A DNA stretch of 64,000 nucleotides from Candidatus Woesearchaeota archaeon (lineage in GTDB: Archaea > Nanobdellota > Nanobdellia > Woesearchaeales > JACJVV01): NCBI GenBank assembly GCA_047602755.1, contig JBLKOM010000002.1:56272-120271 (forward strand), in the 5' to 3' direction. Of the stretch, positions 1 to 64,000 are shown one piece after another. A program made the position numbers and the translations under genes. The notes below the pieces were generated by a model. The model was not told the DNA's origin. It worked only from the letters and a program-made list of their open reading frames with translations, and searched no databases. How positions within the stretch are numbered: the first letter of the stretch is position 1; each line of letters begins with the position of its first letter.

Positions 1-120
1 ACCACTCTCTCTTATATTCAAATAATCTCCTTTTGTAAGAGAGTTTTGAGTAATCCAAGTAAAAGGTAGAGTAACAGTTAAAGCGCCATTACCTTGCTTT
101 ACTAATTTACGTTTAGACAT
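1..120 (-). CDS. Partial CDS at window edge (N-terminus only): AbrB/SpoVT (swapped-hairpin) type DNA-binding domain protein
   Basis: Minus-strand ATG at 120 reads MSKRKLVKQGNGALTVTLPFTWITQNSLTKGDYLNIRESG... The motif 'vKqGNgaltVtlP..w...l.kGD.l.i' is typical of AbrB/MazE-like swapped-hairpin domains. The ORF runs off the window. Confidence 0.35.
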   Translation of the reverse strand, partial: MSKRKLVKQGNGALTVTLPFTWITQNSLTKGDYLNIRESG

Positions 121-243
121 AAAACTAAAATATATAATTATATTATAAATATTTATATTATATAAAATATATAATTATTATATTTTATATAAATAAATTA
201 TATAACTGACTAAACAAAAGAAATTCTAAAATGAGGTGTTAAA

Positions 244-708
244 ATGAATCAACAAAAAAATTTAGAAATATTAATTGAATTAAGAAAAAATGCAAGAGAA
301 CAATTAACAAAGATAAGCAAAAAGACAAAAATACCAGTATCAACAATACATGACAAAATTAGATCGAACAATAATATAATAATAAAACATGTAAGTATAT
401 TAGATTTTGAAAAATTAGGTTTTACTGGAAGAGCAACAATCTGTATAAAATGTCACAAAAAAAGCAAAGAAAATTTTTATAATATGATTAAAAAGCACCA
501 AAATATCAACAATTTATATAAAATAAATAATGGATTTGATTATATGTTTGAAGTGATTTTTAAAAATTTTAAAGATTTAGAGGATTTTATTGAAAAAATT
601 GAAGATGAATACTCTATTAAAACAAAACAAGTATATTATATAATTGCAGAACTAATAAAAGAAAAATTTTTATCAGACCAACTCCACATTCCAATAACAA
701 CATATTAA
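244..708 (+). CDS. Lrp/AsnC-family transcriptional regulator (HTH plus C-terminal RAM domain)
   Basis: 154 aa. N-terminal HTH (LTKISKKTKIPVSTIHDKIR), then a RAM-like beta-alpha-beta-beta-alpha-beta region (ILDFEKLGF...ATICIKC...NMIKKHQNINNLYKINNGFDYMFEVIF). The size is typical of Lrp. Confidence 0.6.
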   Translation: MNQQKNLEILIELRKNAREQLTKISKKTKIPVSTIHDKIRSNNNIIIKHVSILDFEKLGFTGRATICIKCHKKSKENFYNMIKKHQNINNLYKINNGFDYMFEVIFKNFKDLEDFIEKIEDEYSIKTKQVYYIIAELIKEKFLSDQLHIPITTY

Positions 709-1003
709 TTTTTTCTATTTTTTAATTTAAAAAAAGCAATAAAAACCACTAACAAACAAAACATTTATATATAAGAGCTCCATTAAAGATGTTATTAAGA
801 AGTAGTAACAAAAAAGATAAAAGTCAAATTAAACATTTAAAATTGTATAAAAAATGAAAATTAAGTTAAAAATTATTTAAAACAAAAAAATAAAAAATTT
901 AAATCTTTTAAAAACATAAAAAAAGTTTTAAAATAGTTTTTATTTATATAAATTTACCATAAATTTTATAAGTTCGAAAGTTAAAAACTAAAGAGTGATA
1001 TAA

Positions 1004-1519
1004 TTGGGAGAAATTAAATTAACAAAAAAAGTTATTGATAGTGTAATAAGTCAGGCTGTTGGAGACGATATTATACCATTAGTTAATTACTTAAAAACTG
1101 CAAAAAATAGTTCTGAATTTCAAATATCCACTAAAATAAAAATTCCTGTTGATGTTATAAGAAACCAACTTTATAGATTATATAATCAAAATTTAGTTGA
1201 TTTTATAAGAAAAAAAGACAAAAAAAAAGGTTGGTATATTTATTACTGGACAATAAACCTTGAAAGGATTAAATATTTGCATGAAGATCTAAAGAAGAAA
1301 AGATTAAATGTATTAAAAGAAAGACTAATAAGAGAAAAAGATGGGCAGTTTTTTTCATGCATAAATAGTTGTTTACGAATAGATTTTGAACAAGCCACAA
1401 ATTTTGAATATAGATGTCCTGAATGTGGAGAATTATTAAATCAAGAAGATAATTCAATAAAAATTAAAAAAATAGAAGATGAAATTAAATTATTAAAAAA
1501 AGAAATTAAAGAAGAATAA
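1004..1519 (+). CDS. tfe: Transcription factor E (TFE / TFIIE-alpha homologue)
   Basis: 171 aa with an N-terminal winged helix and a C-terminal zinc ribbon (CINSC...CPECG). The apparent start is TTG at 1004, and a TATA-like tttatata lies about 50 bp upstream. Confidence 0.8.
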   Translation: MGEIKLTKKVIDSVISQAVGDDIIPLVNYLKTAKNSSEFQISTKIKIPVDVIRNQLYRLYNQNLVDFIRKKDKKKGWYIYYWTINLERIKYLHEDLKKKRLNVLKERLIREKDGQFFSCINSCLRIDFEQATNFEYRCPECGELLNQEDNSIKIKKIEDEIKLLKKEIKEE

Positions 1520-1520
1520 T

Positions 1521-1766
1521 TTATCGTTTTTTTCGTGATTTTTTCTTTGATAAATTTTTGATTTGACTTTCAAGTCTCTTTTCTTGTGCCTCAATCTTTA
1601 TTTCTTCCTGTATAATTTTTTGTGCCATTCTTTCAATATTTAAATCCATTCTAGCAATTCTTCTTTCAAGTAAAACTAAAACACGTAAACTATACACAAT
1701 TGCAAATAATGTTCCAATAATAACTGCCAGTGTTAATCTAAGCAATGTTGGTTCAAGCATAGTCAT
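1521..1766 (-). CDS. Small single-pass membrane protein with basic coiled-coil tail (hypothetical)
   Basis: The ORF track starts at 1826. The ATG at 1766 (MTMLEPTLL...) is preceded by a perfect GGAGGT Shine-Dalgarno 8 nt upstream, so the 81-aa form is more likely. It has one predicted TM helix followed by an E/K/R-rich helical region. Confidence 0.4.
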   Translation of the reverse strand: MTMLEPTLLRLTLAVIIGTLFAIVYSLRVLVLLERRIARMDLNIERMAQKIIQEEIKIEAQEKRLESQIKNLSKKKSRKKR

Positions 1767-1869
1767 TTTAATACCTCCATAAACATTGTTATTAAACCTA
1801 GTGAATACTTTTATAAATTTTTCCATTAAAAATTATAAAATAAGAAAAAAAATGATTAAATATAATTTA

Positions 1870-2271
1870 TTAAGCTTTCAAATGATGTTTTGCACCACAT
1901 GCTTGACATTTGATATAATTAACTTGATTTTCATTTATTATTTTTGTTTCTGGTTTTCCGCACTCACTACATAAAACATAAATATTTGCATATTGTCTTA
2001 TTTTTTGATTTATATTCTGTGAAGATAATTTTCTATTAAAAACTAAACTAGAATTTTTTAAATCACCTGAAGTTGCTAATTCTTTTAATAAGTATTTTAA
2101 TAAATGCTGTGGTTCACGATGTAAAATATTACAAACAAGATTAAAATTACTAATAATAGTTTTATTTCCTTGTAAATGCCCTTTAACTTTTGGAATTTCA
2201 AATCTTTCCCTAACTGAAACTATTTCAGGTAAATTATTAATTGCTCTTTTTAAAAGTAAATTATAATCCAT
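1870..2271 (-). CDS. eif2b: Translation initiation factor 2 beta subunit (aIF2-beta)
   Basis: 133 aa with a C-terminal C2-C2 zinc ribbon (CSECG...CQACG) and an aIF2-beta core (LLKYLLKELATSGDL). The size matches the archaeal protein. Confidence 0.85.
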   Translation of the reverse strand: MDYNLLLKRAINNLPEIVSVRERFEIPKVKGHLQGNKTIISNFNLVCNILHREPQHLLKYLLKELATSGDLKNSSLVFNRKLSSQNINQKIRQYANIYVLCSECGKPETKIINENQVNYIKCQACGAKHHLKA

Positions 2272-2316
2272 AAAAATAAAATTATTAATATCTATATAAA
2301 TGTATGTATAAAAAAT

Positions 2317-2342
2317 AACCCACCCCTCAATTTCTCATGGAA
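2317..2342 (-). promoter_or_regulatory. Origin recognition box (ORB), inverted orientation
   Basis: Plus strand reads aacccacccctcaatttctcatggaa. The reverse complement is TTCCATGAGAAATTGAGGGGTGGGTT, which matches the archaeal ORB pattern TTCCA-N3-GAAA-N4-GGGGT and the second box at 2629-2656. Confidence 0.7.
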
Positions 2343-2343
2343 A

Positions 2344-2628
2344 ATAAAATAAAAAAACAGAAAAAAAAGAAAAAAATTATTTTAAAAAAATTAAAAAAAG
2401 AAAAAATAAGAAAAAATAAATATATTTTTTATTATATATATATTAATATATTATTATATATTATATATATTATATTATATTATTTTTTATATTTAAATTA
2501 AAAAAATTGAATATAAATCATTTTTAAAATTTTTATTTTTTCTTTTTTTCTTTTTAATAATAATATATTTAATTATTTATTTATATTATGATATAATTAG
2601 TAATTAATTTCAATTAATTTATTATTAA
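2344..2628. other. Predicted DNA unwinding element of oriC (near-pure A/T)
   Basis: About 285 bp of almost exclusively A/T with short tandem TA/ATT repeats. It is bracketed by two inverted ORBs and sits immediately upstream of cdc6. Confidence 0.65.
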
Positions 2629-2656
2629 TTCCACAAGAAATCAAGGGGTCTGGGGT
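2629..2656 (+). promoter_or_regulatory. Origin recognition box (ORB)
   Basis: ttccacaagaaatcaaggggtctggggt. This matches the ORB consensus (TTCCAnnnGAAAnnnnGGGGT followed by a G-string) and lies about 50 bp upstream of the cdc6 start. Confidence 0.75.
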
Positions 2657-2709
2657 ATTATTCTTATAAAACAACAAATTATTTAAAGAGTATTGTTTCC
2701 TATGGAAAT

Positions 2710-3915
2710 ATGAATAAACAATTATCTCATGTTTTTGAAAAATATATGAAATTTAAACCTATTTTTCATCAAAAACAATTTCTTCAATCAAATTACATTC
2801 CAGATACTATTGAACATCGTGATAAAGAAATTAATAGTGTTGCTGAAATTTCAGCATCAGCTTTAAGAAATGAAAAACCATCAAATATTTTTATATATGG
2901 TAAAACTGGAACAGGAAAAACATTAACTATTCAATATACAATGCAACAACTTTTAGAAACTTCAAAGGTTCACTCTATTCCTCTTAAAATAATATATATT
3001 AATTGTAAATTAAAAAAAATAGCAGATACAGAATATAGAATTATGGCACAAATGATAAGGGAATTAGGAAAAGAAGTTCCACCAACAGGTTTACCAACAG
3101 ATGAAATATATAAAATTTTTATGAACATTGTTGATAAAGAAAATCAAATAATAATACTTATTCTAGATGAAATTGATCAGTTAGTAAAAAAAGCAGGAGA
3201 TGAAATATTATATAATTTAACAAGATTAAATACAGAACTAAAAAAAGCACAAATTTCAATTATTGGTATTTCTAATGATTTAAGATTTTCAGATAATTTA
3301 GATCCTCGCGTTAAAAGTTCATTAAGTGAAGAAGAAATTGTTTTTCATTCATATAACGCTGTTCAATTAAAATCTATTTTAAAAAAACGTAGTTCATTAG
3401 CTTTTGTGCAGGGTGTTTTAGAACAGGGGTTAATTGAAAAATGTGCTGCTTATGCAGCAAGAGATCATGGTGATGCAAGAAGGGCATTAGAATTATTAAG
3501 AGTTTCAGGTGAGATTGCTGAACGAGAAGGAAGTAAAAAAGTAACAATACAACATTTAGATTTAGCAGAATCAAAAATTGAAAAAGACAGAATTATTGAT
3601 GTTGTTATAGCACAACCAAAACAGCATCAATTAGTTTTATTTTCAATAGTTCGAATATCAGAGAAAAGATCAAAAGCAATTTTTACAGGTGAAATTTATG
3701 AATATTATAAAGTACTATGTATTGAATCATCTATTCGTCCGCTAACTCAAAGGCGTGTTTCTGATATAATAGCAGAATTTGATATGCTTGGATTAATAAA
3801 TGGAAAAATAATTTCTCAAGGAAGATATGGTAGAACACGTGAAGTTATTCTTTCAATACCAGAAGAAACCAAAATAAAAATAAAACAGATTCTTAAAGAA
3901 TCTTTAGAATCCTAA
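2710..3915 (+). CDS. cdc6: Cdc6/Orc1 replication initiator (AAA+ plus C-terminal winged helix)
   Basis: 401 aa with Walker A (GKTGTGKT), Walker B (LILDEID) and a C-terminal winged helix. It lies directly next to the ORB-flanked origin. Confidence 0.9.
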   Translation: MNKQLSHVFEKYMKFKPIFHQKQFLQSNYIPDTIEHRDKEINSVAEISASALRNEKPSNIFIYGKTGTGKTLTIQYTMQQLLETSKVHSIPLKIIYINCKLKKIADTEYRIMAQMIRELGKEVPPTGLPTDEIYKIFMNIVDKENQIIILILDEIDQLVKKAGDEILYNLTRLNTELKKAQISIIGISNDLRFSDNLDPRVKSSLSEEEIVFHSYNAVQLKSILKKRSSLAFVQGVLEQGLIEKCAAYAARDHGDARRALELLRVSGEIAEREGSKKVTIQHLDLAESKIEKDRIIDVVIAQPKQHQLVLFSIVRISEKRSKAIFTGEIYEYYKVLCIESSIRPLTQRRVSDIIAEFDMLGLINGKIISQGRYGRTREVILSIPEETKIKIKQILKESLES

Positions 3916-3922
3916 TTTTTAG

Positions 3923-5437
3923 GTGTTGTCTATGGATTTTGTTAACAAAAAGAAAGAAATAATTAAATTTTTTTTAAATAATGATAGTCTTATTTCTCCA
4001 ACTGAAATTTCTTTTTTTGAAAAAGAAGAGAATGTTGATATTATCTATAGTATGCTAAAAAAAAATGTTTCGATTATTGATATTCAAAAAAAAATAAAGG
4101 AAATTGATATAGTTAATAATGAAAAAAATATAATTTTAAAAAAACAAGAAAATGAAATTAAAAAAAAAGCGAATGTAATTATAAAAAAATCATATGATTT
4201 AGTTTCTATGAAGCGCGATGTTGATCATTTTGTATCTTACTTTTTTTCTCGTTATAAACAAATTGAACAAATGTTAAGAAAAAGAAAAGAATTAGAGAAC
4301 ATATTATCTATTATACGTCTAAAATCTAAAAAAGATCGCGAAACTGTTGCTATAATTGGTCTTGTTCGTAATAAAGAAATAACAAGAAATGACAACATAA
4401 TATTAACATTAGAAGATCCTACAGGCGAAATAAAAGTATTAGCTAATAAAAATAATACTGAAATTTATAATTTTGCAAAAGAAATAGTAAATGATGAAAT
4501 AATAGGTGTTGTAGGAATAAATGGTGATAATATTTTATTTGCTAATAATATTATACAACCTGACATTCCTTTAGATAAGGAATTTAAAAAATATGATAAA
4601 GATGAATATGTTGTATTTTTATCTGATATTCATGTTGGGTCTAAGTATTTCCTTGAAGATGATTTTAATAAATTTATATCATGGATTCGTCAAGAAACAG
4701 GTTCTGAAAAACAAAAATCGATAGCAAAAAAAGTAACTCATGTTATTATTGCTGGTGATATAGTTGATGGGGTTGGTATATATCCAAATCAAGAAAAGGA
4801 ATTAACTATTTTAGATATTCATCAGCAATATGAAGAAGCTTTTAAGTATATAAGTAAAATACCTAAGCATATCAATGTAATCATATGTCCGGGTAATCAC
4901 GACGCAGTAAGGCTTTCTGAACCCCAACCTAAGTTAAATAAAAATTATGCTAAATCTTTATATGAATTAGAAAATGTTCTTATGGTTTCTAATCCTGCTG
5001 TAATAAATATCTGCTCTAATCAAGATTTTTCAGGTTTTGATATTTTATTGTATCATGGTTACAGTTTTGATTATTATGTAGCCAATGTAGACTCGTTAAG
5101 ATTAAGTGGAGGATATGACTGCCCAGATTTAATAATGAAATTTCTTCTTAAACGCCGTCATTTGGCACCTTCTTATACCTCCACATTATTTATTCCAGAA
5201 ATCACTAATGATGCACTAGTTATCGAAGATATTCCTGATTTTTTTATAACTGGCCATATCCATAAAACAGCAGTATCAAATTATAGAAATATAACATTAA
5301 TTTGTGGTAGTTGTTGGCAACGAACAACATCTTTTCAAATAAAAGTAGGACATCATCCAGAACCATCACGTGTTCCTGTAGTTAATTTAAGAACTAGAAA
5401 AGTAACAATTTTAAATTTTGGAAGTACTGAAGAATAA
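3923..5437 (+). CDS. DNA polymerase II (PolD) small subunit DP1, a calcineurin-like phosphodiesterase
   Basis: 504 aa with metallophosphoesterase motifs (DIHVGS, GDIVDG, GNHD) and an OB-like N-terminal region. It is followed immediately by the large subunit. Confidence 0.85.
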   Translation: MLSMDFVNKKKEIIKFFLNNDSLISPTEISFFEKEENVDIIYSMLKKNVSIIDIQKKIKEIDIVNNEKNIILKKQENEIKKKANVIIKKSYDLVSMKRDVDHFVSYFFSRYKQIEQMLRKRKELENILSIIRLKSKKDRETVAIIGLVRNKEITRNDNIILTLEDPTGEIKVLANKNNTEIYNFAKEIVNDEIIGVVGINGDNILFANNIIQPDIPLDKEFKKYDKDEYVVFLSDIHVGSKYFLEDDFNKFISWIRQETGSEKQKSIAKKVTHVIIAGDIVDGVGIYPNQEKELTILDIHQQYEEAFKYISKIPKHINVIICPGNHDAVRLSEPQPKLNKNYAKSLYELENVLMVSNPAVINICSNQDFSGFDILLYHGYSFDYYVANVDSLRLSGGYDCPDLIMKFLLKRRHLAPSYTSTLFIPEITNDALVIEDIPDFFITGHIHKTAVSNYRNITLICGSCWQRTTSFQIKVGHHPEPSRVPVVNLRTRKVTILNFGSTEE

Positions 5438-5484
5438 CTTTAATTAATTAATGCTATTTATTTTAAAAAAGTATAAAATAAAAA

Positions 5485-8400
5485 ATGGAATCGAAAAAAA
5501 TATCAAAATATTTTGAATCTCTTGAAAATGAAACTCTTAAAGCATTAAGAATTGCAACAACAGCAAGAATGAAGGGGTTTGATCCAGAAAAAAAAGTTGA
5601 CATACCTATTGCAAAAAATATGGCTGAAAGAGTTATAGGTCTTATTTCTGCTGTTGCACCACAAATACAAAATTCAAATATAATTACTCGAATTGTTGAA
5701 TTAGAAAAAGAATATAATCCATTAGATTGGCGTGTTGGTTTTAAGATAGCAGCCGAGGTAGCACAAGAAAAATTTTGTAAATTTGAAGATCGAAAAGAAG
5801 CAATTGAAGTAGGAATAAGAACTGGATTTACATATCTTACAGGTGGAATTGTTTCAGCACCATTAGAAGGGTTTGTTGAAATTAAAATAAAAAAGCGTGC
5901 AGATGGTAAAGAATATTTAGTATCTTGCTATGCTGGACCAATACGAGGGGCAGGTGGTACAGCGGCTGCTTTATCAGTTGTTCTTTCAGATTATGTATCA
6001 ACTGCAATGGGTTTTTCTAAATACGACCCTACTGAACAAGAAATTAATCGTGTAGTTACTGAACTATATGATTATCATGATAGAATTACTAATCTTCAAT
6101 ATTTACCTTCTGAAGAAGAAATTCGTTTTATGGTTAAAAATTTACCTATAGAGGTTGATGGTGATCCAACTGAAAGAATTGAAGTAACAAATTATAAAGA
6201 TTTACCAAGAATAGAGACAAATTTAATAAGAGGTGGTATTTGTTTAGTTATTGGTGAAGGATTGTGTCAAAAAGCTCCTAAGCTGTGGAAACGTTTAGAG
6301 ATATGGGGACAAGATTTTGGAATAAATTGGAATTTTCTAAAAGATTTTTTAGAGTTAAAGAAAAAAATGCAAGCTCATGGTAAAAAGAAAACTGAGTCAA
6401 AAGGAATAAGTCCTAATTTTACTTTTATTAATGATATTGTGGCTGGTAGACCTGTTTTAACTTATCCTATGGAATATGGTGGTTTTCGATTAAGAATGGG
6501 CCGTACTCGAACTTCAGGTTTTTCTTGTGTAAGCATAAATCCTTATACACTTTATTCATTAGATAATTTTATTGTTTATGGAACACAAATAAAAATAGAA
6601 AGACCTGGCAAAGCAGCATCTGTTACTGTTTGTGAATGTATTGATGGACCAACTGTACTTCTTAATGACGGATCAGTGGTTCAGATTACAAAAGAAACAA
6701 AAGAAAATATAAAAAAAATATCAAAAATATTATTTCTAGGTGATATATTAATTAATTATGGGGACTTTTCTGAGAATGGTCATTCATTAGTTCCTGTGGG
6801 TTATTGCGAAGAATGGTGGATACAAGATTTTGAAAAAAAAGCAATAGAAATAGTGGGCGATCTTAATTTTAAAAAATTATCTTCAGTTATTAATATTCAA
6901 GAAGAAAAAATTTCTTTAATGTTTCACAATATATTAAATTATAAAATTTCATATGATGAAGCATACAAAATATCAAAATCAATAGGTATTCCTTTGCATC
7001 CAAAATTTATTTATTATTATACAGCCATCAATAATGCAGAACTAAACCATCTTTTAACTAGTCTTCGTGGATGCAAAGTTTTGTATTCAGATAATAATCA
7101 CATTAAAAGTTTAATAATCAATCATAATCCAGACCTTAAAAAAATATTAGAAAATACAGGAATACCTCATGATTTAACATCAAATGAATTTATAATTATT
7201 AAAGATGATATTGCAAAAACAATTTATAACACATTTCAAATATCTGTTCCAGGTGATATTTATAAAAATATAGTAGAAGATAATTCAGGAAAAAATGTTC
7301 TTGAAATAATTAATATAATTTCTGATGTTAAAATAAGTGATAAAGCTGGCACTTTTATTGGTGCAAGAATGGGCCGCCCTGAAAAAGCAAAAATGAGAAA
7401 GCTTCAAGGCTCTCCTCAAGTTTTATTTCCTGTAGGTGAGGAAGGGGGTCGATTAAAAAGTTTTCAATCATCGATGTCAAAAGGAGAAATAACAAGTAAT
7501 TTTCCTTTATATTTTTGTGAAGATTGCAAGAAAAAAACAGTATACAATAATTGTCATATTTGTGGAAAAAAATCTAAAAAAATTCTTTTCTGTCCAAATT
7601 TAAATAAAGAAATTATGTCTGAAGAAATCCCTATACAATTAGATCCAAATGCAAAAAGATTTAATAATATAACTATAAATATTGATGAATATATAGAATC
7701 AAGTTTAAAAATATTAAAAAGTAAAGTTTATCCTGATTTAATTAAAGGGATTAAAACAACTTTGAATAAAGAACATATTCCTGAACATTTAGTAAAAGGT
7801 TTTCTTCGAGCAAAGTATGAAATTTATGTTAATAAAGATGGTACTACACGTTATGATATGTCAGAAACACCAATAACTGCATTTAAACCTAAAGAGATTG
7901 GAACATCTATTGAAAAATTAAATGAATTGGGCTATACACATGATATTGAAGGAAATAAATTAGAGTATGATAATCAATTAGTTGAAATATTTCCACAAGA
8001 TTTGATTTTGCCGTCTGGTGAAAATTCAATGGAAGAACAAGCTGATGATGTAATGTTTCGAATTGGAAATTTTATAGATGAATTACTTGAGCGTTTATAT
8101 AATCTTAAACCATATTATAATTTTAAATCAAAGCAAGATATAATTGGTTCAATAATAATCTGTCTTGCACCACATATTTCTTGTGGAACAATTGGAAGAG
8201 TAATAGGGTTCTCAAAAAATCAAGTTATGGCTGCTCATCCAATGATGCATGCAGCTGTCAGAAGGGATTGTGATGGTGATGAAGCATGTTTTATTATGTT
8301 AATGGATGCTTTTCTTAATTTTTCAAGACAATATTTACCTGACCGCCGTGGTACAAGAACAATGGATGCCCCTTTAGTACTTTCGACAAAGATAATCCCT

Positions 8401-9018
8401 TCAGAAGTTGATGATCAAGTTCATGGATTAGACGTTGTTAATAAATATCCTTTAGAATTGTATCTTGCTGCTAACGAGTACAAAATGCCATGGGAAGTAA
8501 AAATAGGCCAATTAAAAGATAGACTAAATACTGAGAAACAATATGAGTCTTTTTTAAGTACTCATCCTATTGAAAATATTAATTCTGGACCTAAAGTATC
8601 ATCCTATAAATTATTACCTTCGATGAAAGAAAAATTAGAAGGTCAGATGAATTTAGCTGTTAAAATACGTGCTGTAAATGAATCTAACATTGCTGCTATG
8701 GTGATTCAAAAACATTTTCTAAAAGATATTAAAGGTAATTTACGAAAATTTTCATTACAGCAATTCCGCTGTGTACAATGTAATTCTAAATATACCCGCC
8801 CTCCATTAGTTGGAAAATGTACTAAATGTGGTGGAAAACTTTTGTTTACTATATCAGAAGGAAGCGTAATTAAGTATCTTGGTCCTTCATTAGAATTAGC
8901 TCATACTTATGATGTTCCTGCTTATTTAAAGCAAACACTTGAATTAACAAAAGACCGTGTTGATAGTCTTTTTGGTAAAGACAAGGAAAAACAAGAAGGT
9001 TTATCAAAATTCTTTTAA
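5485..9018 (+). CDS. DNA polymerase II (PolD) large subunit DP2
   Basis: 1177 aa with cysteine clusters near the C-terminus (CVQCN...CTKCGG) and internal zinc motifs (CEDCKKK...CHICG). No intein-sized insertion is evident. The oriC-cdc6-polD synteny is conserved. Confidence 0.9.
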   Translation: MESKKISKYFESLENETLKALRIATTARMKGFDPEKKVDIPIAKNMAERVIGLISAVAPQIQNSNIITRIVELEKEYNPLDWRVGFKIAAEVAQEKFCKFEDRKEAIEVGIRTGFTYLTGGIVSAPLEGFVEIKIKKRADGKEYLVSCYAGPIRGAGGTAAALSVVLSDYVSTAMGFSKYDPTEQEINRVVTELYDYHDRITNLQYLPSEEEIRFMVKNLPIEVDGDPTERIEVTNYKDLPRIETNLIRGGICLVIGEGLCQKAPKLWKRLEIWGQDFGINWNFLKDFLELKKKMQAHGKKKTESKGISPNFTFINDIVAGRPVLTYPMEYGGFRLRMGRTRTSGFSCVSINPYTLYSLDNFIVYGTQIKIERPGKAASVTVCECIDGPTVLLNDGSVVQITKETKENIKKISKILFLGDILINYGDFSENGHSLVPVGYCEEWWIQDFEKKAIEIVGDLNFKKLSSVINIQEEKISLMFHNILNYKISYDEAYKISKSIGIPLHPKFIYYYTAINNAELNHLLTSLRGCKVLYSDNNHIKSLIINHNPDLKKILENTGIPHDLTSNEFIIIKDDIAKTIYNTFQISVPGDIYKNIVEDNSGKNVLEIINIISDVKISDKAGTFIGARMGRPEKAKMRKLQGSPQVLFPVGEEGGRLKSFQSSMSKGEITSNFPLYFCEDCKKKTVYNNCHICGKKSKKILFCPNLNKEIMSEEIPIQLDPNAKRFNNITINIDEYIESSLKILKSKVYPDLIKGIKTTLNKEHIPEHLVKGFLRAKYEIYVNKDGTTRYDMSETPITAFKPKEIGTSIEKLNELGYTHDIEGNKLEYDNQLVEIFPQDLILPSGENSMEEQADDVMFRIGNFIDELLERLYNLKPYYNFKSKQDIIGSIIICLAPHISCGTIGRVIGFSKNQVMAAHPMMHAAVRRDCDGDEACFIMLMDAFLNFSRQYLPDRRGTRTMDAPLVLSTKIIPSEVDDQVHGLDVVNKYPLELYLAANEYKMPWEVKIGQLKDRLNTEKQYESFLSTHPIENINSGPKVSSYKLLPSMKEKLEGQMNLAVKIRAVNESNIAAMVIQKHFLKDIKGNLRKFSLQQFRCVQCNSKYTRPPLVGKCTKCGGKLLFTISEGSVIKYLGPSLELAHTYDVPAYLKQTLELTKDRVDSLFGKDKEKQEGLSKFF

Positions 9019-9132
9019 AAAAAATCCTAGTAATAATAGGATTTTGAAATTCATCCTTATTAGCGAATATGTTATACCTCTCCTTTTAGATTAAGAATAG
9101 GATAAGCAATCAGAGGGATGAATTTTAATTAT

Positions 9133-9405
9133 TTAAAGAATCTTAAAATCCTTAAAATCTTGAATTTTTACTTCATTTATAATAAAATTAGTTATTAAGC
9201 TGAGTTGAGGTCCTTTTCTTATATCATTTATAAACTTATTAATTGTTTCTTTTTCACCTTGGCAATATATTTCTACACTATTTTTAATGTTTTGTACACT
9301 TCCTTTTATGTGATATTTAAGTGCTTTTGTCATTGTAAAATATCTAAATCCAACACCTTGGACACGGCCTTCAACAATAATATGATAGGTATATTTGTCA
9401 TTCAT
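9133..9405 (-). CDS. acyP: Acylphosphatase
   Basis: 90 aa with the hallmark VEGRVQGVGFRY motif. Confidence 0.75.
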   Translation of the reverse strand: MNDKYTYHIIVEGRVQGVGFRYFTMTKALKYHIKGSVQNIKNSVEIYCQGEKETINKFINDIRKGPQLSLITNFIINEVKIQDFKDFKIL

Positions 9406-9655
9406 TTTTTGATTAGTTTAAATATATTTGATTATTATCTAGTTATTTTGATGTGTTTTTCATTATATGCTTAAAATCGTTTTAACCATAATGCTTTTAA
9501 ATGATTTTGTAAGTTAAACAATATATATTTTCCTGTCACTACTTTAAAATACTAAAAAACGAAATATTTAAATATACCCCAGCCATTTGCAATATTTAAA
9601 TGGTTTTAATTATAAGAAAAAGGGGCAATAGAAGCAATATATTGTGGTGGTATTA

Positions 9656-10465
9656 ATGATTGTTCAAAAAGAATTTTTAAATAAACTAAATGTGCTTGGG
9701 TTAAATTCATATGAAGCAAAATTATGGGCAGCTCTATTGTCCAGAGGCGTTTCTACAGCAGGTGAGTTAAGTGACATAGCAAATGTTCCACGTTCAAGAT
9801 CTTATGATGTACTTGAAAGTCTTGAAAAAAAAGGATTTGTAGTAATGAAGCTAGGAAAGCCTATAAAATATATAGCTGTTAAGCCTTCTGATGTTCTTGA
9901 TCGTGTTAAACAAAGAATAATGGAAGAAGCTGAAAACAGTAGTCAAACTCTTGATAATTTACGCGATAGCGAAATGTTAAATGAATTAAATCTTTTACAT
10001 TCAAAAGGGATTGATATGGTTGATCCTTCAGAACTCTCAGGAAGTTTTAAAGGAAGAAATAATCTATATACTCATTTAGAATCACTTATGAAATCAGCAG
10101 AAAAATCAATCATAGTTGTAACAACACATGATGGTTTAATACGAAAAGCTGATTCATTTAGACGAGTACTTTATCGTGCTAAAGAAAATGGGGTTAAAAT
10201 CCAAATAGTTGCACCAATAAATAAAGATAATATTGAGGCAGCAAGAAAACTTTCAGATTATGCAGATATTAGACATTGTCCAGATATTCTAGGTCGTTTT
10301 ATTGTAGTTGATGATACACAAATAACATTCATGCTTGTTAGCGACTCAGAAGTTCATCCAAATTATGATTCTGGTGTATGGGTAAATTCACCATTTTTTG
10401 CTTCTACAATGTCAAATCTTTTTTCTTTAAATTGGAAAAAATTAACTCCATTAAATAAACTTTAA
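9656..10465 (+). CDS. TrmB-family transcriptional regulator, paralog 1
   Basis: N-terminal TrmB-type winged HTH (YEAKLWAALLSRGVSTAGELSDIANVPRSRSYDVLESLEKKGFV) plus a C-terminal TrmB_C-like domain. The ORF track starts at GTG 9644. The ATG at 9656 (MIVQKEFL) aligns with the paralog's MIVKEEFL start. Confidence 0.7.
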   Translation: MIVQKEFLNKLNVLGLNSYEAKLWAALLSRGVSTAGELSDIANVPRSRSYDVLESLEKKGFVVMKLGKPIKYIAVKPSDVLDRVKQRIMEEAENSSQTLDNLRDSEMLNELNLLHSKGIDMVDPSELSGSFKGRNNLYTHLESLMKSAEKSIIVVTTHDGLIRKADSFRRVLYRAKENGVKIQIVAPINKDNIEAARKLSDYADIRHCPDILGRFIVVDDTQITFMLVSDSEVHPNYDSGVWVNSPFFASTMSNLFSLNWKKLTPLNKL

Positions 10466-10479
10466 GATCACCTCTTTTT

Positions 10480-10514
10480 CCTGGAAAAAATCTCCTCTGG
10501 GGGTTTTTTCCAGG
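10480..10514 (+). terminator. Perfect 11-bp stem hairpin followed by T-run (putative terminator or structured 3' end)
   Basis: cctggaaaaaa-tctcctctggggg-ttttttccagg lies 15 bp after the TrmB paralog-1 stop and is followed by a T-rich tract. Confidence 0.35.
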
Positions 10515-10628
10515 TTTATTGCTCTAGTTGTTAGTATGTAATTATATATGTTATTTATTCTTAAAACCAAGTTTAACTCTTAGATTTTATAGACAAAATA
10601 TATAAATAACATATATGAATATTATTCA

Positions 10629-11498
10629 ATGGTATTTGAATCATTATTAAGTCCAAAATCTGCTGAAAAGTATCCTTGGATGACTTTTTTCCTAGGCTTT
10701 TTTTGTTGTACAATTGCTATATTCCTAGGACATTTTATTTTTCCTAATCATTCATCACTAGCTATAGTTGCTTTATCAACATTATTTTTTGTTCCGTTAT
10801 TTTATTTAACTATGATTTATGAAGAAGAGAAAGATACACAACCTAACCAAACAGAAAAAAAATTAATTTTTGAACATTCAAAAGCGTTCAAATTTTTTAT
10901 TTTTTTATTTTTAGGAATGACTTTAGCTTTCATGTTTTGGTTTATAATTTTTTCATTTTTTCCTTTTTTAGGAATAAATAATGATATCATTTTTAGTGTT
11001 CAAGCAGAAACAATTCAAGCAATAAATGCAAAAGTTACTGCTGATCAAGCCAATTTAATGCTACAGTATGGTACTAATATTTTCCTAAATAATATCAGGG
11101 TTATGATTTTTTGTATTTTATTTTCATTTATATATGGTGCTGGTTCAATTTTTATTATTACATGGAATTCTTCAGTTATAGGGTTGGCTTTAGGAAATTA
11201 TGCTATTTCTATAATTAACTCAGCAACAGGTAATACAGCAGGTGCAATAATATTAGGAACAACTTGTGCTTTTACAAGGTATATGATACATGGAATTCCT
11301 GAAATTCTTGCTTATTTTATCGCAGGACTAGGAGGAGGAATTATTTCTGTAGCTTTAGTTAAGCAAAATTATGGCACAGAAGAGTTTGAATCAATAGTTA
11401 TGGATTCTGCTATTTTAATTTTAATTGCTATAGCTATACTATTTATATCAGCTATAATTGAAGTAGTTATAACGCCAATGGTTATGTGTCGGATTTAA
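10629..11498 (+). CDS. Multi-pass membrane protein (SpoIIM/DUF95-like)
   Basis: 289 aa, about 6 predicted TM helices, Gly-rich C-terminal helices. No catalytic motifs recognised. Confidence 0.4.
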   Translation: MVFESLLSPKSAEKYPWMTFFLGFFCCTIAIFLGHFIFPNHSSLAIVALSTLFFVPLFYLTMIYEEEKDTQPNQTEKKLIFEHSKAFKFFIFLFLGMTLAFMFWFIIFSFFPFLGINNDIIFSVQAETIQAINAKVTADQANLMLQYGTNIFLNNIRVMIFCILFSFIYGAGSIFIITWNSSVIGLALGNYAISIINSATGNTAGAIILGTTCAFTRYMIHGIPEILAYFIAGLGGGIISVALVKQNYGTEEFESIVMDSAILILIAIAILFISAIIEVVITPMVMCRI

Positions 11499-11552
11499 TT
11501 TTTATCTAATATAAATAATTAATACTATATTTGTATTATTTTTTTATTATTT

Positions 11553-12191
11553 TTATTCTAATACTTTAACCTTGCCAGGCGATATTTCAAAGATTTCTCC
11601 TTTTAGCAAAAGCTTTTCAATAGTAGCATCTGGATTATCAATATATTTACTTAATTCACTTACAAAACACCCATCTCCTTTATCCAATTCTTTTATTTTC
11701 AATATTATTGTATCCATTATATCTAGTTCAGGTTCAACTTCGTTTATCTCACTTTTTTTTTCATCTATAGAAGTTATAATGCTTGGATTATTTTTTTGTT
11801 TTAAAGATATTTGTTTTTTCCTATATTCTAACCAACCTTTATTTTCTATTTTCCTTACTATCTCTGCATTGATATAGATTTCATCATTATACTCTCTAGG
11901 TCTACCAATTATCAATACTATATCTCCTATGGTATAATTACTAAAACTAGGTCCATCTTCAAAACTTCTTACTTCAATTTTATTTGAGCCATCATCAATA
12001 AACATTGAATTTACTTTTTCTGGTACAGTGACTACAATCCCTAATATATTTACTCTTGAAATTTTTTCATTAGAAGTAGTTAATACATAATTTGGTTCCC
12101 AACCTTCTTGTTTATAATATTTTCCTTCGACTATTTCTTTTATTGACGCAATTTTCGCAGTTTGTCTCTCAGGTTTTTGTTCAGTTTCCAT
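11553..12191 (-). CDS. RPA32/Stn1-like ssDNA-binding protein candidate (OB fold plus C-terminal winged helix)
   Basis: 212 aa. The central OB-fold signature is RVNILGIVVTV...MFIDDGSNKIEVRSF...IGDIVLIIGRP...IYINAEIV. The C-terminus is wH-like (CFVSELSKYIDNPDATIEKLLLKGEIFEISPGKV). It lies immediately downstream of MCM. Confidence 0.5.
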   Translation of the reverse strand: METEQKPERQTAKIASIKEIVEGKYYKQEGWEPNYVLTTSNEKISRVNILGIVVTVPEKVNSMFIDDGSNKIEVRSFEDGPSFSNYTIGDIVLIIGRPREYNDEIYINAEIVRKIENKGWLEYRKKQISLKQKNNPSIITSIDEKKSEINEVEPELDIMDTIILKIKELDKGDGCFVSELSKYIDNPDATIEKLLLKGEIFEISPGKVKVLE

Positions 12192-12234
12192 TTTTAAAAT
12201 TTATCTAGTATTTTTTAAGATTATTCTTGTTGAT

Positions 12235-14244
12235 TTAAATTTTTTGAATTGAACCACGTTTTGGTTCAAAAATATCTCCACTTCTTTTTAATTTATCGAT
12301 TACTTCACTAATTTCTTCTTCAGACATACCTTTATCTTTTGCCATTTCATCAATATCTTCTATTTTTATGGTTTTTCCAACTTTATTTTCAAGTTCATTG
12401 ATTATTTCTTTAATGATTAGTATTTTATTTCTTTGAGAGCTAGGTGTATCTGTGGCTATTCTATCAACATCAAATGTTCCAGTTTCCTCATCAAAGGCTA
12501 TTAACTTTAAGCAATGATGTACAAGATTTACAGCATTTTGTGCATCAGTTTTGGTTATTTTATCTGCTAGTCGTAATCGCGCATTCGCTTCTGATAACCT
12601 AACTAATCCTTCTAATTGTCTTGCAGTAATTGGAACGCTTTTAGAATTTCCAGAATTCCTCATTTTTAAATAATATTTTTTTAATTCTTCAATCGCACTA
12701 TCTGTTAATTGTGGAAAAACATTTTGTCTAACATATGCTACATATTTTCTAAGAAATTCAGTCTCAAAAGGTGTCGAATCATTATTTGTAGGATTTTGAT
12801 GTACTTTAAGAATAAATGATGCTAATCTATCATCTTTTTTTTCATCAGGTAAATCTTTAACAGGAAAAATTAAATCAAATCTATTAATTAAAGTAACAGG
12901 AAGATTAATTTGTTCTGCTATTGTACTATATGGATCAAACCTTCCAAATTTAGGATTTGCGGCTGCTAATACTGTTGTTTCAGCTCGTAGTGTAGCTTGG
13001 ATATTTGCTTTTGAAATTGTTACAGTCTGCTGTTCTAGTGCTTCATGCATTGCACTAGTATCTTCTTTAGTCATTTTGTCTAATTCATCAATGCAGCACA
13101 TTCCTTTATTAGCTAAAACTAATGCTCCTGCTTCCAAAGCCCAGTCATTTAAGAAATCATCTTTAACGACAGAAGCAGTTAATCCAGCACCACTAGCACC
13201 CTTTCCTGATACATATTTTCCTTTAGGAGATACTTTTTGTATTCTTCTAATCATTTGAGATTTACCACTTCCTGGGTCCCCTACAAGTAATATATGAATA
13301 TCTCCTCTTGTAGTAACTCCGTCATTTCTTACTTTTCGTACTCCTCCCATTAATTGAAGAACTAAAGCCTCTTTTATTAATTCATGTCCATATATACTTG
13401 GAGCAATTGATGTAATTATTTTCTTATGTAATTGGGCATCTTTTGCTGCTTTCTTTATTTCTTCTATATCTTTTTTTGATATTTTAATATCAGTATAATC
13501 TTCTTGAATTGCTTCAGTATTATTTGCTTCAATTAAGAGATCAAAAACTGTACTTTTTGTTCCTGATTTTGTAATAGTTGGTATTTCTTTTACGACTCCA
13601 ATTATTCTTACTGAACTACCAGGACTTGTTTTTTTTTCATTTAATGGAGATACTAAATCATTTTTCAAAAATATATTCATTCTTTTTGGTTGTCCACCAC
13701 CTTCAAGATCTTCACTTAACTCTTCTAATTTTAGATGCTGTGCATCAATTAATTCTTTAGATAATAAATTAAACTTACCTTTTCTTCCACAACCACATTT
13801 ACTTGGTTCTTTGAATTGTTTATCTAATTGTAATATTGGTATAATATTACCACAGCTAGGGCATTCAAATCTTGCAACAGTTACTTGCGGTCTTACATCT
13901 GATTTTTGCCTAACAACTCCTTCAAACCACAATAATTTTCCAAGATGTTCACTTCTTATATCTCTTAATAATATTCGCTGACTTCTTGGAAGATTATCAA
14001 TTCTGACTGTAAAATTTTTGATTATATTTGGTAAATCAAACTGTTCTACAGCAATCTCAAACGCTTTTAATAATTCTTCAGGTTCATCAAGTAATAAATC
14101 AGCTATTTCAGGATTAAACTTAGCTAATAAACTAAAATCAATTTTTAGAGCTTTTTCTCCTTTTCCAATAACTTCTAATAATTTAGAATAATAGTGTCTT
14201 TCAAGAAATTCTTGTAATGTTTTTATTTGTGCTTGGACTTCCAT
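12235..14244 (-). CDS. mcm: MCM replicative helicase
   Basis: 669 aa with an N-terminal zinc finger (CPSCGN...CGCG), Walker A (GDPGSGKSQ), Walker B and arginine-finger region, and a C-terminal wH. No intein. Confidence 0.9.
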   Translation of the reverse strand: MEVQAQIKTLQEFLERHYYSKLLEVIGKGEKALKIDFSLLAKFNPEIADLLLDEPEELLKAFEIAVEQFDLPNIIKNFTVRIDNLPRSQRILLRDIRSEHLGKLLWFEGVVRQKSDVRPQVTVARFECPSCGNIIPILQLDKQFKEPSKCGCGRKGKFNLLSKELIDAQHLKLEELSEDLEGGGQPKRMNIFLKNDLVSPLNEKKTSPGSSVRIIGVVKEIPTITKSGTKSTVFDLLIEANNTEAIQEDYTDIKISKKDIEEIKKAAKDAQLHKKIITSIAPSIYGHELIKEALVLQLMGGVRKVRNDGVTTRGDIHILLVGDPGSGKSQMIRRIQKVSPKGKYVSGKGASGAGLTASVVKDDFLNDWALEAGALVLANKGMCCIDELDKMTKEDTSAMHEALEQQTVTISKANIQATLRAETTVLAAANPKFGRFDPYSTIAEQINLPVTLINRFDLIFPVKDLPDEKKDDRLASFILKVHQNPTNNDSTPFETEFLRKYVAYVRQNVFPQLTDSAIEELKKYYLKMRNSGNSKSVPITARQLEGLVRLSEANARLRLADKITKTDAQNAVNLVHHCLKLIAFDEETGTFDVDRIATDTPSSQRNKILIIKEIINELENKVGKTIKIEDIDEMAKDKGMSEEEISEVIDKLKRSGDIFEPKRGSIQKI

Positions 14245-14293
14245 GTTTATGCTCTTATTTAAGTTTATTTTTGTTTATTTTTTAAAATATAGC

Positions 14294-14307
14294 TAACACT
14301 AGTGTTA
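14294..14307. promoter_or_regulatory. Perfect 14-bp palindrome in the MCM upstream region
   Basis: taacactagtgtta lies about 50 bp upstream of the MCM start codon. The half-site agtgtta recurs at 14331-14337. Confidence 0.2.
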
Positions 14308-14351
14308 AAATATTTTACTTAAAAATGTCCAGTGTTATTGGAAAAGTTTAT

Positions 14352-14906
14352 TTATTTCTTATTTACTTTTTTTAAGTTTTCAATAAGCTTTTCAACAGCA
14401 ATTCCTATTGCATCATCAGATTTTGTTCCTGTGCATACAATTTTTCCATTACTGAACAACAAAAAGGTAGCTTGACAATCTCTAAGTTTATAAACTAATC
14501 CTGGAAACTGTTCTGGTTCATATTCAGTGTTCTCCAGTTTCATAGCAAGTTCATTTAGATTCAAAATAATTCCAATTTCACCAGAAGCGACTATATTTTG
14601 AATAGTTATTTCAGGTTTTACTGTTATTTTAACATTAATTTTTTCTAAACTTTTAATTATTTGTTTAATACTTTCATCAACTTCTTGCATTGTACGTGCA
14701 CCAGTGCATACTATTTTCCCTGATGAAAAAATTAATGCAGATGTTTTTGGTTCTTTTATTCTGATAACTAGTCCAGGAAACTGTTCTGGATTATATTCAG
14801 TATTAGATAATGTAGCTGCCATTTTTTCTAATGGTATTGCTTTTTCGAATGATGTAGAAACAACAATATTTACAATTCTGATATTTTTTGGTTCAGGCTT
14901 TGCCAT
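14352..14906 (-). CDS. tbp: TATA-box binding protein
   Basis: 184 aa with two direct repeats, each containing PEQFPGLV...F.SGKIVCTG. Confidence 0.9.
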   Translation of the reverse strand: MAKPEPKNIRIVNIVVSTSFEKAIPLEKMAATLSNTEYNPEQFPGLVIRIKEPKTSALIFSSGKIVCTGARTMQEVDESIKQIIKSLEKINVKITVKPEITIQNIVASGEIGIILNLNELAMKLENTEYEPEQFPGLVYKLRDCQATFLLFSNGKIVCTGTKSDDAIGIAVEKLIENLKKVNKK

Positions 14907-15153
14907 TTGAGTAACCCCCGAAGATTATATTATATATTTATTTATAAATAAAAAGGAGAGCCTATATTTAAATACTTCGTTTTGAAAATAACCATTTTAA
15001 GATATATATTTTTAAATGATGCTGCCCCCATCATTTCAGATGTAATTTTAATATAAATTTATTTTTTTATTTATACTTATTTACGATATTCGTATTTATT
15101 TTAAATATGAAAATAAATGTTATTATGTTGCGTTATATTTCTAAATTTATTTT

Positions 15154-16068
15154 TTATGCTTGGACTTTTTTAGCATCTTTAAATGCTTTTTCTGTTTCAT
15201 TATATGCCATTTCTTCATATGAAATAAGTACTTTAACAGATAAAACAATTTCATCTAATATCTTTGTTTTTCGATGCAATTTTTTTGCTATTTTTTTTAC
15301 GATATCTTGTTCAACAGCAGTCTTATCAGAATGTGATTTTGCAAATTTTATTATATTTAAATTTAAATGTGATATCTCTCTACAACGCATTCTTGTTTCT
15401 TGGAGTTCATGCAATATCTTTTTCTCAATTGTCATTATTTTTTCAAGCTCTAATTCTTCTTCTCGTATCTCTCTGTCCTGATATTTAGCAGCTTTCTTTT
15501 GTGTTTTACTTAAGCCGCCTTCAGCTTTTAGTTCTCGTTCAAATGAATCAAAACTATGAATATCACGATGTAATAATCTATCTTCTTTAGTAACAAATTC
15601 AAGAATACGTTCACTTATATTTTCAGGTTTTAGTAATAATTTCCAAATTTGGTCAATTAATTCATTTTCTTCTAAACATATCTTTTCAATTTCTCCTGAT
15701 TGAGGAATACCTACTCCTGTTTTTTCAATATGCTCTCTTCTTTCTCTTCGTAATAATTTTTCAATGAATGGAACTATTTTTATTTTTTCTAATTTAATTT
15801 TATGTTCTAACTCACTTATCTTATGCATAATTTCATATGAAATTTTTTGTTCTTGTTTTTCTACATATTCAATTTTAGGAATAGTTTCGATTAATTTTGC
15901 TTCTTCTTTCATTATGTTTTCTCTTTCTTCTTCCATTCGTCTTTCATACTTAATTCTATTTTTCTCTGCATGTCTTCCATGTCCTCTTCTAATAAACTTC
16001 CATGTTAGAAATAAAATTAAGACAACTAATACTAAATCTGCAATTCCAATTATACTTTCGATATCCAT
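15154..16068 (-). CDS. N-terminally anchored, highly charged coiled-coil protein (hypothetical)
   Basis: 304 aa with one N-terminal TM helix, then E/K/R-rich heptad-like sequence throughout. The start is 5 bp downstream of the preceding membrane-protein gene, so they are probably co-transcribed. Confidence 0.4.
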   Translation of the reverse strand: MDIESIIGIADLVLVVLILFLTWKFIRRGHGRHAEKNRIKYERRMEEERENIMKEEAKLIETIPKIEYVEKQEQKISYEIMHKISELEHKIKLEKIKIVPFIEKLLRRERREHIEKTGVGIPQSGEIEKICLEENELIDQIWKLLLKPENISERILEFVTKEDRLLHRDIHSFDSFERELKAEGGLSKTQKKAAKYQDREIREEELELEKIMTIEKKILHELQETRMRCREISHLNLNIIKFAKSHSDKTAVEQDIVKKIAKKLHRKTKILDEIVLSVKVLISYEEMAYNETEKAFKDAKKVQA

Positions 16069-16073
16069 TTTAT

Positions 16074-16646
16074 TTAATTTCCTTTAATATTGAGGTATAA
16101 TCCTAATGGTATTAATATGAATAGTCCTGTAATTAAGATTAAAAATGCACTACTTGTTCTTCCCATATTATACATAAGGTAAAAATATAATCCTCCTGCA
16201 ATTGTTAATGAAAATAAAAGCCTAGTGATATTATCACTGTTTTGCATTCCTGAGTAGATACTCCATGCTAAGAATGCACAAGTAGCAAAAATAATTAATA
16301 CTCCCCAAGGCCCAGTTATTGCTGAAATAAATGCATCTACGGAACTCCCAGGTTCTTTTATAAAACCCCATCCAATTGAAATAACTGATAATAATGAAAT
16401 GCACCAAGCAACAATATTTCCTTGGGAATTAACAGTATTTTGCTCACTACCTTTGAAAACAGGAACTCTGCTTAATAATATCCTAACAAGGTTCCATATC
16501 ATTATTGTTAATATTGTAAGAAGAACAAAGAATAATGCCATTTCATTTTGAAATATGCCCTTTACAAATTCTCCAAGAATCCTAATTCCTTCGATAAGGT
16601 CATTTATTGCAGGATCTGATACCATATTTTTATATTTCAAGTTCAA
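16074..16646 (-). CDS. Membrane protein, about 5 TM helices (hypothetical)
   Basis: 190 aa, hydrophobic throughout. It is divergent from TrmB paralog 2. Confidence 0.4.
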   Translation of the reverse strand: MNLKYKNMVSDPAINDLIEGIRILGEFVKGIFQNEMALFFVLLTILTIMIWNLVRILLSRVPVFKGSEQNTVNSQGNIVAWCISLLSVISIGWGFIKEPGSSVDAFISAITGPWGVLIIFATCAFLAWSIYSGMQNSDNITRLLFSLTIAGGLYFYLMYNMGRTSSAFLILITGLFILIPLGLYLNIKGN

Positions 16647-17022
16647 GCATATATAAAATTATTTCTTTTTCTTAATGAAGTATATAGATAGTTAGCGTTT
16701 TTTAATAAAAATAATTTATTTACATTACTATCAAATTAGAATGGTTATAAGTCTTTTTTTGGAATAAACTTTATTATAGCTTATTGCTATACTATTTTTT
16801 AACATTTATGATTTAACATTCTAAATTGAATAATCTAAATTTTTATAAATCTAATTCACAGTATAGTTTAGTATTGTCACATTGTTGGAGTTAAAAAAAG
16901 TATAATTATAATTCGTAGTAACTGTTACATAGATAAAAACCGTAACATATTAATAGTAGTACACTTTTTTTATTGTTGTGTTGGGACAACAACCCAATAA
17001 AAAAAGAGGGGGAAGGTATAAA

Positions 17023-17838
17023 ATGATTGTCAAAGAGGAATTTTTAAACAAATTAAGACGTTTTTTTTCATTAAATCTCTATGAGGTTAAAATTTGGGCA
17101 GCTTTATTGTCTAGAGGAGTTTCTACAGCTGGTGAGTTAAGTGATATTGCAAATGTTCCGCGTTCAAGATCTTATGATGTTCTTGAAAGTTTAGAAAAGA
17201 AGGGTTTTGTCGTTATGAAATTAGGAAAACCTATCAAATATATTGCTATTTCTCCTTCTGAAGTTGTTGAGCGCGTTAAGAAAAATATGAAAATAGAAGC
17301 TGACGAAAAGATAAAACGACTTGAAGATTTAAAAGATAATGAACTTCTTGAAGAATTAAATACATTGCATTCACAAGGAGTTGAATTAGTTGAACCTACT
17401 GATTTATCAGGTAGTTTGAAAGGTAGACATAATTTATACAATCATCTTGAATTAACAATCAGAAATGCAGAAGATACTGTCGAAATAATGACAACATCAC
17501 AGGGCTTAATGCGTAAAATCGAAGGTCTTAAACCTGTTTTTGAAAAACTCAAAAAACGTGGTGTTAAAATTAGAATTGCAGCACCTATAACCAAGCAAAA
17601 CATGTCAGCAGTAAAAGACATTTCATCAGTAGCTGAAGTAAAGCATACAGATGCAAAAGCAAGATTTACTATTGTTGATGGAAAAGAACTTATCTTTATG
17701 GTAATGGACGATGAAGAAGTTCATCCTACATATGATATTGGTATATGGGTAAATACTCCTTTTTTTGCATCTGCTCTTCAAACATTATTTGAAGTTGCTT
17801 GGAAAGGACTAAAAAAAGTTGATGTTAAAGCAAAATAA
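17023..17838 (+). CDS. TrmB-family transcriptional regulator, paralog 2
   Basis: Same architecture as 9656..10465. The ATG at 17023 is preceded by GAGGGGGAAGG (Shine-Dalgarno). The track's GTG start at 16978 adds 15 unmatched residues. Confidence 0.7.
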   Translation: MIVKEEFLNKLRRFFSLNLYEVKIWAALLSRGVSTAGELSDIANVPRSRSYDVLESLEKKGFVVMKLGKPIKYIAISPSEVVERVKKNMKIEADEKIKRLEDLKDNELLEELNTLHSQGVELVEPTDLSGSLKGRHNLYNHLELTIRNAEDTVEIMTTSQGLMRKIEGLKPVFEKLKKRGVKIRIAAPITKQNMSAVKDISSVAEVKHTDAKARFTIVDGKELIFMVMDDEEVHPTYDIGIWVNTPFFASALQTLFEVAWKGLKKVDVKAK

Positions 17839-17942
17839 TTTAACTTGTTGCTTTATCCAATAAAATTAATGCATATTACTGCATTGATTATTTTTATTTT
17901 TCTACACAATTTTTATAAAGATTTTACTAATTTAATTAAATA

Positions 17943-19466
17943 ATGGTAATTGACAAACTTCACCCGTTAGAGCGAAAGATTCTTCCTTTACTTGAAGATG
18001 GGATTTCATTTGAAGATTTAATCAAGAAATCTAATCTTAAAGATGTAGAAGTAATGCGTGCATTGCAATGGCTTTCTAACAAAGAAATTCTTGAAATAAA
18101 AAAGAAACATTTCGATTATATTAATCTTGATGTTAATGGAAAAATTTATAGTAAAAAAGGATTACCTGAAATATGCTTTCTTAAAGCATTATCTGATGAA
18201 TTTACGTTATTAGATGAAGTTCAAGTAAACGCTGATATTTCACAGCAAGAAGCTGGTGTTTCAATAGGTGTTCTAAAAAGTAAAGTAGGAATTATAACTG
18301 AAAACCGAGATAAAAAATTATTTGTTAAAATAACTCCGCAAGGTAAAAAGTTAATTGAAAAACCAAGTCTTGAAGAAATTTTTCTTAAAAAGAAATTTCC
18401 ATTAAATCTTAGTTTATTAAATGATGAAGAAAAATTTGCTTTTAATAATTTAGTAAAACGAAAACAAATTATCAAAATTGATAATGTCACTCAAGTAACA
18501 ATTAAATTAACTTCTACAGGTGTTTCTTTGTTAAAGGATAAAAGTGCTTTAGATATAAAATATAATGATACTTTAACGCATGAAATGCTTAAGTCAGGCT
18601 CATGGAAAAATAGTAAATTTAGACATTATGATATTAAAATAAATGTTCCAAAAATCTATGGGGGAAAAAGACATTTTGTAAAACAGTCAATGGATTACAT
18701 TAAAAAAGTGTGGTTAGAATTAGGTTTTAAAGAGATGGAAGGTAATTTAATTCAATCAGCTTTTTGGGATTTAGATGCTTTATTTGTTCCACAAGATCAT
18801 CCAGCAAGAACAGAACAAGACACTTTTTACATAAAAGACCCTGCAAAAGCTAAACTCCCTTTAAAACTTAAAAATAAAATAAAAGATGCCCATGAATCTG
18901 GCGGAGATACAGGAAGTAAAGGTTGGGGAGGTAAATGGAGTGAACAAGAAGCCTCTATTAATTTGTTAAGAACTCATACAACAGTATTATCAGCAAAAAC
19001 AATAGCTTCATTAAAGAAAGAAGATTTGCCAGCTAAATTTTTTTCAGTAAATAAAGTTTTTAGAAACGAATCACTTACATGGAAACATCTTTTTGAATTC
19101 CATCAAGTTGAAGGAATTGTAATTGATCCTGATGCAACTTTACAGCATCTTAAAGGTTATCTTAAGGAGTTTTATACAAAATTAGGTTTTGAGAAAGTAC
19201 GTATGCGTCCAGGTCATTTTCCATATACTGAACCATCTTTAGAAGTTGATGTGTGGCACCCAGTAAAAAAAGAATGGATTGAATTGGGGGGAGCAGGTAT
19301 ATTTAGACCGGAACTTGTAAAACCATTACTTGGTTTTGAATGCCCAGTTTTAGCTTGGGGGCAAGGCTTAGAACGTGGAATTATGCAATATTATGGATTT
19401 GATGATATTCGTAAATTATATGATAATGATATTAAAACTATAAAAGAAGTAAAAATTTGGAAGTAA
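17943..19466 (+). CDS. pheS: Phenylalanyl-tRNA synthetase alpha subunit
   Basis: 507 aa, archaeal/eukaryotic-type with N-terminal wH repeats. Class II motifs include FRPE...GAGIFRPELV and AWGQGLERG. Confidence 0.9.
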   Translation: MVIDKLHPLERKILPLLEDGISFEDLIKKSNLKDVEVMRALQWLSNKEILEIKKKHFDYINLDVNGKIYSKKGLPEICFLKALSDEFTLLDEVQVNADISQQEAGVSIGVLKSKVGIITENRDKKLFVKITPQGKKLIEKPSLEEIFLKKKFPLNLSLLNDEEKFAFNNLVKRKQIIKIDNVTQVTIKLTSTGVSLLKDKSALDIKYNDTLTHEMLKSGSWKNSKFRHYDIKINVPKIYGGKRHFVKQSMDYIKKVWLELGFKEMEGNLIQSAFWDLDALFVPQDHPARTEQDTFYIKDPAKAKLPLKLKNKIKDAHESGGDTGSKGWGGKWSEQEASINLLRTHTTVLSAKTIASLKKEDLPAKFFSVNKVFRNESLTWKHLFEFHQVEGIVIDPDATLQHLKGYLKEFYTKLGFEKVRMRPGHFPYTEPSLEVDVWHPVKKEWIELGGAGIFRPELVKPLLGFECPVLAWGQGLERGIMQYYGFDDIRKLYDNDIKTIKEVKIWK

Positions 19467-19550
19467 TTAAAATAAAAAATAAAAAAATAGTACATTAAAT
19501 ATATATCAAAAAAACAAATAAAAAAATTAAACTAAATAAATTGAAATAAA

Positions 19551-21209
19551 ATGCCAACTGTAACATTAAACAAAAATGTATTTGAGAAATTAGTAGGTAA
19601 AAAACTACCATTAGATGAACTAAAGGATCGTATAAGTATGTTAGGTACTGATTTAGAGAGTATTGAAGGAGATCAAATTAATGTGGAAATATTTCCTAAT
19701 AGACCTGATATGTTATCTGAACAAGGTTTTGCGAGAGCATTTTCATCTTTTATAGGTGCTAATAAAGGATTAAAAAAATATAATGTATTAAAATCTAAAG
19801 AGTCCATTATTATTGATAAATCTGTTTCTAAAGTTCGTCCTTATACAGCTTGTGCTATTGTAAAAAATTTAAAATTTGATGATGAAAAAATTCGTGAAGT
19901 TATTCAAATTCAAGAAAAATTACATGTTAGTTATGGAAGAAATAGAAAAAAAGTTGCAATAGGAGTATATCCTATGGAAAAAATAACTTTTCCAGTAACT
20001 TATTTTGCAGAGGATCCAACCAAGATCAAATTTTTACCGTTAGAATCAAAACATGAAATGACAGGATTACAAATATTAAGTCAGCATCCTACTGGTAGAG
20101 ATTATGGACATTTATTAGAAGGATTTTCTAAATTTCCTTTTTTCAAGGATGCAAATAATAAAATATTATCCATGCCACCTATTATTAATTCACATGATGT
20201 TGGTAAAGTTTCTTTAGAGACAAAAGATGTGTTTATTGAATGTTCTGGGTTTGATTATGATGTTCTTGCAAAATGTCTTAATATGATTGTTACAGCTTTA
20301 GCTGATATGGATGGTGAAATTTATTCATTAAACTTAAAATATCCAGATAAAAATATTATTTCACCTATTCTAGAACCTGAAAAAATAAAGTTAGATACAG
20401 AATATGCTAATAAACGATTAGGATTAAATTTATCACAAAAACAAGCAATATCATTACTTGAAAAAATGGGTTATGGATGGGATGGTAAAAATATATTAGT
20501 TCCATGTTATAGATCGGATGTCTTGCATCAAATTGATTTAGTAGAAGATATAGCAATTGCTTATGGATATGAAAACTTCAAGGAAGTTATTCCTAAAGTA
20601 GCAACTGTTGGTAGTGAGAATAATTTATCAATTTTTGTAAAAATTATTTCTGATTTATTGATAGGTCTTAAATTTACAGAATTATACACTTATAATATCT
20701 CCAGTAGTGATATTATTAAAAGCAAATTTGATTATGATGAACCTATTATGCTCTCAAATTCTTTATCTGAAGGATTTGATTGCGTTAGAAATAGTATTAT
20801 GTGTTCTTTGCTTGATGTTTTATCAAAAAATAAGCATAATGAATACCCTCAAAATATTTTTGATTCAGGAATTGTATTTACAAAATCTTCATCTGAAGAA
20901 ACAGGTATTCTTGAAGAGTTAAATCTTTCTGTTGCAATTTGTGAAGACAAAACTGACTTTACCAAGATAAAACAAGTTTTAGATTACATTTTCTCAAACC
21001 TCGAAATTAAATATGATTTACAAGAATTTAATAGTAATCAATTTATTGATGGAAGAGCAGGTTTAATAAAAATAAATGGAAAAAATATAGGGATAATAGG
21101 TGAAATGAATCCAAAGATATTATCTAATTTCTCTATAGATTACCCAGTTGCATCTTTTGAATTAAACATTAGCAAATTATTTGAAATGTCAAATAATAAT
21201 TTTAAATAA
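19551..21209 (+). CDS. pheT: Phenylalanyl-tRNA synthetase beta subunit
   Basis: 552 aa with B3/B4 and B5 domain features of the archaeal type. It lies immediately downstream of pheS. Confidence 0.85.
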   Translation: MPTVTLNKNVFEKLVGKKLPLDELKDRISMLGTDLESIEGDQINVEIFPNRPDMLSEQGFARAFSSFIGANKGLKKYNVLKSKESIIIDKSVSKVRPYTACAIVKNLKFDDEKIREVIQIQEKLHVSYGRNRKKVAIGVYPMEKITFPVTYFAEDPTKIKFLPLESKHEMTGLQILSQHPTGRDYGHLLEGFSKFPFFKDANNKILSMPPIINSHDVGKVSLETKDVFIECSGFDYDVLAKCLNMIVTALADMDGEIYSLNLKYPDKNIISPILEPEKIKLDTEYANKRLGLNLSQKQAISLLEKMGYGWDGKNILVPCYRSDVLHQIDLVEDIAIAYGYENFKEVIPKVATVGSENNLSIFVKIISDLLIGLKFTELYTYNISSSDIIKSKFDYDEPIMLSNSLSEGFDCVRNSIMCSLLDVLSKNKHNEYPQNIFDSGIVFTKSSSEETGILEELNLSVAICEDKTDFTKIKQVLDYIFSNLEIKYDLQEFNSNQFIDGRAGLIKINGKNIGIIGEMNPKILSNFSIDYPVASFELNISKLFEMSNNNFK

Positions 21210-21244
21210 TAATTTCAAATAATAACTGTAACTAAGAATTAAAA

Positions 21245-21913
21245 ATGAAAAAAGTAATTATCACAGGTGGAAGCAGTGGATTGGGATACTCTTTATCTAA
21301 ATTATTTCTAGAAAACGATATTAAAGTTGTAAATTTATCAAGAACCAAGCCAAATTTAAAAGGGATCATTCATATAAAAACAGATTTATCAAAAGAATTA
21401 AGCCTAAAGAATTCTATAAGAATATTAAAATTAAAACATAGTGATGCCGATGTCTTAATATTAAATTCAGGTCTTGCTCATTGGGCTGAATCTGGCAAAA
21501 TAAAAGAATCTGAAATAGATAATGATTTTTCTGTTAATATTATTTCTCATATTAAACTTACCAATTCCTTAACTCGAATAATTGAAAAAAATTCAGGAGA
21601 CATAATTTTCATAGGCTCAACAGCATCTTTTCAAGGTGGTTTTGATAGTTCTGTTTATGCTTCAACAAAACATGCAGTATTAGGATTTATCCGTTCTTTA
21701 CAACTCCAAATGAAACAAAAAAAAGTAAGAGTTCTAGGAGTTCATCCTGGAGGTTTTCAATCAAATTTTCACATTAAAGCTAAAACTAATTTAAAACAAG
21801 AAGATTTAATGCCTGCAAATGAGATTGCAAATTTAATTTTTTCATTCCTAAAATTACCTAAATCAATGGAAATTTCTGAAATAATTATAAATAGAAAAAA
21901 ATTAGTGAATTAA
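21245..21913 (+). CDS. Short-chain dehydrogenase/reductase (SDR)
   Basis: 222 aa with an N-terminal TGGSSGLG Rossmann motif and a YxxxK-like active site (YASTK). Confidence 0.75.
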   Translation: MKKVIITGGSSGLGYSLSKLFLENDIKVVNLSRTKPNLKGIIHIKTDLSKELSLKNSIRILKLKHSDADVLILNSGLAHWAESGKIKESEIDNDFSVNIISHIKLTNSLTRIIEKNSGDIIFIGSTASFQGGFDSSVYASTKHAVLGFIRSLQLQMKQKKVRVLGVHPGGFQSNFHIKAKTNLKQEDLMPANEIANLIFSFLKLPKSMEISEIIINRKKLVN

Positions 21914-21922
21914 AACATAGAT

Positions 21923-22140
21923 CACACATGATGCAATGAAGATGTGAACACCATGAGAGGCGAAAGCCAATGACCGCAAAGAGTAACTTCTGAGCATGTG
22001 AATTGATCTTTAGAACAATAATTTTTTAAATATTTTTCTTGGTTTATTTCGCTATGCTTTATGCATAGCTTAAATGCTAGTATGTATAGCGTGCACTCGC
22101 TTACAGATGTAACCTATGAGCATGTGAATTGATCTATTGA
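21923..22140. ncRNA. Candidate small structured RNA locus (GC-enriched intergenic island, possibly C/D-box-like sRNA)
   Basis: Convergent-gene intergenic region that is much more GC-rich than its surroundings. A 19-nt perfect direct repeat, tgagcatgtgaattgatct, occurs at 21991-22009 and 22117-22135. A second repeated motif, agatgt(g)aac(a)c(c/t)atgag, occurs at about 21941 and 22105. There is a GNRA-type hairpin ggc-gaaa-gcc (21958-21967) and a perfect hairpin gctatgc-tttat-gcatagc (22051-22069). ATGATGC (21928-21934) and CTGA (21990-21993) are spaced about 60 nt apart, like C and D boxes. Strand and ends are unknown. Confidence 0.25.
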
Positions 22141-22171
22141 AATCTTATATTTAATTTTAAGAATAAGAATA

Positions 22172-22978
22172 TTATCTTATATATTGTTTCATAGTTTTAA
22201 TAATCTCTTGAGTAGAAACTTTACAACCAGTCCATATTCTAAAACTTTCTGCCGCTTGTTCAACAAGCATTCCTAATCCATCAATTGATTTTTTAGCTTT
22301 ATTTTGTTCACTCCAAGTACAGAATTTTGTGCGACTATATGAATATGCTAAGTCATAACATAAACTCCCTTCAACTACTTCACTATTTATTCCAGGTAAT
22401 TCGTCATTAAGACTAGTAGGTGTAGCATTAACAACTAAATCATAATCTTTACCTAAGTTATGAATATCATGAACTGTAACTATATCTGATCCAATTCTTC
22501 TAGCAAAATCACTTAAACGTGCTATATTTCTATTTGTTATAACTATTTGCTCAGGATTTTGTTGAATCAATGAAGTTACTATACTCCTCGCAGAACCACC
22601 AGCCCCAATTATTAAAATTCTTTTATTTTCTGAATAAAAATCATTATTCTCTAAATCTTTGACAAAGCCTTTACCATCTGTAGTATAACCTATTATTTTA
22701 CTATCAAAGTGAATGGTATTAACACTATTAGCTTTTTTAGCATCTTCACTTAATATGTCACAGTATTCAAAAGCTTCTTCTTTGAAAGGAATAGTAACAT
22801 TTAATCCATCATAATTTTCTCTTTTTAATTCATTTGCATAACTTTTAAAATCATGAGCAGGGATTTTTGTATATACTAATTTAATTCCAGTTTGTTTTGC
22901 AAATAATTCAAATATCTCAGGAGATCTACTATGGCTAATGGGGTTTCCTATCACAGCAAATTTATAATTATTATTCAT
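22172..22978 (-). CDS. aroE: Shikimate dehydrogenase
   Basis: 268 aa with an N-terminal shikimate-binding region (VIGNPISHSRSP) and an NADP Rossmann motif (ILIIGAGGSARS). Confidence 0.8.
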   Translation of the reverse strand: MNNNYKFAVIGNPISHSRSPEIFELFAKQTGIKLVYTKIPAHDFKSYANELKRENYDGLNVTIPFKEEAFEYCDILSEDAKKANSVNTIHFDSKIIGYTTDGKGFVKDLENNDFYSENKRILIIGAGGSARSIVTSLIQQNPEQIVITNRNIARLSDFARRIGSDIVTVHDIHNLGKDYDLVVNATPTSLNDELPGINSEVVEGSLCYDLAYSYSRTKFCTWSEQNKAKKSIDGLGMLVEQAAESFRIWTGCKVSTQEIIKTMKQYIR

Positions 22979-23823
22979 ACTATTTGAAAATCAACACAGA
23001 TTCTAAAAACTTTTGGTGAGAATTGACCGCATTTTACAATTCCTAATATTTTTATTTTAAAACCATTATTTTTACATATCTGAATAATTTTTACTTTATA
23101 TTCCTCAAATTCATTTTCATTCAAGAATCCATATAAATGGATTAATGTCCCTTTTTTTGCAACAACTAACGCACTATCTAGGAATTCTTCTGCTGTTCTT
23201 GGTAGTGGCATAATAATTCTGTTATATTTTTTTTTTAGATTAAAAACTTCTTTTCTTACATCACCATTAATTAGAGTTGTATTTTTTATTTTATTTTGTA
23301 TCACATTTTCTAATGCATATTTATGTGCTACAGGATTAAGTTCTATTCCAGTCATAGCATTATATTTTGAATTTTTCCCAATGACACAAATAAACGGAGC
23401 AACGCCTGAGAACATTACTAAAATATCTTCATTTGATTTTATTAATGATGCTATTCTTAATCTTTCTGTTCCAGATCTTACTGAGAAATAACATTTTTCA
23501 ACATGTAATTTTATTCTACATCCACTTTCTTTATGAATTGTCTCTTTTGTTCTTTTACCTGCGATAATTTTTAATTTTTGTGTTCTATATTTACCAGAAT
23601 GAAGCCCAGCTCGCTTACATACGGTTGTAATATTTTTATGCATTAGTAATATTGCTTCACCAATTATTTTTTCTTTTTTTAATAATTCTTGCTTTATTTC
23701 AATTATTACAATATCTCCTACTATATCAAAACTACTTGTAAGAAATTCCATTTCTTTTTTAGTTAATTTCTTTGCTAAGATTTCTTTTAATTTTAATGGT
23801 TTCATTTTAGTATTTTTCAACAA
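22975..23823 (-). CDS. trm5: tRNA (m1G37) methyltransferase Trm5/TYW2 family (Met-10+ like class I MTase)
   Basis: 282 aa, Met-10+ like. The SAM-binding region is DILVMFSGVAPF, and there is a conserved NP..H-like segment (ELNPVAHKY). Confidence 0.65.
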   Translation of the reverse strand: MLKNTKMKPLKLKEILAKKLTKKEMEFLTSSFDIVGDIVIIEIKQELLKKEKIIGEAILLMHKNITTVCKRAGLHSGKYRTQKLKIIAGKRTKETIHKESGCRIKLHVEKCYFSVRSGTERLRIASLIKSNEDILVMFSGVAPFICVIGKNSKYNAMTGIELNPVAHKYALENVIQNKIKNTTLINGDVRKEVFNLKKKYNRIIMPLPRTAEEFLDSALVVAKKGTLIHLYGFLNENEFEEYKVKIIQICKNNGFKIKILGIVKCGQFSPKVFRICVDFQIV

Positions 23824-24442
23824 TATCTACAATTTCTTTGAAATCATCAACCATATAATCAGCATCTAATTTATCATAATTTGTTTTAACACCAATTGTT
23901 ATTAGTCCATTTGCTTTTCCACTTTCAATATCACTAGGTGTATCTCCAACAACAAATCCAATAGTACCGCCTAAATTTTCAGCTCTTTTTTTACCTTTAG
24001 CAAATACTTCTTTTCTTGTAAATCCATCATCACCAAAACCTCCAAATGAAAAATATTTTTCAAGTTTAGGTATTGCTAATTTGGCAAAAGCAATTTTCTT
24101 AACATTACCAGTTGATAGCCCTAATAAATAATTCTTTTTTAAGATTTCTAAAGTTTTTTTAACACTAGGGTATGTCGGAACAATCTTTTTCACATTCTTA
24201 TATTCAATTATTGCATAATTTATAATTTTATTAATTTTCTTTAATATTTCATCCTTACAAATTCTTTTTTTTATTAATGCTTTATAGATAATTTCTTTAT
24301 CGACCATCCCAGGGACTGAAGTTTTTCTTACATCTATTTTTATATTAAACACTTTCTCAATTGCAATATTAAAAGATTCAGCATGTCCTGACTTCCAACC
24401 ATCAACTAATGTTCCATCAATATCAAATAATATATATTTCAT
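23807..24442 (-). CDS. HAD-superfamily hydrolase (phosphatase)
   Basis: 211 aa with motif I (ILFDIDGTLVD), motif II (GLSTGN) and motif IV (VGDTPSD). Confidence 0.65.
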   Translation of the reverse strand: MKYILFDIDGTLVDGWKSGHAESFNIAIEKVFNIKIDVRKTSVPGMVDKEIIYKALIKKRICKDEILKKINKIINYAIIEYKNVKKIVPTYPSVKKTLEILKKNYLLGLSTGNVKKIAFAKLAIPKLEKYFSFGGFGDDGFTRKEVFAKGKKRAENLGGTIGFVVGDTPSDIESGKANGLITIGVKTNYDKLDADYMVDDFKEIVDIVEKY

Positions 24443-25464
24443 ATAAATTCTCCTAAACTTTTTTGCTTTTTAGATTCTGCTTGTTCATTTAATTGCTCAA
24501 GCACTTTATTTACTCGCTCTTCTGAGAAATTATGTTTTTCGACTAGAATTTGATATACTTTTTTTGGATCAGGTTTTTTCCATTCAAGTTTATAATTATT
24601 AGTAACTGGCACATTTTTTATAGTTTGATATACTTCTTCAAAGTCAAATTCAATCTTCTCTTTTAATTCTTCAATAAGTTTATCTTTTGTTTTGTTTTCT
24701 TTAACTAATTTTAATGCATTTTTTGGACCTATCCCTTTTATTCCACCTGGATTAAAGTCAGTTCCAATTAAAATTGATAAAAGAATAAATTGCTCTTGAT
24801 CAATTCCTAAATGATTTAATACTTCACTAATCTCAATAATTTCAGGTTTATATGTCTGATAATCAAGTTTATTATTTTTTTTATGTTTTCCAACCAATGA
24901 TAAATTCCTTATTACTTTATTGCAACCAAACATTAATGTGTCTGCATCTTGTGTAGCTACGGCATATGCATCTCCTTTTTTAACCATATAACTAGACTGG
25001 GCTTCTGCTTCACTAGGGGCATCAATAACTGGAATTCCAAATGCTTCAACTAATTCCTTTGTTTCACTTATAATTTCAGTAGTTACTCTTACATTTCGTG
25101 CAGCATATTTTCTCATAGCGCTAAAATCTTTAGTTTCCATAGCTATTTTATATTTAGCTTCAGCTTCTTTTTTTGCATCTTTTCGTTTTTGTTGTTCTTT
25201 ATATTTTAATTCAGGTGATTTCCCATCAAAAACAAATATTAACTTAAGACCATATTGCAGCAATTTTCCAATTCTAGAATTGATTCCAATTAAATGTGAT
25301 GTAACTCTCCCTTCTTGATCTGTAAAGTAATTACCATCTGCTTGTCTTATGGTTGTTAGAAATTGATATAGTATCATAGGCGCATCAATACATATAATTT
25401 TTCCACTGAGTGATTTAATGTCAATCTCTTTTCCAGTAATTAATTCTTTTAATGCAATTCCCAT
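24439..25464 (-). CDS. fen1: Flap endonuclease 1
   Basis: 341 aa with XPG-N and XPG-I domains (IDAPMILYQFL, VFDGKSPELK, ATQDADTLMFG), a H3TH region and a C-terminal basic PIP-like tail. Confidence 0.9.
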   Translation of the reverse strand: MGIALKELITGKEIDIKSLSGKIICIDAPMILYQFLTTIRQADGNYFTDQEGRVTSHLIGINSRIGKLLQYGLKLIFVFDGKSPELKYKEQQKRKDAKKEAEAKYKIAMETKDFSAMRKYAARNVRVTTEIISETKELVEAFGIPVIDAPSEAEAQSSYMVKKGDAYAVATQDADTLMFGCNKVIRNLSLVGKHKKNNKLDYQTYKPEIIEISEVLNHLGIDQEQFILLSILIGTDFNPGGIKGIGPKNALKLVKENKTKDKLIEELKEKIEFDFEEVYQTIKNVPVTNNYKLEWKKPDPKKVYQILVEKHNFSEERVNKVLEQLNEQAESKKQKSLGEFI

Positions 25465-25518
25465 TTTAACATTTTATTGGTATTTATTATTATATCATTT
25501 ACTCTCTATAATTTTATA

Positions 25519-26550
25519 CTAAATATTAATAACAGATAAATCCTTAAATATTATTTCTTTTTGTTCTTTTGCTTTTTTACTTAATTCGCCATTTGTTACG
25601 AGTAATGAAGGTAGTTTATTATGTTGTCCTTCAATTAGTGATAATGCAAGTTCACTCTCTGTTATTCTTTTTTTATCTATAATTCTGCAATAATATTTAG
25701 ATTCACCTATACTTGATGGAACACTTGTTATTAAAGAATACTCTTTATTCTTTTTAATTTGTTCATAGCGTATTATTTTTATATTTTTATTACTAAAATA
25801 TTCAATTACTTTCTTTCCAAAATTTGTTTTGCATATGGTTAAAAACTCTTGATTTTTATCACTTATTTCACTATTATTAAAATCAGTTATCTTTGAATCT
25901 GATTTTATAATTTTAGTTTTATTTTTGAGATCTTCATTCTTTGTTTTGGTTACGTTATCAATTTTCTGTTTATTTTCATTTAATGCTTCTTGTTTTTCTT
26001 GTACTTCTTGTTTTTTTACTTCTTCTTTAATTTCATTCTTTTGCTCTTTGTCAACACTCGTATTTATCTCATTATTTTGTCTATTATTATTAATTTCACC
26101 GATATTTTCACTTTCAAAAATACTTTTTATTATTTGCTCAGCTTCTTTATCACTTAAAAGATACCACTTCCAAAATATTTCTTTATTATTATTTCTAATA
26201 ATATTTAATGGAACAGCAAAATCTTTTATTGCTCTAAGAGAGATTCTTGTTATTGGTGTTTGTTTAGAATCCCTTAATACTTTTTTTTCTTTTAATAAAT
26301 CATATGCTTGCCTATCTTTAGAATTAAGATTATTTGCAAAATTCTGTAGTTTTTCTTGATCTTCAATAAGATAATATAATGGAGAACCTCCTCCTATTTT
26401 TAAAGCACTTATTTTAATTTTTTTAGTTGAAGATAATTCTCCTAACATTGCTGATGCGAATAATTGTGTAATTCCCATAAATTTACCAAACTGAGCAGGA
26501 GTACTCGGACCATTCTGTTTTAGAAAAGATATTATTTGTTGTTCTGACAT
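25519..26550 (-). CDS. Hypothetical protein: two N-terminal winged-helix-like modules, K/E/N-rich linker, C-terminal globular domain
   Basis: 343 aa. Residues 1-65 look like a MarR/TrmB-type wH (IISFLKQNGPSTPAQFGKFMGITQLFASAMLGEL...KIKIS) and residues 80-130 form a second wH-like segment. It then has about 80 aa of KEEVKKQEVQEKQ low complexity and a C-terminal roughly 110-aa domain with no recognised motif. It sits between the endA operon and fen1 on the same strand. Confidence 0.35.
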   Translation of the reverse strand: MSEQQIISFLKQNGPSTPAQFGKFMGITQLFASAMLGELSSTKKIKISALKIGGGSPLYYLIEDQEKLQNFANNLNSKDRQAYDLLKEKKVLRDSKQTPITRISLRAIKDFAVPLNIIRNNNKEIFWKWYLLSDKEAEQIIKSIFESENIGEINNNRQNNEINTSVDKEQKNEIKEEVKKQEVQEKQEALNENKQKIDNVTKTKNEDLKNKTKIIKSDSKITDFNNSEISDKNQEFLTICKTNFGKKVIEYFSNKNIKIIRYEQIKKNKEYSLITSVPSSIGESKYYCRIIDKKRITESELALSLIEGQHNKLPSLLVTNGELSKKAKEQKEIIFKDLSVINI

Positions 26551-26618
26551 TATATTTAATAAAAAAAGATAGTTTATATTTTTATTGCTTTAGTAGTTAT
26601 ATATATTGAGTCTATATC

Positions 26619-27113
26619 TTATTTATTTGCAAATCCTTGATCTGTAGCACTAAATGATTCACCTAGCTCTAATGATAATTTCTCTAGTTCTTCTGGCAAT
26701 ACTAATTTTCCGTCTTTAACATCATATTCTGTAGCCAATGCAGCAAGAAGATCAAGATTATAATTTATTGGATCATTCATTTGTTTATAATTAACAAAAA
26801 ATTGTAATTTATTAAAATTAGCATTATTTTTAATTATTGTCGGAAAATTAAATTTAAATTTTGTTACAATCTCTTCTTTAGTTGAATAATTATTTATTAA
26901 TATTTTTAAATCATCTTTTGTAAAATCTTCATTTTCTAATGTTATTTCTATTGCAGGATATTTAATATTAAAATCTTGTATGAATTTATTGAATGCAGGC
27001 CACGCTTTTTCTAAATTATCATTATCATGTGAATACATATCAATAAATTTTAAGAATATCTTAACTAGTACTTTTATGTTTTTTTTAAATTCATTAATTA
27101 AGGCCTGATCCAT
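26619..27113 (-). CDS. Hypothetical protein co-transcribed with tRNA-splicing endonuclease
   Basis: 164 aa with no recognisable motif. Its start overlaps the endA stop by 16 nt on the same strand. Confidence 0.35.
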   Translation of the reverse strand: MDQALINEFKKNIKVLVKIFLKFIDMYSHDNDNLEKAWPAFNKFIQDFNIKYPAIEITLENEDFTKDDLKILINNYSTKEEIVTKFKFNFPTIIKNNANFNKLQFFVNYKQMNDPINYNLDLLAALATEYDVKDGKLVLPEELEKLSLELGESFSATDQGFANK

Positions 27114-27703
27114 TTTATTTCATAGTATGTTACTGAATTTTCCTCATCAACAACACCAATTAATAATCTTTTTTTTGTTGAATGCGCTACACGATTTTTA
27201 GCAGCAAATCCATACCATGTCAACGAATCTGTTTCTTTTACTGGATAAATAATCCATCTAGCATGATCCTCTCCTGGTTTTACTCCTTTGTCATACACTC
27301 TAAAATCAGCACCAAATTTTAATGCTGTCTTGATGATGTAACCTCTATTTCTAAAATCATTAAAAACTACATATCTTATCCAGAAATTTTTTTCAAGCTT
27401 TATGCATTTTCTTAAAAATTCATCTAATTTTAATATTTTTTTATTTTGTATAAGTATTATTTTTTCTTTTTCTAAAAGATAATATCCTTCAATAAGTGTC
27501 AATTGGACTCTTCCATCATCTAAAAGTGTACCATATCTTGACTTTTCATATAGATTTCTAGCTTCATTAGAACATTCAGTTATTATGCTATCTCTTAAGA
27601 AAAATGCTTCTATCTTATCATTTTTTTTCCTTGCTTCTCCAACTTTTTCTTTACTTTTACTATCTTTTTTATTAGAAGTTTTCTTTTTAGGCATTTTATT
27701 CAA
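27098..27703 (-). CDS. endA: tRNA-splicing endonuclease (EndA)
   Basis: 201 aa with the catalytic-domain signature RNRGYIIKTALKFGADFRVY...DHARWIIYPV...K. It has a K-rich N-terminal extension. Confidence 0.85.
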   Translation of the reverse strand: MNKMPKKKTSNKKDSKSKEKVGEARKKNDKIEAFFLRDSIITECSNEARNLYEKSRYGTLLDDGRVQLTLIEGYYLLEKEKIILIQNKKILKLDEFLRKCIKLEKNFWIRYVVFNDFRNRGYIIKTALKFGADFRVYDKGVKPGEDHARWIIYPVKETDSLTWYGFAAKNRVAHSTKKRLLIGVVDEENSVTYYEIKWIRP

Positions 27704-27741
27704 AGTGTTAACACGATTTATAAAAGTTTTTAAATAAGTTT

Positions 27742-28665
27742 ATGTTAAGATATTATATGATTCAAGTAACATTATTAGGTACATCTTGCATGGTACCAAC
27801 TAAAGAAAGAAATGTAACTAGCTTTTATTTAGAATATAATGGGGAAGGTATCTTAATTGATTGTGGTGAAGGAACACAACGTCAAATGAATATTTCTGGA
27901 ATAAACCGTAATAAAGTGAAAAAAATTTTGATTAGTCATTGGCATGGTGATCATGTGGGTGGACTTTTAGGCTTAATCCAAACAATTTCAAACAACACAG
28001 AAGGTTCAACAATTGAAATTTATGGACCAGTTGAAACTAAAAAAAGATTTGAAATGCTTATGAATTCTACATATTTTGGAAATATTTCTAAGCTAAACAT
28101 AAAGGTTATTGAAATCTCACCTAAATCACTTGAAACATTTTATGAATGTGAGGATTATTATCTTCAAGCAATATATTTAGAACATGGAATCCCTACTTTA
28201 GGTTATCGTTTTGTTGAAAAAGATCGATTGCGCATATCTCTATCTAAAACGCAGAAATTAGGAATTCCTAATGGACCTTTATTGGGTAAGCTACAAAATG
28301 GGGAAAATATAAAACTTAATGGGAAAACTTATTTAGCTAAAGATTTAACATATAAAGTTACAGGTAAAATTATTTCTTTTATCATGGATACTTCTTATAT
28401 TAAGAACTGCTTATTGTTAGCAAATAATTCTGATTTATTAATATGCGAAGCAACCTATCTTGATAAACATATTGAAAAAAGTGAATTACATAATCATATG
28501 ACTGTTAAGCAAGCTGCCCAGATCGCTCATCAAGCAAATGTTAAAAAATTAGTTATGATGCATTTTAGTCAACGCTATAAAGATTCTTCAGAACTTGAAG
28601 AAGAAGCAAAAGATATTTTTCCAGAAAGTTATGCTGGATATGATTTCATGAAAATAAAAGTATGA
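27742..28665 (+). CDS. rnz: Ribonuclease Z (tRNA 3' processing, metallo-beta-lactamase fold)
   Basis: 307 aa with HxHxDH (ISHWHGDHVGG) and a C-terminal histidine motif (MMHFSQRY). The true start may be the ATG at 27757 (MIQVTLLG). Confidence 0.8.
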   Translation: MLRYYMIQVTLLGTSCMVPTKERNVTSFYLEYNGEGILIDCGEGTQRQMNISGINRNKVKKILISHWHGDHVGGLLGLIQTISNNTEGSTIEIYGPVETKKRFEMLMNSTYFGNISKLNIKVIEISPKSLETFYECEDYYLQAIYLEHGIPTLGYRFVEKDRLRISLSKTQKLGIPNGPLLGKLQNGENIKLNGKTYLAKDLTYKVTGKIISFIMDTSYIKNCLLLANNSDLLICEATYLDKHIEKSELHNHMTVKQAAQIAHQANVKKLVMMHFSQRYKDSSELEEEAKDIFPESYAGYDFMKIKV

Positions 28666-28700
28666 ATTTATTTGTCGTAAGAATTATGTAATTTTTATAA

Positions 28701-28922
28701 TTATTTCTTTAAAGCAAGTTTGATGTCATCACTTTTAATTGTTTTTCTTCCTGCATGTTTTGCATAATTTATAGATTTTTTCGCAATTTCTAATGCATAA
28801 TCCTCTAAAATTCGTTTTAATTCTTTTTTTGCATCTTCACTTACTCTTTGTGCTCCAGCCTCTACCATAATATTTTCCATAGTTGCAAGCGGCAATACTC
28901 TTGAAGATTTCGATATTGACAT
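28701..28922 (-). CDS. Archaeal histone (HMf-like histone fold)
   Basis: 73 aa. LPLATMENIMVEAGAQRVSEDAKKELKRILEDYALEIAKKSINYAKHAGRKTIKSDDIKLALKK aligns with the archaeal histone consensus (LPIAP..RI.K.AGAERVS.DA...L...LE......A...AKHAGRKTI...DI.LA). Confidence 0.8.
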   Translation of the reverse strand: MSISKSSRVLPLATMENIMVEAGAQRVSEDAKKELKRILEDYALEIAKKSINYAKHAGRKTIKSDDIKLALKK

Positions 28923-29012
28923 ATTTCATTATTTATTTCTTTTCTTTTTAAATATTTTCATTGGACATATATTCTAGAAACTTTAATAAATGCAAATAAC
29001 TAGTATTTAAGA

Positions 29013-29402
29013 ATGAATAAAAAACAAAAGGGAACAACTGCTGAGCGAGAGCTTATTCATAAATTTCATTCTTCAGGATGGGCTTCTTTTCGTGCAGCAG
29101 GCTCAGGTTCAAGCAAATATCCGTGCCCTGATTTAATAGCTGGTAATTCTTTACGTAAAATAGCTATTGAAGTTAAATCTTTTAATGGTGAGCGAAAATA
29201 TTTTTCTAAACAAGAAATTGATGATCTTAGAACTTTTTGCTTTCAATTTGGTTGTGAGGGATGGGTAGGAATAAAATTCCAGGGAAAGGGGTGGTATTTT
29301 TTTTCCCTGGAAGATTTAAAAGAGACAATAGGTGGGTTTTCTATTGGTCTAAAAGATGCTGAATTAAAGGGTTTTTTATTTAATGAAATGATAAAATGCT
29401 AA
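29013..29402 (+). CDS. hjc: Holliday junction resolvase Hjc
   Basis: 129 aa. GTTAERELIHKF...GSGS...PDLIAG...IEVKS is the PD-(D/E)xK core of Hjc. Confidence 0.8.
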   Translation: MNKKQKGTTAERELIHKFHSSGWASFRAAGSGSSKYPCPDLIAGNSLRKIAIEVKSFNGERKYFSKQEIDDLRTFCFQFGCEGWVGIKFQGKGWYFFSLEDLKETIGGFSIGLKDAELKGFLFNEMIKC

Positions 29403-29479
29403 TTAACTATGCCTTTAGTTACATTTTATAAAATTTATATCTTATATATGATATTAATATTATTAAAAATGAATAATAA

Positions 29480-29596
29480 TTAAATGCTGCTCCATTCTTC
29501 ATCAATGTGTATTCCTAGATCTTCAATTTCCCAAGCTGATAATTCATCAACTTCTTCAGGCACTAAAATGTTTCCTAGTTTATCTTTGAATAACAT
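29480..29596 (-). CDS. Candidate small acidic protein (38 aa), not in ORF track
   Basis: ATG preceded by GAGGTGAT (Shine-Dalgarno) 5 nt upstream. It translates to MLFKDKLGNILVPEEVDELSAWEIEDLGIHIDEEWSSI. It lies between hjc and the membrane/wH pair. Confidence 0.3.
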   Translation of the reverse strand: MLFKDKLGNILVPEEVDELSAWEIEDLGIHIDEEWSSI

Positions 29597-29741
29597 ATAA
29601 ATCACCTCGTGCTTGCTATTATTTTATATAAATAATCTTTGACTAATATTACATTCATATTCTTTTATTAATACCTTATTCATATCAATTCTAGAAAATA
29701 AATCCATAATATTTAAATAGTTTAGATAATGTATATAATAA

Positions 29742-30401
29742 ATGTATAATGTTCCGTCATGGTTTTTAGGGTATGATGCACTTGCAGAATCTATATTCGC
29801 ATTAGTTACTATATTATTAAGTGTGTTAGCGTTTAAAATATATAAATTAACTAAGTCTTCAACATCAAAAATGCTTGGTTTTGGATTTCTATTTATTGCA
29901 TTTTCATATATTATTTTAGCAATCTTTAATATCGGTAACTGTTTTAATTTACATGAACCTTTATGCGAGATCACAAACTGGGACCCTTTGGCTTGGTATT
30001 CATTCCAAGTTTCTTTGCACTTAATGCTATATCTTTTAGGTCTTATTACATTAGTTTACATGACTTTTAAAGTAAAAAGTTTTAAGTTATATTCATTGCT
30101 TATTTTATTAGGTTCAATTCCTTTTTTGTTTAATCACAGCTTCCCTCGTGTCTATTTTATACTTTCATCTATTTTAATTGTATATATTTTTGCATTTTAT
30201 TTTAAGAATTATTTAAATAATAAAAATTATCATACAGCATCAATATCTATTGCTTTTGCATTGCTTTTTATTGGTGACTTGCTTATATTATTCACTATGG
30301 AATCAGATATTTCAGCTATTATATATGTAATTTGGCATAGTCTAAAATTGGTTGCTTATCTTTTAATTTTATCAAATCTAATTCCTATACTAAAAAAATG
30401 A
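29742..30401 (+). CDS. Polytopic membrane protein (about 7 TM), hypothetical
   Basis: 219 aa, hydrophobic throughout. Its stop overlaps the start of the downstream wHTH gene by 4 nt. Confidence 0.45.
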   Translation: MYNVPSWFLGYDALAESIFALVTILLSVLAFKIYKLTKSSTSKMLGFGFLFIAFSYIILAIFNIGNCFNLHEPLCEITNWDPLAWYSFQVSLHLMLYLLGLITLVYMTFKVKSFKLYSLLILLGSIPFLFNHSFPRVYFILSSILIVYIFAFYFKNYLNNKNYHTASISIAFALLFIGDLLILFTMESDISAIIYVIWHSLKLVAYLLILSNLIPILKK

Positions 30402-30670
30402 GAAAACGAAATCGGCTAGAAATAATATATGATATTCTAAAGGCTATCTCAAATAAGAATGGTACTATTAAGCCAACGCATATATTGTATAAATCAAATT
30501 TATCACATAAAATGATGAATGAATACCTTGATGAATTAATCACTAATGGATTTATTACAGAATCAAATACTCCTAACGGTAAAACATACAGCATAACTCC
30601 TCAAGGTTTTGAATACTTAAACAAATATAAAATGATTATTGAATTCACAGATTCATTTGGATTAAATTAA
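30398..30670 (+). CDS. Small winged-helix DNA-binding protein
   Basis: 90 aa. The wH-like layout is (EIIYDILKAI...GTIKPTHILYKSNLSHKMMNEYLDELITNGFI...GKTYSITPQGFEYL), and it is translationally coupled to the upstream membrane protein. Confidence 0.45.
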   Translation: MRKRNRLEIIYDILKAISNKNGTIKPTHILYKSNLSHKMMNEYLDELITNGFITESNTPNGKTYSITPQGFEYLNKYKMIIEFTDSFGLN

Positions 30671-30750
30671 TAATCTATTATTTTCAAAATGCTTTTATTA
30701 GTAATTATTTTCCTTTTGCATTAATTTTAATGTTTTTTTTAGGAATAACA

Positions 30751-30760
30751 TTTATAAATA
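30751..30760 (+). promoter_or_regulatory. TATA box for RNase P RNA gene
   Basis: tttataaata is centred about 25 bp upstream of the predicted RNA 5' end. Confidence 0.4.
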
Positions 30761-30780
30761 GTCCATGTTTCTTCGTTACC

Positions 30781-31080
30781 ATAGGGGGATGAGTTAGCTT
30801 TCGGTAAACTGAGGAAAGTCCACCCACTAAGTTAGGTTGCTTATCGTAAGATAAGTTCCAGAAATGGAAGGCAACCGCCCAGAAACGTACTGCCTTATTT
30901 AATGGAATGAAAACTGTAAAATAATGGTGACATTATATAAACAGTCGACGTCAATAAGGTAAGTTGAAACGGCGAGCCCCTGCCAGTGCAACTCATATGA
31001 GGCTAAGTTAAATGCTAGCAAGGATGATCAGCATTAATGTGCAAAAAGCATCCTACAGAAGGTGGCTTATCACTCCCTAT
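30781..31080 (+). ncRNA. rnpB: RNase P RNA (archaeal type)
   Basis: GC-enriched about 300-nt region. It contains the universally conserved P4/CR-I sequence GAGGAAAGTCCacc and CR-V ACAGAAggtGGCTTAtc. The 5' atagggg can pair with the 3' ccctat (P1). No ORF is present. Confidence 0.85.
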
Positions 31081-31107
31081 ATTTTTTATGTTTAATAAGA
31101 GAAAAAA

Positions 31108-31287
31108 ATGGCAAAAGACAATAAAATCAATATGCCTATGTCAGGCGCTGGTATTACACGTTATTTTGATGAATCTAAAAGTAAGTTTAAAATTAAACCT
31201 GCAAGTGTTTTAATAATTATAGCAATTGTTGTTATGATTGTAATTGGTTTGCATTTGTTTGGGTATTCAATTTTAGGGCTTAATTAA
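31108..31287 (+). CDS. Preprotein translocase Sec61-beta (SecG-type) subunit
   Basis: 59 aa, below the ORF-track cutoff: MAKDNKINMPMSGAGITRYFDESKSKFKIKPASVLIIIAIVVMIVIGLHLFGYSILGLN. The SGAG(I/L)xRYFDE motif plus a single C-terminal TM helix is characteristic. Confidence 0.55.
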   Translation: MAKDNKINMPMSGAGITRYFDESKSKFKIKPASVLIIIAIVVMIVIGLHLFGYSILGLN

Positions 31288-31305
31288 TAATGGAGTTTTA
31301 AAAAA

Positions 31306-31647
31306 ATGTTACCAGGTGTAAATCCACGTCAAATGAAGCAAATGATGAAACGTATGGGTGTTTCACAGAATGATTTAGATGCTGTACAAGTTATAATTAA
31401 AACAAGTGATAAAATGTTAATATTTGAAAACCCGCAAGTTTCAAAAGTCAATATGATGGGGCAAGAAAGTTATCAAGTTACAGGTGAACCTATTGAGCAA
31501 CCATTAGATACTAAACCTTCAATTAATGAAGAAGATATAAAAACAGTAATGGAACAAGCTTCTGTTGATTATGAAACAGCAAAAAAATCAATTGAAAATT
31601 CAAATGGAGATTTAGCTGAGGCTATATTATCTTTACAAAATGACTAA
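31306..31647 (+). CDS. nac: Nascent polypeptide-associated complex protein (NAC alpha, with C-terminal UBA)
   Basis: 113 aa with a NAC domain (PRQMKQMMKRMGVSQNDLDAVQVIIKT...IFENPQV) and a UBA-like C-terminus (VDYETAKKSIENSNGDLAEAI). Confidence 0.8.
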   Translation: MLPGVNPRQMKQMMKRMGVSQNDLDAVQVIIKTSDKMLIFENPQVSKVNMMGQESYQVTGEPIEQPLDTKPSINEEDIKTVMEQASVDYETAKKSIENSNGDLAEAILSLQND

Positions 31648-32623
31648 AAGAGCAGAAAAAAGATTGAAAAAGAAAAAAACTTCAGTTTTTACAAATAACA
31701 CAAATCAAGATAAAACAACTGAAGCAGTTATTAAAAAAAAAATAACAAATCCCTTTCAAAAATTATATTTAGAGCATTATAAAATTATATTAATAATACC
31801 TTTCATATTCTTGTTATTGGCCATTGCTCAAATATCTTATCAAACTGCTACAACTGGTGACTTCATAAATAAAGATATTACACTTAAAGGTGGGATTTCA
31901 TTAACAATTGAAATAGGTGAAATTGATATTATTGACTTGCAATCTCATTTGGCCTTAGAAGGACATATAACAAATGTACGTAACATATATTCAGGTGCAA
32001 GAGTTATAGGCACTATTATCGAGTCAGATTTAGACATAAGTGATGATGAAGGTATAGACTCACTAAAAGAGTCTGTTAGAAGTTATGTCCCTTTTGAAAA
32101 TTATTCATTAGAAGGTGTAGGTGCAGCAATTAGTCAATCTTTTTTTAATCAAGCAATGATTGCATTAGTATTTTCATTTTTACTAATGGGGTTAATTGTT
32201 ACTATAACATTTAAATCATTTATTCCAAGTTTAGCAGTAATTGCTGCAGCGTTTTCTGATATCATAATAACTATAGCTATAGTTAATTTGTTTGGTTTAA
32301 CTTTTTCAACTGCAAGTCTTGCAGCTTTGTTAATGCTTATTGGATATTCAGTTGATACAAATATTTTACTAACAACACGTGTACTTAAAAGAACTGAAGG
32401 GACAGTACTTGATAGAATTGCCTCTGCTTTTAAAACAGGTATTTTAATGAGTTGTACTACTTTAGTTGCAATAAGTATAGCATTATTTGTTGCTTCATCA
32501 GGCGTTATTCAGCAAATTATGTTAATTTTATTTATAGGAATTTTAGTTGATCAAATGAATACATGGGCACAAAATACAGGAATCTTAAGATGGTATTTAG
32601 AGAAAAAAGGTAATAAAGAATGA
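31640..32623 (+). CDS. secF: Protein-export membrane protein SecF
   Basis: 327 aa, 6 TM with a periplasmic loop. It overlaps the downstream secD by 4 nt. The secF-secD order matches archaeal secFD operons. Confidence 0.65.
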   Translation: MTKRAEKRLKKKKTSVFTNNTNQDKTTEAVIKKKITNPFQKLYLEHYKIILIIPFIFLLLAIAQISYQTATTGDFINKDITLKGGISLTIEIGEIDIIDLQSHLALEGHITNVRNIYSGARVIGTIIESDLDISDDEGIDSLKESVRSYVPFENYSLEGVGAAISQSFFNQAMIALVFSFLLMGLIVTITFKSFIPSLAVIAAAFSDIIITIAIVNLFGLTFSTASLAALLMLIGYSVDTNILLTTRVLKRTEGTVLDRIASAFKTGILMSCTTLVAISIALFVASSGVIQQIMLILFIGILVDQMNTWAQNTGILRWYLEKKGNKE

Positions 32624-34368
32624 ATCAAAAATTAAAAAAATTATTAACAAATTGGAAAGTAATTCTGTTACTTGTTTTTCTAGTATTTTCTATTGCTGCT
32701 ATTAATCCTAGCTTTAATGCAAAAGGTGTTTCAATATCTCATATAGCTATTAATAGTTCTGCACATATTGCAGGTATGAATTCACCAGATCCAAATACTG
32801 CACCCAGAAATAGAGAAGTTATTACTTCAATGTTGGGTAAAAAAATAAATGACTTAGATGATTTTGCATCTATACTTGATGAAATTAATTTAATGGAACC
32901 TTATGATACAGTTAGAATAGTAACGAATAAACAAACTTATATTTTAGATTTATTACCTGAAATTGATATAATCACATTACCTGAGTTAGAAACAATATTA
33001 TCTAATGTGACTGAAGAAGTTTATGATGAAGCTTCTGAAACGCTTGTAAATGTAACTGTAGAAAGGGAAATAACTGTCAATAAGACTGTTGAAAACATAA
33101 TAGGTGTACAAGAGATTGGAATACAAGTCAGAGAGGTTGCAGGTTCAAATATTAGAAAAGGACTAGATCTTGCAGGTGGAACTAGAGTTATTCTTAAACC
33201 TACTGAAGAAATTTCTTTTGAAGATTTTGATATTCTTTTGTTGAGTTTAAAGCAACGCCTAAATATTTATGGTTTATCAGATATAAAAGTAACAGAAACA
33301 ATAGATTTAGCAGGTGTTCGTTATATATTAGTAGAAATACCTGGTGCAAACCAAGAAGAAGTTAAGTCATTAGTCTCACAACAGGGAAAATTTGAAGCAA
33401 AAATAGGTAATGATATTGTTTTCTCTGGTGGACAAGATATTCGTACTGTAATGCGAACAGCTGATCGTTCAGGAATTGATCCAAGACATGGATGTAATTC
33501 ACAACAAAATGGCACATGGGTATGTAGATTTTATTTTGGTATAGTTTTATCTACTGAAGCAGCAGAAAGACAAGCAAGAGTAACTGACAGATTAACAGTC
33601 TTAACAGTAGATGAGCAAGGAAATCCTCTTCCAAGGGACAATCAATATCTTAGTGAGCAATTAGATTTCTATCTTGATGATTCTTTTATTGAATCATTAA
33701 ATATAGGGGCAGATTTAAAAGGTAGGGCAGTTACTGATATACAGATAACAGGTTCTGGAAGCGGAAGAAATCAAGAAGAAGCAAGACTTGATGCATTAAA
33801 TGAAATGAAAAGATTGCAAACTATACTAATAACAGGTTCATTGCCGGTTACATTAGAAATAATTAAAACAGATACAATTTCTCCTTCATTAGGACAAGAA
33901 TTCTTAAACAATGCTATATTGGTTGGTATTGTAGCATTAGTAGCTGTTATGCTTATAATATTTCTTGTTTTCAAAAAATTAATTGTAGTTTTGTCAATTG
34001 GTTTTACTTTAATAGCAGAATTAATTCTTATATTAGGATTTGCAGCAATTATTGGATGGAACTTAGATTTAGCATCTATTGCAGGTATTATTATAGCAAT
34101 TGGTACTGGGGTAGATCATCTTATTATTATTTCTGATGAAACTCTTAAAAAAGGTGTTGATTCTTTAACTTGGCTTCAAAAAATAAAACGTGCATTTTCA
34201 ATAATAATGGTTGCTTTTTTTACAACAGCAGCTGCGATGATACCTTTGATTTTTGCAGGTGCAGGATTACTAATGGGTTTCGCAATAACAACTTTATCTG
34301 GCTTAATGTTAGGGGTTTTCATAGCAAGACCTGCATATTCTGCTGCACTTGAGATTTTAATGAAATAA
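32620..34368 (+). CDS. secD: Protein-export membrane protein SecD
   Basis: 582 aa with a large extracytoplasmic domain between TM1 and TM2 and an RND-like C-terminal TM bundle (GTGVDHLIII). Confidence 0.7.
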   Translation: MNQKLKKLLTNWKVILLLVFLVFSIAAINPSFNAKGVSISHIAINSSAHIAGMNSPDPNTAPRNREVITSMLGKKINDLDDFASILDEINLMEPYDTVRIVTNKQTYILDLLPEIDIITLPELETILSNVTEEVYDEASETLVNVTVEREITVNKTVENIIGVQEIGIQVREVAGSNIRKGLDLAGGTRVILKPTEEISFEDFDILLLSLKQRLNIYGLSDIKVTETIDLAGVRYILVEIPGANQEEVKSLVSQQGKFEAKIGNDIVFSGGQDIRTVMRTADRSGIDPRHGCNSQQNGTWVCRFYFGIVLSTEAAERQARVTDRLTVLTVDEQGNPLPRDNQYLSEQLDFYLDDSFIESLNIGADLKGRAVTDIQITGSGSGRNQEEARLDALNEMKRLQTILITGSLPVTLEIIKTDTISPSLGQEFLNNAILVGIVALVAVMLIIFLVFKKLIVVLSIGFTLIAELILILGFAAIIGWNLDLASIAGIIIAIGTGVDHLIIISDETLKKGVDSLTWLQKIKRAFSIIMVAFFTTAAAMIPLIFAGAGLLMGFAITTLSGLMLGVFIARPAYSAALEILMK

Positions 34369-34492
34369 TTTACATTATTATTTTAGTAATTTTATAAAAT
34401 TCAGATTATTAATACTAATATATTATTATTAAATTAATAATAATAATTATTACTATAGTTATTAATATTAGTGCTAATAATATTTAATTATC

Positions 34493-34951
34493 ATGATTAA
34501 AAACAAACAAAATACTTTTGTAAATAAAGTAAGAATACCAAAAAGAAAATATGGAACATGTGGTGTTTTAATTGAAAACAGTTCTAAGAAAATATTATTG
34601 CAATTACGTGATAAAAATGTTTTATTTGCAAATTGCTGGGGAACTTTTGGTGGTTCTATTGAAAAAAATGAAACACCACTACAAGCAATATTACGAGAAT
34701 TAAAAGAAGAGTTAAATTATAATACTGATATAACCAATATTCAATATTACGGTAATTTTCCTTATGGTGGTTATGATGTTCATATGTTTAGAATTATTGA
34801 TTTATCCTTTGACATATCTAACTATCCTATTTTAGAAGGTGTAAAAGCAAAATTTTTCTCATTAGAAGAGGTTAAATCAATTAAAACTGCTTTTCACGCA
34901 AAAGAGCTAGTTGTTGATTACTATAATCGCTTCCATAAAACTATTAAATGA
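34493..34951 (+). CDS. NUDIX hydrolase
   Basis: 152 aa with a Nudix box (GGSIEKNETPLQAILRELKEELN). Confidence 0.7.
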   Translation: MIKNKQNTFVNKVRIPKRKYGTCGVLIENSSKKILLQLRDKNVLFANCWGTFGGSIEKNETPLQAILRELKEELNYNTDITNIQYYGNFPYGGYDVHMFRIIDLSFDISNYPILEGVKAKFFSLEEVKSIKTAFHAKELVVDYYNRFHKTIK

Positions 34952-34971
34952 TGTTTATTTTTCTTTAAAAT

Positions 34972-36174
34972 ATGAAATTCACTCATATGGCTGATGTACA
35001 TTTAGGAGGCTGGCGTGAACCAGCTATGTCTGAATTAGGAATGAAATCTTTTGAAAAAGTAATTGATAACTCTATTACTGAAAATGTAGATTTTGTGATT
35101 ATTGCTGGTGATTTATTTAATACATCTTTACCTAATATAGATTATATTAAAGAAACAGTAAAACAATTAAAAAATCTTAAAATAGCTAAAATTCCAGTAT
35201 ATATTATTCCAGGAAGTCATGATTTCTCACCAACAGGAAAAACAATGCTTGATGTACTTGAACAAGCTGATTTATTGATTAATGTGGTTAAAGCAAAAAA
35301 ATTACCAGAAGGTAAAATACAACTTCAATTTACTATTGACCCAAAGACTAATGTTATGTTAACAGGAATGCTTGGTAAAAAAAATATGCTAGAAAAAAGC
35401 TACTATGAACAACTTGACTTTTCTAATTTGGATGTTGAAGGTTTTAAAATTTTTTTATTTCATTCTGCTTTAGATGAATTAAAACCATCTGATATGCAAA
35501 AAATGGAATCTTCACCAATCTCTTTATTACCTAAGAATTTTGATTATTATGCAGGGGGTCATGTACATATTGTTGAACATAAAAATATTGAAGGATATAA
35601 AAATGTAATATACCCTGGCCCAGTATTTCCTAACTCTTTTTCAGAACTTCAAAAATTAAAACATGGTTCTTATTATATTTATGATAATGGTAAAATAATA
35701 CCACATAAAATTCAATTAAAATCAATTGAGAATATTGAAGTAGATTGCAATAATTTTACACCTGAACAAATAAATAATGAATTAAGACATACGATTTCTA
35801 ATAAAGATTTCTCTGATAAAATTGTTTTATTAAGATTATCTGGAAAATTAAAATTAGGGAAAATAACTGATATTGACTTAAAAACAATCATTTCTTTTAT
35901 TTATCAAAAAGGAGCCTATTTTGTAATGAAAAATACTTCAACTGTAACATCTTCTGATTTCCAAGAAATTAAAAAAGCTTATTCCTCAGATTTAATTGAA
36001 GATGAAATAATCAATGAACATCTTGGTCAAATAAAAATAGAAAATATTAATCTTGATCAAGAAAGAAATTTAATTAAGGAATTAATTCATACTTTATCTA
36101 TAGAAAAAATCGAAGGTGAAACAACAACAACTTTTGAAGAGCGCATACTTAAAGATATAAATTTAATAAAATAA
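34972..36174 (+). CDS. Mre11/SbcD-family metallophosphoesterase (nuclease)
   Basis: 400 aa with an N-terminal MKFTHMADVHLG motif, then GDLF, PGSHD and GGHVH motifs. No rad50 is adjacent. Confidence 0.55.
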   Translation: MKFTHMADVHLGGWREPAMSELGMKSFEKVIDNSITENVDFVIIAGDLFNTSLPNIDYIKETVKQLKNLKIAKIPVYIIPGSHDFSPTGKTMLDVLEQADLLINVVKAKKLPEGKIQLQFTIDPKTNVMLTGMLGKKNMLEKSYYEQLDFSNLDVEGFKIFLFHSALDELKPSDMQKMESSPISLLPKNFDYYAGGHVHIVEHKNIEGYKNVIYPGPVFPNSFSELQKLKHGSYYIYDNGKIIPHKIQLKSIENIEVDCNNFTPEQINNELRHTISNKDFSDKIVLLRLSGKLKLGKITDIDLKTIISFIYQKGAYFVMKNTSTVTSSDFQEIKKAYSSDLIEDEIINEHLGQIKIENINLDQERNLIKELIHTLSIEKIEGETTTTFEERILKDINLIK

Positions 36175-36196
36175 TTAAGAATTGTGATTAATAATA

Positions 36197-37606
36197 TTAT
36201 ATTAGCTTCATAAAAATTTCTTTAATCTTTCCAGGATTAGCTTTTCCATTACTTTTCCGCATAACTTGTCCAACTAAAAAGTTAATAATTTTATCTTCTC
36301 CAGATTTATATTTTTCAACATTATCGCTCTGCTCACTAATTACTTCTTTAACAAATGTTTCAATTTGATTATCATCACCAATACTTTTGTTTTTATTTAT
36401 TTCATTTTCAATATCAAAATCTTCATTTTCAACAATATTTGATGTTAATAAAAATGATATTTTTGGTGTTATTTCTTGTGATAATTCTGATTTTAAAACT
36501 TTAATAAATTTAGGTGCAATTTTATCAACATTTAAGCTAGAAATATCTTTCTTGTGATAATTAACAGCCTTCATTAAATCTCTTCTTGCCCATTTTGAAA
36601 CTTTTGTTGCATCAACTTCTTTTACAATTATTTCATATATTTTTGCTAAATCTTTATTTTTAGAAATAATTTCTGCATTATCATCTGCAATTCCATGTTC
36701 TTTAAATTTTTCTAATTTCTCATCAGCAAGTTCAGGCATATTATTCTTTATATCATTAATCATGTTCTCAGTAATGTCTGTAATTACTAAATCAGGATCT
36801 ATAATGTACCCATAATCATCTTCAGTTTCTTTTGTTCGTAATCGTGTACTTATTCCTTTATCAGCATCCCAACTTCTTGTATCTTGTATTAATTTTTCAC
36901 CATTTAAAACTACATTTTTTTGTCTTTGTATCTCATAATTTAATGCTCTTTCAATCTCTTTAAAGCCAGTTATGTTCTTTATTTCACTTCTAATATATCC
37001 TGAATCTTTAATCGAAACATTTGCATCAGCTTTAATTATAGCATTAATATCAAAAATTTCTAAATATTCTAAAATTGTTATTAATTTATTCATGAATTCT
37101 CGTGCTTCTTCAGCTGAAGTCATATCGGGTTCTGTAACAATTTCACATAAAGGATTACCTGATCTATTATAATCGATAAGAACATAATTACTTCCATGAA
37201 TGCTATTGGGATGAACTAATGCTGCTGGATCTTCTTCTATATGTATTCTTGTAATTCCTATTTTCTTATTATTTTTTAATTTTACTTCTCCATTTTTACA
37301 TAATGGTTTTTCATATTGTGTAATTTGATAATTTTTAGCTAAATCAGGATAAAAATAACTTTTTCTAGAAAAAATTAGTTCTTTATTAATTTCACAATTT
37401 AGTGCTAATCCTAATTTAATAGCATATTCAACAACTTTTTTGTTTAAAACTGGTTTACTTCCTGGATGTCCTAAACATATTGGGCAAACTCTTGTATTTG
37501 GTTCTTCAGATCCCTTAGTAGCACAGGCACAAAATAGCTTTGTATTTGTATTTAATTCTATATGAATCTCAAGTCCAATAACAACATCACTTGTAAATTT
37601 TGTCAT
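36197..37606 (-). CDS. gatB: Asp/Glu-tRNA(Asn/Gln) amidotransferase subunit B
   Basis: 469 aa with an N-terminal VIGLEIHIELNT.TKLFC.C and a CPICLGHPG zinc-like motif. The C-terminus is YqeY-like. Confidence 0.85.
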   Translation of the reverse strand: MTKFTSDVVIGLEIHIELNTNTKLFCACATKGSEEPNTRVCPICLGHPGSKPVLNKKVVEYAIKLGLALNCEINKELIFSRKSYFYPDLAKNYQITQYEKPLCKNGEVKLKNNKKIGITRIHIEEDPAALVHPNSIHGSNYVLIDYNRSGNPLCEIVTEPDMTSAEEAREFMNKLITILEYLEIFDINAIIKADANVSIKDSGYIRSEIKNITGFKEIERALNYEIQRQKNVVLNGEKLIQDTRSWDADKGISTRLRTKETEDDYGYIIDPDLVITDITENMINDIKNNMPELADEKLEKFKEHGIADDNAEIISKNKDLAKIYEIIVKEVDATKVSKWARRDLMKAVNYHKKDISSLNVDKIAPKFIKVLKSELSQEITPKISFLLTSNIVENEDFDIENEINKNKSIGDDNQIETFVKEVISEQSDNVEKYKSGEDKIINFLVGQVMRKSNGKANPGKIKEIFMKLI

Positions 37607-37658
37607 TTTTAGTTTTTATTTGATTTATTTTCAATATCATTAATTTTACTTTGCAACT

Positions 37659-38219
37659 TTATTTTTTTAATTTATTTTTTTTAATCCAGTCGTTTCTTAA
37701 AACACCATATAATACATGATCTTTATATTTTCCATCAGAAGTTAATACAGCTTTAGGCTCTATTCCTATATATTTAGCTCCCATCTTTTTAATTACCTGC
37801 TCTGAGGCTTTATTACCTTTAACATGATTAATATTAATAAAATTCAGTTTTAGTTTTTTAAATCCAAATTCAAGCAAGCCATAGCATGCTTCACTCATAT
37901 AACCTTTATTTCGATATTTTTTATTCAGAAAATATCCAACATTACCTCTATTATCTCTTTTATCAATTCCAACAAAGCTACAATTTCCTATAACTTCTTT
38001 ATTATCCTTTAATACAATCATAAATTTGTAATTTATTTTACCAAATTCTTTTATATTCTTTTTCAGCCATTCACTAGCTTTTTTTGTTGTATAAGGATAA
38101 AGAACATGCGTAAATTGAGTAGCACTTTTATCATTAAATATATCCACAAAATAGTTAGAATCACTCATTTTTGGTTTTCTAAGTATCAATCTCTTCGTTT
38201 TTATTTCAGTTTGTATCAT
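37659..38219 (-). CDS. GNAT N-acetyltransferase (RimJ/RimL-like)
   Basis: 186 aa with an acetyl-CoA binding motif (RNKGYMSEACYGLLEFGF). It is embedded in the gatCAB operon. Confidence 0.65.
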   Translation of the reverse strand: MIQTEIKTKRLILRKPKMSDSNYFVDIFNDKSATQFTHVLYPYTTKKASEWLKKNIKEFGKINYKFMIVLKDNKEVIGNCSFVGIDKRDNRGNVGYFLNKKYRNKGYMSEACYGLLEFGFKKLKLNFININHVKGNKASEQVIKKMGAKYIGIEPKAVLTSDGKYKDHVLYGVLRNDWIKKNKLKK

Positions 38220-39591
38220 CTTCTAGTTCTTTTGCTATTTGTATTATTTTTCCTTCATTAAAATGATTACCAATGATCATTGTACCAATAGGCATATTAT
38301 CTATTTTACCAGTGGGAATTGTAATATGTGGAAGACCTGCAAGATTAGGTCCTACTGTAAGTACATCCATCATATAATTTTCTAACGGAGTCATTTTTTC
38401 TATTTCTGTAAATTTAGGTGCAATTATTGGCATAGTGGGTGAAATAAGTGCATCATATTTCTTAAACAATTCTTTATATTCATCAATAATTTTTGTTCGA
38501 ATTTTTGCAGCTTTAATGTAATAAGCATCCCTAAAACCAGCCATCCTCGCAAATGTTCCGATAATAATTCTTCTTTTACTTTCTTCATTTAACGATTCAC
38601 TTCTAATTTCAGAGAAATATTCATTAAAACCTTTTCCAGTAGGTTCTTTCATTTTACCATATCTTAATCCACAATATTTTGCAAGATTAGTAGATGCTTC
38701 ACACATTGCAATAATATAATAAACAGCTAATCCATATTCTGAAGTAATAGGTAAAGAAACTTCTTCAAATTCAATACCTTTACTTTTAAGCTTTTCAATC
38801 GAATCATTCACATTTTTCACAATCTCTTCATTAACACCTTTGGAAAAACATTCTCTTACTATTCCTATTTTCATTCCTTTTAGATCTTTCTTTAAATATT
38901 CTGTATATTTTTCAGTTTTTACATCTGAAGAGGTACTTTCATTTTCATCAAATCCTGAAATAATTTCAAGTAATAATGCAGCATCATAAACACTTTTTGC
39001 CATAGGTCCTATTTTATCAAGTGAATTTCCATAATCTAAAAGTCCATATCTTGATACTCTTCCATATGTAGGGCATAAACCAACAACTCCACAAAAACTA
39101 GCAGGGCATACAATACTTCCTCCAGTACTTTCTGCAAGACTAATATGTTTAAATTTTGTTTTTTGTGTAAATCCTGCACATCCACCTGAACTTCCTCCAC
39201 ATGCTCTTTCTTTGTCAAATGGGTTTAATGGTATTTTTTTTCCTATTCCAACATTAACATTTAATCCACCAAATCCAAATGCATCTTGGGAAGTTTTTCC
39301 TAAAATAATTCCCCCTTCTTGTTTTATTTTTCGGATAACTGTAGCATCAAAAACAGGTGTATATCCGTCAAGAATAGCACTTCCTCCTGTTGTTTCTATA
39401 TCTTTAACACATATAGCATCTTTTACACTTATTGTATAACCACTTAATTTTCCTTTTGTAATGTTTTCTTCAAGAGGTTGTTCGATAAGTGTATTAAAAT
39501 AGAAATATTCATTACTAATTTCATTTGCTTCACTAAGAATAATTTTAATATCTTCAATATTTCCTAATTTATCATTATTTGCTTTATTCAT
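38206..39591 (-). CDS. gatA: Asp/Glu-tRNA(Asn/Gln) amidotransferase subunit A (amidase)
   Basis: 461 aa with the amidase signature GGSSGG and a Ser-cisSer-Lys triad context. Confidence 0.85.
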   Translation of the reverse strand: MNKANNDKLGNIEDIKIILSEANEISNEYFYFNTLIEQPLEENITKGKLSGYTISVKDAICVKDIETTGGSAILDGYTPVFDATVIRKIKQEGGIILGKTSQDAFGFGGLNVNVGIGKKIPLNPFDKERACGGSSGGCAGFTQKTKFKHISLAESTGGSIVCPASFCGVVGLCPTYGRVSRYGLLDYGNSLDKIGPMAKSVYDAALLLEIISGFDENESTSSDVKTEKYTEYLKKDLKGMKIGIVRECFSKGVNEEIVKNVNDSIEKLKSKGIEFEEVSLPITSEYGLAVYYIIAMCEASTNLAKYCGLRYGKMKEPTGKGFNEYFSEIRSESLNEESKRRIIIGTFARMAGFRDAYYIKAAKIRTKIIDEYKELFKKYDALISPTMPIIAPKFTEIEKMTPLENYMMDVLTVGPNLAGLPHITIPTGKIDNMPIGTMIIGNHFNEGKIIQIAKELEDDTN

Positions 39592-39599
39592 TTTTCTGT

Positions 39600-39899
39600 T
39601 TAAACTGCTTTTGGTCCTTTAAAATAACCATCTTTATTTAATGGTGAATTTTTTAATGCTAATTCCTGTAATAAAGATTCCTTAACTATATCTTCTCTTA
39701 ATCTGTTTCTAAGAGCTACAGGTTGGAAACTCGGTTTAATATCAGTTGTATCAATTTTATTTAATTTTTCAAAAAAAGAAAGTATTTCCTTAACTTGGGG
39801 AATAAATTTATTTATTTCTTGCTCAGTAAGATTTAATCTAGCAGTATTTCCTACTTTTAACAACAATTCCCTATTAACTTCCATATCAAAAGAAATCAA
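39600..39899 (-). CDS. gatC: Amidotransferase subunit C
   Basis: 99 aa. The size and position, immediately upstream of gatA, and the RL.L.E.E helix pattern fit gatC. Confidence 0.55.
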   Translation of the reverse strand: MISFDMEVNRELLLKVGNTARLNLTEQEINKFIPQVKEILSFFEKLNKIDTTDIKPSFQPVALRNRLREDIVKESLLQELALKNSPLNKDGYFKGPKAV

Positions 39900-39925
39900 T
39901 ATTACATTTATATAGTTTGTTGCAT

Positions 39926-41929
39926 TTATCCTTTATAATTGCTATGTAAACTAGCTATAAGATCCACAGCAGATCTCATTTTTTTTATTTTCTCTAAAGA
40001 AAAAATATTGTGATAATTCTCCTCAATGATTTGTTGTGCAAAAATGGCATTACTAATAAAAGAATCACGTAAATGTTGAGTCCCTTTTTTATCTTTTGAA
40101 AAGCTACAATATCCAAATGCTTTAACTGAAACTGATGCATAATAATGAGCATATATCAATTCTGGTTCTAAGTTAAAACCATTTAACTTGGCAAATCTAT
40201 CAATCCATCTATTCCTAGTCCCAAAATCCTCTTCATTTCTTTCAAGTAAATCTTGTGATTCAAGTAATCTTACAAGCATATATATTGGGTCAGAATTAGG
40301 TCTAGCTTCATGATCGATAAAATAAATTCTTCCTTTTAAAATCAAATCATTTCTTATTACAGGTTTTTTTGTTATTATAAAATTATTTGGATTAGCATCA
40401 ACATCATAAACTTGTTGAAAGTGAGTAGCAAGTGTTAAACATTCACTTAAACCATCATATAATATTTGTTTTTGTGATGGATTAAAATTATCACAACTTG
40501 AAATATATTTTTTTATCATATCATCAAGATTAGTGTTGCTATTATTAATTCCATATCTAGATATGTGAGTTAACCCAGTTATAATACTATCAAAAATAGT
40601 TTCCTTTTGCCCTTCAAATTTTTCTTTATCACTTTTACTCATTAAAAGTTCTAACAATTCCTTTAAATTACATCCATTCTCATAATCAAAGCAAATTAAT
40701 ACTTCATCATCAAGTGTACTTACTTTTTTATTATCTAAAACAGCAACTATCTCAGGAAACCTCCATTCAAAAAAATTATCACCTGTGATTTTATGCTCAT
40801 CAAATAGTTTAATTAAGTGTCTAGTTTGCCTTATTTCAAGTTCTGCGTCTATACTTTTTTTTCTTTTTAAAATTAATTGATTTGTTATATATCCAAAATC
40901 AATAGTATAGGTTTTATTATTTGTTTCTAATGTTGTCAAAAATTGTTCAGGGTTCCTTTGAAGATTATTAAAAGCTTGGCATAAGTATTCTTCACGCTGT
41001 TCTTGTGTTGCAGCTGTCTCAAACCTAAAAAAGAAGCTTTCTAATTCTAATCCTCTTTGTTCAATCTCTTCAATCCAAAAATCCATTTTTTCTGGATAAA
41101 AAAACATTACGTCTTGTAAATTTTTTAGTATATTTGTTAGATCTGGTTGTTCAAATGCTTGATGTGTAATTCTTAAATTTTTTACAAGTGATTTGTAAAA
41201 AAACGAAAAAAAGTTTTTTTCATATTTAGTTAAACGTCTATTCTCTTTTGCAAGTTCTGCACATAAATCTATTATTACATCTATATCTGTTTCATTATGT
41301 ATTTTATAATTTATATCAAAAATATTTGCCAATCTATATATGGGTTGTTTATAATCACCTTTTGCCAAGTATTTATCTAGTTTTTTGAGTGATGATTTTT
41401 GATAGTATTTTATACTTAAATACCAACCAGCACTCAATCCTGCTGCATATACACCTATAAGGTTTTGATGTTCTAAATTAACTTTATTAGCATTATAAAT
41501 CATAATTGCTGGAGGTGCTACTTGAATAGTCCTATAAACTAAATTCTCTAATAAGCTTAATTCTATTTTAAAAGGATTTTTTTTATTGTAAAAATAGTAT
41601 GCACCAAAAAGTACTAATGCAATTATGTTCATACCATATGTAAAATTTTGATATCTTCTTGAAAGATCAGAAAATGTAACAATTTCATCATTTTCATCAA
41701 TATAATAAATTGCAAAATTATTAAATCTTGGAACTTTTGCATCAGGGGATCTTCTATATACTTCTCTTTCTATTGCAGTCTCTCTTACTAATTTAGTTTG
41801 ATTTACTACATGGTTATATTCAATTAAACCAATAATTAAGGTACCTGTAAATATTGAGAAATTAAAGATTTGTCTAGAATAATATGAAAAATATTTTTTA
41901 CTTTTATCTATTATCTCTGTTAGTTTCAA
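39926..41929 (-). CDS. Large hypothetical membrane-anchored protein (667 aa)
   Basis: About 4 TM helices in the first 190 aa, then roughly 470 aa of soluble domain with no recognised catalytic signature. Its start overlaps the upstream THUMP gene by 26 nt on the same strand. Confidence 0.4.
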   Translation of the reverse strand: MKLTEIIDKSKKYFSYYSRQIFNFSIFTGTLIIGLIEYNHVVNQTKLVRETAIEREVYRRSPDAKVPRFNNFAIYYIDENDEIVTFSDLSRRYQNFTYGMNIIALVLFGAYYFYNKKNPFKIELSLLENLVYRTIQVAPPAIMIYNANKVNLEHQNLIGVYAAGLSAGWYLSIKYYQKSSLKKLDKYLAKGDYKQPIYRLANIFDINYKIHNETDIDVIIDLCAELAKENRRLTKYEKNFFSFFYKSLVKNLRITHQAFEQPDLTNILKNLQDVMFFYPEKMDFWIEEIEQRGLELESFFFRFETAATQEQREEYLCQAFNNLQRNPEQFLTTLETNNKTYTIDFGYITNQLILKRKKSIDAELEIRQTRHLIKLFDEHKITGDNFFEWRFPEIVAVLDNKKVSTLDDEVLICFDYENGCNLKELLELLMSKSDKEKFEGQKETIFDSIITGLTHISRYGINNSNTNLDDMIKKYISSCDNFNPSQKQILYDGLSECLTLATHFQQVYDVDANPNNFIITKKPVIRNDLILKGRIYFIDHEARPNSDPIYMLVRLLESQDLLERNEEDFGTRNRWIDRFAKLNGFNLEPELIYAHYYASVSVKAFGYCSFSKDKKGTQHLRDSFISNAIFAQQIIEENYHNIFSLEKIKKMRSAVDLIASLHSNYKG

Positions 41930-42989
41930 AAATATACACCTTCATGAGTTCTTTACCTTGCATCACCTCTCTTTGATGTATTAACTTGTAATCATTTTGT
42001 TCTGCAATTTCTAATGCCGCATCAATATTATTCCCTATACAAATTATTTTTCCGTCTTTTTTTAATATTTTTTTTGTTACTTCAAAGAAATATCTGTAGA
42101 TCTTAATAACTTTTTGCTTTGTTTCTTTACCAATCACAGGTAATTGTGTAATTATTTTATCAATATTTTCATATTTTAAATCTAAATCTTCGGTTTGTAT
42201 TCTTGAAAAATTTAAAAATTTATTAATTCCTGCAATTTTAGCATTTTTTTCAGATGCTTTAATATTCGGCATTGAGCTATCTGCAAGATTTATTTCACAA
42301 TCAACTTTCTTATCATTATCACTTAATTCTATATTCCAGCCAATTTTATTAAATGTAAATTTATCTTTAGCATAATGATGTACCGATTTACCCAAAAAAT
42401 AATGTATTAATTCAATTCCTATTTCTCCACTTCTGCAAAAAGGATCTAATATTTTATCTTTTTTTTTTACATCTGCTATTCTTGTTACTGAATATGCTAT
42501 TGTACCTCGTAATGAGTTCTTATTTGCAAATACTTTGTAATCACGATTATATAATTCTTTTGAACTTAAATTTATTGTTAGATAAAATTTTTTCCCAATA
42601 ATTTCAATATTATATAAAATTCCTGGATTCTTATATACTGCTTTCTTTTTTGTTTTTTTAATTATTTGATTAGAAACATATAACTGTACATCATTACTTT
42701 TGAAAGGTTTTATACCATTAATACTACAATCTAGAAAAAATGTATTATTTATTTCAAATTCAACATCAGATATATCAATTTCAGGAATATCATTTATGAT
42801 CCCTTCTTTTAATAATACACCTATTTTTTCAATAGATTGGGATACAAAAGCAAATTTTGCTATTTTTTCTTTTGTAGCTTCAAAAATACAGCATCCAGTT
42901 TCTTTTTTAGCTTTTATATTCAAAATTTCTTGAATATCATTAAGAAGTATATCCTCAAAGCCTAATGCACAAAACGCAATACATTTCAT
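41904..42989 (-). CDS. THUMP-domain RNA methyltransferase (Trm14/TrmN-like)
   Basis: 361 aa with an N-terminal ferredoxin-like/THUMP region and a C-terminal class I MTase (DPFCRSGEIGIE). It overlaps the gyrA stop by 4 nt. Confidence 0.5.
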   Translation of the reverse strand: MKCIAFCALGFEDILLNDIQEILNIKAKKETGCCIFEATKEKIAKFAFVSQSIEKIGVLLKEGIINDIPEIDISDVEFEINNTFFLDCSINGIKPFKSNDVQLYVSNQIIKKTKKKAVYKNPGILYNIEIIGKKFYLTINLSSKELYNRDYKVFANKNSLRGTIAYSVTRIADVKKKDKILDPFCRSGEIGIELIHYFLGKSVHHYAKDKFTFNKIGWNIELSDNDKKVDCEINLADSSMPNIKASEKNAKIAGINKFLNFSRIQTEDLDLKYENIDKIITQLPVIGKETKQKVIKIYRYFFEVTKKILKKDGKIICIGNNIDAALEIAEQNDYKLIHQREVMQGKELMKVYIFETNRDNR

Positions 42990-45556
42990 TCTTTATCCAC
43001 AAAATCCATGTCTTTTACTAATTCTGAATTATCTTGTTCAATTTTTTCACTTATTTTCTCTCTAATTTCTCTTTTTTCTACTTCTCCTTTAACAATAGCT
43101 TGCTCTTCATCTTTATCCGATATTATTTTTGTTGCACCCACTACTTTATCATCACCATTTAATCTCATTAATCGCATTCCTTGTGTGTTTCGTCCTATTA
43201 CAGAAATTCCATTTGCAGGTATCCTAATAGCAATTCCATTCTTTGATATTAACAATATATCATGGTCATCATTTACTTCTTTTACACTTACAACATTTCC
43301 ATTTCTTTCATTTGTTATTATATTTATTACTCCACTTCCTCCTCGATTAATTAATCTATAATCTTTAATACTAGTTCTTTTTCCATAACCGTTTTCTGTA
43401 ATAGTTAATAATGATAGATGATCTCCTGCAATTACTGCTCCTACAACACAATCATCTTGTTTAAGTTTTATACCTTTTACTCCTATTGAATTTCTTCCTA
43501 CTGCTCTTACATCATTTTCATTAAATTTTACGGCCATCCCTTTTTTTGTAGCAATTAATATTTGCTTGTTTCCGTCTGTTAAAAGAACATCAATTAATTC
43601 ATCTCCTTCTGTTAAATTTATTGCAATAATACCTCCTTTTCGCGGTTTTGAATATGCAGAAAGGCTTGTCTTTTTTATAATTCCTTGCTTTGTAACCATA
43701 ACTAAATAATGATCATCTTTAAATTCACTTATAGGGATATATGCTGATATCTTTGAATTTTTTTCTAACTCAAGAATATTAGCAATAGAATTTCCTTTAG
43801 CAGTTCTTGATGCTTCTGGCATTTGATATACTTTTTTCCATTGAACATCTCCTTTATCTGTAAAAAACAAAATGTAATCATGTGTATTTGCCACAAAAAT
43901 ATCATTTACCTCATCTTCTGCTTTTGTACCTGTAGCAATAATACCTCTTCCACCACGTCTTTGTTGTTTATAGGTATCTAATGATATTCTTTTAATGTAA
44001 CCACTATTAGTAATTGTAATTATCATTTCTTCTTTGTCTATCAAATCTTCAATATCAATATCTTCATCATCTTCTAAAGCTTTGTTAATCTCAGTCCTTC
44101 GCTCATCACCATATTTTGTTTTTATATATTCTAATTCTTTTATTATAATATCTAATATTTTTTGTTCACTTGCAAGTATTCCTTTTAATTCTTCAATCAA
44201 TTTCATTAGATTTGTGTGTTCTTCCTTGATTTTATCTTGTTCTAATGATGTTAATCGTTGAAGTTTCATATCAAGTATTGCTAATGCTTGTTTTTCACTA
44301 ATATTATATTTCTCAATAAGCTTTTCTTTTGCATCTTGTGTAGAGTTTGCTTTTTTGATCAATTCAATGGCATTATCAATATCATTCAATGCAACTATTA
44401 AACCCTCAAGAATATGTGCTCTATCTTGTGCTTTTTGTAAATTAAATTCTGTACGTTTTGTTACAATTAATTTTCTATGTTTAATGAAATAACCTATCAT
44501 ACTTTTTAAGCTTAAAACTTTAGGTTCATTATCAACTATCGCTAAATTAATTATTCCAAATGTAACTTGTAAATTGCTATATTTATATAACTGATTTTTT
44601 ATTACTTCTTCATTTGCATCTTTTTTTAATTCAATAACTATACGCATTCCTTTTTTATCAGATTCATCTCTTAAATCATCAATTCCTAATATCTTCTTTT
44701 CTTTTACAAGATTAGCAATTTGTTCAAGAAGCATAGATTTATTAACTTGATACGGTATTTCTGTTACAATTAATGCTCTATCTTTATTTTTTTCTTCAAG
44801 TTCAAATTTAGCTCTAACTTTAACTTTTCCTCTACCATAATGATATGCATTTTTAATTCCATTTTCTCCTAATATACTACCACCTGTAGGAAAATCAGGC
44901 CCTTTTACATGTACCATAAGTTCATTAACATCTACATCTGGTTTTTTTATTGTAAGGATTGTAGCATCACATATTTCATTGATATTATGTGGTGGAATGT
45001 TTGTTGCCATTCCAACAGCAATTCCTGTACTTCCATTAACTAATAAATTAGGTATAGCACTAGGTAATACTACCGGTTCTTTTAAACTAGAATCAAAATT
45101 ATCTTTATAATCTACAGTTTTTTTATCAATGTCATTTAGAAGTTCTTCACCAACGTTCTTCATTCGAGCTTCAGTATATCTCATAGCTGCAGCATTATCA
45201 CCATCAATACTGCCAAAATTACCTTGCCCATCAATTAAAGGATATCTAAGTGCAAAATTCTGTACCATCCTAACCATACTTTCATAAACAGCTGCATCAC
45301 CATGTGGATGATATTTACCTAATACTTCTCCTACTATTCTTGCAGATTTTCTATATGGCTTATTATGCACTATTCCCATATCATACATAGCATATAATAT
45401 ACGCCTATGTACTGGTTTTAATCCATCTCTTACATCGGGTAAAGCTCTACCAATAATAGAAGACATAGCATAATTTAAGTATGCCTCTTTCATATCCTCT
45501 TCTATTTCTTTAGGGATTATTTCTGCATCAGGTTTTTCCAAAATTTCTTCGCTCAT
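42986..45556 (-). CDS. gyrA: DNA gyrase subunit A
   Basis: 856 aa. It has the GyrA N-terminal signature (ALPDVRDGLKPVHRRILYAM...KSARIVGEVLGKYHPHGD.AVYESMVRM) with the active-site Tyr region, plus C-terminal beta-pinwheel repeats. No gyrB is adjacent. Confidence 0.9.
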   Translation of the reverse strand: MSEEILEKPDAEIIPKEIEEDMKEAYLNYAMSSIIGRALPDVRDGLKPVHRRILYAMYDMGIVHNKPYRKSARIVGEVLGKYHPHGDAAVYESMVRMVQNFALRYPLIDGQGNFGSIDGDNAAAMRYTEARMKNVGEELLNDIDKKTVDYKDNFDSSLKEPVVLPSAIPNLLVNGSTGIAVGMATNIPPHNINEICDATILTIKKPDVDVNELMVHVKGPDFPTGGSILGENGIKNAYHYGRGKVKVRAKFELEEKNKDRALIVTEIPYQVNKSMLLEQIANLVKEKKILGIDDLRDESDKKGMRIVIELKKDANEEVIKNQLYKYSNLQVTFGIINLAIVDNEPKVLSLKSMIGYFIKHRKLIVTKRTEFNLQKAQDRAHILEGLIVALNDIDNAIELIKKANSTQDAKEKLIEKYNISEKQALAILDMKLQRLTSLEQDKIKEEHTNLMKLIEELKGILASEQKILDIIIKELEYIKTKYGDERRTEINKALEDDEDIDIEDLIDKEEMIITITNSGYIKRISLDTYKQQRRGGRGIIATGTKAEDEVNDIFVANTHDYILFFTDKGDVQWKKVYQMPEASRTAKGNSIANILELEKNSKISAYIPISEFKDDHYLVMVTKQGIIKKTSLSAYSKPRKGGIIAINLTEGDELIDVLLTDGNKQILIATKKGMAVKFNENDVRAVGRNSIGVKGIKLKQDDCVVGAVIAGDHLSLLTITENGYGKRTSIKDYRLINRGGSGVINIITNERNGNVVSVKEVNDDHDILLISKNGIAIRIPANGISVIGRNTQGMRLMRLNGDDKVVGATKIISDKDEEQAIVKGEVEKREIREKISEKIEQDNSELVKDMDFVDKE

Positions 45557-45708
45557 ATTTCCTATTGTTAAATTATTTTTATATAATTTATTCCCTCAGA
45601 AAAAGGGGATTTATCGTCTATAAAACAAGATGTTAACCCCTTTATATATGTTTTGGTATATTTAGTATAATTCAAGATTATTTTAATAAATTTTAGTAGT
45701 TTTTTATA

Positions 45709-45867
45709 TCATAAAGCTTTAAGAATTGCTTCAGATATTTTAAAATTATAGCCGCAATAAACACATTTCTTGGTTTTTTTTGATAATGTCTCTTTTGGTT
45801 GAGAAGTCATATATTTCATAGTATTATTACATTTCTTACATTTTACTAAATAGTATTTAACTGTCAT
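45709..45867 (-). CDS. Small C4 zinc-ribbon protein
   Basis: CKKCNN...CVYCG. The likely start is the internal Met (MTVKYYLV, 52 aa) rather than the track's 67-aa form, which overlaps scpB by 56 nt. Confidence 0.35.
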   Translation of the reverse strand: MTVKYYLVKCKKCNNTMKYMTSQPKETLSKKTKKCVYCGYNFKISEAILKAL

Positions 45868-47371
45868 TTTTTTCTTTATCAGAAGGGCTGAAAAACTCTT
45901 TTTCCTCTCCATCCATTATTTCCTCAACTTTTTTTTCAATCTTATCCATTATATTTTTGGGTATTCCTTCCATATTAAATATATTTTCTTCATTAAGATT
46001 AATATCAGTTTCTTCTTTAGTAAGTTCTTCTTTTTTGTTTTGTTCATCTGTCTTTTCATCCGCTTTTTCCAGATTATCTTCTTCATCATCTTGTTTCAAT
46101 ATACCATTTATTTCTTCATTTTTATTCTTATCTTCTAAATTATCTTGCTCATTATTTGGATCAATATCTTGATTTTCATTAATGTTGTTTGATGAAGATT
46201 CGTTTTCATTATTATTTGAATCCTCATTTATTTCTTGTTCGTTATTTGTACTACCTGAATCTATTAAATCTGTATCTAGGTTATTATTATCTGGAATCTC
46301 TTGCTCGTTATTTTTATCATTTTTTTCAACCATTTCCTGCTCATTTGTTTGATTATTATTAATATCGGCTTGATCTAAAATATCATTGTCATTACTATTA
46401 TCACTATCAGAAATGGGCTCTATTATTTCATCATTACTCATGTTATTAGCATGTTCTTTATTCAATTCATCACCCATCATTTCTAGATTTATATCTTTAT
46501 TATCAGGTTCTGAATTATCATTTTGGTCTATAAACTCTGGATTATTTTCTATATCTTGTGAATTTTGTTCTTGCATTAAATTATTATTAACATCATCAAA
46601 AATTTCTATATCTTTTCTTTTATTCTCACTATCATTCTCTATTTGACTATTATTATCACTATCATAATCTTCAAATATTTCTAATTCACCTAATTTTTCT
46701 CCTTCAATAATATCAATTCCATTTTCTTGATGTTGTATTATCTCTCTTGGGGTCATATAAATATTCTTAGACTCCATGCGCTTTGATTCTTTTTCTTGTT
46801 CTTCAATCATTTCCTTTTTCTTTTGGTTAATTTCATGTATTTGATTTTCTTTTTCAGAAATTACTTTTTCCATTTCTTTGACATTATGAAATGTTTCTTT
46901 TAGTTTGTCCGGTGGGAGATCAAAATAATCAAAAAATTTTTGAGTTAATTTAATCTGCTTTGTTCTTCCATATCTTTCACGTTGAATATACCCTAATGTT
47001 TCTAATTCACTTAAGTGATCATATGCTTTATTTGTTCTTATTTTAATTACATCACTTTGTAAAATAGGGTATTTATATGCAATCACTGCTAATGTTTCCA
47101 TTACAGTCTTAGTTAATTCAGTCTCTACACCAATTTCTTTAGCTACATCAATATATTGATCTTTAATTGTTAATTTCCAAAAATCACCATCTTGAAGTAT
47201 CATTAAAGAATTATTATCATCATTATTATATTTTTGTTTTAACTCAATCAATCCAGCTATAACTTTTGCTTTGTCTTTTTCTTTAATCATCTTTAGAAGT
47301 TCATCTATATGAATCTTCCTACCAATAGAAAAAAGTATTGCTTCTATCTTTTTTTTTAGTTCTTCATCCAT
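45857..47371 (-). CDS. scpB: ScpB-like segregation and condensation protein with about 300-aa acidic low-complexity C-terminal extension
   Basis: The N-terminal roughly 190 aa form the tandem-wH ScpB fold (IEAILFSIGRKIHIDELLKMI...TLAVIAYKYPILQSDVIKIRTNKAYDHLSELETLGYI). The remainder is D/E/N/Q-rich. Confidence 0.65.
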   Translation of the reverse strand: MDEELKKKIEAILFSIGRKIHIDELLKMIKEKDKAKVIAGLIELKQKYNNDDNNSLMILQDGDFWKLTIKDQYIDVAKEIGVETELTKTVMETLAVIAYKYPILQSDVIKIRTNKAYDHLSELETLGYIQRERYGRTKQIKLTQKFFDYFDLPPDKLKETFHNVKEMEKVISEKENQIHEINQKKKEMIEEQEKESKRMESKNIYMTPREIIQHQENGIDIIEGEKLGELEIFEDYDSDNNSQIENDSENKRKDIEIFDDVNNNLMQEQNSQDIENNPEFIDQNDNSEPDNKDINLEMMGDELNKEHANNMSNDEIIEPISDSDNSNDNDILDQADINNNQTNEQEMVEKNDKNNEQEIPDNNNLDTDLIDSGSTNNEQEINEDSNNNENESSSNNINENQDIDPNNEQDNLEDKNKNEEINGILKQDDEEDNLEKADEKTDEQNKKEELTKEETDINLNEENIFNMEGIPKNIMDKIEKKVEEIMDGEEKEFFSPSDKEKNDS

Positions 47372-47372
47372 T

Positions 47373-48014
47373 TCACAAAGAATAAATGTTATCTTTATTA
47401 GTTATTATTTTTCTTTCAACAAGATCATTAAGTATTTTCTGAACTTTTTCTTGTTCAATACCAGTTATTTCTGAAATGTCTTTTGCATTATTTTTTCCAT
47501 TCTTTAGGCAATAACCTATAAAATTTTCAGTTAATGTTTTAAAAATAACAGAAGCAGTTGTTTTTTGTGCATTATGCTCTTTTAAACTCATATCTAAATG
47601 ATGTAATTTGGCTTGTAAATCATTTAATAATCCTGAAAAATCATTAGAATGAAACTTAAACACTTCAGGTTCTATAATTTCTATACTTGAAGGAAGGCTA
47701 TCAAAGCAAAAACCCATAAGATGCTCTGGTTTTTTAAACCAGATTTCAAGTTCTGCATATAAAGAAAATAGTTTTTTGTCTTTTTGTTCCTCACTATCTG
47801 ATATATGCTCATTTACTATTTCATATTCAGTTTTTCCTTTTAAACTATCAACATAATCTTTCATAGTTTTTTCAATATGTGCTTTTGGAGCTCCTAGCAT
47901 TTCAAGGATAACTCTTGCCAATATTTGTCCTTCTTCAATTCGTTCAGAATCGCTTTTTTTATCTGTACTGCTCATAATATGGTTTACTATTCTTTCATTT
48001 ATATATATTTTCAT
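47373..48014 (-). CDS. Hypothetical protein with C-terminal winged helix; positional ScpA (kleisin) candidate
   Basis: 213 aa. Its stop abuts the scpB start on the same strand, matching the conserved scpA-scpB order. It has a C-terminal wH (DISEITGIEQEKVQKILNDLVERKII). The N-terminus does not obviously match the ScpA consensus. Confidence 0.3.
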   Translation of the reverse strand: MKIYINERIVNHIMSSTDKKSDSERIEEGQILARVILEMLGAPKAHIEKTMKDYVDSLKGKTEYEIVNEHISDSEEQKDKKLFSLYAELEIWFKKPEHLMGFCFDSLPSSIEIIEPEVFKFHSNDFSGLLNDLQAKLHHLDMSLKEHNAQKTTASVIFKTLTENFIGYCLKNGKNNAKDISEITGIEQEKVQKILNDLVERKIITNKDNIYSL

Positions 48015-48114
48015 ATCTTTTTACCATTTATGTATAATGTTTCACCTTCGGTTCATGACGACAAGCAAATATTTATATAGCATAATGTTTAAAAATTAAA
48101 CAGAGGTGATTTAG

Positions 48115-48528
48115 ATGACAAAATTTATTTTATTATTACTCTTTTTTTTATCAGTATTCTCAGTTATAGGTTTTTCATTAGAAAAATATCCAAGCAACGA
48201 AATAACTGTATATACTATAACGCATTCTGTTAATCAACAAGATTTTGTAGAATCTATCAATATTCAGCCATCAATCACTACTAATATGGACCGAAAATAT
48301 GATATATCACAACAATTAGGAAAATATTTAGATAAAAATCCATTTCAATATGAAGGATGTCGAACTGTAGTTTTACGAAAAGGTATTACTACAAAAGATA
48401 TTACAAATGCACAGGCATATTATCGTGATTGTAGTCCTCCTCAACCATATCATACAATTCATTCACAACAGTATATTACTTATGAAAATTTAGGTCTTCC
48501 TTGGTTCAATGCACGCAGAAGTCGGTAA
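48115..48528 (+). CDS. Small secreted protein (signal peptide), hypothetical
   Basis: 137 aa with an N-terminal hydrophobic signal (MTKFILLLLFFLSVFSVIGFS) and 2 Cys. Confidence 0.4.
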   Translation: MTKFILLLLFFLSVFSVIGFSLEKYPSNEITVYTITHSVNQQDFVESINIQPSITTNMDRKYDISQQLGKYLDKNPFQYEGCRTVVLRKGITTKDITNAQAYYRDCSPPQPYHTIHSQQYITYENLGLPWFNARRSR

Positions 48529-48594
48529 TCAGGTAGTGTATTATTTAGATTAATTTGCTAAATATTTATAAATTTAAATTTTCTTATTTTTATA

Positions 48595-49629
48595 ATGGGG
48601 GAAAAAATAGCATTGCTTACTCCTACTTTTTGTCATTATTCTGGTATAGACAGAGTAGTTGAGTTACAAGCAAAAGAATTTGCAAAGAAAGGGCATAAAG
48701 TTACCATTTTTTGTTTAGAGGCTTCTATTAAATCAAAATATGCTAAAGTAGTAGAAATAGGAATGCCTAAAAGCCAGATATTTGAACGAATTTATAGATT
48801 ATTTATGTTTTTAGATTTTATTAAAATAAATAAGTTTTCTAAAATGTTAAAAGATTATGATATAGTTATAAGTCATTTTTATCCTATGAATTTAATTGCA
48901 AAAAGAGCTAAGAAAAAATATAATATCAAATATATTTATCGAGATTATGGTATTGCTAGTTCTAATTTATTTAATTTTTATGAAGCCTTATATCTTAAAT
49001 TTTTTAAAATATTAGTATACAATTCAGTAAATAATGCTGACGAAGTAGTTAGTATAAGTAATTATTTATCTAAAGTATTTTATGAAGAATCTCAAATAAA
49101 ACCAAAAGTAGAATATATTCCTATAGATAATAATCGGTTTAATAAGAATGTAAAAGTTAATTCAAAAATAAAAAATAAATATAAATATATAAAAGGTCCA
49201 ATCTTTTTATATGTAGGTAGGATTTCTCCACATAAAGGAATTCATCTATTAATTAAAGTATTTAATAATATTAAGCAAAAATTACCTGATTCTTATTTAT
49301 TAGTAATAGGAAAACCAACTTTCAATAGTTATTTTAAGAAATTAAAAAAAATGTCTAATAAAAATATTAAATTTATAGGTTTTGTAGATGATAAAGATTT
49401 ACCTTCATATTATGCCTTATGTGATGTTTATACAACTTGTACATTATGGGAGGGTTATGATATGCCTATCGCAGAAGCCCAAGCATGTGGGAAACCTGTT
49501 GTTTGCTTTGATATCGGACCTCATAAAGAAGTTTTAAAAAATGGTAAATTGGTTAAAGTTAAGGATGTCTTAGATATTAGCGAAAAAGAAATTTGTGATT
49601 TTGCCGATAAGGTGAGGGTTGTATTATGA
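48595..49629 (+). CDS. Glycosyltransferase family 4 (GT-B fold)
   Basis: 344 aa with a C-terminal GT1/GT4 motif (EG.....EA.ACG.PVV). Confidence 0.65.
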   Translation: MGEKIALLTPTFCHYSGIDRVVELQAKEFAKKGHKVTIFCLEASIKSKYAKVVEIGMPKSQIFERIYRLFMFLDFIKINKFSKMLKDYDIVISHFYPMNLIAKRAKKKYNIKYIYRDYGIASSNLFNFYEALYLKFFKILVYNSVNNADEVVSISNYLSKVFYEESQIKPKVEYIPIDNNRFNKNVKVNSKIKNKYKYIKGPIFLYVGRISPHKGIHLLIKVFNNIKQKLPDSYLLVIGKPTFNSYFKKLKKMSNKNIKFIGFVDDKDLPSYYALCDVYTTCTLWEGYDMPIAEAQACGKPVVCFDIGPHKEVLKNGKLVKVKDVLDISEKEICDFADKVRVVL

Positions 49630-50714
49630 AAATTGGCATAATTTCAACATTTATTGGGCAGAAAACTTCGGGTGCTGAAATTAGTGCAATTCACTTATGT
49701 GAAAAACTAAAAAGAAAAAATGACGTCTTTATAATTTGTCCTAAAATTAATTATAAAATGCCTTGCAGATCATATAATTTAAATTTAGATTTGATTCCAA
49801 ACATGATTCTTCATATTAGTACTTTTTTGACTGATTTAATACTCAGATATAAAATATTAGAAATATTGAAAAAAGAAAAACCTGACTATATTCATATACA
49901 GGATTTTTCAATATTAAATGCTTCATTGTATCCAGCGAAAAAACTTAATATAAAGACCAAATTAACAGTCAGAGATTATAGATTTAATTCAAACTTAACA
50001 ATCGACCTGCAGCAAAATAAGATTATTAGAAACTATAATTGCTTAACTTATTTCAAATGGCTTTTTTTGGAATTACAAAAAAGTAAGAGTCTTGGTTTTT
50101 TAACACCTTTCTTATTTCCTTTTTTTTATTGGGCTAACAATAAAAATCGGCACAATATTAAACGAGTTGATAAGATTGAAACAGTATCCAACTTTGTAAA
50201 AAATGAATTAATTAAAAATGGTATTGATTCTAGTAAAATTAAAACCGTATATAACTTACCTCCTAAATGGAAGAAAGAACCGTTACCTAACAATAAAATC
50301 AAGAGATATTTTGCAGCTGGATCATTAGTTAAGTCAAAAGGATTTAGAGATTTAATTGAATCTTTTATTAAAGCACATAAATCAAATAAAAATATAATTC
50401 TATATATAGCTGGTGATGGAAGCGAAAGAAAAAATCTAGAAAAAATAGTAAATGATAATAAACTTAATAAAAAAATTATATTTACTGGTAGGTTAACCCA
50501 ACAAAAAATAAAAGAACAATACAAGATGTGTGATTATGTTGTTATTCCTTCATTGTGGCCAGAACCACTTAGTAGAATAATATATGAAGCTCATGCAATT
50601 GGCAGACCTGTTATCGCAACAGATGTAGGTGGAAACAAAGAAAAGCTTAAAAAAGGGGACATATTAGTTAAAAACGGAGATTTTTTTATAAATAAAAATG
50701 GCAGAAATATTTAA
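49626..50714 (+). CDS. Glycosyltransferase family 4
   Basis: 362 aa with a C-terminal EPLSRIIYEAHAIGRPVIATDVGG motif. It overlaps neighbours by 4 nt and 17 nt. Confidence 0.6.
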   Translation: MKIGIISTFIGQKTSGAEISAIHLCEKLKRKNDVFIICPKINYKMPCRSYNLNLDLIPNMILHISTFLTDLILRYKILEILKKEKPDYIHIQDFSILNASLYPAKKLNIKTKLTVRDYRFNSNLTIDLQQNKIIRNYNCLTYFKWLFLELQKSKSLGFLTPFLFPFFYWANNKNRHNIKRVDKIETVSNFVKNELIKNGIDSSKIKTVYNLPPKWKKEPLPNNKIKRYFAAGSLVKSKGFRDLIESFIKAHKSNKNIILYIAGDGSERKNLEKIVNDNKLNKKIIFTGRLTQQKIKEQYKMCDYVVIPSLWPEPLSRIIYEAHAIGRPVIATDVGGNKEKLKKGDILVKNGDFFINKNGRNI

Positions 50715-51336
50715 AGACGACTATATAATTAAAAAATGTAAAAACAAGAAAGTTCTACATATTGGAGCATGCGATTCTCCTTATCATATTAAAAAAGCAA
50801 AAAATGGTGAATTACTTCATCAAAAATTGAATAATTCTACAAAGGAACTTGTTGGTATTGACTTTGATAAAAAATCCATAAAAGAATTAAAAAAATTTAA
50901 CATAAATAATATTTTTTTCTCAGACATCACAAAACCACTAAATTTGAAGGATAGTAATTTTGATATTATTATTTTTGGTGATGTATTAGAACACTTATCA
51001 AATCCAGGGCTTGCTCTTAAAAATTTATCAAGCATTATGAAGAAAACCACAAGATTAATCATTACTGTACCAAATTGTTATTGCTATTTTAACATATTTA
51101 ATATATTCGCCCAGAAAGAAAATGTTCATCCTGATCATGTTTTCTGGACATCTAAACAAACTATGGTTAATTTACTGCAACGATACTGTTTCGACATTCA
51201 AAAAATAAAATATTTAAATTTTGGAAGCAAACAAGATAAAATTACATTAAAAGGTCGAGTTTTTAGATCTGTTATTTTAAATCATATACCAAAAATAAGA
51301 AATGTACTCTATTTTGAAGTTAAAATAAGGAAATAA
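50698..51336 (+). CDS. Class I SAM-dependent methyltransferase
   Basis: 212 aa with motif I (VLHIGACDS) and post-I/II motifs (IIIFGDVLEHL). Confidence 0.6.
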   Translation: MAEIFKDDYIIKKCKNKKVLHIGACDSPYHIKKAKNGELLHQKLNNSTKELVGIDFDKKSIKELKKFNINNIFFSDITKPLNLKDSNFDIIIFGDVLEHLSNPGLALKNLSSIMKKTTRLIITVPNCYCYFNIFNIFAQKENVHPDHVFWTSKQTMVNLLQRYCFDIQKIKYLNFGSKQDKITLKGRVFRSVILNHIPKIRNVLYFEVKIRK

Positions 51337-51726
51337 AATATTTTTATTATAAATTTAAAGTCACCAAACCTATTAAACCTTGATTATCTGAGAATAAAAT
51401 CATTTACTATTAAAAAAATAATTTTAATAATTATATCTGCTTAAAGCAAATTACGAATTCTAAAATCTTAATTGTTTTTATTTGTTTAGATTTTTATTCT
51501 AATTATTAGATGAAGAAATACAAGTTATATTATATTATTTTTTCAAATCCTTCTTTTAAAATATTGTAATCTGAATTTATTGGTAATTTTGAAATAAATA
51601 GTACTTTTTCTTTTATTTAACTCATTTTTAATATGCTCTTATTTTCTTCTGCTTTTATTTTTTACTTTCTATTATTTAATTAATAACAAAGATATTCTCT
51701 TTTTTAAATAATTTTTAAGTGATAGA

Positions 51727-53238
51727 TTATATATTTTTCTTGTGTTTTAAATCTTTTATCTTAATTATTCTTTTTATACTTCTCAAAAAATTATCATAAA
51801 ATAAATGACCTAATAATAAATATACTAGTCCTGATATTAAAGCAACTATTATTCCTTTTATATAAATATTTGTATTAATTATATATTTTAAAAAATAAAC
51901 CACAAAATAGAACATAATATTTATTAAAATAAGATTTATTACTTTCTTAAAATTCATTTTTACTTTAATACATTTTTTCAACAATACCAAAAGCGACAAT
52001 AACCATATTATTGCAAAAGAAAACATTGTTGCAAAAGAAACACCAACTATCCCATAATTTTTAACTAATGACAAATTTAATATTAGATTTATTATTGAAC
52101 CAATATACAATATTATTGTTCTTTGTTTTACTAATCCCAATCCTGCCATTATCTTTGAATTAAAATAATTTAATAATACAAAGAATGAAGATATTGTCAA
52201 TAAGATTAATGATTTATGTGCTATAGCATATTCATAACCATATAATAAAATCAAGATTTCTTTAGGAAATGATAAAAAAATAATTAAGCAAGGTAAAGCA
52301 ATAAATGTACCCCATTTGTACATTTTATTAAAAATTATTGAGATTTGTTTATGATTATTCTTTACTGTTAATTTTGAAGTTAATGGAAAAAATATATTTA
52401 ATATAGGACTTAGTGAAATAAATAATATTGAGGCTAAGCTGTATGCTACACTATAATAAGCAACTTCTTTTAAATCTAAAAAATATGTTATGATTATAAT
52501 ATCTATTTTTGAGAGTATAACAATTGCGCCAATTCCTCCTACTATAATCAAAGAATATTTCAATAGTTTTTTATATAAAATAAAGCTTAAATCTGATTTT
52601 GAATTTATAATTTTGGGATAATATTTATTTAGTAATATTATGTATACAAAAAATAAAATAAAATATGATATGCCCCATACTAATGCAATTAGTATAATAT
52701 TATTGTAGTAAAATATTATTAGAAATGAAATAGTAAATATAAGTATTGATCTTATGAACTCAGATAAAGGTAAAAATAAATAATTATGTGTAGCTACATA
52801 AAATTGAATTAAAGGATTACTCAGATTAAAAAAAAAGAAATACATTATAAATGCTCGTAAAACATTAATTGCTACTTCTGACTTAAAATAATTTTCCGCA
52901 AGCCATGGTGCTAAAACCCAAAAAAGAATCCCCAATAAAATACCTGTCCCCGCCTGCATCATTAAAGCAAAAATAAAGCTTCCTTTAACTTTTCCATATT
53001 GCTTTTTCTCATAAAAACGTGTTGCATAATAGTTTAAAGTTTCAGAAAATCCTAAATCATTGAAAATACTAATTAATGCAATGAAACCGATAATTGAGTA
53101 GATTAACCCAAATTCTTCAACACTTAGTGTTCTAGCATATAATATTCTAATTAAATATCCTAAAGGCGCAGCTAAAAATGTAAATAGATAAATCCATAAT
53201 CCTTGCCTTATAAGATATTTTTGAGTTAATTCTACCAT
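51727..53238 (-). CDS. Polysaccharide/oligosaccharide flippase (Wzx, MOP superfamily)
   Basis: 503 aa, roughly 12-14 TM. The N-terminal motif is typical of PST-family flippases. Confidence 0.65.
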   Translation of the reverse strand: MVELTQKYLIRQGLWIYLFTFLAAPLGYLIRILYARTLSVEEFGLIYSIIGFIALISIFNDLGFSETLNYYATRFYEKKQYGKVKGSFIFALMMQAGTGILLGILFWVLAPWLAENYFKSEVAINVLRAFIMYFFFFNLSNPLIQFYVATHNYLFLPLSEFIRSILIFTISFLIIFYYNNIILIALVWGISYFILFFVYIILLNKYYPKIINSKSDLSFILYKKLLKYSLIIVGGIGAIVILSKIDIIIITYFLDLKEVAYYSVAYSLASILFISLSPILNIFFPLTSKLTVKNNHKQISIIFNKMYKWGTFIALPCLIIFLSFPKEILILLYGYEYAIAHKSLILLTISSFFVLLNYFNSKIMAGLGLVKQRTIILYIGSIINLILNLSLVKNYGIVGVSFATMFSFAIIWLLSLLVLLKKCIKVKMNFKKVINLILINIMFYFVVYFLKYIINTNIYIKGIIVALISGLVYLLLGHLFYDNFLRSIKRIIKIKDLKHKKNI

Positions 53239-53241
53239 GAC

Positions 53242-54015
53242 TTATAGAATTCCTTTTTTTAATTTTTCAATATCAACATCTTCTTCGCCAAAGGCTTCTT
53301 TTGCTTCTTTTAAGCTTTCAAAACCACCAACATCATACCATGGTTCAGTATAAGTTTCAGCATATACTTCGTCATTTTTAACAAGCCATGCAGGTAAATT
53401 TCCCGGTGCATCAGGATTATTTCCTTCATCAAGATATTTCTTTATTACTTTAATATATTCTTTTGGATAAAAATAAACACATATAGCACAAAAAGTAGAT
53501 CTTGGTTCTGATGGTTTTTCAATAAAACTTAGAACTTTCTTATGATTGTCTACTTCAATAACTCCATATTTTTTTGCAAGTTCTATATTTTTTACATCAT
53601 GTCCTACAATAGTTGGTTTATTTTGAGTAGTAAATAAAAATTTAGCATTGTCCAAACTAAACTTAAATAAATTATCTCCTCCGATAATTAAAAGATCAGT
53701 ATCTAGATTAGCTTTATCTATTGTAAAATTAATGTCACCTATAGCACCAAGTCTGTCATCGTTTGATGTTGTTCCATCATTTATTATTTCAATGTTTATT
53801 TCTTTATTTGGATAATTATTTGCCCATTCTTCAAATTGCTTTGTAAATATTTCATTAGTTACAATATAAATATCATTAATATCAATTTCTAATATCTTTT
53901 CTAAAACATGCTCAATCATTAATTTATTTCCAATCTTAATTAATGGTTTTGGAATCTTTTTAGTTAATGGAAATAATCTTGTAGCATATCCTGCTGCTAA
54001 TATTATTGCTTTCAT
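53242..54015 (-). CDS. Sugar-phosphate nucleotidyltransferase (glucose-1-phosphate thymidylyl/uridylyltransferase-like)
   Basis: 257 aa with an N-terminal MKAIILAAGYATRLFPLTKKIPKPL signature. Confidence 0.75.
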   Translation of the reverse strand: MKAIILAAGYATRLFPLTKKIPKPLIKIGNKLMIEHVLEKILEIDINDIYIVTNEIFTKQFEEWANNYPNKEINIEIINDGTTSNDDRLGAIGDINFTIDKANLDTDLLIIGGDNLFKFSLDNAKFLFTTQNKPTIVGHDVKNIELAKKYGVIEVDNHKKVLSFIEKPSEPRSTFCAICVYFYPKEYIKVIKKYLDEGNNPDAPGNLPAWLVKNDEVYAETYTEPWYDVGGFESLKEAKEAFGEEDVDIEKLKKGIL

Positions 54016-54131
54016 TTTTATACCTCTTGCTATTTATTTTATAAATTTCTTAAGTTTATTCTTTAAATAACTTACTTAATTTTATAAAAAATAGGTTTTG
54101 TTACTACTTTTATGTCCTAAAGAGCGAAAGA

Positions 54132-54139
54132 TTTATAAA
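54132..54139 (+). promoter_or_regulatory. TATA box for orphan 5S rRNA gene
   Basis: tttataaa is centred about 25 bp upstream of the 5S 5' end. Confidence 0.4.
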
Positions 54140-54158
54140 TAAATATGAGTTATTTCTA

Positions 54159-54275
54159 TATGGACGGTCATAGCGGATTGGTCCTACCTGGTCTCATTTC
54201 GAACCCAGAAGTAAAACAATCCTGCGTTTTCCTGCGTACTGTTCTTACGAACGGGAGATGGAATTCGCTGTCCTC
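54159..54275 (+). rRNA. rrf: 5S ribosomal RNA (stand-alone copy)
   Basis: tggacggtcatagcgg...cctggtctcatttcgaacccagaagtaaaac...gcgtactg...gggagatgg...gctgtcc. The universally conserved 5S blocks (GGUCAUAGCGG, GGUCUCAUUUCGAACCC.GAAGU, GUACUG) are present. The 5' ggacgg can pair with the 3' ctgtcc (helix I). No 16S or 23S is nearby. Confidence 0.85.
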
Positions 54276-54315
54276 TTTTCTTTGTATTTACTAAAAAATA
54301 TGTAATCTAGAAAAA

Positions 54316-55740
54316 TTATAATTCTTTCAATTCCTGATTTAATTTAGTCATTGCTTCTTTTGCATCCTCAAATAACATCAATGCATTTTCTTTTTCAAAC
54401 AGTGGATTTTTTATACCAGCAAATCCAGGACTTAAACTTCTTTTAACAACAATTACTGTTTTTGCTTCGTGCACATTAAGTATTGGCATTCCATAGATTG
54501 GACTTGATTTATCTTCATTTGCTGCTGGATTTACAACATCATTTGCTCCAAGAATAATTACAACATCTGTTTGTTTGAATGAATCATTTATAGATTCTAA
54601 ATCTTTTAATTTGTCGTAAGGTATATCAGCTTCTGCTAATAAAACATTCATATGTCCTGGCATTCTTCCTGCTACAGGATGAATTGCAAACTCAACATTT
54701 ATTCCTTTTTTTTCAAGATTATTAAAAACATCTCTTACTGCATTTTGTGCTTGTGAAACAGCCATCCCATATCCTGGAACAATTATTACTTTTTGTGCAG
54801 CATCTAAAATACCTGCAACTTCTTCAGGTGTTGTGGACTTTATATTTTCATAACCTGAATTATCTGCTTTAGTTTCTTGTTGTCCAAATCCACCAAATAA
54901 TACATTTGTTAATGACCTATTCATTGCTTTGCACATTATTTTTGTAAGAATAAGTCCAGATGCTCCTACTAATGATCCTGCAATAATTAAAAGCATATTA
55001 TTAATAACGAACCCAGACATTGCAGCTGCAAGTCCACTATATGCATTTAATAGGGCAATTACAACAGGCATATCAGCTCCACCAATAGGTGTCACTAACA
55101 AAATTCCTAGAATTAATGCTATACCAATTAATATCAATAAATATAAAACTCCTAAGCTAAAGGTAATTTGTGATGTGACTGTAAGATATCCAAATAAAAC
55201 TATACTTAATAACAAAATAATATTTAAGAAATTATTTCCAAAAAATTTTATAGGCTGTCCATTAATTATTCCTTGCAATTTTCCAAAAGCAACCATACTT
55301 CCACTAAATGTAATAATTCCAATAGCACAGCTTAATATAATTGTAATCATATCTAAATTTGATAATATAATCTCTCCTTTGAATAAAAAATAAGATAATG
55401 ATACAAAAACTGATGCTCCTCCTCCAAATCCATTAAAAACAGCTACTAATTGAGGCATTGCTGTCATTTTTATTTTAACAGCTAGTATCCATCCAATAAT
55501 TCCTCCAATAATTATACCTGATATAATAAAAGGCCATTGTAGTAATTCTGAATTTATTATATTCAATCTAATTATAGTAATTACTATTGCTATTGTCATA
55601 CCAATTGACGAAATAATGTTGCCAAAAGCGGCTGTTTTCACCTTTGATAATAATTTTATACCTAAAATAAAAAGAATTGCTGACACTAAATAAAATATCC
55701 ATGAAATTATTTCAATATTTTGGATTATAGTTTCTTTCAT
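54316..55740 (-). CDS. pntB: NAD(P) transhydrogenase subunit beta
   Basis: 474 aa with N-terminal TM helices and a C-terminal NADP(H)-binding dIII domain (IIVPGYGMAVSQAQ). Confidence 0.85.
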   Translation of the reverse strand: MKETIIQNIEIISWIFYLVSAILFILGIKLLSKVKTAAFGNIISSIGMTIAIVITIIRLNIINSELLQWPFIISGIIIGGIIGWILAVKIKMTAMPQLVAVFNGFGGGASVFVSLSYFLFKGEIILSNLDMITIILSCAIGIITFSGSMVAFGKLQGIINGQPIKFFGNNFLNIILLLSIVLFGYLTVTSQITFSLGVLYLLILIGIALILGILLVTPIGGADMPVVIALLNAYSGLAAAMSGFVINNMLLIIAGSLVGASGLILTKIMCKAMNRSLTNVLFGGFGQQETKADNSGYENIKSTTPEEVAGILDAAQKVIIVPGYGMAVSQAQNAVRDVFNNLEKKGINVEFAIHPVAGRMPGHMNVLLAEADIPYDKLKDLESINDSFKQTDVVIILGANDVVNPAANEDKSSPIYGMPILNVHEAKTVIVVKRSLSPGFAGIKNPLFEKENALMLFEDAKEAMTKLNQELKEL

Positions 55741-56009
55741 TTTTTAAACATCCTAAGCATTCTATTTGTAACCATAAAACCACCGACTACATTAATTGTT
55801 GCCATTATTAGTGCTAGTATTCCTATAATACTTGCTAATGGATTATTTACATATGATAATGAGGCAAGTGCCCCTATAATGATTATACCTGATATAGCAT
55901 TAGTTCCTGACATTAAAGGAGTATGTAATGTAGGCGGTACTTTTGTAATCATTTCATATCCTAAAAAGGATGCAAGAACAAATGCAGTGAGTAAGTATAT
56001 TTCTATCAT
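55737..56009 (-). CDS. pntAB: NAD(P) transhydrogenase alpha subunit part 2 (membrane)
   Basis: 90 aa, 3 TM, with a conserved TPLMSGTNAISGI motif. Confidence 0.8.
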   Translation of the reverse strand: MIEIYLLTAFVLASFLGYEMITKVPPTLHTPLMSGTNAISGIIIIGALASLSYVNNPLASIIGILALIMATINVVGGFMVTNRMLRMFKK

Positions 56010-56066
56010 TTTTTTATTCTTTTTATTTTTATCTTTATTTATGTTTTTATATATTATTTACTTTTT

Positions 56067-57203
56067 TTATTTTCCTTCAATAATCTTTTTAGTAATTATA
56101 TTTGTAATTTTACCTTGTTGCAATATCATTGTTGATTTGATTATCTCATCATCAAAATTTATTTTTCTGGTTTTTATATCTTGAATTAATAATTTTAGGA
56201 AATTAAAAATATTTGCTGAAAACATTTCAGTAGAATGTATTGCAACACTTCCAGGATAATTCGTATGTCCTGCAATTTTAACTCCGTATTTTGTTAAAAT
56301 CTTACCCGGCTCAGTTAAAGCACAATTTCCACCTTGAACAGCTGCCATATCTATGATAACACTACCTTGTTTCATTTTCTTAACCATTTCTTCATTTATT
56401 AAAATTGGTGCTTTTTTTCCTGCAACCAGTGCAGTTGTTATTACAATATCAGCATTTTCAAGCCGTTTTGCAACTTCAGCAGCTTGTTTTTTCAAGAATT
56501 CTTTAGAAACTTCTTTAGCATAACCATTTTTATCGCTAACATTATGTTTATTATTTTTATCATTTTCAACTTCAATATATTTTGCTCCTAAACTTTCAAC
56601 TTGTTCTTTTACTTCTGGCCTTACATCTGATACTTCAACTAATGCACCTAATCTTTTTGCAGTTGCTATTGCTTGTAAGCCTGCAACACCAGCTCCTAAA
56701 ATAACTACTTTAACTGGATTTATTGTTCCAGCTGCAGTCATCATTAATGGAAATATTTTAGGTGATAAATATGCAGCCATAATAACTGCTTTATATCCTG
56801 CGATATTACTTTGACTACTTAAAACATCCATTGATTGTGCTCTTGTTATTCTTGGAATAAGATTTAATGAATAAACATCAATTTTTTTTTTAATACATTT
56901 TTTTATAGTTTCAATATCTGTAGGATCAAATAAAGAGACCCATATTGTTTTTTGAATTCTGTCAATTTGATCTCTTGCAGGTTGATTTACTGCTAATATT
57001 ATATCTGCACCTTCTAATGTGGTCTTTTGATTTGGAGCAATTTCTGCTCCTGCTTGCTTAAAATCTAAATCAGAAATGTTACTTAACTCACCCGCTTTAG
57101 ATTGAATTCTAACTTTAAAACCTAAATCTTTCATTAACTTTACAGTTTTAGGAGTAACAGCAACTCTTGGATCCTCTTTTTCTTTAGGTATTGCTATAAT
57201 CAT
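56067..57203 (-). CDS. pntAA: NAD(P) transhydrogenase alpha subunit part 1 (dI, alanine-dehydrogenase-like)
   Basis: 378 aa with an AlaDH/PNT N-terminus and a Rossmann motif (VVILGAGVAGLQA). Confidence 0.85.
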   Translation of the reverse strand: MIIAIPKEKEDPRVAVTPKTVKLMKDLGFKVRIQSKAGELSNISDLDFKQAGAEIAPNQKTTLEGADIILAVNQPARDQIDRIQKTIWVSLFDPTDIETIKKCIKKKIDVYSLNLIPRITRAQSMDVLSSQSNIAGYKAVIMAAYLSPKIFPLMMTAAGTINPVKVVILGAGVAGLQAIATAKRLGALVEVSDVRPEVKEQVESLGAKYIEVENDKNNKHNVSDKNGYAKEVSKEFLKKQAAEVAKRLENADIVITTALVAGKKAPILINEEMVKKMKQGSVIIDMAAVQGGNCALTEPGKILTKYGVKIAGHTNYPGSVAIHSTEMFSANIFNFLKLLIQDIKTRKINFDDEIIKSTMILQQGKITNIITKKIIEGK

Positions 57204-57333
57204 CTTTTTTGCTTTAATCCGTTTTAATTATAAATTATATCATTATTCAATGTATACTATAAATATTATAAAATAAATATTAATAAAGCTAAAAGTTAAT
57301 TTGATATTTCCTATATTTATCCTATATTTCTAT

Positions 57334-59124
57334 CTATTTAGGAATGTCTGTTTTAATGTGAAGCTCTTTTAATTGTTCAGGTTCAACAGAACTGGGGCTT
57401 CCATCCATAGGGCATTGTGCAGACTTATTTTTTGGGAATGCAATAACATCTCTAATATCATTAAATCCACAAAGCATTGCAACTAATCTATCAAAACCAA
57501 GCCCAAAACCTCCATGAGGTGGTGCACCAAATTTAAATGCTTCAAGCAAAAAACCAAATCTTTCCTCTGCTTTTTCTTTTGGAAATCCTACAATATCCAT
57601 TATTTTTTGTTGAATATCAGGTCTATGAACTCTAATACTTCCAGATGCAAGTTCAACACCATTTAATACTAAATCATAACATGTTGCATATACTTTTTCA
57701 GGATGAAAATTATCTTTTTCTAAGTATTGCAAACATTCTTTTTTAGGCATTGTAAACATATGATGCGCAGGCAACCATTTTCCACTTTCTTCGTCTTTTT
57801 CAAATAGCGGGAAATCTAAAACCCATAAAAATTTGTAATTATTATTTCCTTGATTATTATTGCTATATAATCCTAAATCTTCACCTAATTTATTTCTTAA
57901 TTTAGAAAGAATTTCATTACATTTATTCTCTTTATCAGCTATAAACATCAAAATGCTTCCAGGTTTAGCTTTAGTTTTTTCTATTAATTCTTTTTGTACA
58001 TTTTCAGGGAAATATTTTGCAATATTACTATCTAAACCAGACTCAGTAACTCTCATCCATGCCATCCCCTTTGCACCATTTTCTTGACAAAATGTAATAT
58101 ATCCATCTATATCTTTTCTTCCTAAGTCTTTTTCAGGGTTTATACATTTAACAATTCCACCATTTTTTTGTACATCTTTAAAAACACTAAAATCAGACTT
58201 AACAACAATTTCAGTAACTTCTGTTAATTCAAGTGCAAATCTTAGATCTGGTTTATCACACCCATATTTATCCATTACATCTTTGTAGGAACATCTTAAG
58301 AATGGTATCTCCAGATTAATATTTTTTGTTTTTTTAAGAATATGTTTTATCATATTTTCGCATGCAGTAAAAACATCATCTTGTTCAACAAAACTCATTT
58401 CTGCATCTATTTGTGTAAATTCAGGTTGTCTGTCTGCTCTTAAATCTTCATCACGTAAACATTTTGCTAGTTGAAAATATCTATCAAATCCACTTACCAT
58501 AAGTAATTGTTTGTAAAGTTGTGGAGATTGTGGTAAAGCATAAAATTTTCCTGGATTTACTCTGCTTGGAACAACATAATCTCTTGCACCCTCTGGAGTG
58601 GCTTTCATTAGTAAAGGTGTCTCAATTTCAATAAATCCTTGTTTACATAAACTTTCTCTTGCAGCCATTGCGGCTTCATGTCTTATTTGAAAATATCCTT
58701 GCATTGAAGGTCTTCGTAAATCTAAATACCTATATTTTAATCTCATATCTTCATTTGCTATCTTTTTATCATCAACTTCAATAGGCGGTGTTTCTGATTT
58801 ATTTAAAATCTCTAATTCAGAAATAAAAACTTCAATCTCTCCAGTTTTAAGCCTAGGATTTGCCATCCCTTCTGCCCTGGATTTAACTATCCCTTTAACA
58901 CATATAGTATCTTCTCTTCGTAATTGATCAGCACTAGCATGAACTTCTTTGTTAAATTCAGGATTAAATACAATTTGAGTAATACCATATCTATCTCTTA
59001 AATCTATAAAAATTACTCCACCATGATCTCTTCTGGTATCTACCCAACCTGAAAGTTTAACTTCATTATCTGTATTTTTTGAATTCAATTCTCCACAGGT
59101 ATGTGTTCTTAAGCTAGTTTTCAT
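57334..59124 (-). CDS. aspS: Aspartyl-tRNA synthetase, bacterial-type (long form with GAD insertion)
   Basis: The track's 604-aa ORF probably starts at the internal Met (MKTSLRTHTCGEL), giving about 596 aa. It has class II motifs (FRALELT, GSIRVHR, GLGFDRLVAML). This is bacterial length rather than the roughly 430-aa archaeal type. Confidence 0.9.
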   Translation of the reverse strand: MKTSLRTHTCGELNSKNTDNEVKLSGWVDTRRDHGGVIFIDLRDRYGITQIVFNPEFNKEVHASADQLRREDTICVKGIVKSRAEGMANPRLKTGEIEVFISELEILNKSETPPIEVDDKKIANEDMRLKYRYLDLRRPSMQGYFQIRHEAAMAARESLCKQGFIEIETPLLMKATPEGARDYVVPSRVNPGKFYALPQSPQLYKQLLMVSGFDRYFQLAKCLRDEDLRADRQPEFTQIDAEMSFVEQDDVFTACENMIKHILKKTKNINLEIPFLRCSYKDVMDKYGCDKPDLRFALELTEVTEIVVKSDFSVFKDVQKNGGIVKCINPEKDLGRKDIDGYITFCQENGAKGMAWMRVTESGLDSNIAKYFPENVQKELIEKTKAKPGSILMFIADKENKCNEILSKLRNKLGEDLGLYSNNNQGNNNYKFLWVLDFPLFEKDEESGKWLPAHHMFTMPKKECLQYLEKDNFHPEKVYATCYDLVLNGVELASGSIRVHRPDIQQKIMDIVGFPKEKAEERFGFLLEAFKFGAPPHGGFGLGFDRLVAMLCGFNDIRDVIAFPKNKSAQCPMDGSPSSVEPEQLKELHIKTDIPK

Positions 59125-59201
59125 AATATAAGAGAAAACCCAAAACAATTTAAAAACATTATGCCTGCTCTATTCTATAAATTACTAAATTAGGAATTAT
59201 A

Positions 59202-60407
59202 ATGTTCAAAATAACTAATAAAAATAAAAAAGCAAGAACTGGTATTTTGACCACAAAATCTGGTAAAATAGAAACTCCTTTTTTTATGCCTGTAGCTACA
59301 AAGGGAAGTGTCAAATATATTAGTAGTGATGATCTTAAATTGATGAAGAACACAGCAGTAATTTCAAATGCTTTTGTTTTATATCTTAAACCAGGAGATG
59401 ATTTTGTTAAGAAAGTAGGCGGAATTAAAAATTTCATGAATTATCATGGTATAAATGCTACTGATTCAGGTGGTTTTCAGATGTATAAAGATACTTTTCT
59501 AATTAATACTACAAAAGATGGTGTTAACTTTAAAAGTCCATTTGATGGGACAAAGCATTTTGTAACTCCTGAAAAAGATATGGAAATTCAAATGAATATA
59601 GGTAGTGATATTGCAATGTGTCTTGATAGTATGCCTTTAGTTGAGCATTCAAAAGAGCGTATCTCAGAAGCAGTTGATAGAACTACAGAATGGGCAATTC
59701 GTTGCAAAAAACATCATGATTTTTTAAACAAAAAATTTTCAAAAAATAAACGTCAACTCTTATTTGGGATTTCTCAAGGCGGTACATATCCAGATTTACG
59801 AAAGAAAAGTTGTACCGATTTAAGTAAAATTGATTTTGATGGATATTCTGCAGGTGGCTTAGCTTTAGGTGAACCAAAAGAGAAACTTATCAAAATGATT
59901 AAAATTCATAAATCAATAATGCCAGAGGACAAACCCTGTTATCTAATGGGACTTGGAAGTCCTATTGAATTATTAGATGCTATTGAATTAGGAGCAGATA
60001 TGTTTGATTCAAGATTTCCTACTCAAAATGCAAGACGAGGAACTATATTTACCTCTAAAGGAAAATTACGTTTAATGCGGAAAGAATTTGAACATGATTT
60101 ATCTCCTTTAGATGAAAATTGTGATTGTTTTGTTTGTAAAAAATATTCAAGATCATTTATTCGTTATCAATTATCCCAGTCTGAAGGAACAGGTTATAGA
60201 CTTGCAACATATCATCAATTATATTATTTAACAAAACTAATGGAACAAGCACGTTTAGCGATTAAGAAAAAGAAATTTTCAAAATTTAGAAAAGAAATAA
60301 AGAACATTTATGAGAAAGCTGATAAACTTAATAACGAACAAAATAAAAAATCTAAAAGAAGAAAAACGAAGGTAAAAAAATTAAGTAAAAAATTTAAGAA
60401 GAATTAA
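59202..60407 (+). CDS. tgt: tRNA-guanine transglycosylase (archaeosine/queuine TGT family), short form
   Basis: 401 aa with the TIM-barrel TGT core (TPFFMPVATKGSVK...DSGGFQ), a zinc site (CDCFVCKKYS...RY) and a C-terminal K-rich tail. No PUA domain. Confidence 0.85.
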   Translation: MFKITNKNKKARTGILTTKSGKIETPFFMPVATKGSVKYISSDDLKLMKNTAVISNAFVLYLKPGDDFVKKVGGIKNFMNYHGINATDSGGFQMYKDTFLINTTKDGVNFKSPFDGTKHFVTPEKDMEIQMNIGSDIAMCLDSMPLVEHSKERISEAVDRTTEWAIRCKKHHDFLNKKFSKNKRQLLFGISQGGTYPDLRKKSCTDLSKIDFDGYSAGGLALGEPKEKLIKMIKIHKSIMPEDKPCYLMGLGSPIELLDAIELGADMFDSRFPTQNARRGTIFTSKGKLRLMRKEFEHDLSPLDENCDCFVCKKYSRSFIRYQLSQSEGTGYRLATYHQLYYLTKLMEQARLAIKKKKFSKFRKEIKNIYEKADKLNNEQNKKSKRRKTKVKKLSKKFKKN

Positions 60408-60463
60408 AGTTTATTATTTTTTATTATATCTTTTTCGATTATAAAAAAATTTAAAATTAATTA

Positions 60464-61405
60464 TCATATCAAAAACTTTCCTTCTTTCATAATTATTTTA
60501 TCATCAAAATAAATAGTTGGACTTTTAATTATTCCATCTAAATGTATTGGAACATTTACTTTACCCCCTAATCCATAGTTATTACCTATTGCAATATGAC
60601 AAGTTCCTTTTACTTTCTCATCCTCAAGAATACTTCCAATTATCTTTGCTTTTGGATTAGTACCTATTCCAAGTTCTGCAATATTATATGCTTTCTTATT
60701 TTTTACTTTCTTTAAAATTTCTGCTAATTTATTTGCCTCTTTTCCGCCACCTATTTTTGTAATCATTCCTTTTTCAACTTTTATTGCTATTGGTTTTTTA
60801 AGAATACCAATTCCTGCTTGACTTGCATCAACAACATAAACACCTTCTGCAGTATTTTCTAATGGTGATACATAAACTTCACCTATTGGTATATTATGTA
60901 AATCTCCTTTTTTATTCATTGATGTTTTGTACCATATTTTATTATTATATATTTTGAATTTAATATCTGTTCCGATCTTGGTTGTAACTCTAACAAATTT
61001 TACTTTTTTCATATTTTTGTAAATCTTATTATGTAATTTTTGTAATTCCTTGTAATTAATATCTACGCATCTTTCTAATGTGTCTTTTTTAATTCCAGGC
61101 ATAGTTACAATTCTTGCACCTTTTTTAGCAGCTTTTTTTACAGCATTAGTATGTGTTAATGATTTTGTTGTTATTAATAGTAATATGTCAAATTGTAAGA
61201 ATAATTTTGCTATCTCTGGAGCTGGTTCCTCGCCATTCTGTTTTCCTTCCGGTATTTCAAAACATAAACTTTTATTACCGTAATTAAAGCCATTCTCAAA
61301 AAATATTTCAGCAATATTTTTAGTTCTTTTGTCACATATAATCAGAATGCTTTCACTTTTTTTAATTTGTAACAAATCACCATATATTTTATTAACAATT
61401 TTCAT
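60464..61405 (-). CDS. Aminopeptidase (M29/AmpS-like, COG2309) candidate
   Basis: 313 aa. The C-terminal motif ELGIGTNPKAKIIGSILEDEKVKGTCHIAIGNN resembles the thermophilic metalloprotease family. Confidence 0.45.
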   Translation of the reverse strand: MKIVNKIYGDLLQIKKSESILIICDKRTKNIAEIFFENGFNYGNKSLCFEIPEGKQNGEEPAPEIAKLFLQFDILLLITTKSLTHTNAVKKAAKKGARIVTMPGIKKDTLERCVDINYKELQKLHNKIYKNMKKVKFVRVTTKIGTDIKFKIYNNKIWYKTSMNKKGDLHNIPIGEVYVSPLENTAEGVYVVDASQAGIGILKKPIAIKVEKGMITKIGGGKEANKLAEILKKVKNKKAYNIAELGIGTNPKAKIIGSILEDEKVKGTCHIAIGNNYGLGGKVNVPIHLDGIIKSPTIYFDDKIIMKEGKFLI

Positions 61406-61472
61406 TTTATATTCCTCATATAATCTGTTTCTAATTTAAATATAATACTTATATTATTTAAATTTAGTATTA

Positions 61473-62618
61473 TTACTTTTTTTGTATTAATTTATTATAT
61501 AATTTTTCATAGTCTTCGATACAATCATCCCATAAAAATTTCTTTAATTTTGTTTTTTTAGATTTTCCATTATACATATCAATTATTCCTTTTGCAATAT
61601 CTTTTGAATCTCCAGGTTTTACAAGTTTATAATTGCCTGATATAACTTCAGGTATTGAAGTAGTATTACTTGCAACTACTTTTTTTCCTAGAGCACAACT
61701 TTCAGCTACACTAAAACCAAATCCTTCTGTTAAAGATGGTACAACAACACAATCAGCCATAACTACATAATTTGGTAAATTATCCCATTTTACAGGTTCT
61801 AAGATCATAACACTTTTTTCTATTTTCTGCCTTTTAATTTCTTTTATTATATTTTTATATCTTTTTTGATATGCTTTATCTTTGCTCAATATTGCAACTA
61901 ATTTACTATTTGGAATTTCTTTAGAGACATATTTAACTGCATTTAATAAATTTTCAAACCCTTTACTTGGTCCTGGGCGTCCATAAAAAAGATAAATAAA
62001 TTCATTTTCTAATCCTATTTTTTTCCTAATTACATTACCATTATATTTCTTTTTATTCCAAAAATGATAATCAATTCCACAATAAATTATATCATAATTT
62101 TTACTTTTATTTATTTTTTTAAAATTATTAGCTGTTGATTTAGAAATAAATACATATCGTGTAAATTTCAATTTAACTATGATTCTCTCTAATATTTGAT
62201 GTAACTTTGCTGAAATTATTTTTTTCTCAAACAATTTCATCCAATCATTACCAATAACTTCATGAATGTTGATTAAACATGGTTTTTTTAAGAATCTACT
62301 TACTAAATATGCAGGTGGTGCGCCATTATATGTTGTCGTGTGTATTAAATCTGCATTTTTTGCTTCTTTTAATATTGTAGGAATAGCCAAAAAAGTAAAA
62401 AAATATCTTGAACCTATTTTTGGCACATTAACACGTATTATTCTAACATTGTTTATTATTTCTTGTTTTTTGGTTCCAGGTAATCTATGAGTTATTACTA
62501 CAACTTTATGTTTTTTTGCAATATTTTCACAAATATGTTTAAATAAAATTTCAACGCCACCAATATGTGGTAGATAATTTTCAAGAACATAAACTATTTT
62601 CATTTTGTTTGTTTTCAA
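61473..62618 (-). CDS. Glycosyltransferase family 4
   Basis: 381 aa with a C-terminal GT4 motif (EGFGFSVAESCALGKKVVASN). Confidence 0.7.
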   Translation of the reverse strand: MKTNKMKIVYVLENYLPHIGGVEILFKHICENIAKKHKVVVITHRLPGTKKQEIINNVRIIRVNVPKIGSRYFFTFLAIPTILKEAKNADLIHTTTYNGAPPAYLVSRFLKKPCLINIHEVIGNDWMKLFEKKIISAKLHQILERIIVKLKFTRYVFISKSTANNFKKINKSKNYDIIYCGIDYHFWNKKKYNGNVIRKKIGLENEFIYLFYGRPGPSKGFENLLNAVKYVSKEIPNSKLVAILSKDKAYQKRYKNIIKEIKRQKIEKSVMILEPVKWDNLPNYVVMADCVVVPSLTEGFGFSVAESCALGKKVVASNTTSIPEVISGNYKLVKPGDSKDIAKGIIDMYNGKSKKTKLKKFLWDDCIEDYEKLYNKLIQKK

Positions 62619-62635
62619 TTTTTTGATTGCATTAT

Positions 62636-62983
62636 TTATTTCCTATTTGTTTTTGATTTATCTAATGCAATATTTCGGACTAATTTCTCAACCTTATTTT
62701 TCGTTTTTTTAGTTATTATAAATATATAAAAGACAATTCCAAATAAGAACATAAAACTAATTATTATCAAGAAATCTAATGTTCTACTAATATTTAATAT
62801 ATCATTTACTATAAAATTAAGCATATCTGGGAAAATTGAAGTTAGAATTAGTCCAATCCATAAAATGCACCAAAATAAGCCTTCTTGTTCATTTAATTCT
62901 TCACGTTTATAATTTAAGTATGTCAAATAAAGAAATACCATTCCAAAAAAAATTCCTGCTAATTGAATTCCTAATAAATTCAT
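62636..62983 (-). CDS. Small membrane protein (GtrA/DUF2304-like) partnered with GT2
   Basis: 115 aa, 3-4 TM. It lies 4 bp downstream of the GT2 gene on the same strand. Confidence 0.4.
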   Translation of the reverse strand: MNLLGIQLAGIFFGMVFLYLTYLNYKREELNEQEGLFWCILWIGLILTSIFPDMLNFIVNDILNISRTLDFLIIISFMFLFGIVFYIFIITKKTKNKVEKLVRNIALDKSKTNRK

Positions 62984-62987
62984 TTTA

Positions 62988-63650
62988 TCACCTTCTAAAT
63001 CTAAATATTATCATATCAAACATAATTTTTATTCCATCTAGTACTGTAGTTCCTTTATGCTTATTTGCATAAATTGTGCTTATTGGTATTTCAATATATT
63101 TTAGTCTTCTTTTACCTGCATTAGCAATCATTTCACTTTCTACAGTGTAACTAGTTGATTTCCATTTAATTTTTTTATATGTTTCTGAAGTTATTGCTCT
63201 ATATCCTGATTGTGTATCTCTTAAATTCATTCCAAATAATAAATAAATTCCTGTGTTAAGTAATTTGTTACCTATTCTAAATATTATCGGCATTTTTTTA
63301 TTGAGTCTCCGATATCCAAAAACTATATCATATTTATTTAATAACTCTAAAAATTTAGGTATTTCTTTTGGTTGATGTTGCCCATCAGAATCAATGAAAA
63401 CTAATTTTCTCCCACCGTTATTTATTGCATATTCTATTCCAGTCTTAAGTGCTGCACCTTTTCCAAGATTAATAATATGTTTTAGCTTATGAATTCCTTT
63501 AGTTTTCTCTATTATCTGAAAGGTGTTATCTTTGCTTCCATCATCGACAACAACTAAATTTTTTGCATATTTTAATGTTTCATTTATGGATTTAGAAATA
63601 TTTTTACTCTCATTATAACACGGCATTATTACCCAGTCATTATTTTTCAT
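62988..63650 (-). CDS. Glycosyltransferase family 2 (dolichyl-phosphate sugar synthase-like)
   Basis: 220 aa with an N-terminal MPCYNESKNI...VVVDDGSKDNT motif and DSDGQH (DxD). Confidence 0.8.
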   Translation of the reverse strand: MKNNDWVIMPCYNESKNISKSINETLKYAKNLVVVDDGSKDNTFQIIEKTKGIHKLKHIINLGKGAALKTGIEYAINNGGRKLVFIDSDGQHQPKEIPKFLELLNKYDIVFGYRRLNKKMPIIFRIGNKLLNTGIYLLFGMNLRDTQSGYRAITSETYKKIKWKSTSYTVESEMIANAGKRRLKYIEIPISTIYANKHKGTTVLDGIKIMFDMIIFRFRR

Positions 63651-63658
63651 TGTTTAAT

Positions 63659-64000
63659 TTAAGATACAGTTTCAGTAGCTGTATCAAATAAATTTGGTAA
63701 TGTTTCTGTATTAACACCATAAATATTAATTTTGTTAGTGCCTTCCCAATCCACTTTCCATGTATATATAACAGTTCCTAAAGGTGATCTTTGCTCATCA
63801 AACTTATCAAAGAATCTTAATCCATGTCCTTGCATCCAATAAAGTCTTGCGAACATACTACCTACTAATTTAGGATGCATCATTGAAATTCTCATAGTAA
63901 AAGGGTCTTCAGGCCAGAACATAACACCCATCTCTAAATTATCTATAACCAATATGTTATCGTTATATTCATTTATTTTAACATCACTTCCATCTACATA
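63659..64000 (-). CDS. Hypothetical protein, probably truncated by the window end
   Basis: The minus-strand ORF is open to the window edge, and the listed Met at 63952 may be internal. No motif recognised. Confidence 0.3.
   Translation of the reverse strand, partial: YVDGSDVKINEYNDNILVIDNLEMGVMFWPEDPFTMRISMMHPKLVGSMFARLYWMQGHGLRFFDKFDEQRSPLGTVIYTWKVDWEGTNKINIYGVNTETLPNLFDTATETVS

Follow-up and report, generated by a model that had tools for sequence, protein, structure and literature searches.

A probable oriC1-type replication origin between the aIF2-beta and orc1/cdc6 genes of a Candidatus Woesearchaeota genome

Several archaeal replication origins have been described in enough detail to serve as points of reference. 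At oriC1 of Sulfolobus, the inverted origin recognition boxes (ORBs) ORB2 and ORB3 flank an A/T-rich duplex unwinding element (DUE). Each box is required for firing and binds one initiator monomer with a defined polarity, the boxes direct MCM to the DUE, and initiation has been mapped to a DUE/ORB junction (PMC12141716). The oriC of Pyrococcus and other Thermococcales has two long ORBs inverted around A/T-rich DNA and is followed by cdc6, dp1 and dp2 in that order; in Pyrococcus there are numerous mini-ORBs as well, and dp1 itself contains a further cluster of ORBs bound by Cdc6 (PMC1904270). Haloarchaeal oriC1 likewise places inverted ORBs around a primary DUE beside orc1, with the DP1 gene nearby (PMC1868953, PMC4010727).

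Here we describe a locus with these same components in a MAG of Candidatus Woesearchaeota. The window analysed is a 64-kb stretch of DNA, part of a 251-kb contig, that also carries genes for MCM, TBP, GyrA, PheRS, RNase P RNA and 5S rRNA and thus represents a chromosomal context. Divergent aIF2-beta and orc1/cdc6 genes, the latter followed by those for PolD DP1 and DP2, enclose an intergenic region of 438 nt in which two inverted full ORBs flank a DUE (Table 1). The cdc6 start lies 54 nt past the right-hand box, and Rfam and tRNA scans of the intergenic region gave no match. Judged by its sequence, this region is very probably a chromosomal replication origin of the oriC1 type (Orc1-1/ORB).

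Table 1. Features of the predicted origin and its surroundings (positions within the 64-kb window)
Feature	Position	Strand	Details
aIF2-beta	1870-2271	minus	Pfam PF01873, E 1.5e-35; divergent left neighbour of origin
TATA-like box	2293-2300	minus	TTTATATA on minus strand; ~26 nt upstream of aIF2-beta start codon
ORB-L, full origin recognition box	2317-2342	minus	TTCCATGAGAAATTGAGGGGTGGGTT on minus strand; PWM 29.4 of max 37.5
Duplex unwinding element	2343-2628		286 nt, 95.8% A+T, between ORB-L and ORB-R
ORB-R, full origin recognition box	2629-2656	plus	TTCCACAAGAAATCAAGGGGTCTGGGGT; PWM 31.6 of max 37.5
TATA-like box	2679-2688	plus	TTATTTAAAG; ~26 nt upstream of cdc6 ATG
Mini-ORB without G-string	2695-2707	minus	TTCCATAGGAAAC on minus strand; between cdc6 TATA-like box and ATG
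orc1/cdc6 initiator gene, Orc1-1 class	2710-3915	plus	Pfam Cdc6_C, Cdc6_lid, AAA domains
PolD small subunit DP1	3923-5437	plus	Pfam Metallophos, DNA_pol_E_B
PolD large subunit DP2	5485-9018	plus	Pfam PolC_DP2 N-terminal, central, catalytic domains
MCM helicase gene	12235-14244	minus	Pfam MCM, MCM_OB, MCM_lid, MCM_WH_arc; ~10 kb from origin

The initial annotation had reported two oppositely oriented ORB-like elements, and both were reproduced exactly and are correct to the base. The pattern TTCCA-N3-GAAA-N4-GGGGT is present in ORB-L and ORB-R alike. Each box turns its core (TTCCA...GAAA) toward the DUE and its G-string away from it, a polarity that we describe for this locus and do not equate with that of the model systems. 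When both strands of the 64 kb were searched with TTCCAYRAGAAATYRAGGGGT, a degenerate consensus derived from both copies, allowing up to three mismatches, just these two sites were found. The chance expectation is 0.02 matches, and none of 100 dinucleotide shuffles yielded two. Consensus and PWM scans detected no full ORB elsewhere in the window. These searches establish the elements and their statistical singularity. A weak PWM match near 15022 on the minus strand, beside A/T-only runs, lacks the TCCA core (CATCTGAAATGATGGGGGC) and was rejected as an ORB.

Ungapped alignment to the published euryarchaeal consensus GTTCCAGTGGAAAC-AAA----GGGGG (PMC1868953) gives agreement at 14 of the 22 specified positions for ORB-R and at 13 for ORB-L. 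This identity of just ~60% compares with 89% for the haloarchaeal repeats. The 'TTCC' and 'GAA' cores that are needed for Pyrococcus Cdc6 binding (PMC1868953; PMC1904270) are retained in both boxes; the 13-nt core is TTCCAGTGGAAAT in Pyrococcus and TTCCACAAGAAAT here, with 10 of 13 positions shared (PMC1904270). The G-string is placed differently. In Pyrococcus it lies 8 nt past the core, whereas here a strong GGGGT lies 3 nt past the core, 5 nt nearer to it than the canonical G-string, and a weak G-run occupies the canonical position. In Halo-ORBs an additional G-run lies past the core G-string (PMC1868953, PMC4010727); the runs here are GGGGTCTGGGG and GGGGTGGG.

The DNA between the boxes is extreme in composition, with 142 A, 132 T, 7 G and 5 C (4.2% G+C versus 26.7% for the window). 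It had been described as about 280 bp of pure A/T upstream of cdc6. The location holds, at a length of 286 nt, but 'pure' is a slight overstatement because 12 G/C are present. Every other 286-nt stretch of the window has at least 38 G/C, and the longest G/C-free run of the window (98 nt, 2411-2508) falls inside the DUE. By nearest-neighbour stability, the DUE is the least stable duplex of the 64-kb window at all scales from 50 to 280 bp (z = 4.5 to 5.2). Its layout comprises an A-rich run (2343-2420), a (TA)n/(TAT)n core (~2420-2495) and a T-rich run (2520-2555). This A-rich-left, T-rich-right polarity was considered as a conserved trait and discarded, as relatives on average show the opposite and the left half is the more A-rich in 23 of 63 loci. 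An unbiased 7-mer analysis of 58 loci identifies ATATATA as the most enriched word upstream of cdc6 (29-fold), and words from the ORB G-string are enriched ~6-fold. Among 80 related contigs, 16 end inside the A/T-rich region, so the exact (TA)n core length that a short-read MAG gives may not be reliable. The unwinding region is thus a recurrent short-read assembly breakpoint, so that origins in such MAGs are often split across contigs.

We compared the locus with 80 related Woesearchaeota/Nanoarchaeota cdc6 loci, among which the ORB pattern was recovered at 65 sites that were used to build the PWM. The motif is not scattered: beyond its absence elsewhere in the window, its density in relatives is 2.24 per kb over the 1.2 kb preceding cdc6 and 0.047 per kb in 856 kb of their DNA elsewhere, a 48-fold difference. 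A minus-strand and a plus-strand ORB face each other around an A/T-rich gap in 57 of the 59 loci whose upstream sequence reaches 1250 nt or more. In the 63 loci where such a pair occurs (62 relatives and the window), the gap has a median length of 283 nt and a median G+C of 0.18, versus 0.355 for the loci. Its length ranges from 90 to 999 nt, and apart from TA repeats and a low G+C, roughly half that of the genome, no property of it is conserved.

All five close relatives (L081 to L085) show the arrangement. On the 712-kb relative contig JACJVV010000001.1 (GCA_020637495.1), the counterpart of the intergenic region occupies ~259.6-260.1 kb. ORB-L is conserved in four of the five, the L084 contig starting inside the A/T-rich region and so missing the left side, and ORB-R sits at a nearly constant -82 to -89 from the cdc6 start. 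The four relatives that span the region have exactly one minus-strand and one plus-strand full ORB each in the intergenic region; at a reporting threshold of 14, the scan of ~21 kb in each of these four returned, beyond the origin pairs, one further weak match (score 14.8). Where Cdc6 is 76-87% identical, conservation is limited to ORB-L, the central TA tract, ORB-R, the TATA block and the mini-ORB, and the remainder is merely A/T-rich. Conservation and a fixed geometry are therefore established features of this locus, and retention of the three-element architecture while Cdc6 diverges to ~55% identity argues for continued selection. Together with the sequence features, the geometry of 57 of 59 loci and the agreement of all five closer relatives support the reading as a chromosomal replication origin that the initial annotation had put forward.

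Gene order is conserved to differing extents. That cdc6 is followed by both PolD subunits, as first annotated, is borne out by the Pfam assignments, with DP1 directly downstream of cdc6 in 79 of the 80 related loci and DP2 downstream in 73. The proposed likeness to the oriC-cdc6-polD arrangement of Pyrococcus is sound, since the gene order matches the layout described for that genus (PMC1904270). The divergent aIF2-beta gene upstream, confirmed here, is restricted to this clade and is not a general trait. It is the left neighbour in L081, L082, L083 and L085 as well, whereas most of the 80 more distant loci have a TrmB-like gene at the left and aIF2-beta downstream of DP2 instead. The position of the MCM gene is identical in close relatives.

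By its sequence, the initiator encoded at the locus is of the Orc1-1 class, with conserved DNA-contact residues. It scores 505 bits against the NCBIfam equivalog NF001625 (cutoff 501), and among solved structures it is closest to S. solfataricus Orc1-1 (2QBY_A, E 7e-104), followed by A. pernix ORC1 (2V1U_A, E 3e-93). An identical protein (100%) is MFT4303291.1 from a Candidatus Woesearchaeota MAG, encoded on a contig of 251,548 bp. The initiator-specific motif (ISM) PPTGLP, the recognition helix QRRVS and the wing GRYGRTRE align with DNA-contact regions of the Sulfolobus and A. pernix proteins, and residues G127 and L128 (ISM), R348 and R349 (HTH) and R372 (wing) are invariant in 30 homologues. 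Mutation of the corresponding HTH and wing arginines in S. solfataricus Orc1-1 weakens binding ~60-fold (PMC3089459). A tblastn search found no cdc6 paralogue elsewhere in the window, which thus holds one cdc6. An ORF of Cdc6 length (401 aa, 59202-60407) was considered as a second initiator and proved to be a tRNA-guanine transglycosylase instead.

Archaeal TATA boxes typically lie ~26 nt upstream of the transcription start. The TATA-like box on the aIF2-beta side would, from its spacing, be the promoter of a leaderless aIF2-beta mRNA, and the one on the opposite side is similarly predicted to be the cdc6 promoter, again giving a leaderless mRNA. The block AAAtTATTTAAA at the cdc6 box is conserved in all six aligned sequences, and a TTTATAWA-type box lies upstream of a mini-ORB in many of the 80 loci.

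The mini-ORB at the cdc6 promoter is a third element of the locus that is absent from the initial annotation. Its score of 18.7 (maximum 19.6) is the highest of any mini-ORB in the window. Of 81 loci, counting the window with its 80 relatives, 28 have a minus-strand mini-ORB between -60 and +5 of cdc6, versus ~0.8 expected from background density. In L081, L082 and L083 the equivalent site is found at -14 to -17, and L084 has it there too. Sequence and position suggest that this mini-ORB is probably an Orc1 autoregulatory site. The window scan located one mini-ORB in the origin region and no ORB or mini-ORB inside DP1, which sets this locus apart from Pyrococcus with its many mini-ORBs and dp1 cluster. 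An exact mini-ORB 13-mer in DP2 (8176-8188, encoding I-S-C-G) was examined as a parallel to that cluster; it is probably due to chance, because it is missing at the homologous place in close relatives.

Viewed as a whole, the locus resembles oriC1 of Sulfolobus/Saccharolobus (ORB3-DUE-ORB2 plus ORB1), which also has inverted full ORBs around a DUE and a third Orc1 site, lies upstream of an Orc1-1-class gene, and is served by the closest solved homologue of the initiator described here. It differs in that the DUE is far longer and more extreme than would fit the 130-bp ORB3-DUE-ORB2 module of Sulfolobus, that the third site is a mini-ORB without a G-string overlapping the cdc6 core promoter, and that PolD genes follow cdc6. 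To our knowledge, Sulfolobus lacks PolD. Haloarchaea share the general plan, but their genomes are G+C-rich, with DUEs of ~68% A+T, many cdc6 paralogues and multiple origins. Bacterial oriC-dnaA regions also combine an initiator gene with its own site cluster and an A/T-rich DUE, and probable autoregulation through the initiator's own promoter is a further likeness. This is an analogy only: DnaA and Orc1/Cdc6 belong to unrelated initiator families, and neither the box sequences nor the way in which the helicase is loaded are related.

If the locus functions as Sulfolobus oriC1 does, one Orc1/Cdc6 monomer would occupy each full ORB in a single, fixed polarity: the winged-helix domain would contact the TTCCAnnnGAAA core, and the AAA+ initiator-specific motif would contact the GGGGT G-string. 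Because the boxes are inverted, the two bound initiators would sit face to face on either side of the 286-bp DUE. When ATP-bound, they might bring two oppositely oriented MCM hexamers onto the DUE, the product of the nearby MCM gene being the presumed client. Melting probably starts in the central (TA)n tract, within the least stable DNA of the window, and bidirectional replication would follow. Orc1 on the mini-ORB most likely represses its own leaderless transcript. From such analogies we infer initiator binding, MCM loading, firing in vivo and autoregulation. The initial annotation expected the origin to be placed to the base pair, which proves too precise: the ORB and DUE positions narrow it to ~150 bp.

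It is also conceivable, though unlikely, that this is a genuine Orc1-binding origin that is dormant, auxiliary or conditional, with the main replication starting at another origin or through recombination-dependent initiation. Thermococcus barophilus and T. kodakarensis can do without oriC and cdc6, H. volcanii can do without any of its origins, and origin use shifts with growth phase (PMC11005403). Since a canonical oriC is dispensable or conditional in some archaea, even a perfect architecture is no proof of the main replication mode here. Such a dormant site would also accord with the fact that no skew inflection has been demonstrated, either in the window, which covers 64 kb of the genome, or in confounded data pooled from 63 loci. 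GC and AT skew in the window mirror gene strand, and the origin site is merely 2.3 kb from the window edge. The pooled, strand-decomposed skew of the 63 loci, confounded by gene content, gives a right-minus-left difference of -0.04 for GC3 (CI -0.11 to +0.03), with no switch, and of +0.09 for AT3 (CI 0.03 to 0.17), which is confounded because the right flank always holds the same three genes. We set these skew results aside as evidence in either direction. What weighs against a dormant or auxiliary role is that all three elements of the architecture persist in lineages whose Cdc6 is down to ~55% identity, and that the window holds a single cdc6. Moreover, a preprint places ORC1/Cdc6 among the single-copy core genes of the Nanobdellota and finds it in 206 of 208 complete genomes (10.64898/2026.05.13.725050). 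Genomes are small here, and the archaea with a dispensable oriC are described as polyploid (PMC11005403).

Less probable still is that the boxes are mere transcriptional operators for the divergent aIF2-beta and cdc6 genes, bound by Orc1/Cdc6 or another winged-helix factor, with the spacer serving as a long promoter region that has no part in initiation. Each full ORB does adjoin a TATA-like box, the mini-ORB overlaps the cdc6 core promoter, and Orc1 paralogues such as Orc1-2 are able to regulate transcription (PMC9738581). However, the initiator here is the Orc1-1 equivalog rather than an Orc1-2-like regulator. An operator function also leaves unexplained both a gap of 90-999 nt that is conserved only in its low G+C and TA repeats, and the way in which the boxes consistently face each other across it (57 of 59). 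Furthermore, the left gene varies by clade, aIF2-beta here and TrmB-like elsewhere, while the ORB pair stays; the boxes thus go with cdc6 and the DUE rather than with any one regulated gene beside them.

It is almost out of the question that the pair arose by chance as an inverted repeat in A/T-rich intergenic DNA, or that a small non-autonomous mobile element has its terminal inverted repeats here. Inverted termini of 26-28 nt around an ORF-less, A/T-rich core bear a superficial likeness to a MITE, and low-complexity repeats are plentiful in a genome of 73% A+T, but the motif is G/C-rich, the pair is single-copy in the window with no dispersed copies there, the boxes match a biochemically defined initiator-binding consensus and hold the same cdc6-adjacent position in relatives that share no other intergenic similarity, the Rfam and tRNA scans drew no matches, and this reading is effectively refuted by the expectation of 0.02 copies, the ORB density in relatives and the 57 of 59 facing pairs.

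At least 11 related genomes also have a full-strength ORB copy within a coiled-coil/winged-HTH gene, in its coding linker, where the copy adjoins lineage-specific tetranucleotide or decanucleotide tandem repeats; one example is at 3546-4277 of locus L067. One might therefore entertain, as a speculative and rather improbable extension, a Woesearchaeales/Nanobdellota lineage-specific ORB variant (the core with an adjacent GGGGT, the canonical G-string being degenerate) that reaches beyond the origin to the cdc6 core promoter and to intragenic copies. For the window itself, such an extension adds the promoter mini-ORB only. If Orc1 binds the intragenic ORB, the coiled-coil/winged-HTH gene could act as a regulator that is coupled to replication and possibly phase-variable, or the copy could be an Orc1-titration (datA-like) site. 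This would amount, if true, to a control layer not described for archaeal origins.

Read as an oriC1-type origin, the locus is an ordinary, very clean and canonical archaeal example that would not surprise a specialist. It gives an uncultivated DPANN lineage a sequence-defined candidate origin, together with the ORB consensus (T/C)TCCA-YAR-GAAA-Y-nAA-GGGGT; complete genomes from that lineage are at present just rotated to cdc6 as an origin proxy (bioRxiv 10.64898/2026.05.13.725050). The consensus and the geometry, in which a minus-strand ORB, DUE, plus-strand ORB, TATA box, mini-ORB and cdc6 follow one another, could serve to annotate origins in hundreds of Nanobdellota genomes. They could also anchor growth-rate estimates from read depth and guide the design of binding experiments.

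Two origin recognition boxes (ORBs) face each other across a duplex unwinding element (DUE) upstream of cdc6, and the two inverted elements reported in the initial annotation were reproduced exactly, in both sequence and position. The 286 nt between ORB-L and ORB-R (2343-2628) contain 142 A, 132 T, 7 G and 5 C, such that the strong A/T bias claimed for this spacer holds, although "pure A/T" slightly overstates it. Its G+C content is 4.2% versus 26.7% for the window, every other 286-nt stretch carries at least 38 G/C, and the window's longest G/C-free run (98 nt) lies within it. Nearest-neighbour energies identify the same DNA as the window's least stable duplex at scales of 50, 100, 200 and 280 bp (z = 4.5 to 5.2). 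When the window was scanned with a degenerate consensus of the two boxes, tolerating up to three mismatches, ORB-L and ORB-R were the only matches in 64 kb, where shuffles expect 0.02; full ORB motifs, whose scattering had been named as evidence against an origin, are thus confined to the pair within the window. The putative origin is placed with a precision of about 150 bp, and not to the base pair as had been suggested.

Features of the putative origin and of its chromosomal surroundings
Feature	Position	Strand	Sequence or basis
aIF2-beta	1870-2271	-	Pfam
Box on the aIF2-beta side	2293-2300	-	TTTATATA
ORB-L	2317-2342	-	TTCCATGAGAAATTGAGGGGTGGGTT (reverse complement)
Longest G/C-free run	2411-2508
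ORB-R	2629-2656	+	TTCCACAAGAAATCAAGGGGTCTGGGGT
TATA-like box	2679-2688
Promoter mini-ORB	2695-2707	-	TTCCATAGGAAAC (reverse complement)
Orc1/Cdc6	2710-3915	+	Pfam
PolD DP1	3923-5437	+	Pfam
PolD DP2	5485-9018	+	Pfam
TrmB-family regulator	9644-10465	+
MCM	12235-14244	-	Pfam
TBP	14352-14906	-	Pfam
TrmB-family regulator	16978-17838	+
Archaeal RNase P RNA	30781-31082	+
GyrA	42986-45556	-	Pfam
5S rRNA gene	54160-54276	+

Pfam agrees with the gene layout described initially, in which aIF2-beta is divergent and cdc6 is followed by both PolD subunits. Because these genes occur together with MCM, TBP, GyrA, RNase P RNA and 5S rRNA, the DNA is chromosomal; ARAGORN finds no tRNA genes in the whole 64 kb. 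The two TrmB-family paralogues (57% identical by tblastn) flank a block of OB-fold protein, MCM and TBP genes near the origin. No Pfam match was obtained for ORFs of 304, 190, 667 and 101 aa (15154-16646, 39926-41929 and 1521-1826, all minus strand); the one of 101 aa (1521-1826) also lacks an NCBIfam match and is kept beside TFE-alpha in relatives. The window's second least stable tract (103-205, z about 4) is (TA)-rich and G/C-free, includes an 80-nt A/T-only run (126-205) upstream of an Lrp/AsnC-family gene (244-708), and has no associated ORB.

The single cdc6 copy in the window encodes a protein that is 100% identical to MFT4303291.1 (Candidatus Woesearchaeota MAG, 251,548-bp contig) and passes the NCBIfam ORC1 equivalog NF001625. 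Its nearest solved structures are S. solfataricus Orc1-1 (2QBY_A, E 7e-104) and A. pernix ORC1 (2V1U_A, E 3e-93). The segments aligned with the DNA-contacting initiator-specific motif (PPTGLP), recognition helix (QRRVS) and wing (GRYGRTRE) are conserved, and are invariant across 30 homologues.

For comparison, 80 related cdc6 loci (Cdc6 54-63% identical) were fetched from species-representative genomes, nearly all of them Woesearchaeota or Nanoarchaeota MAGs. Matches to a strict pattern, TCCA-N3-GAAA-N2-6-GGGG, fall almost entirely upstream of cdc6, with minus-strand copies distal and plus-strand copies proximal to the gene. The consensus from 65 sites is (T/C)TCCA-[T/C]A[G/A]-GAAA-[T/C]-nAA-GGGGT and then a weak G-run. 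Matches to the corresponding PWM are 48-fold denser in the 1.2 kb preceding cdc6 (2.24 per kb) than in the remaining 856 kb (0.047 per kb). A facing (-,+) pair is present in 57 of 59 loci (58 relatives and the window, each with at least 1250 nt upstream), in support of the origin reading of the initial annotation. In the 63 loci that carry such a pair, median gap length is 283 nt (range 90-999) and median gap G+C is 0.18, compared with 0.355 for the loci. With 286 nt at 4.2% G+C, the gap in the window is this general design at its most extreme. An unbiased search for enriched 7-mers in the 700 nt preceding cdc6 ranks TA repeats first (ATATATA, 29-fold), followed by the ORB G-string words AGGGGTG and AAGGGGT (about 6-fold). 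Within the window's DUE, A-rich DNA with GAAAAAAAA-type repeats occupies the left side (2340-2420) and T-rich DNA the right (2520-2555); we rejected this asymmetry as a conserved trait, since the average polarity in relatives is opposite, with A-rich DNA preceding each ORB on that ORB's own strand.

Five closer relatives (L081-L085; Cdc6 76-87% identical) refine this picture. The gene order of the window, with aIF2-beta on the left, recurs in the four that reach upstream (L081, L082, L083 and L085), whereas the L084 contig ends within the A/T-rich region. The only conserved parts of the intergenic alignment are ORB-L, a central TA tract, ORB-R, a block AAAtTATTTAAA and a short dyad right before the ATG; the remainder is simply A/T-rich. 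Each of the four complete regions has exactly two full ORBs between the flanking genes, one (-) at -311 to -398 and one (+) at -86 to -89, and at a score threshold of 14 their roughly 21 kb apiece contain one further, weak match (L083, score 14.8). Most of the 80 loci have a TrmB-like gene as divergent upstream neighbour, with aIF2-beta encoded on the minus strand past DP2. The window and its close relatives instead have aIF2-beta upstream and a plus-strand TrmB gene downstream, and one inversion does not account for this difference.

The ORB pair might be a transcriptional operator and nothing else. However, this explanation accounts neither for the conserved low-G+C, TA-repeat gap nor for the invariant facing geometry, and the pair stays while the left neighbour gene changes between clades. 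A chance or mobile-element product is excluded, given that the pair is single-copy in the window, fixed in position beside cdc6 and matched to an initiator-binding consensus.

Orc1 probably does regulate its own gene through a third element, which the initial annotation, correct on the two full ORBs, did not describe. The dyad before the ATG is a minus-strand mini-ORB (an ORB core without G-string) with a perfect core and the top mini-ORB score of the window, located between the TATA-like box and the cdc6 ATG. The spacing of about 26 nt between the TATA box and the ATG makes it likely that the cdc6 mRNA is leaderless and that the mini-ORB covers its start, an arrangement consistent with autorepression by Orc1. 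The layout TTTATAWA, about 8 nt, TTTCnnnTGGA, 4-8 nt, ATG recurs in many loci: a minus-strand mini-ORB lies at -60 to +5 of cdc6 in 28 of the 81 loci made up of the window and the 80 relatives, against an expectation of fewer than 1, and 4 of the 5 close relatives have the equivalent. In a mirror arrangement, the box on the other side is separated from the aIF2-beta start by about 26 nt and from ORB-L by 16 nt.

In gapless alignment to the published euryarchaeal consensus, GTTCCAGTGGAAAC-AAA----GGGGG (PMC1868953), ORB-R and ORB-L match 14 and 13 of 22 specified positions, respectively. Both retain 'TTCC' and 'GAA', the core motifs important for Cdc6 binding in Pyrococcus (PMC1904270). Unlike in other systems, a strongly conserved GGGGT occupies the otherwise variable spacer, and there is only a weak G bias at the canonical G-string position. 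Sulfolobus oriC1 likewise has ORB2 and ORB3 inverted about an A/T-rich DUE, in addition to a third ORB; each of the two binds one Orc1-1 monomer with defined polarity and is needed for firing, and jointly they steer MCM to the DUE (PMC12141716). Pyrococcus has its oriC ahead of cdc6-dp1-dp2, with an extra ORB cluster in dp1 (PMC1904270). The Pyrococcus-like arrangement proposed initially therefore extends to the oriC-cdc6-polD order of Thermococcales but not to the dp1 cluster, which was sought in the window and not found. The 13-nt core of ORB-R, TTCCACAAGAAAT, recurs without mismatch in DP2 (8176-8188, minus strand; encoding I-S-C-G); this copy is unconserved at the homologous place in close relatives, and is probably due to chance rather than a Pyrococcus-like intragenic cluster.

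In 16 of the 80 related loci (L002, L005, L012-L015, L020, L022, L024, L027, L034, L037, L040, L052, L055 and L076) the contig ends 86-342 nt upstream of cdc6, in 14 of them just past the (+) ORB and within the expected DUE. Because these contigs and the Logan contig L084 end there, the DUE is a systematic short-read assembly breakpoint in these MAGs, and the exact DUE length in the window must therefore be taken with caution.

A full-strength ORB also occurs 2-5.7 kb upstream of cdc6 in 11 relatives (L010, L018, L021, L051, L057, L063, L067 [3546-4277, minus strand], L072, L075, L078 and L080), in the linker of a 210-260-aa gene whose product has an N-terminal coiled coil and a C-terminal HTH_36-like winged helix. 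Three members scanned gave no NCBIfam match, and the window has no homologue. This ORB encodes S-I/T-G-N-x-G-V with an unusual, conserved GGG codon, adjoins lineage-specific 4-nt (CTGT, GAAT, GTGA, GCGT, GATT) or 10-nt (CATTGTTCGG) tandem repeats, and has no local A/T-rich region. Orc1 may bind it as a regulatory or titration site.

The site is 2.3 kb from the window edge and skew within the window follows gene strand; pooled strand-decomposed skew over 63 loci displays no GC-skew switch and only a confounded AT3 difference. On comparison with the published ORB consensus, Sulfolobus oriC1 and Pyrococcus oriC, the locus belongs by every sequence criterion to the oriC1-type class of origins. Because some archaea can dispense with a canonical origin or use it under certain conditions only (PMC11005403), it is from conservation alone that we infer activity at this locus. 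Origins with such architecture are textbook for archaea. Among Woesearchaeales/Nanobdellota the practice has been to rotate genomes to cdc6, with the cis elements undescribed (10.64898/2026.05.13.725050), and what is new here is this instance together with a lineage-specific ORB consensus for the group.

Follow-up and report, generated by a model that had tools for sequence, protein, structure and literature searches.

The forward-strand interval 21919-22009 of the 64-kb window (the whole stretch of DNA analysed here), referred to as unit a, is supported by conservation and covariation as a box C/D sRNA gene of a Woesearchaeota (DPANN) archaeon. RNAs of this type guide the ribose methylation of rRNA. 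The original prediction of an undescribed RNA element was therefore set aside, as this class of RNA is long known. We assign a probability of roughly 60% to the whole account, in which the sRNA would be processed into a putative circle by EndA and RtcB, would guide methylation at two sites, and is followed by a decayed downstream paralogue. All sequence features listed in that prediction were found in place. Its suggestion of a C/D-box sRNA held for the identity of the core, whereas its assignment of the boxes did not.

Locus and anatomy of unit a

Unit a lies between convergent genes, 6 nt past a stop codon. The upstream gene encodes an SDR in the window and PheRS-beta in relatives, and the proteins flanking the spacer were 100% identical to Woesearchaeota MAG proteins. 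An RNase P RNA of archaeal type was found within the window, while no tRNA was detected by ARAGORN or Rfam in the window or the related loci. As predicted, no ORF of at least 40 aa fitted the stretch 21923-22140; the largest, of 31 aa (minus strand) and 23 aa, were attributed to chance. The 31-aa frame was rejected because 2-nt differences in hairpin length among orthologues would shift it. A gene on the minus strand was also dismissed, as that strand contains no C/D boxes and only this chance ORF.

The GC enrichment claimed for the spacer as a whole was found in unit a, which has 42.9% GC compared with 26.7% across the window; a content of at least 41% is reached by only 0.6% of the 91-nt windows in the 64 kb. 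The stretch 21923-22140 has 35.8% GC overall, and the spacer separating unit a from the second unit has 14.6%. The 19-nt perfect repeat TGAGCATGTGAATTGATCT was verified at 21991-22009 and 22117-22135, with exactly two copies in the window and no third at up to 3 mismatches; none of 100 shuffles gave two or more matches. The repeat could be extended to 44 nt at 80% identity. A dispersed repeat, raised earlier as an alternative, was ruled out, since the 19-mer had no match in 185,579 species genomes and none elsewhere in the window. The 20-mer CAAAGAGTAACTTCTGAGCA was found only at two genome loci and two metagenome loci; one metagenome match (L010) lay in unrelated sequence and was ascribed to chance.

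The features of unit a and its surroundings, all on the forward strand, are as follows.

21885..21893 (+): TATA-box-like element TTATAAATA, read from sequence, within the 3' end of the upstream SDR gene
21919..21934 (+): 5' BHB half; AGAUCA 21919-24, CACA 21925-28, bulge UGA 21929-31, UGC 21932-34
21936..21942 (+): C box AUGAAGA; RUGANGA kept in 11 members
21943..21954 (+): D' guide UGUGAACACCAU, 12 nt; GUGAACACCAU invariant in 8 orthologues
21955..21958 (+): D' box GAGA, mostly UAGA in relatives
21959..21968 (+): GGC-GAAA-GCC hairpin closing the C'/D' K-turn; stem covaries
21970..21976 (+): C' box AUGACCG; UGAC invariant in 11/11 members
21977..21989 (+): D guide CAAAGAGUAACUU, 13 nt; box-proximal 9 nt GAGUAACUU invariant, distal 4 nt variable
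21990..21993 (+): D box CUGA; CUGA or CCGA in every member
21994..22009 (+): 3' BHB half; GCA, UGUG, bulge AAU 22001-03, UGAUCU; inside the first 19-mer copy
22022..22027 (+): T6 run after unit a, candidate archaeal terminator, read from sequence
22025-32 (+): second TATA-like element TTTAAATA, overlapping the T6 run

Eight distinct orthologues, from the window and seven related metagenomic lineages, were found in the convergent spacer between PheRS-beta and Trm5, showing that the RNA is kept at a syntenic position. GUGAACACCAU and GAGUAACUU-CUGA-GCAUGUG were invariant across them. In two lineages, L012 and L009, three units (a, b and c) stand in tandem that share this architecture but not their guides, and in L012 the entire cluster is inverted. 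A strict pattern and a covariance model identified members at the unit a locus only, in ~160 kb, and a simple C/D scan of the window returned this locus as the sole intergenic candidate. No family member was found in the more distant L137 and L138 (PheRS-beta ~61% identical), where the synteny is different.

Analysis of the relatives revealed compensatory changes in both K-turns. With the paralogues added, 91.9% of cells were paired and 7 pairs showed double changes; the covariation score was reached by none of 500 shuffles, and slid controls were all well lower. The covarying positions were D'1-C'6, C5-D2, the hairpin stem and positions of the outer helix (AU/UA/GC).

The C box departs from RUGAUGA at position 5 only, which covaries with D-box position 2 (AU:7, GC:2, GU:1). 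In the C/D K-turn, AAU (21935-37) is the loop and G38-A39 form the sheared pairs; the two boxes flank a UGC/GCA stem, and UGA..GA together with the D-box GA is invariant in 11 members. The motif ATGATGC (21928-34), previously taken as the C box, is unconserved in relatives (AAGATGC, ATTATGC) and was therefore rejected in that role; it runs across the 5' bulge and the inner helix of the BHB motif, and the real C box is the AUGAAGA at 21936-42. The internal D' (GAGA) and C' (AUGACCG) boxes flanking the GAAA hairpin had gone unrecognised. Family-wide these read NAGA and RUGACM, with invariant GA dinucleotides that make a second K-turn possible, and D' position 1 covaries with C' position 6 as Watson-Crick pairs (UA:8, GC:3).

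Both hairpins described earlier, GGC-GAAA-GCC (21959-68) and GCTATGC-TTTAT-GCATAGC (22051-69), were present. The stem of the first, which varies as GGC/GCC, GGA/UCC and GCC/GGC, has 2-3 bp in a and c units, where the D'-C' linker consists of a 9-11 nt hairpin plus a loop nucleotide. Its loop is a GNRA in the a units and in L012 c, and UAGC in L009 c. In b units the short hairpin is replaced by a 26-27 nt insert. Unit a has guide spacers of 12 and 13 nt, the family-wide ranges being 12-13 and 13-15 nt; it measures 58 nt from box to box, within a precursor of 91 nt.

Unit a resembles the archaeal box C/D sRNAs of Pyrococcus, Sulfolobus, Methanocaldococcus and Nanoarchaeum in box order (C, D', C', D), in its conserved tandem G.A K-turn signatures, in guides of 12-13 nt that are best conserved over ~9-11 nt beside D/D', and in being a small gene right behind a protein gene, such genes sometimes being clustered or polycistronic. 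Archaeal sRNAs typically have a D'-C' spacer of 3-9 nt forming a K-loop, and a total length of ~50-70 nt. Unit a lacks this short K-loop linker, its D'-C' spacer being at least 10 nt long, and instead has an intact C'/D' K-turn closed by a hairpin. It also differs in that the canonical U.U pair (C5/D2) is a covarying A-U/G-C, in its D' NAGA and C' RUGACM boxes, in termini that form a canonical BHB, and in its host, a mesophilic-looking DPANN lineage of 27% GC.

The MFE of unit a alone was unremarkable (z = -0.63), as expected for a guide RNA; MFE z-scores were weak, and for such RNAs they are uninformative. Rfam searches at gathering and permissive thresholds gave no family at threshold, and otherwise snoRNA/miRNA noise; the best sub-threshold scores were for SNORD18 (E=8.7, 15 bits vs threshold 41) and, with the L013 orthologue, SNORD58 (E=0.57, 17 bits vs threshold 42). 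This is expected for a lineage-specific guide.

The BHB motif and predicted processing

The termini of unit a form a 3-4-3 BHB, in which the 4-bp helix CACA/UGUG lies between 3-nt opposite-strand bulges at 21929-31 and 22001-03. The cacatg/catgtg pairing had been noted before as the terminal pairing of an sRNA; the pairing was borne out, whereas its meaning was not, as it is the central helix of the BHB. Flanking helices are present on both sides, and the strand arrangement is that of tRNA introns, as reportedly described by Marck and Grosjean (2003). RNAalifold recovered the helices and bulges unaided. The outer helix, of 4-6 bp, covaries among orthologues and paralogues, while the central helix and the inner helix (UGC/GCA) give no covariation because they never vary. 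The L013 orthologue has an extra bulged A, and the L009 b paralogue has no BHB.

BHB motifs are cleaved by EndA, and a gene for this enzyme lies 5 kb from unit a.

27098..27703 (-): tRNA-splicing endonuclease gene EndA, 201 aa; PF01974 (6e-27) and PF02778 (2.6e-13)

The protein has both N-terminal and catalytic domains. Fibrillarin, Nop5, L7Ae and RtcB were not found among the 47 window ORFs scanned.

A precursor may be transcribed from its own promoter or by read-through out of the upstream gene. The TATA-like element TTATAAATA would set the transcription start ~2-5 nt ahead of the outer helix, and relatives have comparable A/T boxes 28-34 nt 5' of this helix. Since the genome is AT-rich, the promoter is considered putative. 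T6-T7 runs also follow unit a in L003, L005 and L011. The endonuclease encoded nearby would cut the precursor in both bulges, and the ~72-nt product (about 21931-22002) would be closed into a circle by RtcB, with an expected back-splice junction of ...GCAUGUGA(A)|(A)UGCAAUGAAG..., likewise ...CUGAGCAUGUGA(A)|(A)UGCAAUGAAGAUG.... We infer excision through the tRNA-splicing pathway, probably with circularisation. The circle would then join L7Ae, Nop5 and fibrillarin and direct 2'-O-methylation at two sites.

The bulged terminal stem could instead have a stabilising or assembly role only, as in the terminal stems of eukaryotic snoRNAs, with the sRNA being linear, trimmed by exonucleases and no endonuclease substrate. 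BHB-like geometries do arise frequently by chance (~490 matches in 64 kb, both strands, G-U allowed), the central and inner helices are invariant in sequence rather than covarying, and L009 unit b manages without such a stem. However, 10 of the 12 family members retain the exact 3-nt opposite-strand bulges on either side of a 4-bp helix, even though the bulge letters vary (UGA/AGA/UUA/AUA/UAA and AAU/AAC/UAU/AAA/AGA/AUU) and the outer helices of the paralogues are wholly different (AGAUCA, UUCA, GAACA, GCCA). A stem that merely stabilised the RNA would need neither the bulge length nor the register to be preserved. The strand arrangement shared with tRNA introns and the proximity of the EndA gene point the same way, so that a purely stabilising stem seems somewhat unlikely.

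Release of a guide RNA at a BHB has precedent. In Euryarchaeota (Haloferax, Pyrococcus), the splicing endonuclease frees the sRNA of the pre-tRNA-Trp intron, and RtcB closes it into a circle (PMC7714728, PMC9014305). This C/D sRNA is, like unit a, a BHB-bounded guide RNA. Unit a differs in having no tRNA exons, its flanks being a few nt of leader and trailer, in occurring in up to three BHB-bounded tandem units, and in having no obvious target in a host RNA. The pre-16S/23S stems and the permuted Thermoproteus SRP RNA are excised at BHBs and circularised by EndA plus RtcB (PMC4731332; PMC7994747), and resemble unit a as non-tRNA RNAs with flanks paired into a BHB. Here, in contrast, the cargo would be a 72-nt guide RNA whose function needs no permutation, and circularisation would therefore serve end definition or stability. 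If circularisation of unit a holds, a covalently closed circle would be shared with the circular C/D sRNAs of P. furiosus, M. kandleri, N. equitans and T. kodakarensis. The termini of those hyperthermophile RNAs have no BHB and their junctions are heterogeneous, and in T. kodakarensis circularisation is RtcB-independent, through the ATP-dependent ligase Rnl (PMC7994747, PMC9014305, PMC3695527). According to reviews, the termini of archaeal C/D sRNAs usually form no BHB (PMC7994747).

The downstream paralogue, element 2

The two repeat units had been regarded as equivalent copies. This was not the case, as the second is truncated and box-degenerate: judged from its alignment, element 2 (22044-22136) is a guide-poor, decayed tandem paralogue of unit a. 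The 19-base repeat exists because this decayed copy ends in an exact unit-a 3' BHB half.

22051..22069 (+): hairpin 1, GCUAUGC-UUUAU-GCAUAGC; 5/7 predicted pairs compensatory, in 4 species
22070..22082 (+): conserved linker UUAAAUGCUAGUA, from alignments and comparison with L012 unit b
22083..22105 (+): hairpin 2, UGUAUAGCG-UGCACU-CGCUUACA; compensatory changes in L003 (CCUUUAGAG/CUCUAAGGG)
22106..22135 (+): tail with C'-like GAUGUAA, D-guide stub, degenerate D box AUGA and exact 3' BHB half

In element 2 the 5' BHB half and the K-turn GA dinucleotides are missing, as is almost the whole of the guide sequence. What it shares with unit a is limited to a D-like box, the tail of the D guide and the 3' BHB half (GCA-UGUG-AAU-UGAUCU); the second 19-mer copy occupies 22117-22135. 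The family covariance model gave a weak match to 22047-22138 (13.7 bits, E=1.6). In L012 the homologue of hairpin 1 separates unit a from unit b, and the linker UUAAAUGCUAGUA appears to be a remnant of the inner-helix strand and C-box region, from which the CACA strand and K-turn GA are gone. Element 2 stands where the related three-gene clusters have a second sRNA.

In total, 8 of the 15 hairpin pairs of element 2 showed compensatory changes, and this covariation indicates that something maintains the hairpins. A possible internal U.G pair in hairpin 2 of L003 weakly favours the forward strand. In each species the 3' end of element 2 agrees with that of the unit a of the same species, down to the variable bulge (AAU in the window, UAU in L003, AAA in L005/L011); this exact half may have come about by tandem duplication or concerted evolution. 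In L005 element 2 occurs twice in tandem, the copies being perfect; the L011 repeat runs on into the trailer. The element is absent from the L002, L013 and L014 loci.

Other identities for element 2 were rejected: an H/ACA RNA, as there is no pocket plus ACA; a K-turn RNA or tRNA half, as there are no GA pairs or tRNA features; and a minus-strand transcript, as forward-strand T-runs follow element 2 in L005 and L011.

The repeated 3' half might itself be functional, with the 5' half at 21919-34 pairing with 22120-35 so that read-through transcripts give a ~200-nt excised or circular RNA containing both the sRNA and element 2. Its identity to the unit-a 3' half in every species having element 2, a fold of 21914-22142 in which the distal 3' half is the partner of the 5' half, and the covarying hairpins would all be consistent with this. 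Recent tandem duplication or unequal crossing-over explains the identity equally well, however, and the interval from unit a to element 2 contains T6-T7 runs, which act as terminators in archaea. Moreover, the L003 copy has G for U in its central helix strand (GCAGGUG), and three lineages do without the element altogether. We regard a functional second half as quite improbable.

Binding of L7Ae to mRNA K-turns has been reported (PMC5539422). It is hardly credible that the locus is no RNA gene at all, but a region terminating the convergent genes, a REP-like or otherwise dispersed repeat, or a regulatory K-turn bound by L7Ae in the 3' UTR of the upstream mRNA: the position between convergent genes just past a stop codon would suit this, as would the hairpins and T-runs, but the 19-mer is not dispersed, position and sequence are kept despite a differing upstream gene and the inverted cluster in L012, and two symmetric K-turns with 12-13-nt invariant spacers specifically mark a methylation guide rather than a terminator.

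Implications and candidate targets

How archaeal sRNAs gain defined ends and circularity has been described as unclear outside Thermococcales. A conserved, BHB-bracketed sRNA family beside endA offers a testable second route to such ends and circles, with the same chemistry as for tRNA introns and pre-rRNA. If processed in this way, BHB-bounded sRNAs would extend the substrates of the splicing endonuclease by a new class. A bolder reading, which we think unlikely, would have the guides of this clade as host-less introns, that is, tandem BHB cassettes circularised via EndA and RtcB, with the 19-mer half-sites as alternative 3' splice sites. Were this true, the guides would represent a living intermediate, with intron-encoded guides on one side and independently encoded ones on the other, and alternative splice sites would yield larger circles carrying the two-hairpin element 2. 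The pathway of this reading, EndA and RtcB, contrasts with the Rnl route known from Thermococcales.

No sRNA literature on the Woesearchaeota/DPANN host lineage was found, and to our knowledge ribosome biogenesis in Woesearchaeota/DPANN is essentially unstudied. The present candidates would give this group its first concrete sRNA genes and predicted sites of rRNA methylation. Such sRNAs are missed by standard scanners (Rfam, canonical C/D patterns), and the variant K-turn rules found here, with A-U/G-C in place of U.U and a hairpin-closed C'/D', could be used to find more.

In the proposed account, unit a would direct methylation at two sites, for which 23S domain V is the likeliest place, with U2552 (D' guide) and U2438 (D guide) as leads; the predicted target complements are 5'-AUGGUGUUCAC-3' and 5'-AAGUUACUC-3'. 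The modified nucleotide (N+5) is the one paired with the fifth guide position upstream of D or D', in a guide-target duplex of at least 9 bp. The complementarity was assessed against E. coli and Halomicrobium rRNA as proxies for that of the host, and scores were no better than those of shuffled guides. No guide target was found within the window, 5S rRNA and RNase P RNA included. DPANN 23S sequences were sought in viral contigs with SRL, PTC and H73 patterns and the predicted targets, giving 0 useful matches; the bare SRL pattern gave 120 loci, mostly irrelevant.

The best lead, as a candidate, is U2552 in the 23S A-loop. The sole top match of the D' guide in Halomicrobium 23S placed N+5 on E. 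coli U2552 (0/400 shuffles), with a pairing score of 8.5/11 that was not significant in this proxy rRNA from another lineage. In five archaeal species U2552 is among the positions that sRNAs are predicted to target (PMC4644070). An arrangement with the D' guides of both units a and b as A-loop guides was tried; the two cannot fit one sequence without mismatches, and this was left as a lead. For the D guide, the top match in both E. coli and Halomicrobium 23S placed N+5 at U2438, and was weak. The D guide of the c unit matched CGUUUUGA in archaeal 23S perfectly (7/300 shuffles).

A predicted guide RNA gene in the GC-rich spacer

Re-reading of the sequence at 21900-22140 bore out the description in the original prediction, including the lack of a fitting ORF: none longer than 31 aa was found to overlap the spacer. 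GC content in unit a, the predicted sRNA gene, was 42.9%, as against 26.7% window-wide; at least 41% is attained by 0.6% of 91-nt windows. As the host is an archaeon, a box C/D sRNA was a natural candidate for the spacer. When all 64 kb were scanned for simple C/D patterns, six candidates emerged, of which unit a was the only one outside ORFs. At gathering thresholds, Rfam identified archaeal RNase P RNA (30781-31082) and 5S rRNA (54160-54276) in the window. Two neighbouring proteins, shikimate dehydrogenase and PheRS-beta, match those of a Candidatus Woesearchaeota archaeon MAG at 100% identity. We assign a probability of about 0.9 to unit a being a conserved box C/D methylation-guide sRNA gene.

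Predicted features of unit a (21919-22009, + strand)
21919-24 (+), outer helix, 5' strand, AGAUCA
21925-28 (+), central helix, 5' strand, CACA
21929-31 (+), 5' bulge, UGA
21932-34 (+), inner helix, 5' strand, UGC
21935-37 (+), K-turn loop, AAU
21936-42 (+), C box, AUGAAGA
21943-54 (+), D' guide, 12 nt, UGUGAACACCAU
21955-58 (+), D' box, GAGA
21959-68 (+), hairpin, GGC-GAAA-GCC
21970-76 (+), C' box, AUGACCG
21977-89 (+), D guide, 13 nt, CAAAGAGUAACUU
21990-93 (+), D box, CUGA
21994-96 (+), inner helix, 3' strand, GCA
21997-22000 (+), central helix, 3' strand, UGUG
22001-03 (+), 3' bulge, AAU
22004-09 (+), outer helix, 3' strand, UGAUCU

Seven other lineages yielded syntenic loci (L numbers denote relatives' loci), reached via PheRS-beta homologues, 63-74% identical. 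In these relatives, PheRS-alpha/beta are convergent with Trm5/TYW2 and FEN1, and the sRNA occupies that spacer in every locus. Only in the window are an SDR gene (21245-21913, +) and a shikimate dehydrogenase gene (22172-22978, -) inserted on either side of the sRNA, which has kept its position despite both insertions. The closest non-self matches to the shikimate dehydrogenase were only 46% identical, and the named matches (at most 44%) were bacterial (for example Vibrio, Parasutterella and Gammaproteobacteria), which suggests horizontal acquisition. In L013, the PheRS-beta stop is separated from the sRNA by a segment of higher GC content (4655-4735, +) in which CUGGU/ACCAG motifs recur; it folds moderately well (z = -1.9), has no Rfam match and was not seen in the other loci.

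Across eight orthologues, GUGAACACCAU in the D' guide and GAGUAACUU-CUGA-GCAUGUG were invariant, while variation fell in the hairpin, in the bulges and in the four D-guide nucleotides farthest from the box, as would be expected of a guide RNA. An exact 20-mer from the D guide, searched in 185,579 species genomes and JGI metagenomes, matched clade members and, by chance, one other sequence only. The L008 record (CAZOOV010000005.1), titled "uncultured Methanosarcinales archaeon", shows no apparent difference from the Woesearchaeota-like L003 locus in the 550 nt displayed, PheRS-beta synteny included, and is probably a taxonomically mislabelled MAG.

RNAalifold, applied to the orthologues, returned unprompted a helix, 3-nt bulge, 4-bp helix, 3-nt bulge and helix. 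With the full proposed structure, 91.9% of cells in an 11-member alignment were paired, compared with 14-45% with slid partners. Both-sided changes occurred in seven pairs, a number reached by 3/500 shuffles, and the covariation score was reached by 0/500. Position 1 of D' covaried with position 6 of C' (UA in eight, GC in three), and position 5 of C with position 2 of D (AU in seven, GC in two, GU in one, and one canonical U.U). As such pairs occupy the Watson-Crick positions of two K-turns, the C/D identification is strong. Also informative were the stem variants GGC/GCC, GGA/UCC and GCC/GGC in the hairpin, and AGAUCA/UGAUCU, UGAUCA/UGAUCA, UUCA/UGAA, GAACA/UGUUC and GCCA/UGGC in the outer helix. 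Conservation and K-turn covariation therefore support the class first proposed, a C/D-box sRNA, though ATGATGC (21928-34) is not the C box; this string runs across the 5' bulge into the inner helix, and reads AAGATGC or ATTATGC in orthologues.

Tandem units and the probable origin of the repeat

Three tandem units (a, b and c) of common architecture, with different guides, occur at L012 4132-4449 (-) and L009 1322-1564 (-). The D' and D guides are UAGAAGAACAU and GUAGAACCUU in unit b, and UUUGACUGCGGU and UCAAAACG in unit c. In L012 the entire cluster is inverted relative to PheRS-beta, and the D box of units b and c is CCGA, compensated by a G as the fifth C-box nucleotide. Searches of about 160 kb with a strict family pattern, and with a covariance model from the 11 members, matched at the sRNA locus only, and neither matched in two remoter relatives whose synteny differs.

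The 19-mer TGAGCATGTGAATTGATCT occurs twice in the window, at 21991-22009 and 22117-22135, with no third copy at up to three mismatches; two matches arose in 0/100 shuffles. Extended, the repeat covers 44 nt at 80% identity. Its second copy lies in element 2 (about 22044-22136), which is conserved in four species (the window, L003, L005 and L011) and forms two hairpins with compensatory change in 8/15 pairs. Hairpin 1 is homologous to the hairpin that separates units a and b in L012; the sequence after it aligns with unit b minus the CACA strand (CUU[CACACA]UUAUGC becoming CUUAAAUGC). The C box has lost its GA (UAGUA), the D box is degraded (AUGA in the window, CUAA in L003; CUGA in L011 only), and nearly all guide sequence is gone. 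The family covariance model gave element 2 only 13.7 bits (E = 1.6). Element 2 is quite probably a degenerate tandem paralogue of the sRNA, which would explain the repeat.

Since the 3' end of element 2 exactly copies its own species' unit-a 3' BHB (bulge-helix-bulge) half, species-specific bulge included (AAU, UAU, AAA), the 19-mer repeat appears to be a trace that tandem duplication or concerted evolution has left in a cluster of sRNA genes. The L011 copy also includes 40 nt of trailer, and L005 carries element 2 in two perfect tandem copies with a 99-nt period (11758-11955). L011 (4751-4925) begins a third, partial copy. The locus appears to evolve by unequal crossing-over between GUGAAAUGAUCU-plus-trailer repeats. 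The spare 3' half-site might serve as an alternative site of excision. Eleven nucleotides (UUAAAUGCUAG) of the linker in element 2, CUUAAAUGCUAGUA, recur identically in an RNase P RNA segment conserved in 4/4 genomes examined (window 31007-31020; L002 20136-49; L003 19070-83; L005 18012-25), which may reflect chance in AT-rich sequence or a common protein or RNA contact.

Candidate guide targets

Guides were compared with rRNA from E. coli rrnH and the Halomicrobium mukohataei plasmid operon, proxies from outside the host lineage, and pairing scores were no better than those of shuffled guides. The single top match of the unit a D' guide in Halomicrobium 23S placed N+5, the target nucleotide paired to the fifth position upstream of the box, at E. 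coli U2552, where the A-loop begins; 0/400 shuffles did so. For five archaeal species, sRNA targeting of U2552 has been predicted (PMC4644070). In each of the two proxies, the top match of the unit a D guide put N+5 at U2438 (expected by chance in 10%), and the unit c D guide perfectly matched CGUUUUGA(AA), with N+5 near E. coli position 566 (7/300 shuffles). These positional coincidences are suggestive, and the three sites are leads rather than assignments.

The BHB bracket and possible processing

The sRNA termini form a canonical hBHBh' motif, with the 5'-site bulge separating the central helix from the inner one and the 3'-site bulge separating it from the outer one. This is the strand arrangement of tRNA introns, reportedly set out by Marck and Grosjean in 2003. 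The motif was intact in 10/12 units, with bulges constant at 3 nt and variable in letters; L013 has an extra A and L009 unit b no BHB. The central and inner helices are invariant and so yield no covariation. In single AT-rich sequences, chance often produces BHB-like geometries (234 + 257 matches in the window), and the case consequently rests on comparative conservation.

The window encodes a splicing endonuclease:
27098-27703, EndA, 201 aa, N-terminal and catalytic domains

ORFs at 39926-41929 (-, 667 aa), 25519-26550 (-, 343 aa), 26619-27113 (-, 164 aa) and 15154-16068 (-, 304 aa) had no Pfam match; most syntenic relatives (L002, L003) have conserved homologues of the 343- and 164-aa ORFs between FEN1 and EndA. 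Neither ARAGORN nor Rfam found tRNA genes in the 64-kb window and about 96 kb of related loci, which may simply reflect low density, or atypical (intron-rich or split) DPANN tRNAs missed by both.

EndA is known to act on tRNAs, rRNAs, a few mRNAs and Thermoproteus SRP RNA (PMC7714728). In T. kodakarensis, C/D sRNA circularisation requires the ATP-dependent ligase Rnl, and the BHB/RtcB ligase route serves the tRNA-Trp intron and rRNA (PMC9014305). The literature searched held no description of free-standing BHB-flanked sRNA genes, or of any Woesearchaeota sRNA. Cuts inside both bulges would release roughly 72 nt of RNA (about 21931-22002), which RtcB could circularise. On the strength of the conserved bracket, we somewhat favour the view that the splicing endonuclease acts on the sRNA, which may also be circular. 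The locus thereby makes it possible to test directly, in a DPANN lineage, how circular and end-defined guide RNAs of archaea arise.

A TATA-like TTATAAATA lies at 21885-93, 34 nt ahead of the outer helix, with comparable boxes 28-34 nt upstream in relatives, and several species have T6-T7 runs after unit a. In so AT-rich a genome these are weak evidence for a dedicated promoter and terminator. The sRNA starts 6 nt after the SDR stop codon, and it is equally possible that it is co-transcribed with the upstream gene and then freed via the BHB.

Follow-up and report, generated by a model that had tools for sequence, protein, structure and literature searches.

A Woesearchaeota-wide family of tandem winged-helix proteins with a predicted PD-(D/E)xK-fold domain, encoded in a conserved neighborhood with FEN1

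The gene at 25519..26550 on the minus strand of the window (the whole 64,000-nucleotide stretch of Candidatus Woesearchaeota DNA analyzed here) codes for a protein of 343 aa, hereafter protein X, which appears from its sequence relatives to be the first member to be described of a large, nameless, Woesearchaeota-wide protein family. Alignments and structural models suggest that its members join two N-terminal winged-helix (wH) domains, via a disordered tether, to a domain with a restriction-endonuclease-like fold, and that in most species their gene opens a transcription unit shared with the flap endonuclease FEN1. The reading that we favor, at a probability of roughly 40%, is that X is a branch/flap DNA-binding adaptor or an auxiliary nuclease acting with FEN1. 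A first-pass annotation of the same DNA had seen in it a candidate lineage-specific replication, repair or RNA-processing factor with tandem wHs and a C-terminal effector domain, an interpretation that, taken as a whole, is partly supported.

With a G+C content of ~26%, the window is not expected to hold long ORFs by chance, and comparative sequence evidence confirms that the X ORF (343 codons from an ATG start in the ORF list, with the stop codon included in its coordinates) is a real gene: an identical sequence, annotated as a hypothetical protein, is already on record from a Candidatus Woesearchaeota MAG (P0001), and its homologs are numerous. A word-indexed search recovered more than 848 of them, none with a Pfam domain, and those named by their sources are all called "hypothetical protein" except for one JGI entry with a spurious FlhF label. 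In an exhaustive profile search the family comprises 1,733 clusters at 50% identity, with 1,592 of them below 1e-10, and the best 150 of the 1,733 matches are all full-length members. When one genome per GTDB species was scanned, at least 507 contained a relative; every informative title among these is Woesearchaeota, Nanoarchaeota or Nanoarchaeia, in agreement with the lineage specificity that had been proposed. X itself, which is single-copy within the window, has no match in Pfam, NCBIfam or PADLOC, none among PDB sequences (by phmmer, or by hmmsearch with profiles of the full protein and of the C-terminal domain) and no meaningful one in PHROGs; no viral contig encoding a relative was found, nor was an earlier description of the family in the literature. 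The PADLOC, PHROG and viral negatives indicate a housekeeping family rather than a mobile or defense one. Its folds are known; what is new is the family within the PD-(D/E)xK and wH repertoire, its restriction to Woesearchaeota and its unusual conserved operonic link to FEN1. With a mean pairwise identity of 39%, as against 52% for FEN1, 51% for Trm5 and 65% for EndA, X also evolves faster than these neighbors.

In the family alignment, conservation is strong over the N-terminal 140 residues of X, becomes poor in a segment rich in K/E/Q/P and returns in a C-terminal domain of ~100 residues. In the AlphaFold2 model built on this alignment, pLDDT exceeds 90 at residues 1–150 and 230–343 and falls below 50 over most of the linker. 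The two N-terminal wH modules recognized in the first pass are borne out (residues 1–61 and 62–133, both with pLDDT >90). The first (wH1; 26368..26550, minus strand) is compact and Z-alpha/ArsR-like; its recognition helix is neutral, and G-G-S-P-L-Y-Y is conserved in its wing. The second (wH2; 26152..26367, minus strand) has near-invariant R102, R106, K109 and D110 in its recognition helix and an aromatic/basic wing, F126-W127-K128-W129, its basic and aromatic residues being conserved in the family alignment. In the model the two are packed as one confident unit, and the tandem wH module is predicted to be rigid; it is followed by an acidic amphipathic helix (residues 134–155; 26086..26151, minus strand; pI 4.1) that is taken from the AlphaFold2 secondary structure at a pLDDT of ~90–97 and has conserved E136, A137, I141 and L145. 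Since the recognition helix of wH1 is neutral, and wH2 has the R102/R106/K109/D110 set along with the F-W-K-W wing, we infer that wH2 is the likeliest nucleic-acid contact surface of the protein.

In fold comparison the tandem wH unit matches PyrSV gp04, TFIIIC tau138, SelB and ESCRT-II only generically; the earlier likening of X to the Cdt1/WhiP class, to ESCRT-II proteins (Vps22/25/36) and to ScpB gains no specific support from profiles or from tandem-wH superposition. The best sequence-profile match of wH1 is Z-alpha, below threshold at an E-value of 0.04. Z-alpha domains contact Z-form nucleic acid through Lys, Asn and Tyr of helix alpha3 and a Pro-Pro-x-Trp wing; with those of ADAR1, PKZ and ZBP1, wH1 shares a similar wing alone (S56-P57-L58-Y59 in X), and when it is aligned with PKZ Z-alpha, S33 stands at the Asn, S/A/G37 at the Tyr and I/T at the Lys position. 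With all three alpha3 residues replaced, Z-form binding by wH1 was ruled out.

The segment between the two globular modules (residues 156–229; 25864..26085, minus strand) does have the K/E/Q-rich, low-complexity composition ascribed to it, but not the helical character: it is poorly aligned and predicted to be disordered. Its pLDDT of <50, weak helicity, length range of 25–151 aa across the family and Pro content of ~8% (alongside K 20%, E 18% and Q 9% in the family-wide composition) argue for a flexible tether of variable length with no defined helix. A 144-aa ORF on the plus strand (25925-26359), F/L/S/C-rich and antisense to the linker, is almost certainly an artefact that mirrors this low-complexity coding sequence. 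Both globular modules joined by the tether are basic, with median pI values of 9.4 and 9.6.

The basic C-terminal domain (residues 230–343; 25522..25863, minus strand) had been described as globular and without recognizable motifs, with the suggestion that its structure be predicted separately. Modeled alone, it gives a confident structure (pLDDT 96, pTM 0.85), which upholds the first half of that description but not the second, as the model shows the core alpha-beta-beta-beta-alpha-beta fold of the PD-(D/E)xK superfamily. Its fold matches are, with their scores, AspBHI (9.1), NucS (8.9), AF1548 (8.0), XisH (7.4), EcoT38I (7.1), LlaBIII (7.0), the Rpb5 N-domain (6.8) and Hjc (5.3), and Foldseek places it against MspJI at an E-value of 7e-4; on the modeled structure, then, it is a PD-(D/E)xK restriction-endonuclease-like fold of the Mrr/MspJI/NucS kind. 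In a Pfam scan Mrr_cat appears below threshold in 4 of 51 alignment members (best E-value 0.0097), and weak matches to NA-iREase1, the Pfam model of an "inactive restriction endonuclease," are concordant with it.

The canonical D...(D/E)xK motif of strands beta2 and beta3 is absent from the family. Most members in the family alignment have E270-x-D272 on beta2 and, on beta3, K289-A-K291 with N-K293-K294 after it, and the non-canonical site of the window's own X reads E270-x-S272 ... R289-I-I291-D292-K293-K294. An acidic residue at 272 and a basic one at 291 occur together in 221 of the 261 members, whereas the subclade to which the window's X belongs (21 members) combines a non-acidic 272 with a hydrophobic 291 and a gained Asp292 (the stretch concerned, residues 270–294, is at window ~25669-25743). 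Two acidic residues beside a Lys cluster thus seem to have been kept through coordinated relocation, and this coordination, seen in 221 versus 21 sequences, points to selection on the charged surface of the domain. The three-position swap resembles the active-site migration of PD-(D/E)xK enzymes; the domain may hold a candidate nuclease site, with activity left possible by the relocated charged residues. A parallel was also sought with NucS/EndoMS, the archaeal mismatch/flap endonuclease, which has a conserved RecB-like D-E-K site, a beta-barrel N-terminal dimerization domain and a C-terminal PIP box; X, with its tandem wH, non-canonical site and no PIP box, was not counted as a member of that family.

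The genomic setting of X was compared across a sample of 80 species-level loci, with identities of 32–54%. The order EndA, X, FEN1 is kept in ~90% of these 80 species, and three X homologs looked up independently show it as well. FEN1 lies downstream of X and co-directional with it in 72 of the 79 loci with room for it (directly adjacent in 57), and EndA upstream and co-directional in 69 of 77. The co-directional placement of X between endA and fen1 that had been reported for the window is therefore accurate, with the reservation that there an additional 164-aa ORF separates X from endA. Intergenic gaps, measured from ORF boundaries, differ along the cluster: the EndA-to-X gap has a median of 53.5 nt and is ≤10 nt in 2/72 loci, the X-to-FEN1 gap a median of 1.5 nt (≤10 nt in 43/72) and the FEN1-to-Trm5 gap one of 174 nt (≤10 nt in 17/43). 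T5 runs occur in merely 4 of the 57 adjacent X–FEN1 spacers, and across 79 loci the start context of FEN1 is X coding sequence followed by a consensus TAA-A-ATG junction; translational coupling of X and FEN1 is probable on this pattern.

When the 70 nt upstream of the X start are aligned in 79 loci, an element, AACAAAAAA.TATTTAAA, emerges at -40 to -23; its counterpart in the window is the BRE/TATA-like promoter element aagcaataaaaatataaa (26573..26590, minus strand), ~23–40 nt before the X ATG, identified by sequence and position-specific conservation. The evidence for a promoter is this position-specific analysis across loci, a sigma-70 promoter/terminator scan being uninformative for an A/T-rich archaeon. 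As the element, ~27 nt ahead of the X ATG when given as a single distance, has at -40 to -23 the geometry of an archaeal BRE/TATA box, a leaderless X transcript is predicted. Between the upstream gene and the X start there is also a T7 run (26561..26567, minus strand), and the consensus of the 79 loci is T-rich from -9 to -1; we infer the run to be an oligo-T terminator-like signal of the upstream unit. The conserved promoter before X and the tight X–FEN1 gap together suggest that EndA belongs to the preceding unit and that X is, in most species, the first cistron of a predicted leaderless X-FEN1(-Trm5) operon in which FEN1 begins 0–2 nt past the X stop codon. In the window's own genome the X–FEN1 spacer is an A/T-rich 54 nt, so FEN1 may own a promoter there.

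Departures from the common order are of several kinds. In one locus (L045, 1739-6089) EndA is intact, and an inserted 705-aa secreted repeat protein separates it from X, with a duplicated EndA 3'-end fragment (residues 166–201) directly upstream of X; this remnant is consistent with X having carried its promoter region along. A recurrent gene of 200–300 aa lies between X and FEN1 in L015, L032, L037, L042, L052, L055, L065, L070, L079, L082 and L084; the N-terminus of its product resembles a signal peptide/lipobox, and some copies encode Cys-rich "NQGETGIDCGGPC" repeats. Neither among these inserts nor among the replacement neighbors of X was there an informative partner, the genes being unrelated secreted/lipoprotein-like and miscellaneous ones.

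In the window, FEN1 (24439..25464, minus strand; Pfam XPG_N/XPG_I) ends in the PIP box QKSLGEFI, and at least 56 of 71 loci have a PIP box in FEN1, marking it by sequence as a canonical PCNA-binding enzyme. EndA, the tRNA-splicing endonuclease (27098..27703, minus strand), has the Pfam tRNA_int_endo N and C domains and the catalytic Tyr/His. The 164-aa ORF between EndA and X (26619-27113, minus strand) overlaps EndA, at the stop of the latter, by 16 nt and has no significant family match; since its homologs among the 80 loci are found only in the two closest relatives, L007 and L008, it is a recent insertion, specific to this subclade, at the conserved EndA–X junction. On the other side, a HAD-family hydrolase (23807-24442, minus strand) lies between FEN1 and the Trm5/TYW2 tRNA methyltransferase (22975-23823, minus strand; Pfam), overlapping them by 4 nt and 17 nt, respectively. 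L001, the closest relative, has its HAD-like gene at another place, so the interior of the operon is fluid and the X–FEN1 junction fixed. Next comes an ORF that, judged by eye, is like shikimate dehydrogenase (22172-22978, minus strand). Beyond EndA are an RNase Z-like gene of the metallo-beta-lactamase fold (27742-28665; four Lactamase_B-family models, with the tRNase Z model below threshold) and, just upstream of the EndA/X region, a histone (28701-28922) and Hjc (29013-29402), then the archaeal RNase P RNA (30781-31082, plus strand; 125 bits) and, farther out, the 5S rRNA (54160-54276, plus strand). Four tRNA-maturation functions—RNase P RNA, RNase Z-like, EndA and Trm5—thus fall within ~9 kb, interleaved with FEN1, Hjc and the histone. 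Mirror-tree correlations are 0.74 for X–FEN1 (partial 0.40), 0.71 for X–Trm5 (partial 0.37) and 0.60 for X–EndA; that of X–FEN1 is the highest yet inseparable from that of X–Trm5, and the comparison does not discriminate between these partners.

The tethered basic modules, the selected nuclease-fold surface, the housekeeping distribution and the predicted co-transcription with FEN1 are together what suggests a FEN1-linked DNA role. X would work with PCNA-bound FEN1 in Okazaki-fragment maturation or repair, its two basic modules each binding one element of a DNA intermediate that is branched or nicked: wH2 would touch DNA via R102, R106, K109 and the aromatic wing and the nuclease-fold domain via its Lys cluster, while the tether would let both modules span the junction. 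It might be a structure-specific adaptor that binds DNA without catalysis, or else an auxiliary nuclease whose non-canonical site would consist of E270 and D272 or D292, with K289, K293 and K294. The link to FEN1 is one of genomic context only, and tight coupling does not by itself imply a shared pathway there, as Trm5 often belongs to the operon as well (17/43 gaps ≤10 nt). Against a role with FEN1 also stand the wealth of tRNA-processing genes in the neighborhood, the absence of the canonical nuclease motif and that of a PIP box. The last had been surmised for the C-terminus and proves to be family-wide: among 261 members the pattern Qxx[ILMV]xx[FYW][FYWL] has one match in the linker and nine in folded regions, none of them conserved, and the idea of X as a PCNA client via a PIP box was rejected.

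Given the minimal genomes of DPANN archaea, the retention of X by at least 507 species, where its gene has a fixed place as the predicted first cistron of the FEN1 operon, makes it very likely that the protein is important. If it does work with FEN1, the toolkit for lagging strands and flaps, which is usually considered the same in archaea and eukaryotes, would have an additional component peculiar to one lineage. A narrower version, in which X would be an obligate partner of FEN1—be it a second, non-canonical PD-(D/E)xK nuclease for branches or 3'-flaps beyond the reach of FEN1, or a junction-binding loader or positioner of FEN1—is doubtful; were it true, X would be a new lineage-specific part of the conserved archaeal/eukaryotic machinery of Okazaki-fragment maturation and flap processing. 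A functional analogy, and only that, may be drawn with the MUS81/XPF family, which shares with X a wH DNA-binding domain, a disordered linker and a nuclease-superfamily domain. A functional interaction of MUS81 with FEN1/Rad27 is reported (PMC3834828, PMC4330386), and MUS81 is a plausible model, by analogy, for a wH-plus-nuclease-fold protein cooperating with FEN1. Whether X serves with FEN1 or in tRNA maturation, the family merits definition, as one combining tandem wH and PD-(D/E)xK folds with a charged site relocated between subclades, and X, with no name, Pfam family or solved relative, would, if it works with FEN1, offer a small, defined and well-folding target for biochemistry.

Set amid RNase Z, EndA, Trm5 and RNase P RNA, X might instead be an RNA-side factor, i.e., a pre-tRNA-binding accessory or an RNA nuclease of the surrounding tRNA-maturation genes, its wH domains and a domain of EndA/Sen15-like fold binding structured RNA; in that case the archaeal splicing/processing machinery would gain a new accessory factor. 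This is unlikely: the conserved promoter parts X from EndA, and X is tightly coupled to FEN1; hhalign finds no X–EndA profile similarity (probability 0.1%); the best structural matches of the C-terminal domain are DNA nucleases; and the X–EndA co-evolution signal is the weakest of those in the mirror-tree comparison.

The wHs also resemble those of MarR, ArsR, Lrs14 and TrmBL2-type regulators and of chromatin proteins, and X might be a sequence-specific or architectural DNA binder, either an autoregulator of X-FEN1-Trm5 or a chromatin protein, with the nuclease fold serving for oligomerization or bridging only. Its gene opens the operon with a conserved element upstream, two basic modules on a long tether suit DNA bridging, its own subclade is without the Mrr-type D and K positions, and a histone gene is close by. 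We nevertheless consider this improbable. No regulator family is reached at threshold, the wH1 recognition helix is neutral, the model is without dimerization helices of the MarR type, the coordinated relocation of acidic and Lys residues along the hairpin of the nuclease fold looks more like the mark of a functional site than of a mere oligomerization surface, and a synteny fixed across the order is unusual for a local regulator. Among alignment members MarR appears in 2/51 (E-value 0.0036) and HTH_24 in 5/51, all below the gathering score. Membership of X in the MarR/PadR/ArsR regulators was rejected, there being no Pfam or NCBIfam match and, in the model, two consecutive wHs with no MarR-type N- or C-terminal dimerization helices. 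The first-pass annotation had warned of a MarR- or PadR-like regulator devoid of conserved synteny, and X is not one, with no threshold match and the EndA–X–FEN1 order conserved in ~90% of 80 species.

It is highly improbable that X is a missing structural subunit of the splicing endonuclease (beta/Sen15/Sen54-like), its C-terminal strand pairing with EndA. The closest solved relative of the neighboring EndA is NEQ205, the partner-dependent catalytic subunit of the N. equitans (alpha-beta)2 enzyme; yet all 70 of 70 Woesearchaeal EndAs keep the full-length acidic L10 loop (median 4/5 acidic) and the catalytic Tyr/His, and their L10 agrees with that of the M. jannaschii alpha4 enzyme, whereas that of NEQ205 is shortened. 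The EndA adjoining the X family thus has all the features of a self-sufficient alpha4 enzyme, with no degenerate L10. The same hhalign comparison of X and EndA (0.1%) tells against such a subunit too, and the known structural subunits PAE0789, NEQ261 and Sen15 have no profile similarity to X, whose loops are basic and not acidic like theirs. The catalytic domain of EndA is itself classified within the restriction-endonuclease-like fold, so a fold match between X and EndA is to be expected anyway. The L10 loop as a criterion of EndA class is documented (PMC2761253), and DPANN EndAs of the Woesearchaeal kind have been classed as alpha4 (PMC5829648).

Least probable of all is that X is an Mrr-like type IV restriction or defense nuclease, with a wH recognition module and an Mrr-type catalytic domain: its overall layout is like that of Mrr, its closest folds are the modification-dependent AspBHI and MspJI, and Mrr_cat is found below threshold in 4/51 members, but there is no PADLOC match and no viral or mobile association, defense genes are patchy in occurrence, unlike this family with its fixed housekeeping synteny and its spread over at least 507 species, and the D...QxK motif is not conserved, both positions being lost in the window's X. 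Relative to Mrr, MspJI and AspBHI (Mrr_cat, of the PDDEXK clan), the motif has become D...KxK in most X members and S...RxI in that of the window; they have SRA or Mrr_N at the N-terminus where X has tandem wH, and they reside in defense islands, in contrast to the housekeeping, order-wide syntenic setting of X, which reaches no family threshold.

Two further observations concern the neighbors and carriers of X. The Woesearchaeal EndA (window 27098-27703; loci L007-L086) couples an NEQ205-like sequence with an alpha4-type acidic L10 (DDEGD-like) and has a Lys-rich N-terminal extension of ~30 residues; in these traits it seems to stand, as an intermediate, between the alpha4 and (alpha-beta)2 classes. 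Finally, many genomes with the X gene cluster (L008, L010, L014, L016, L032 and others), including the complete 774-kb chromosome OZ246410.1, are titled "uncultured Methanosarcinales archaeon," and these titles look like placeholders or errors.
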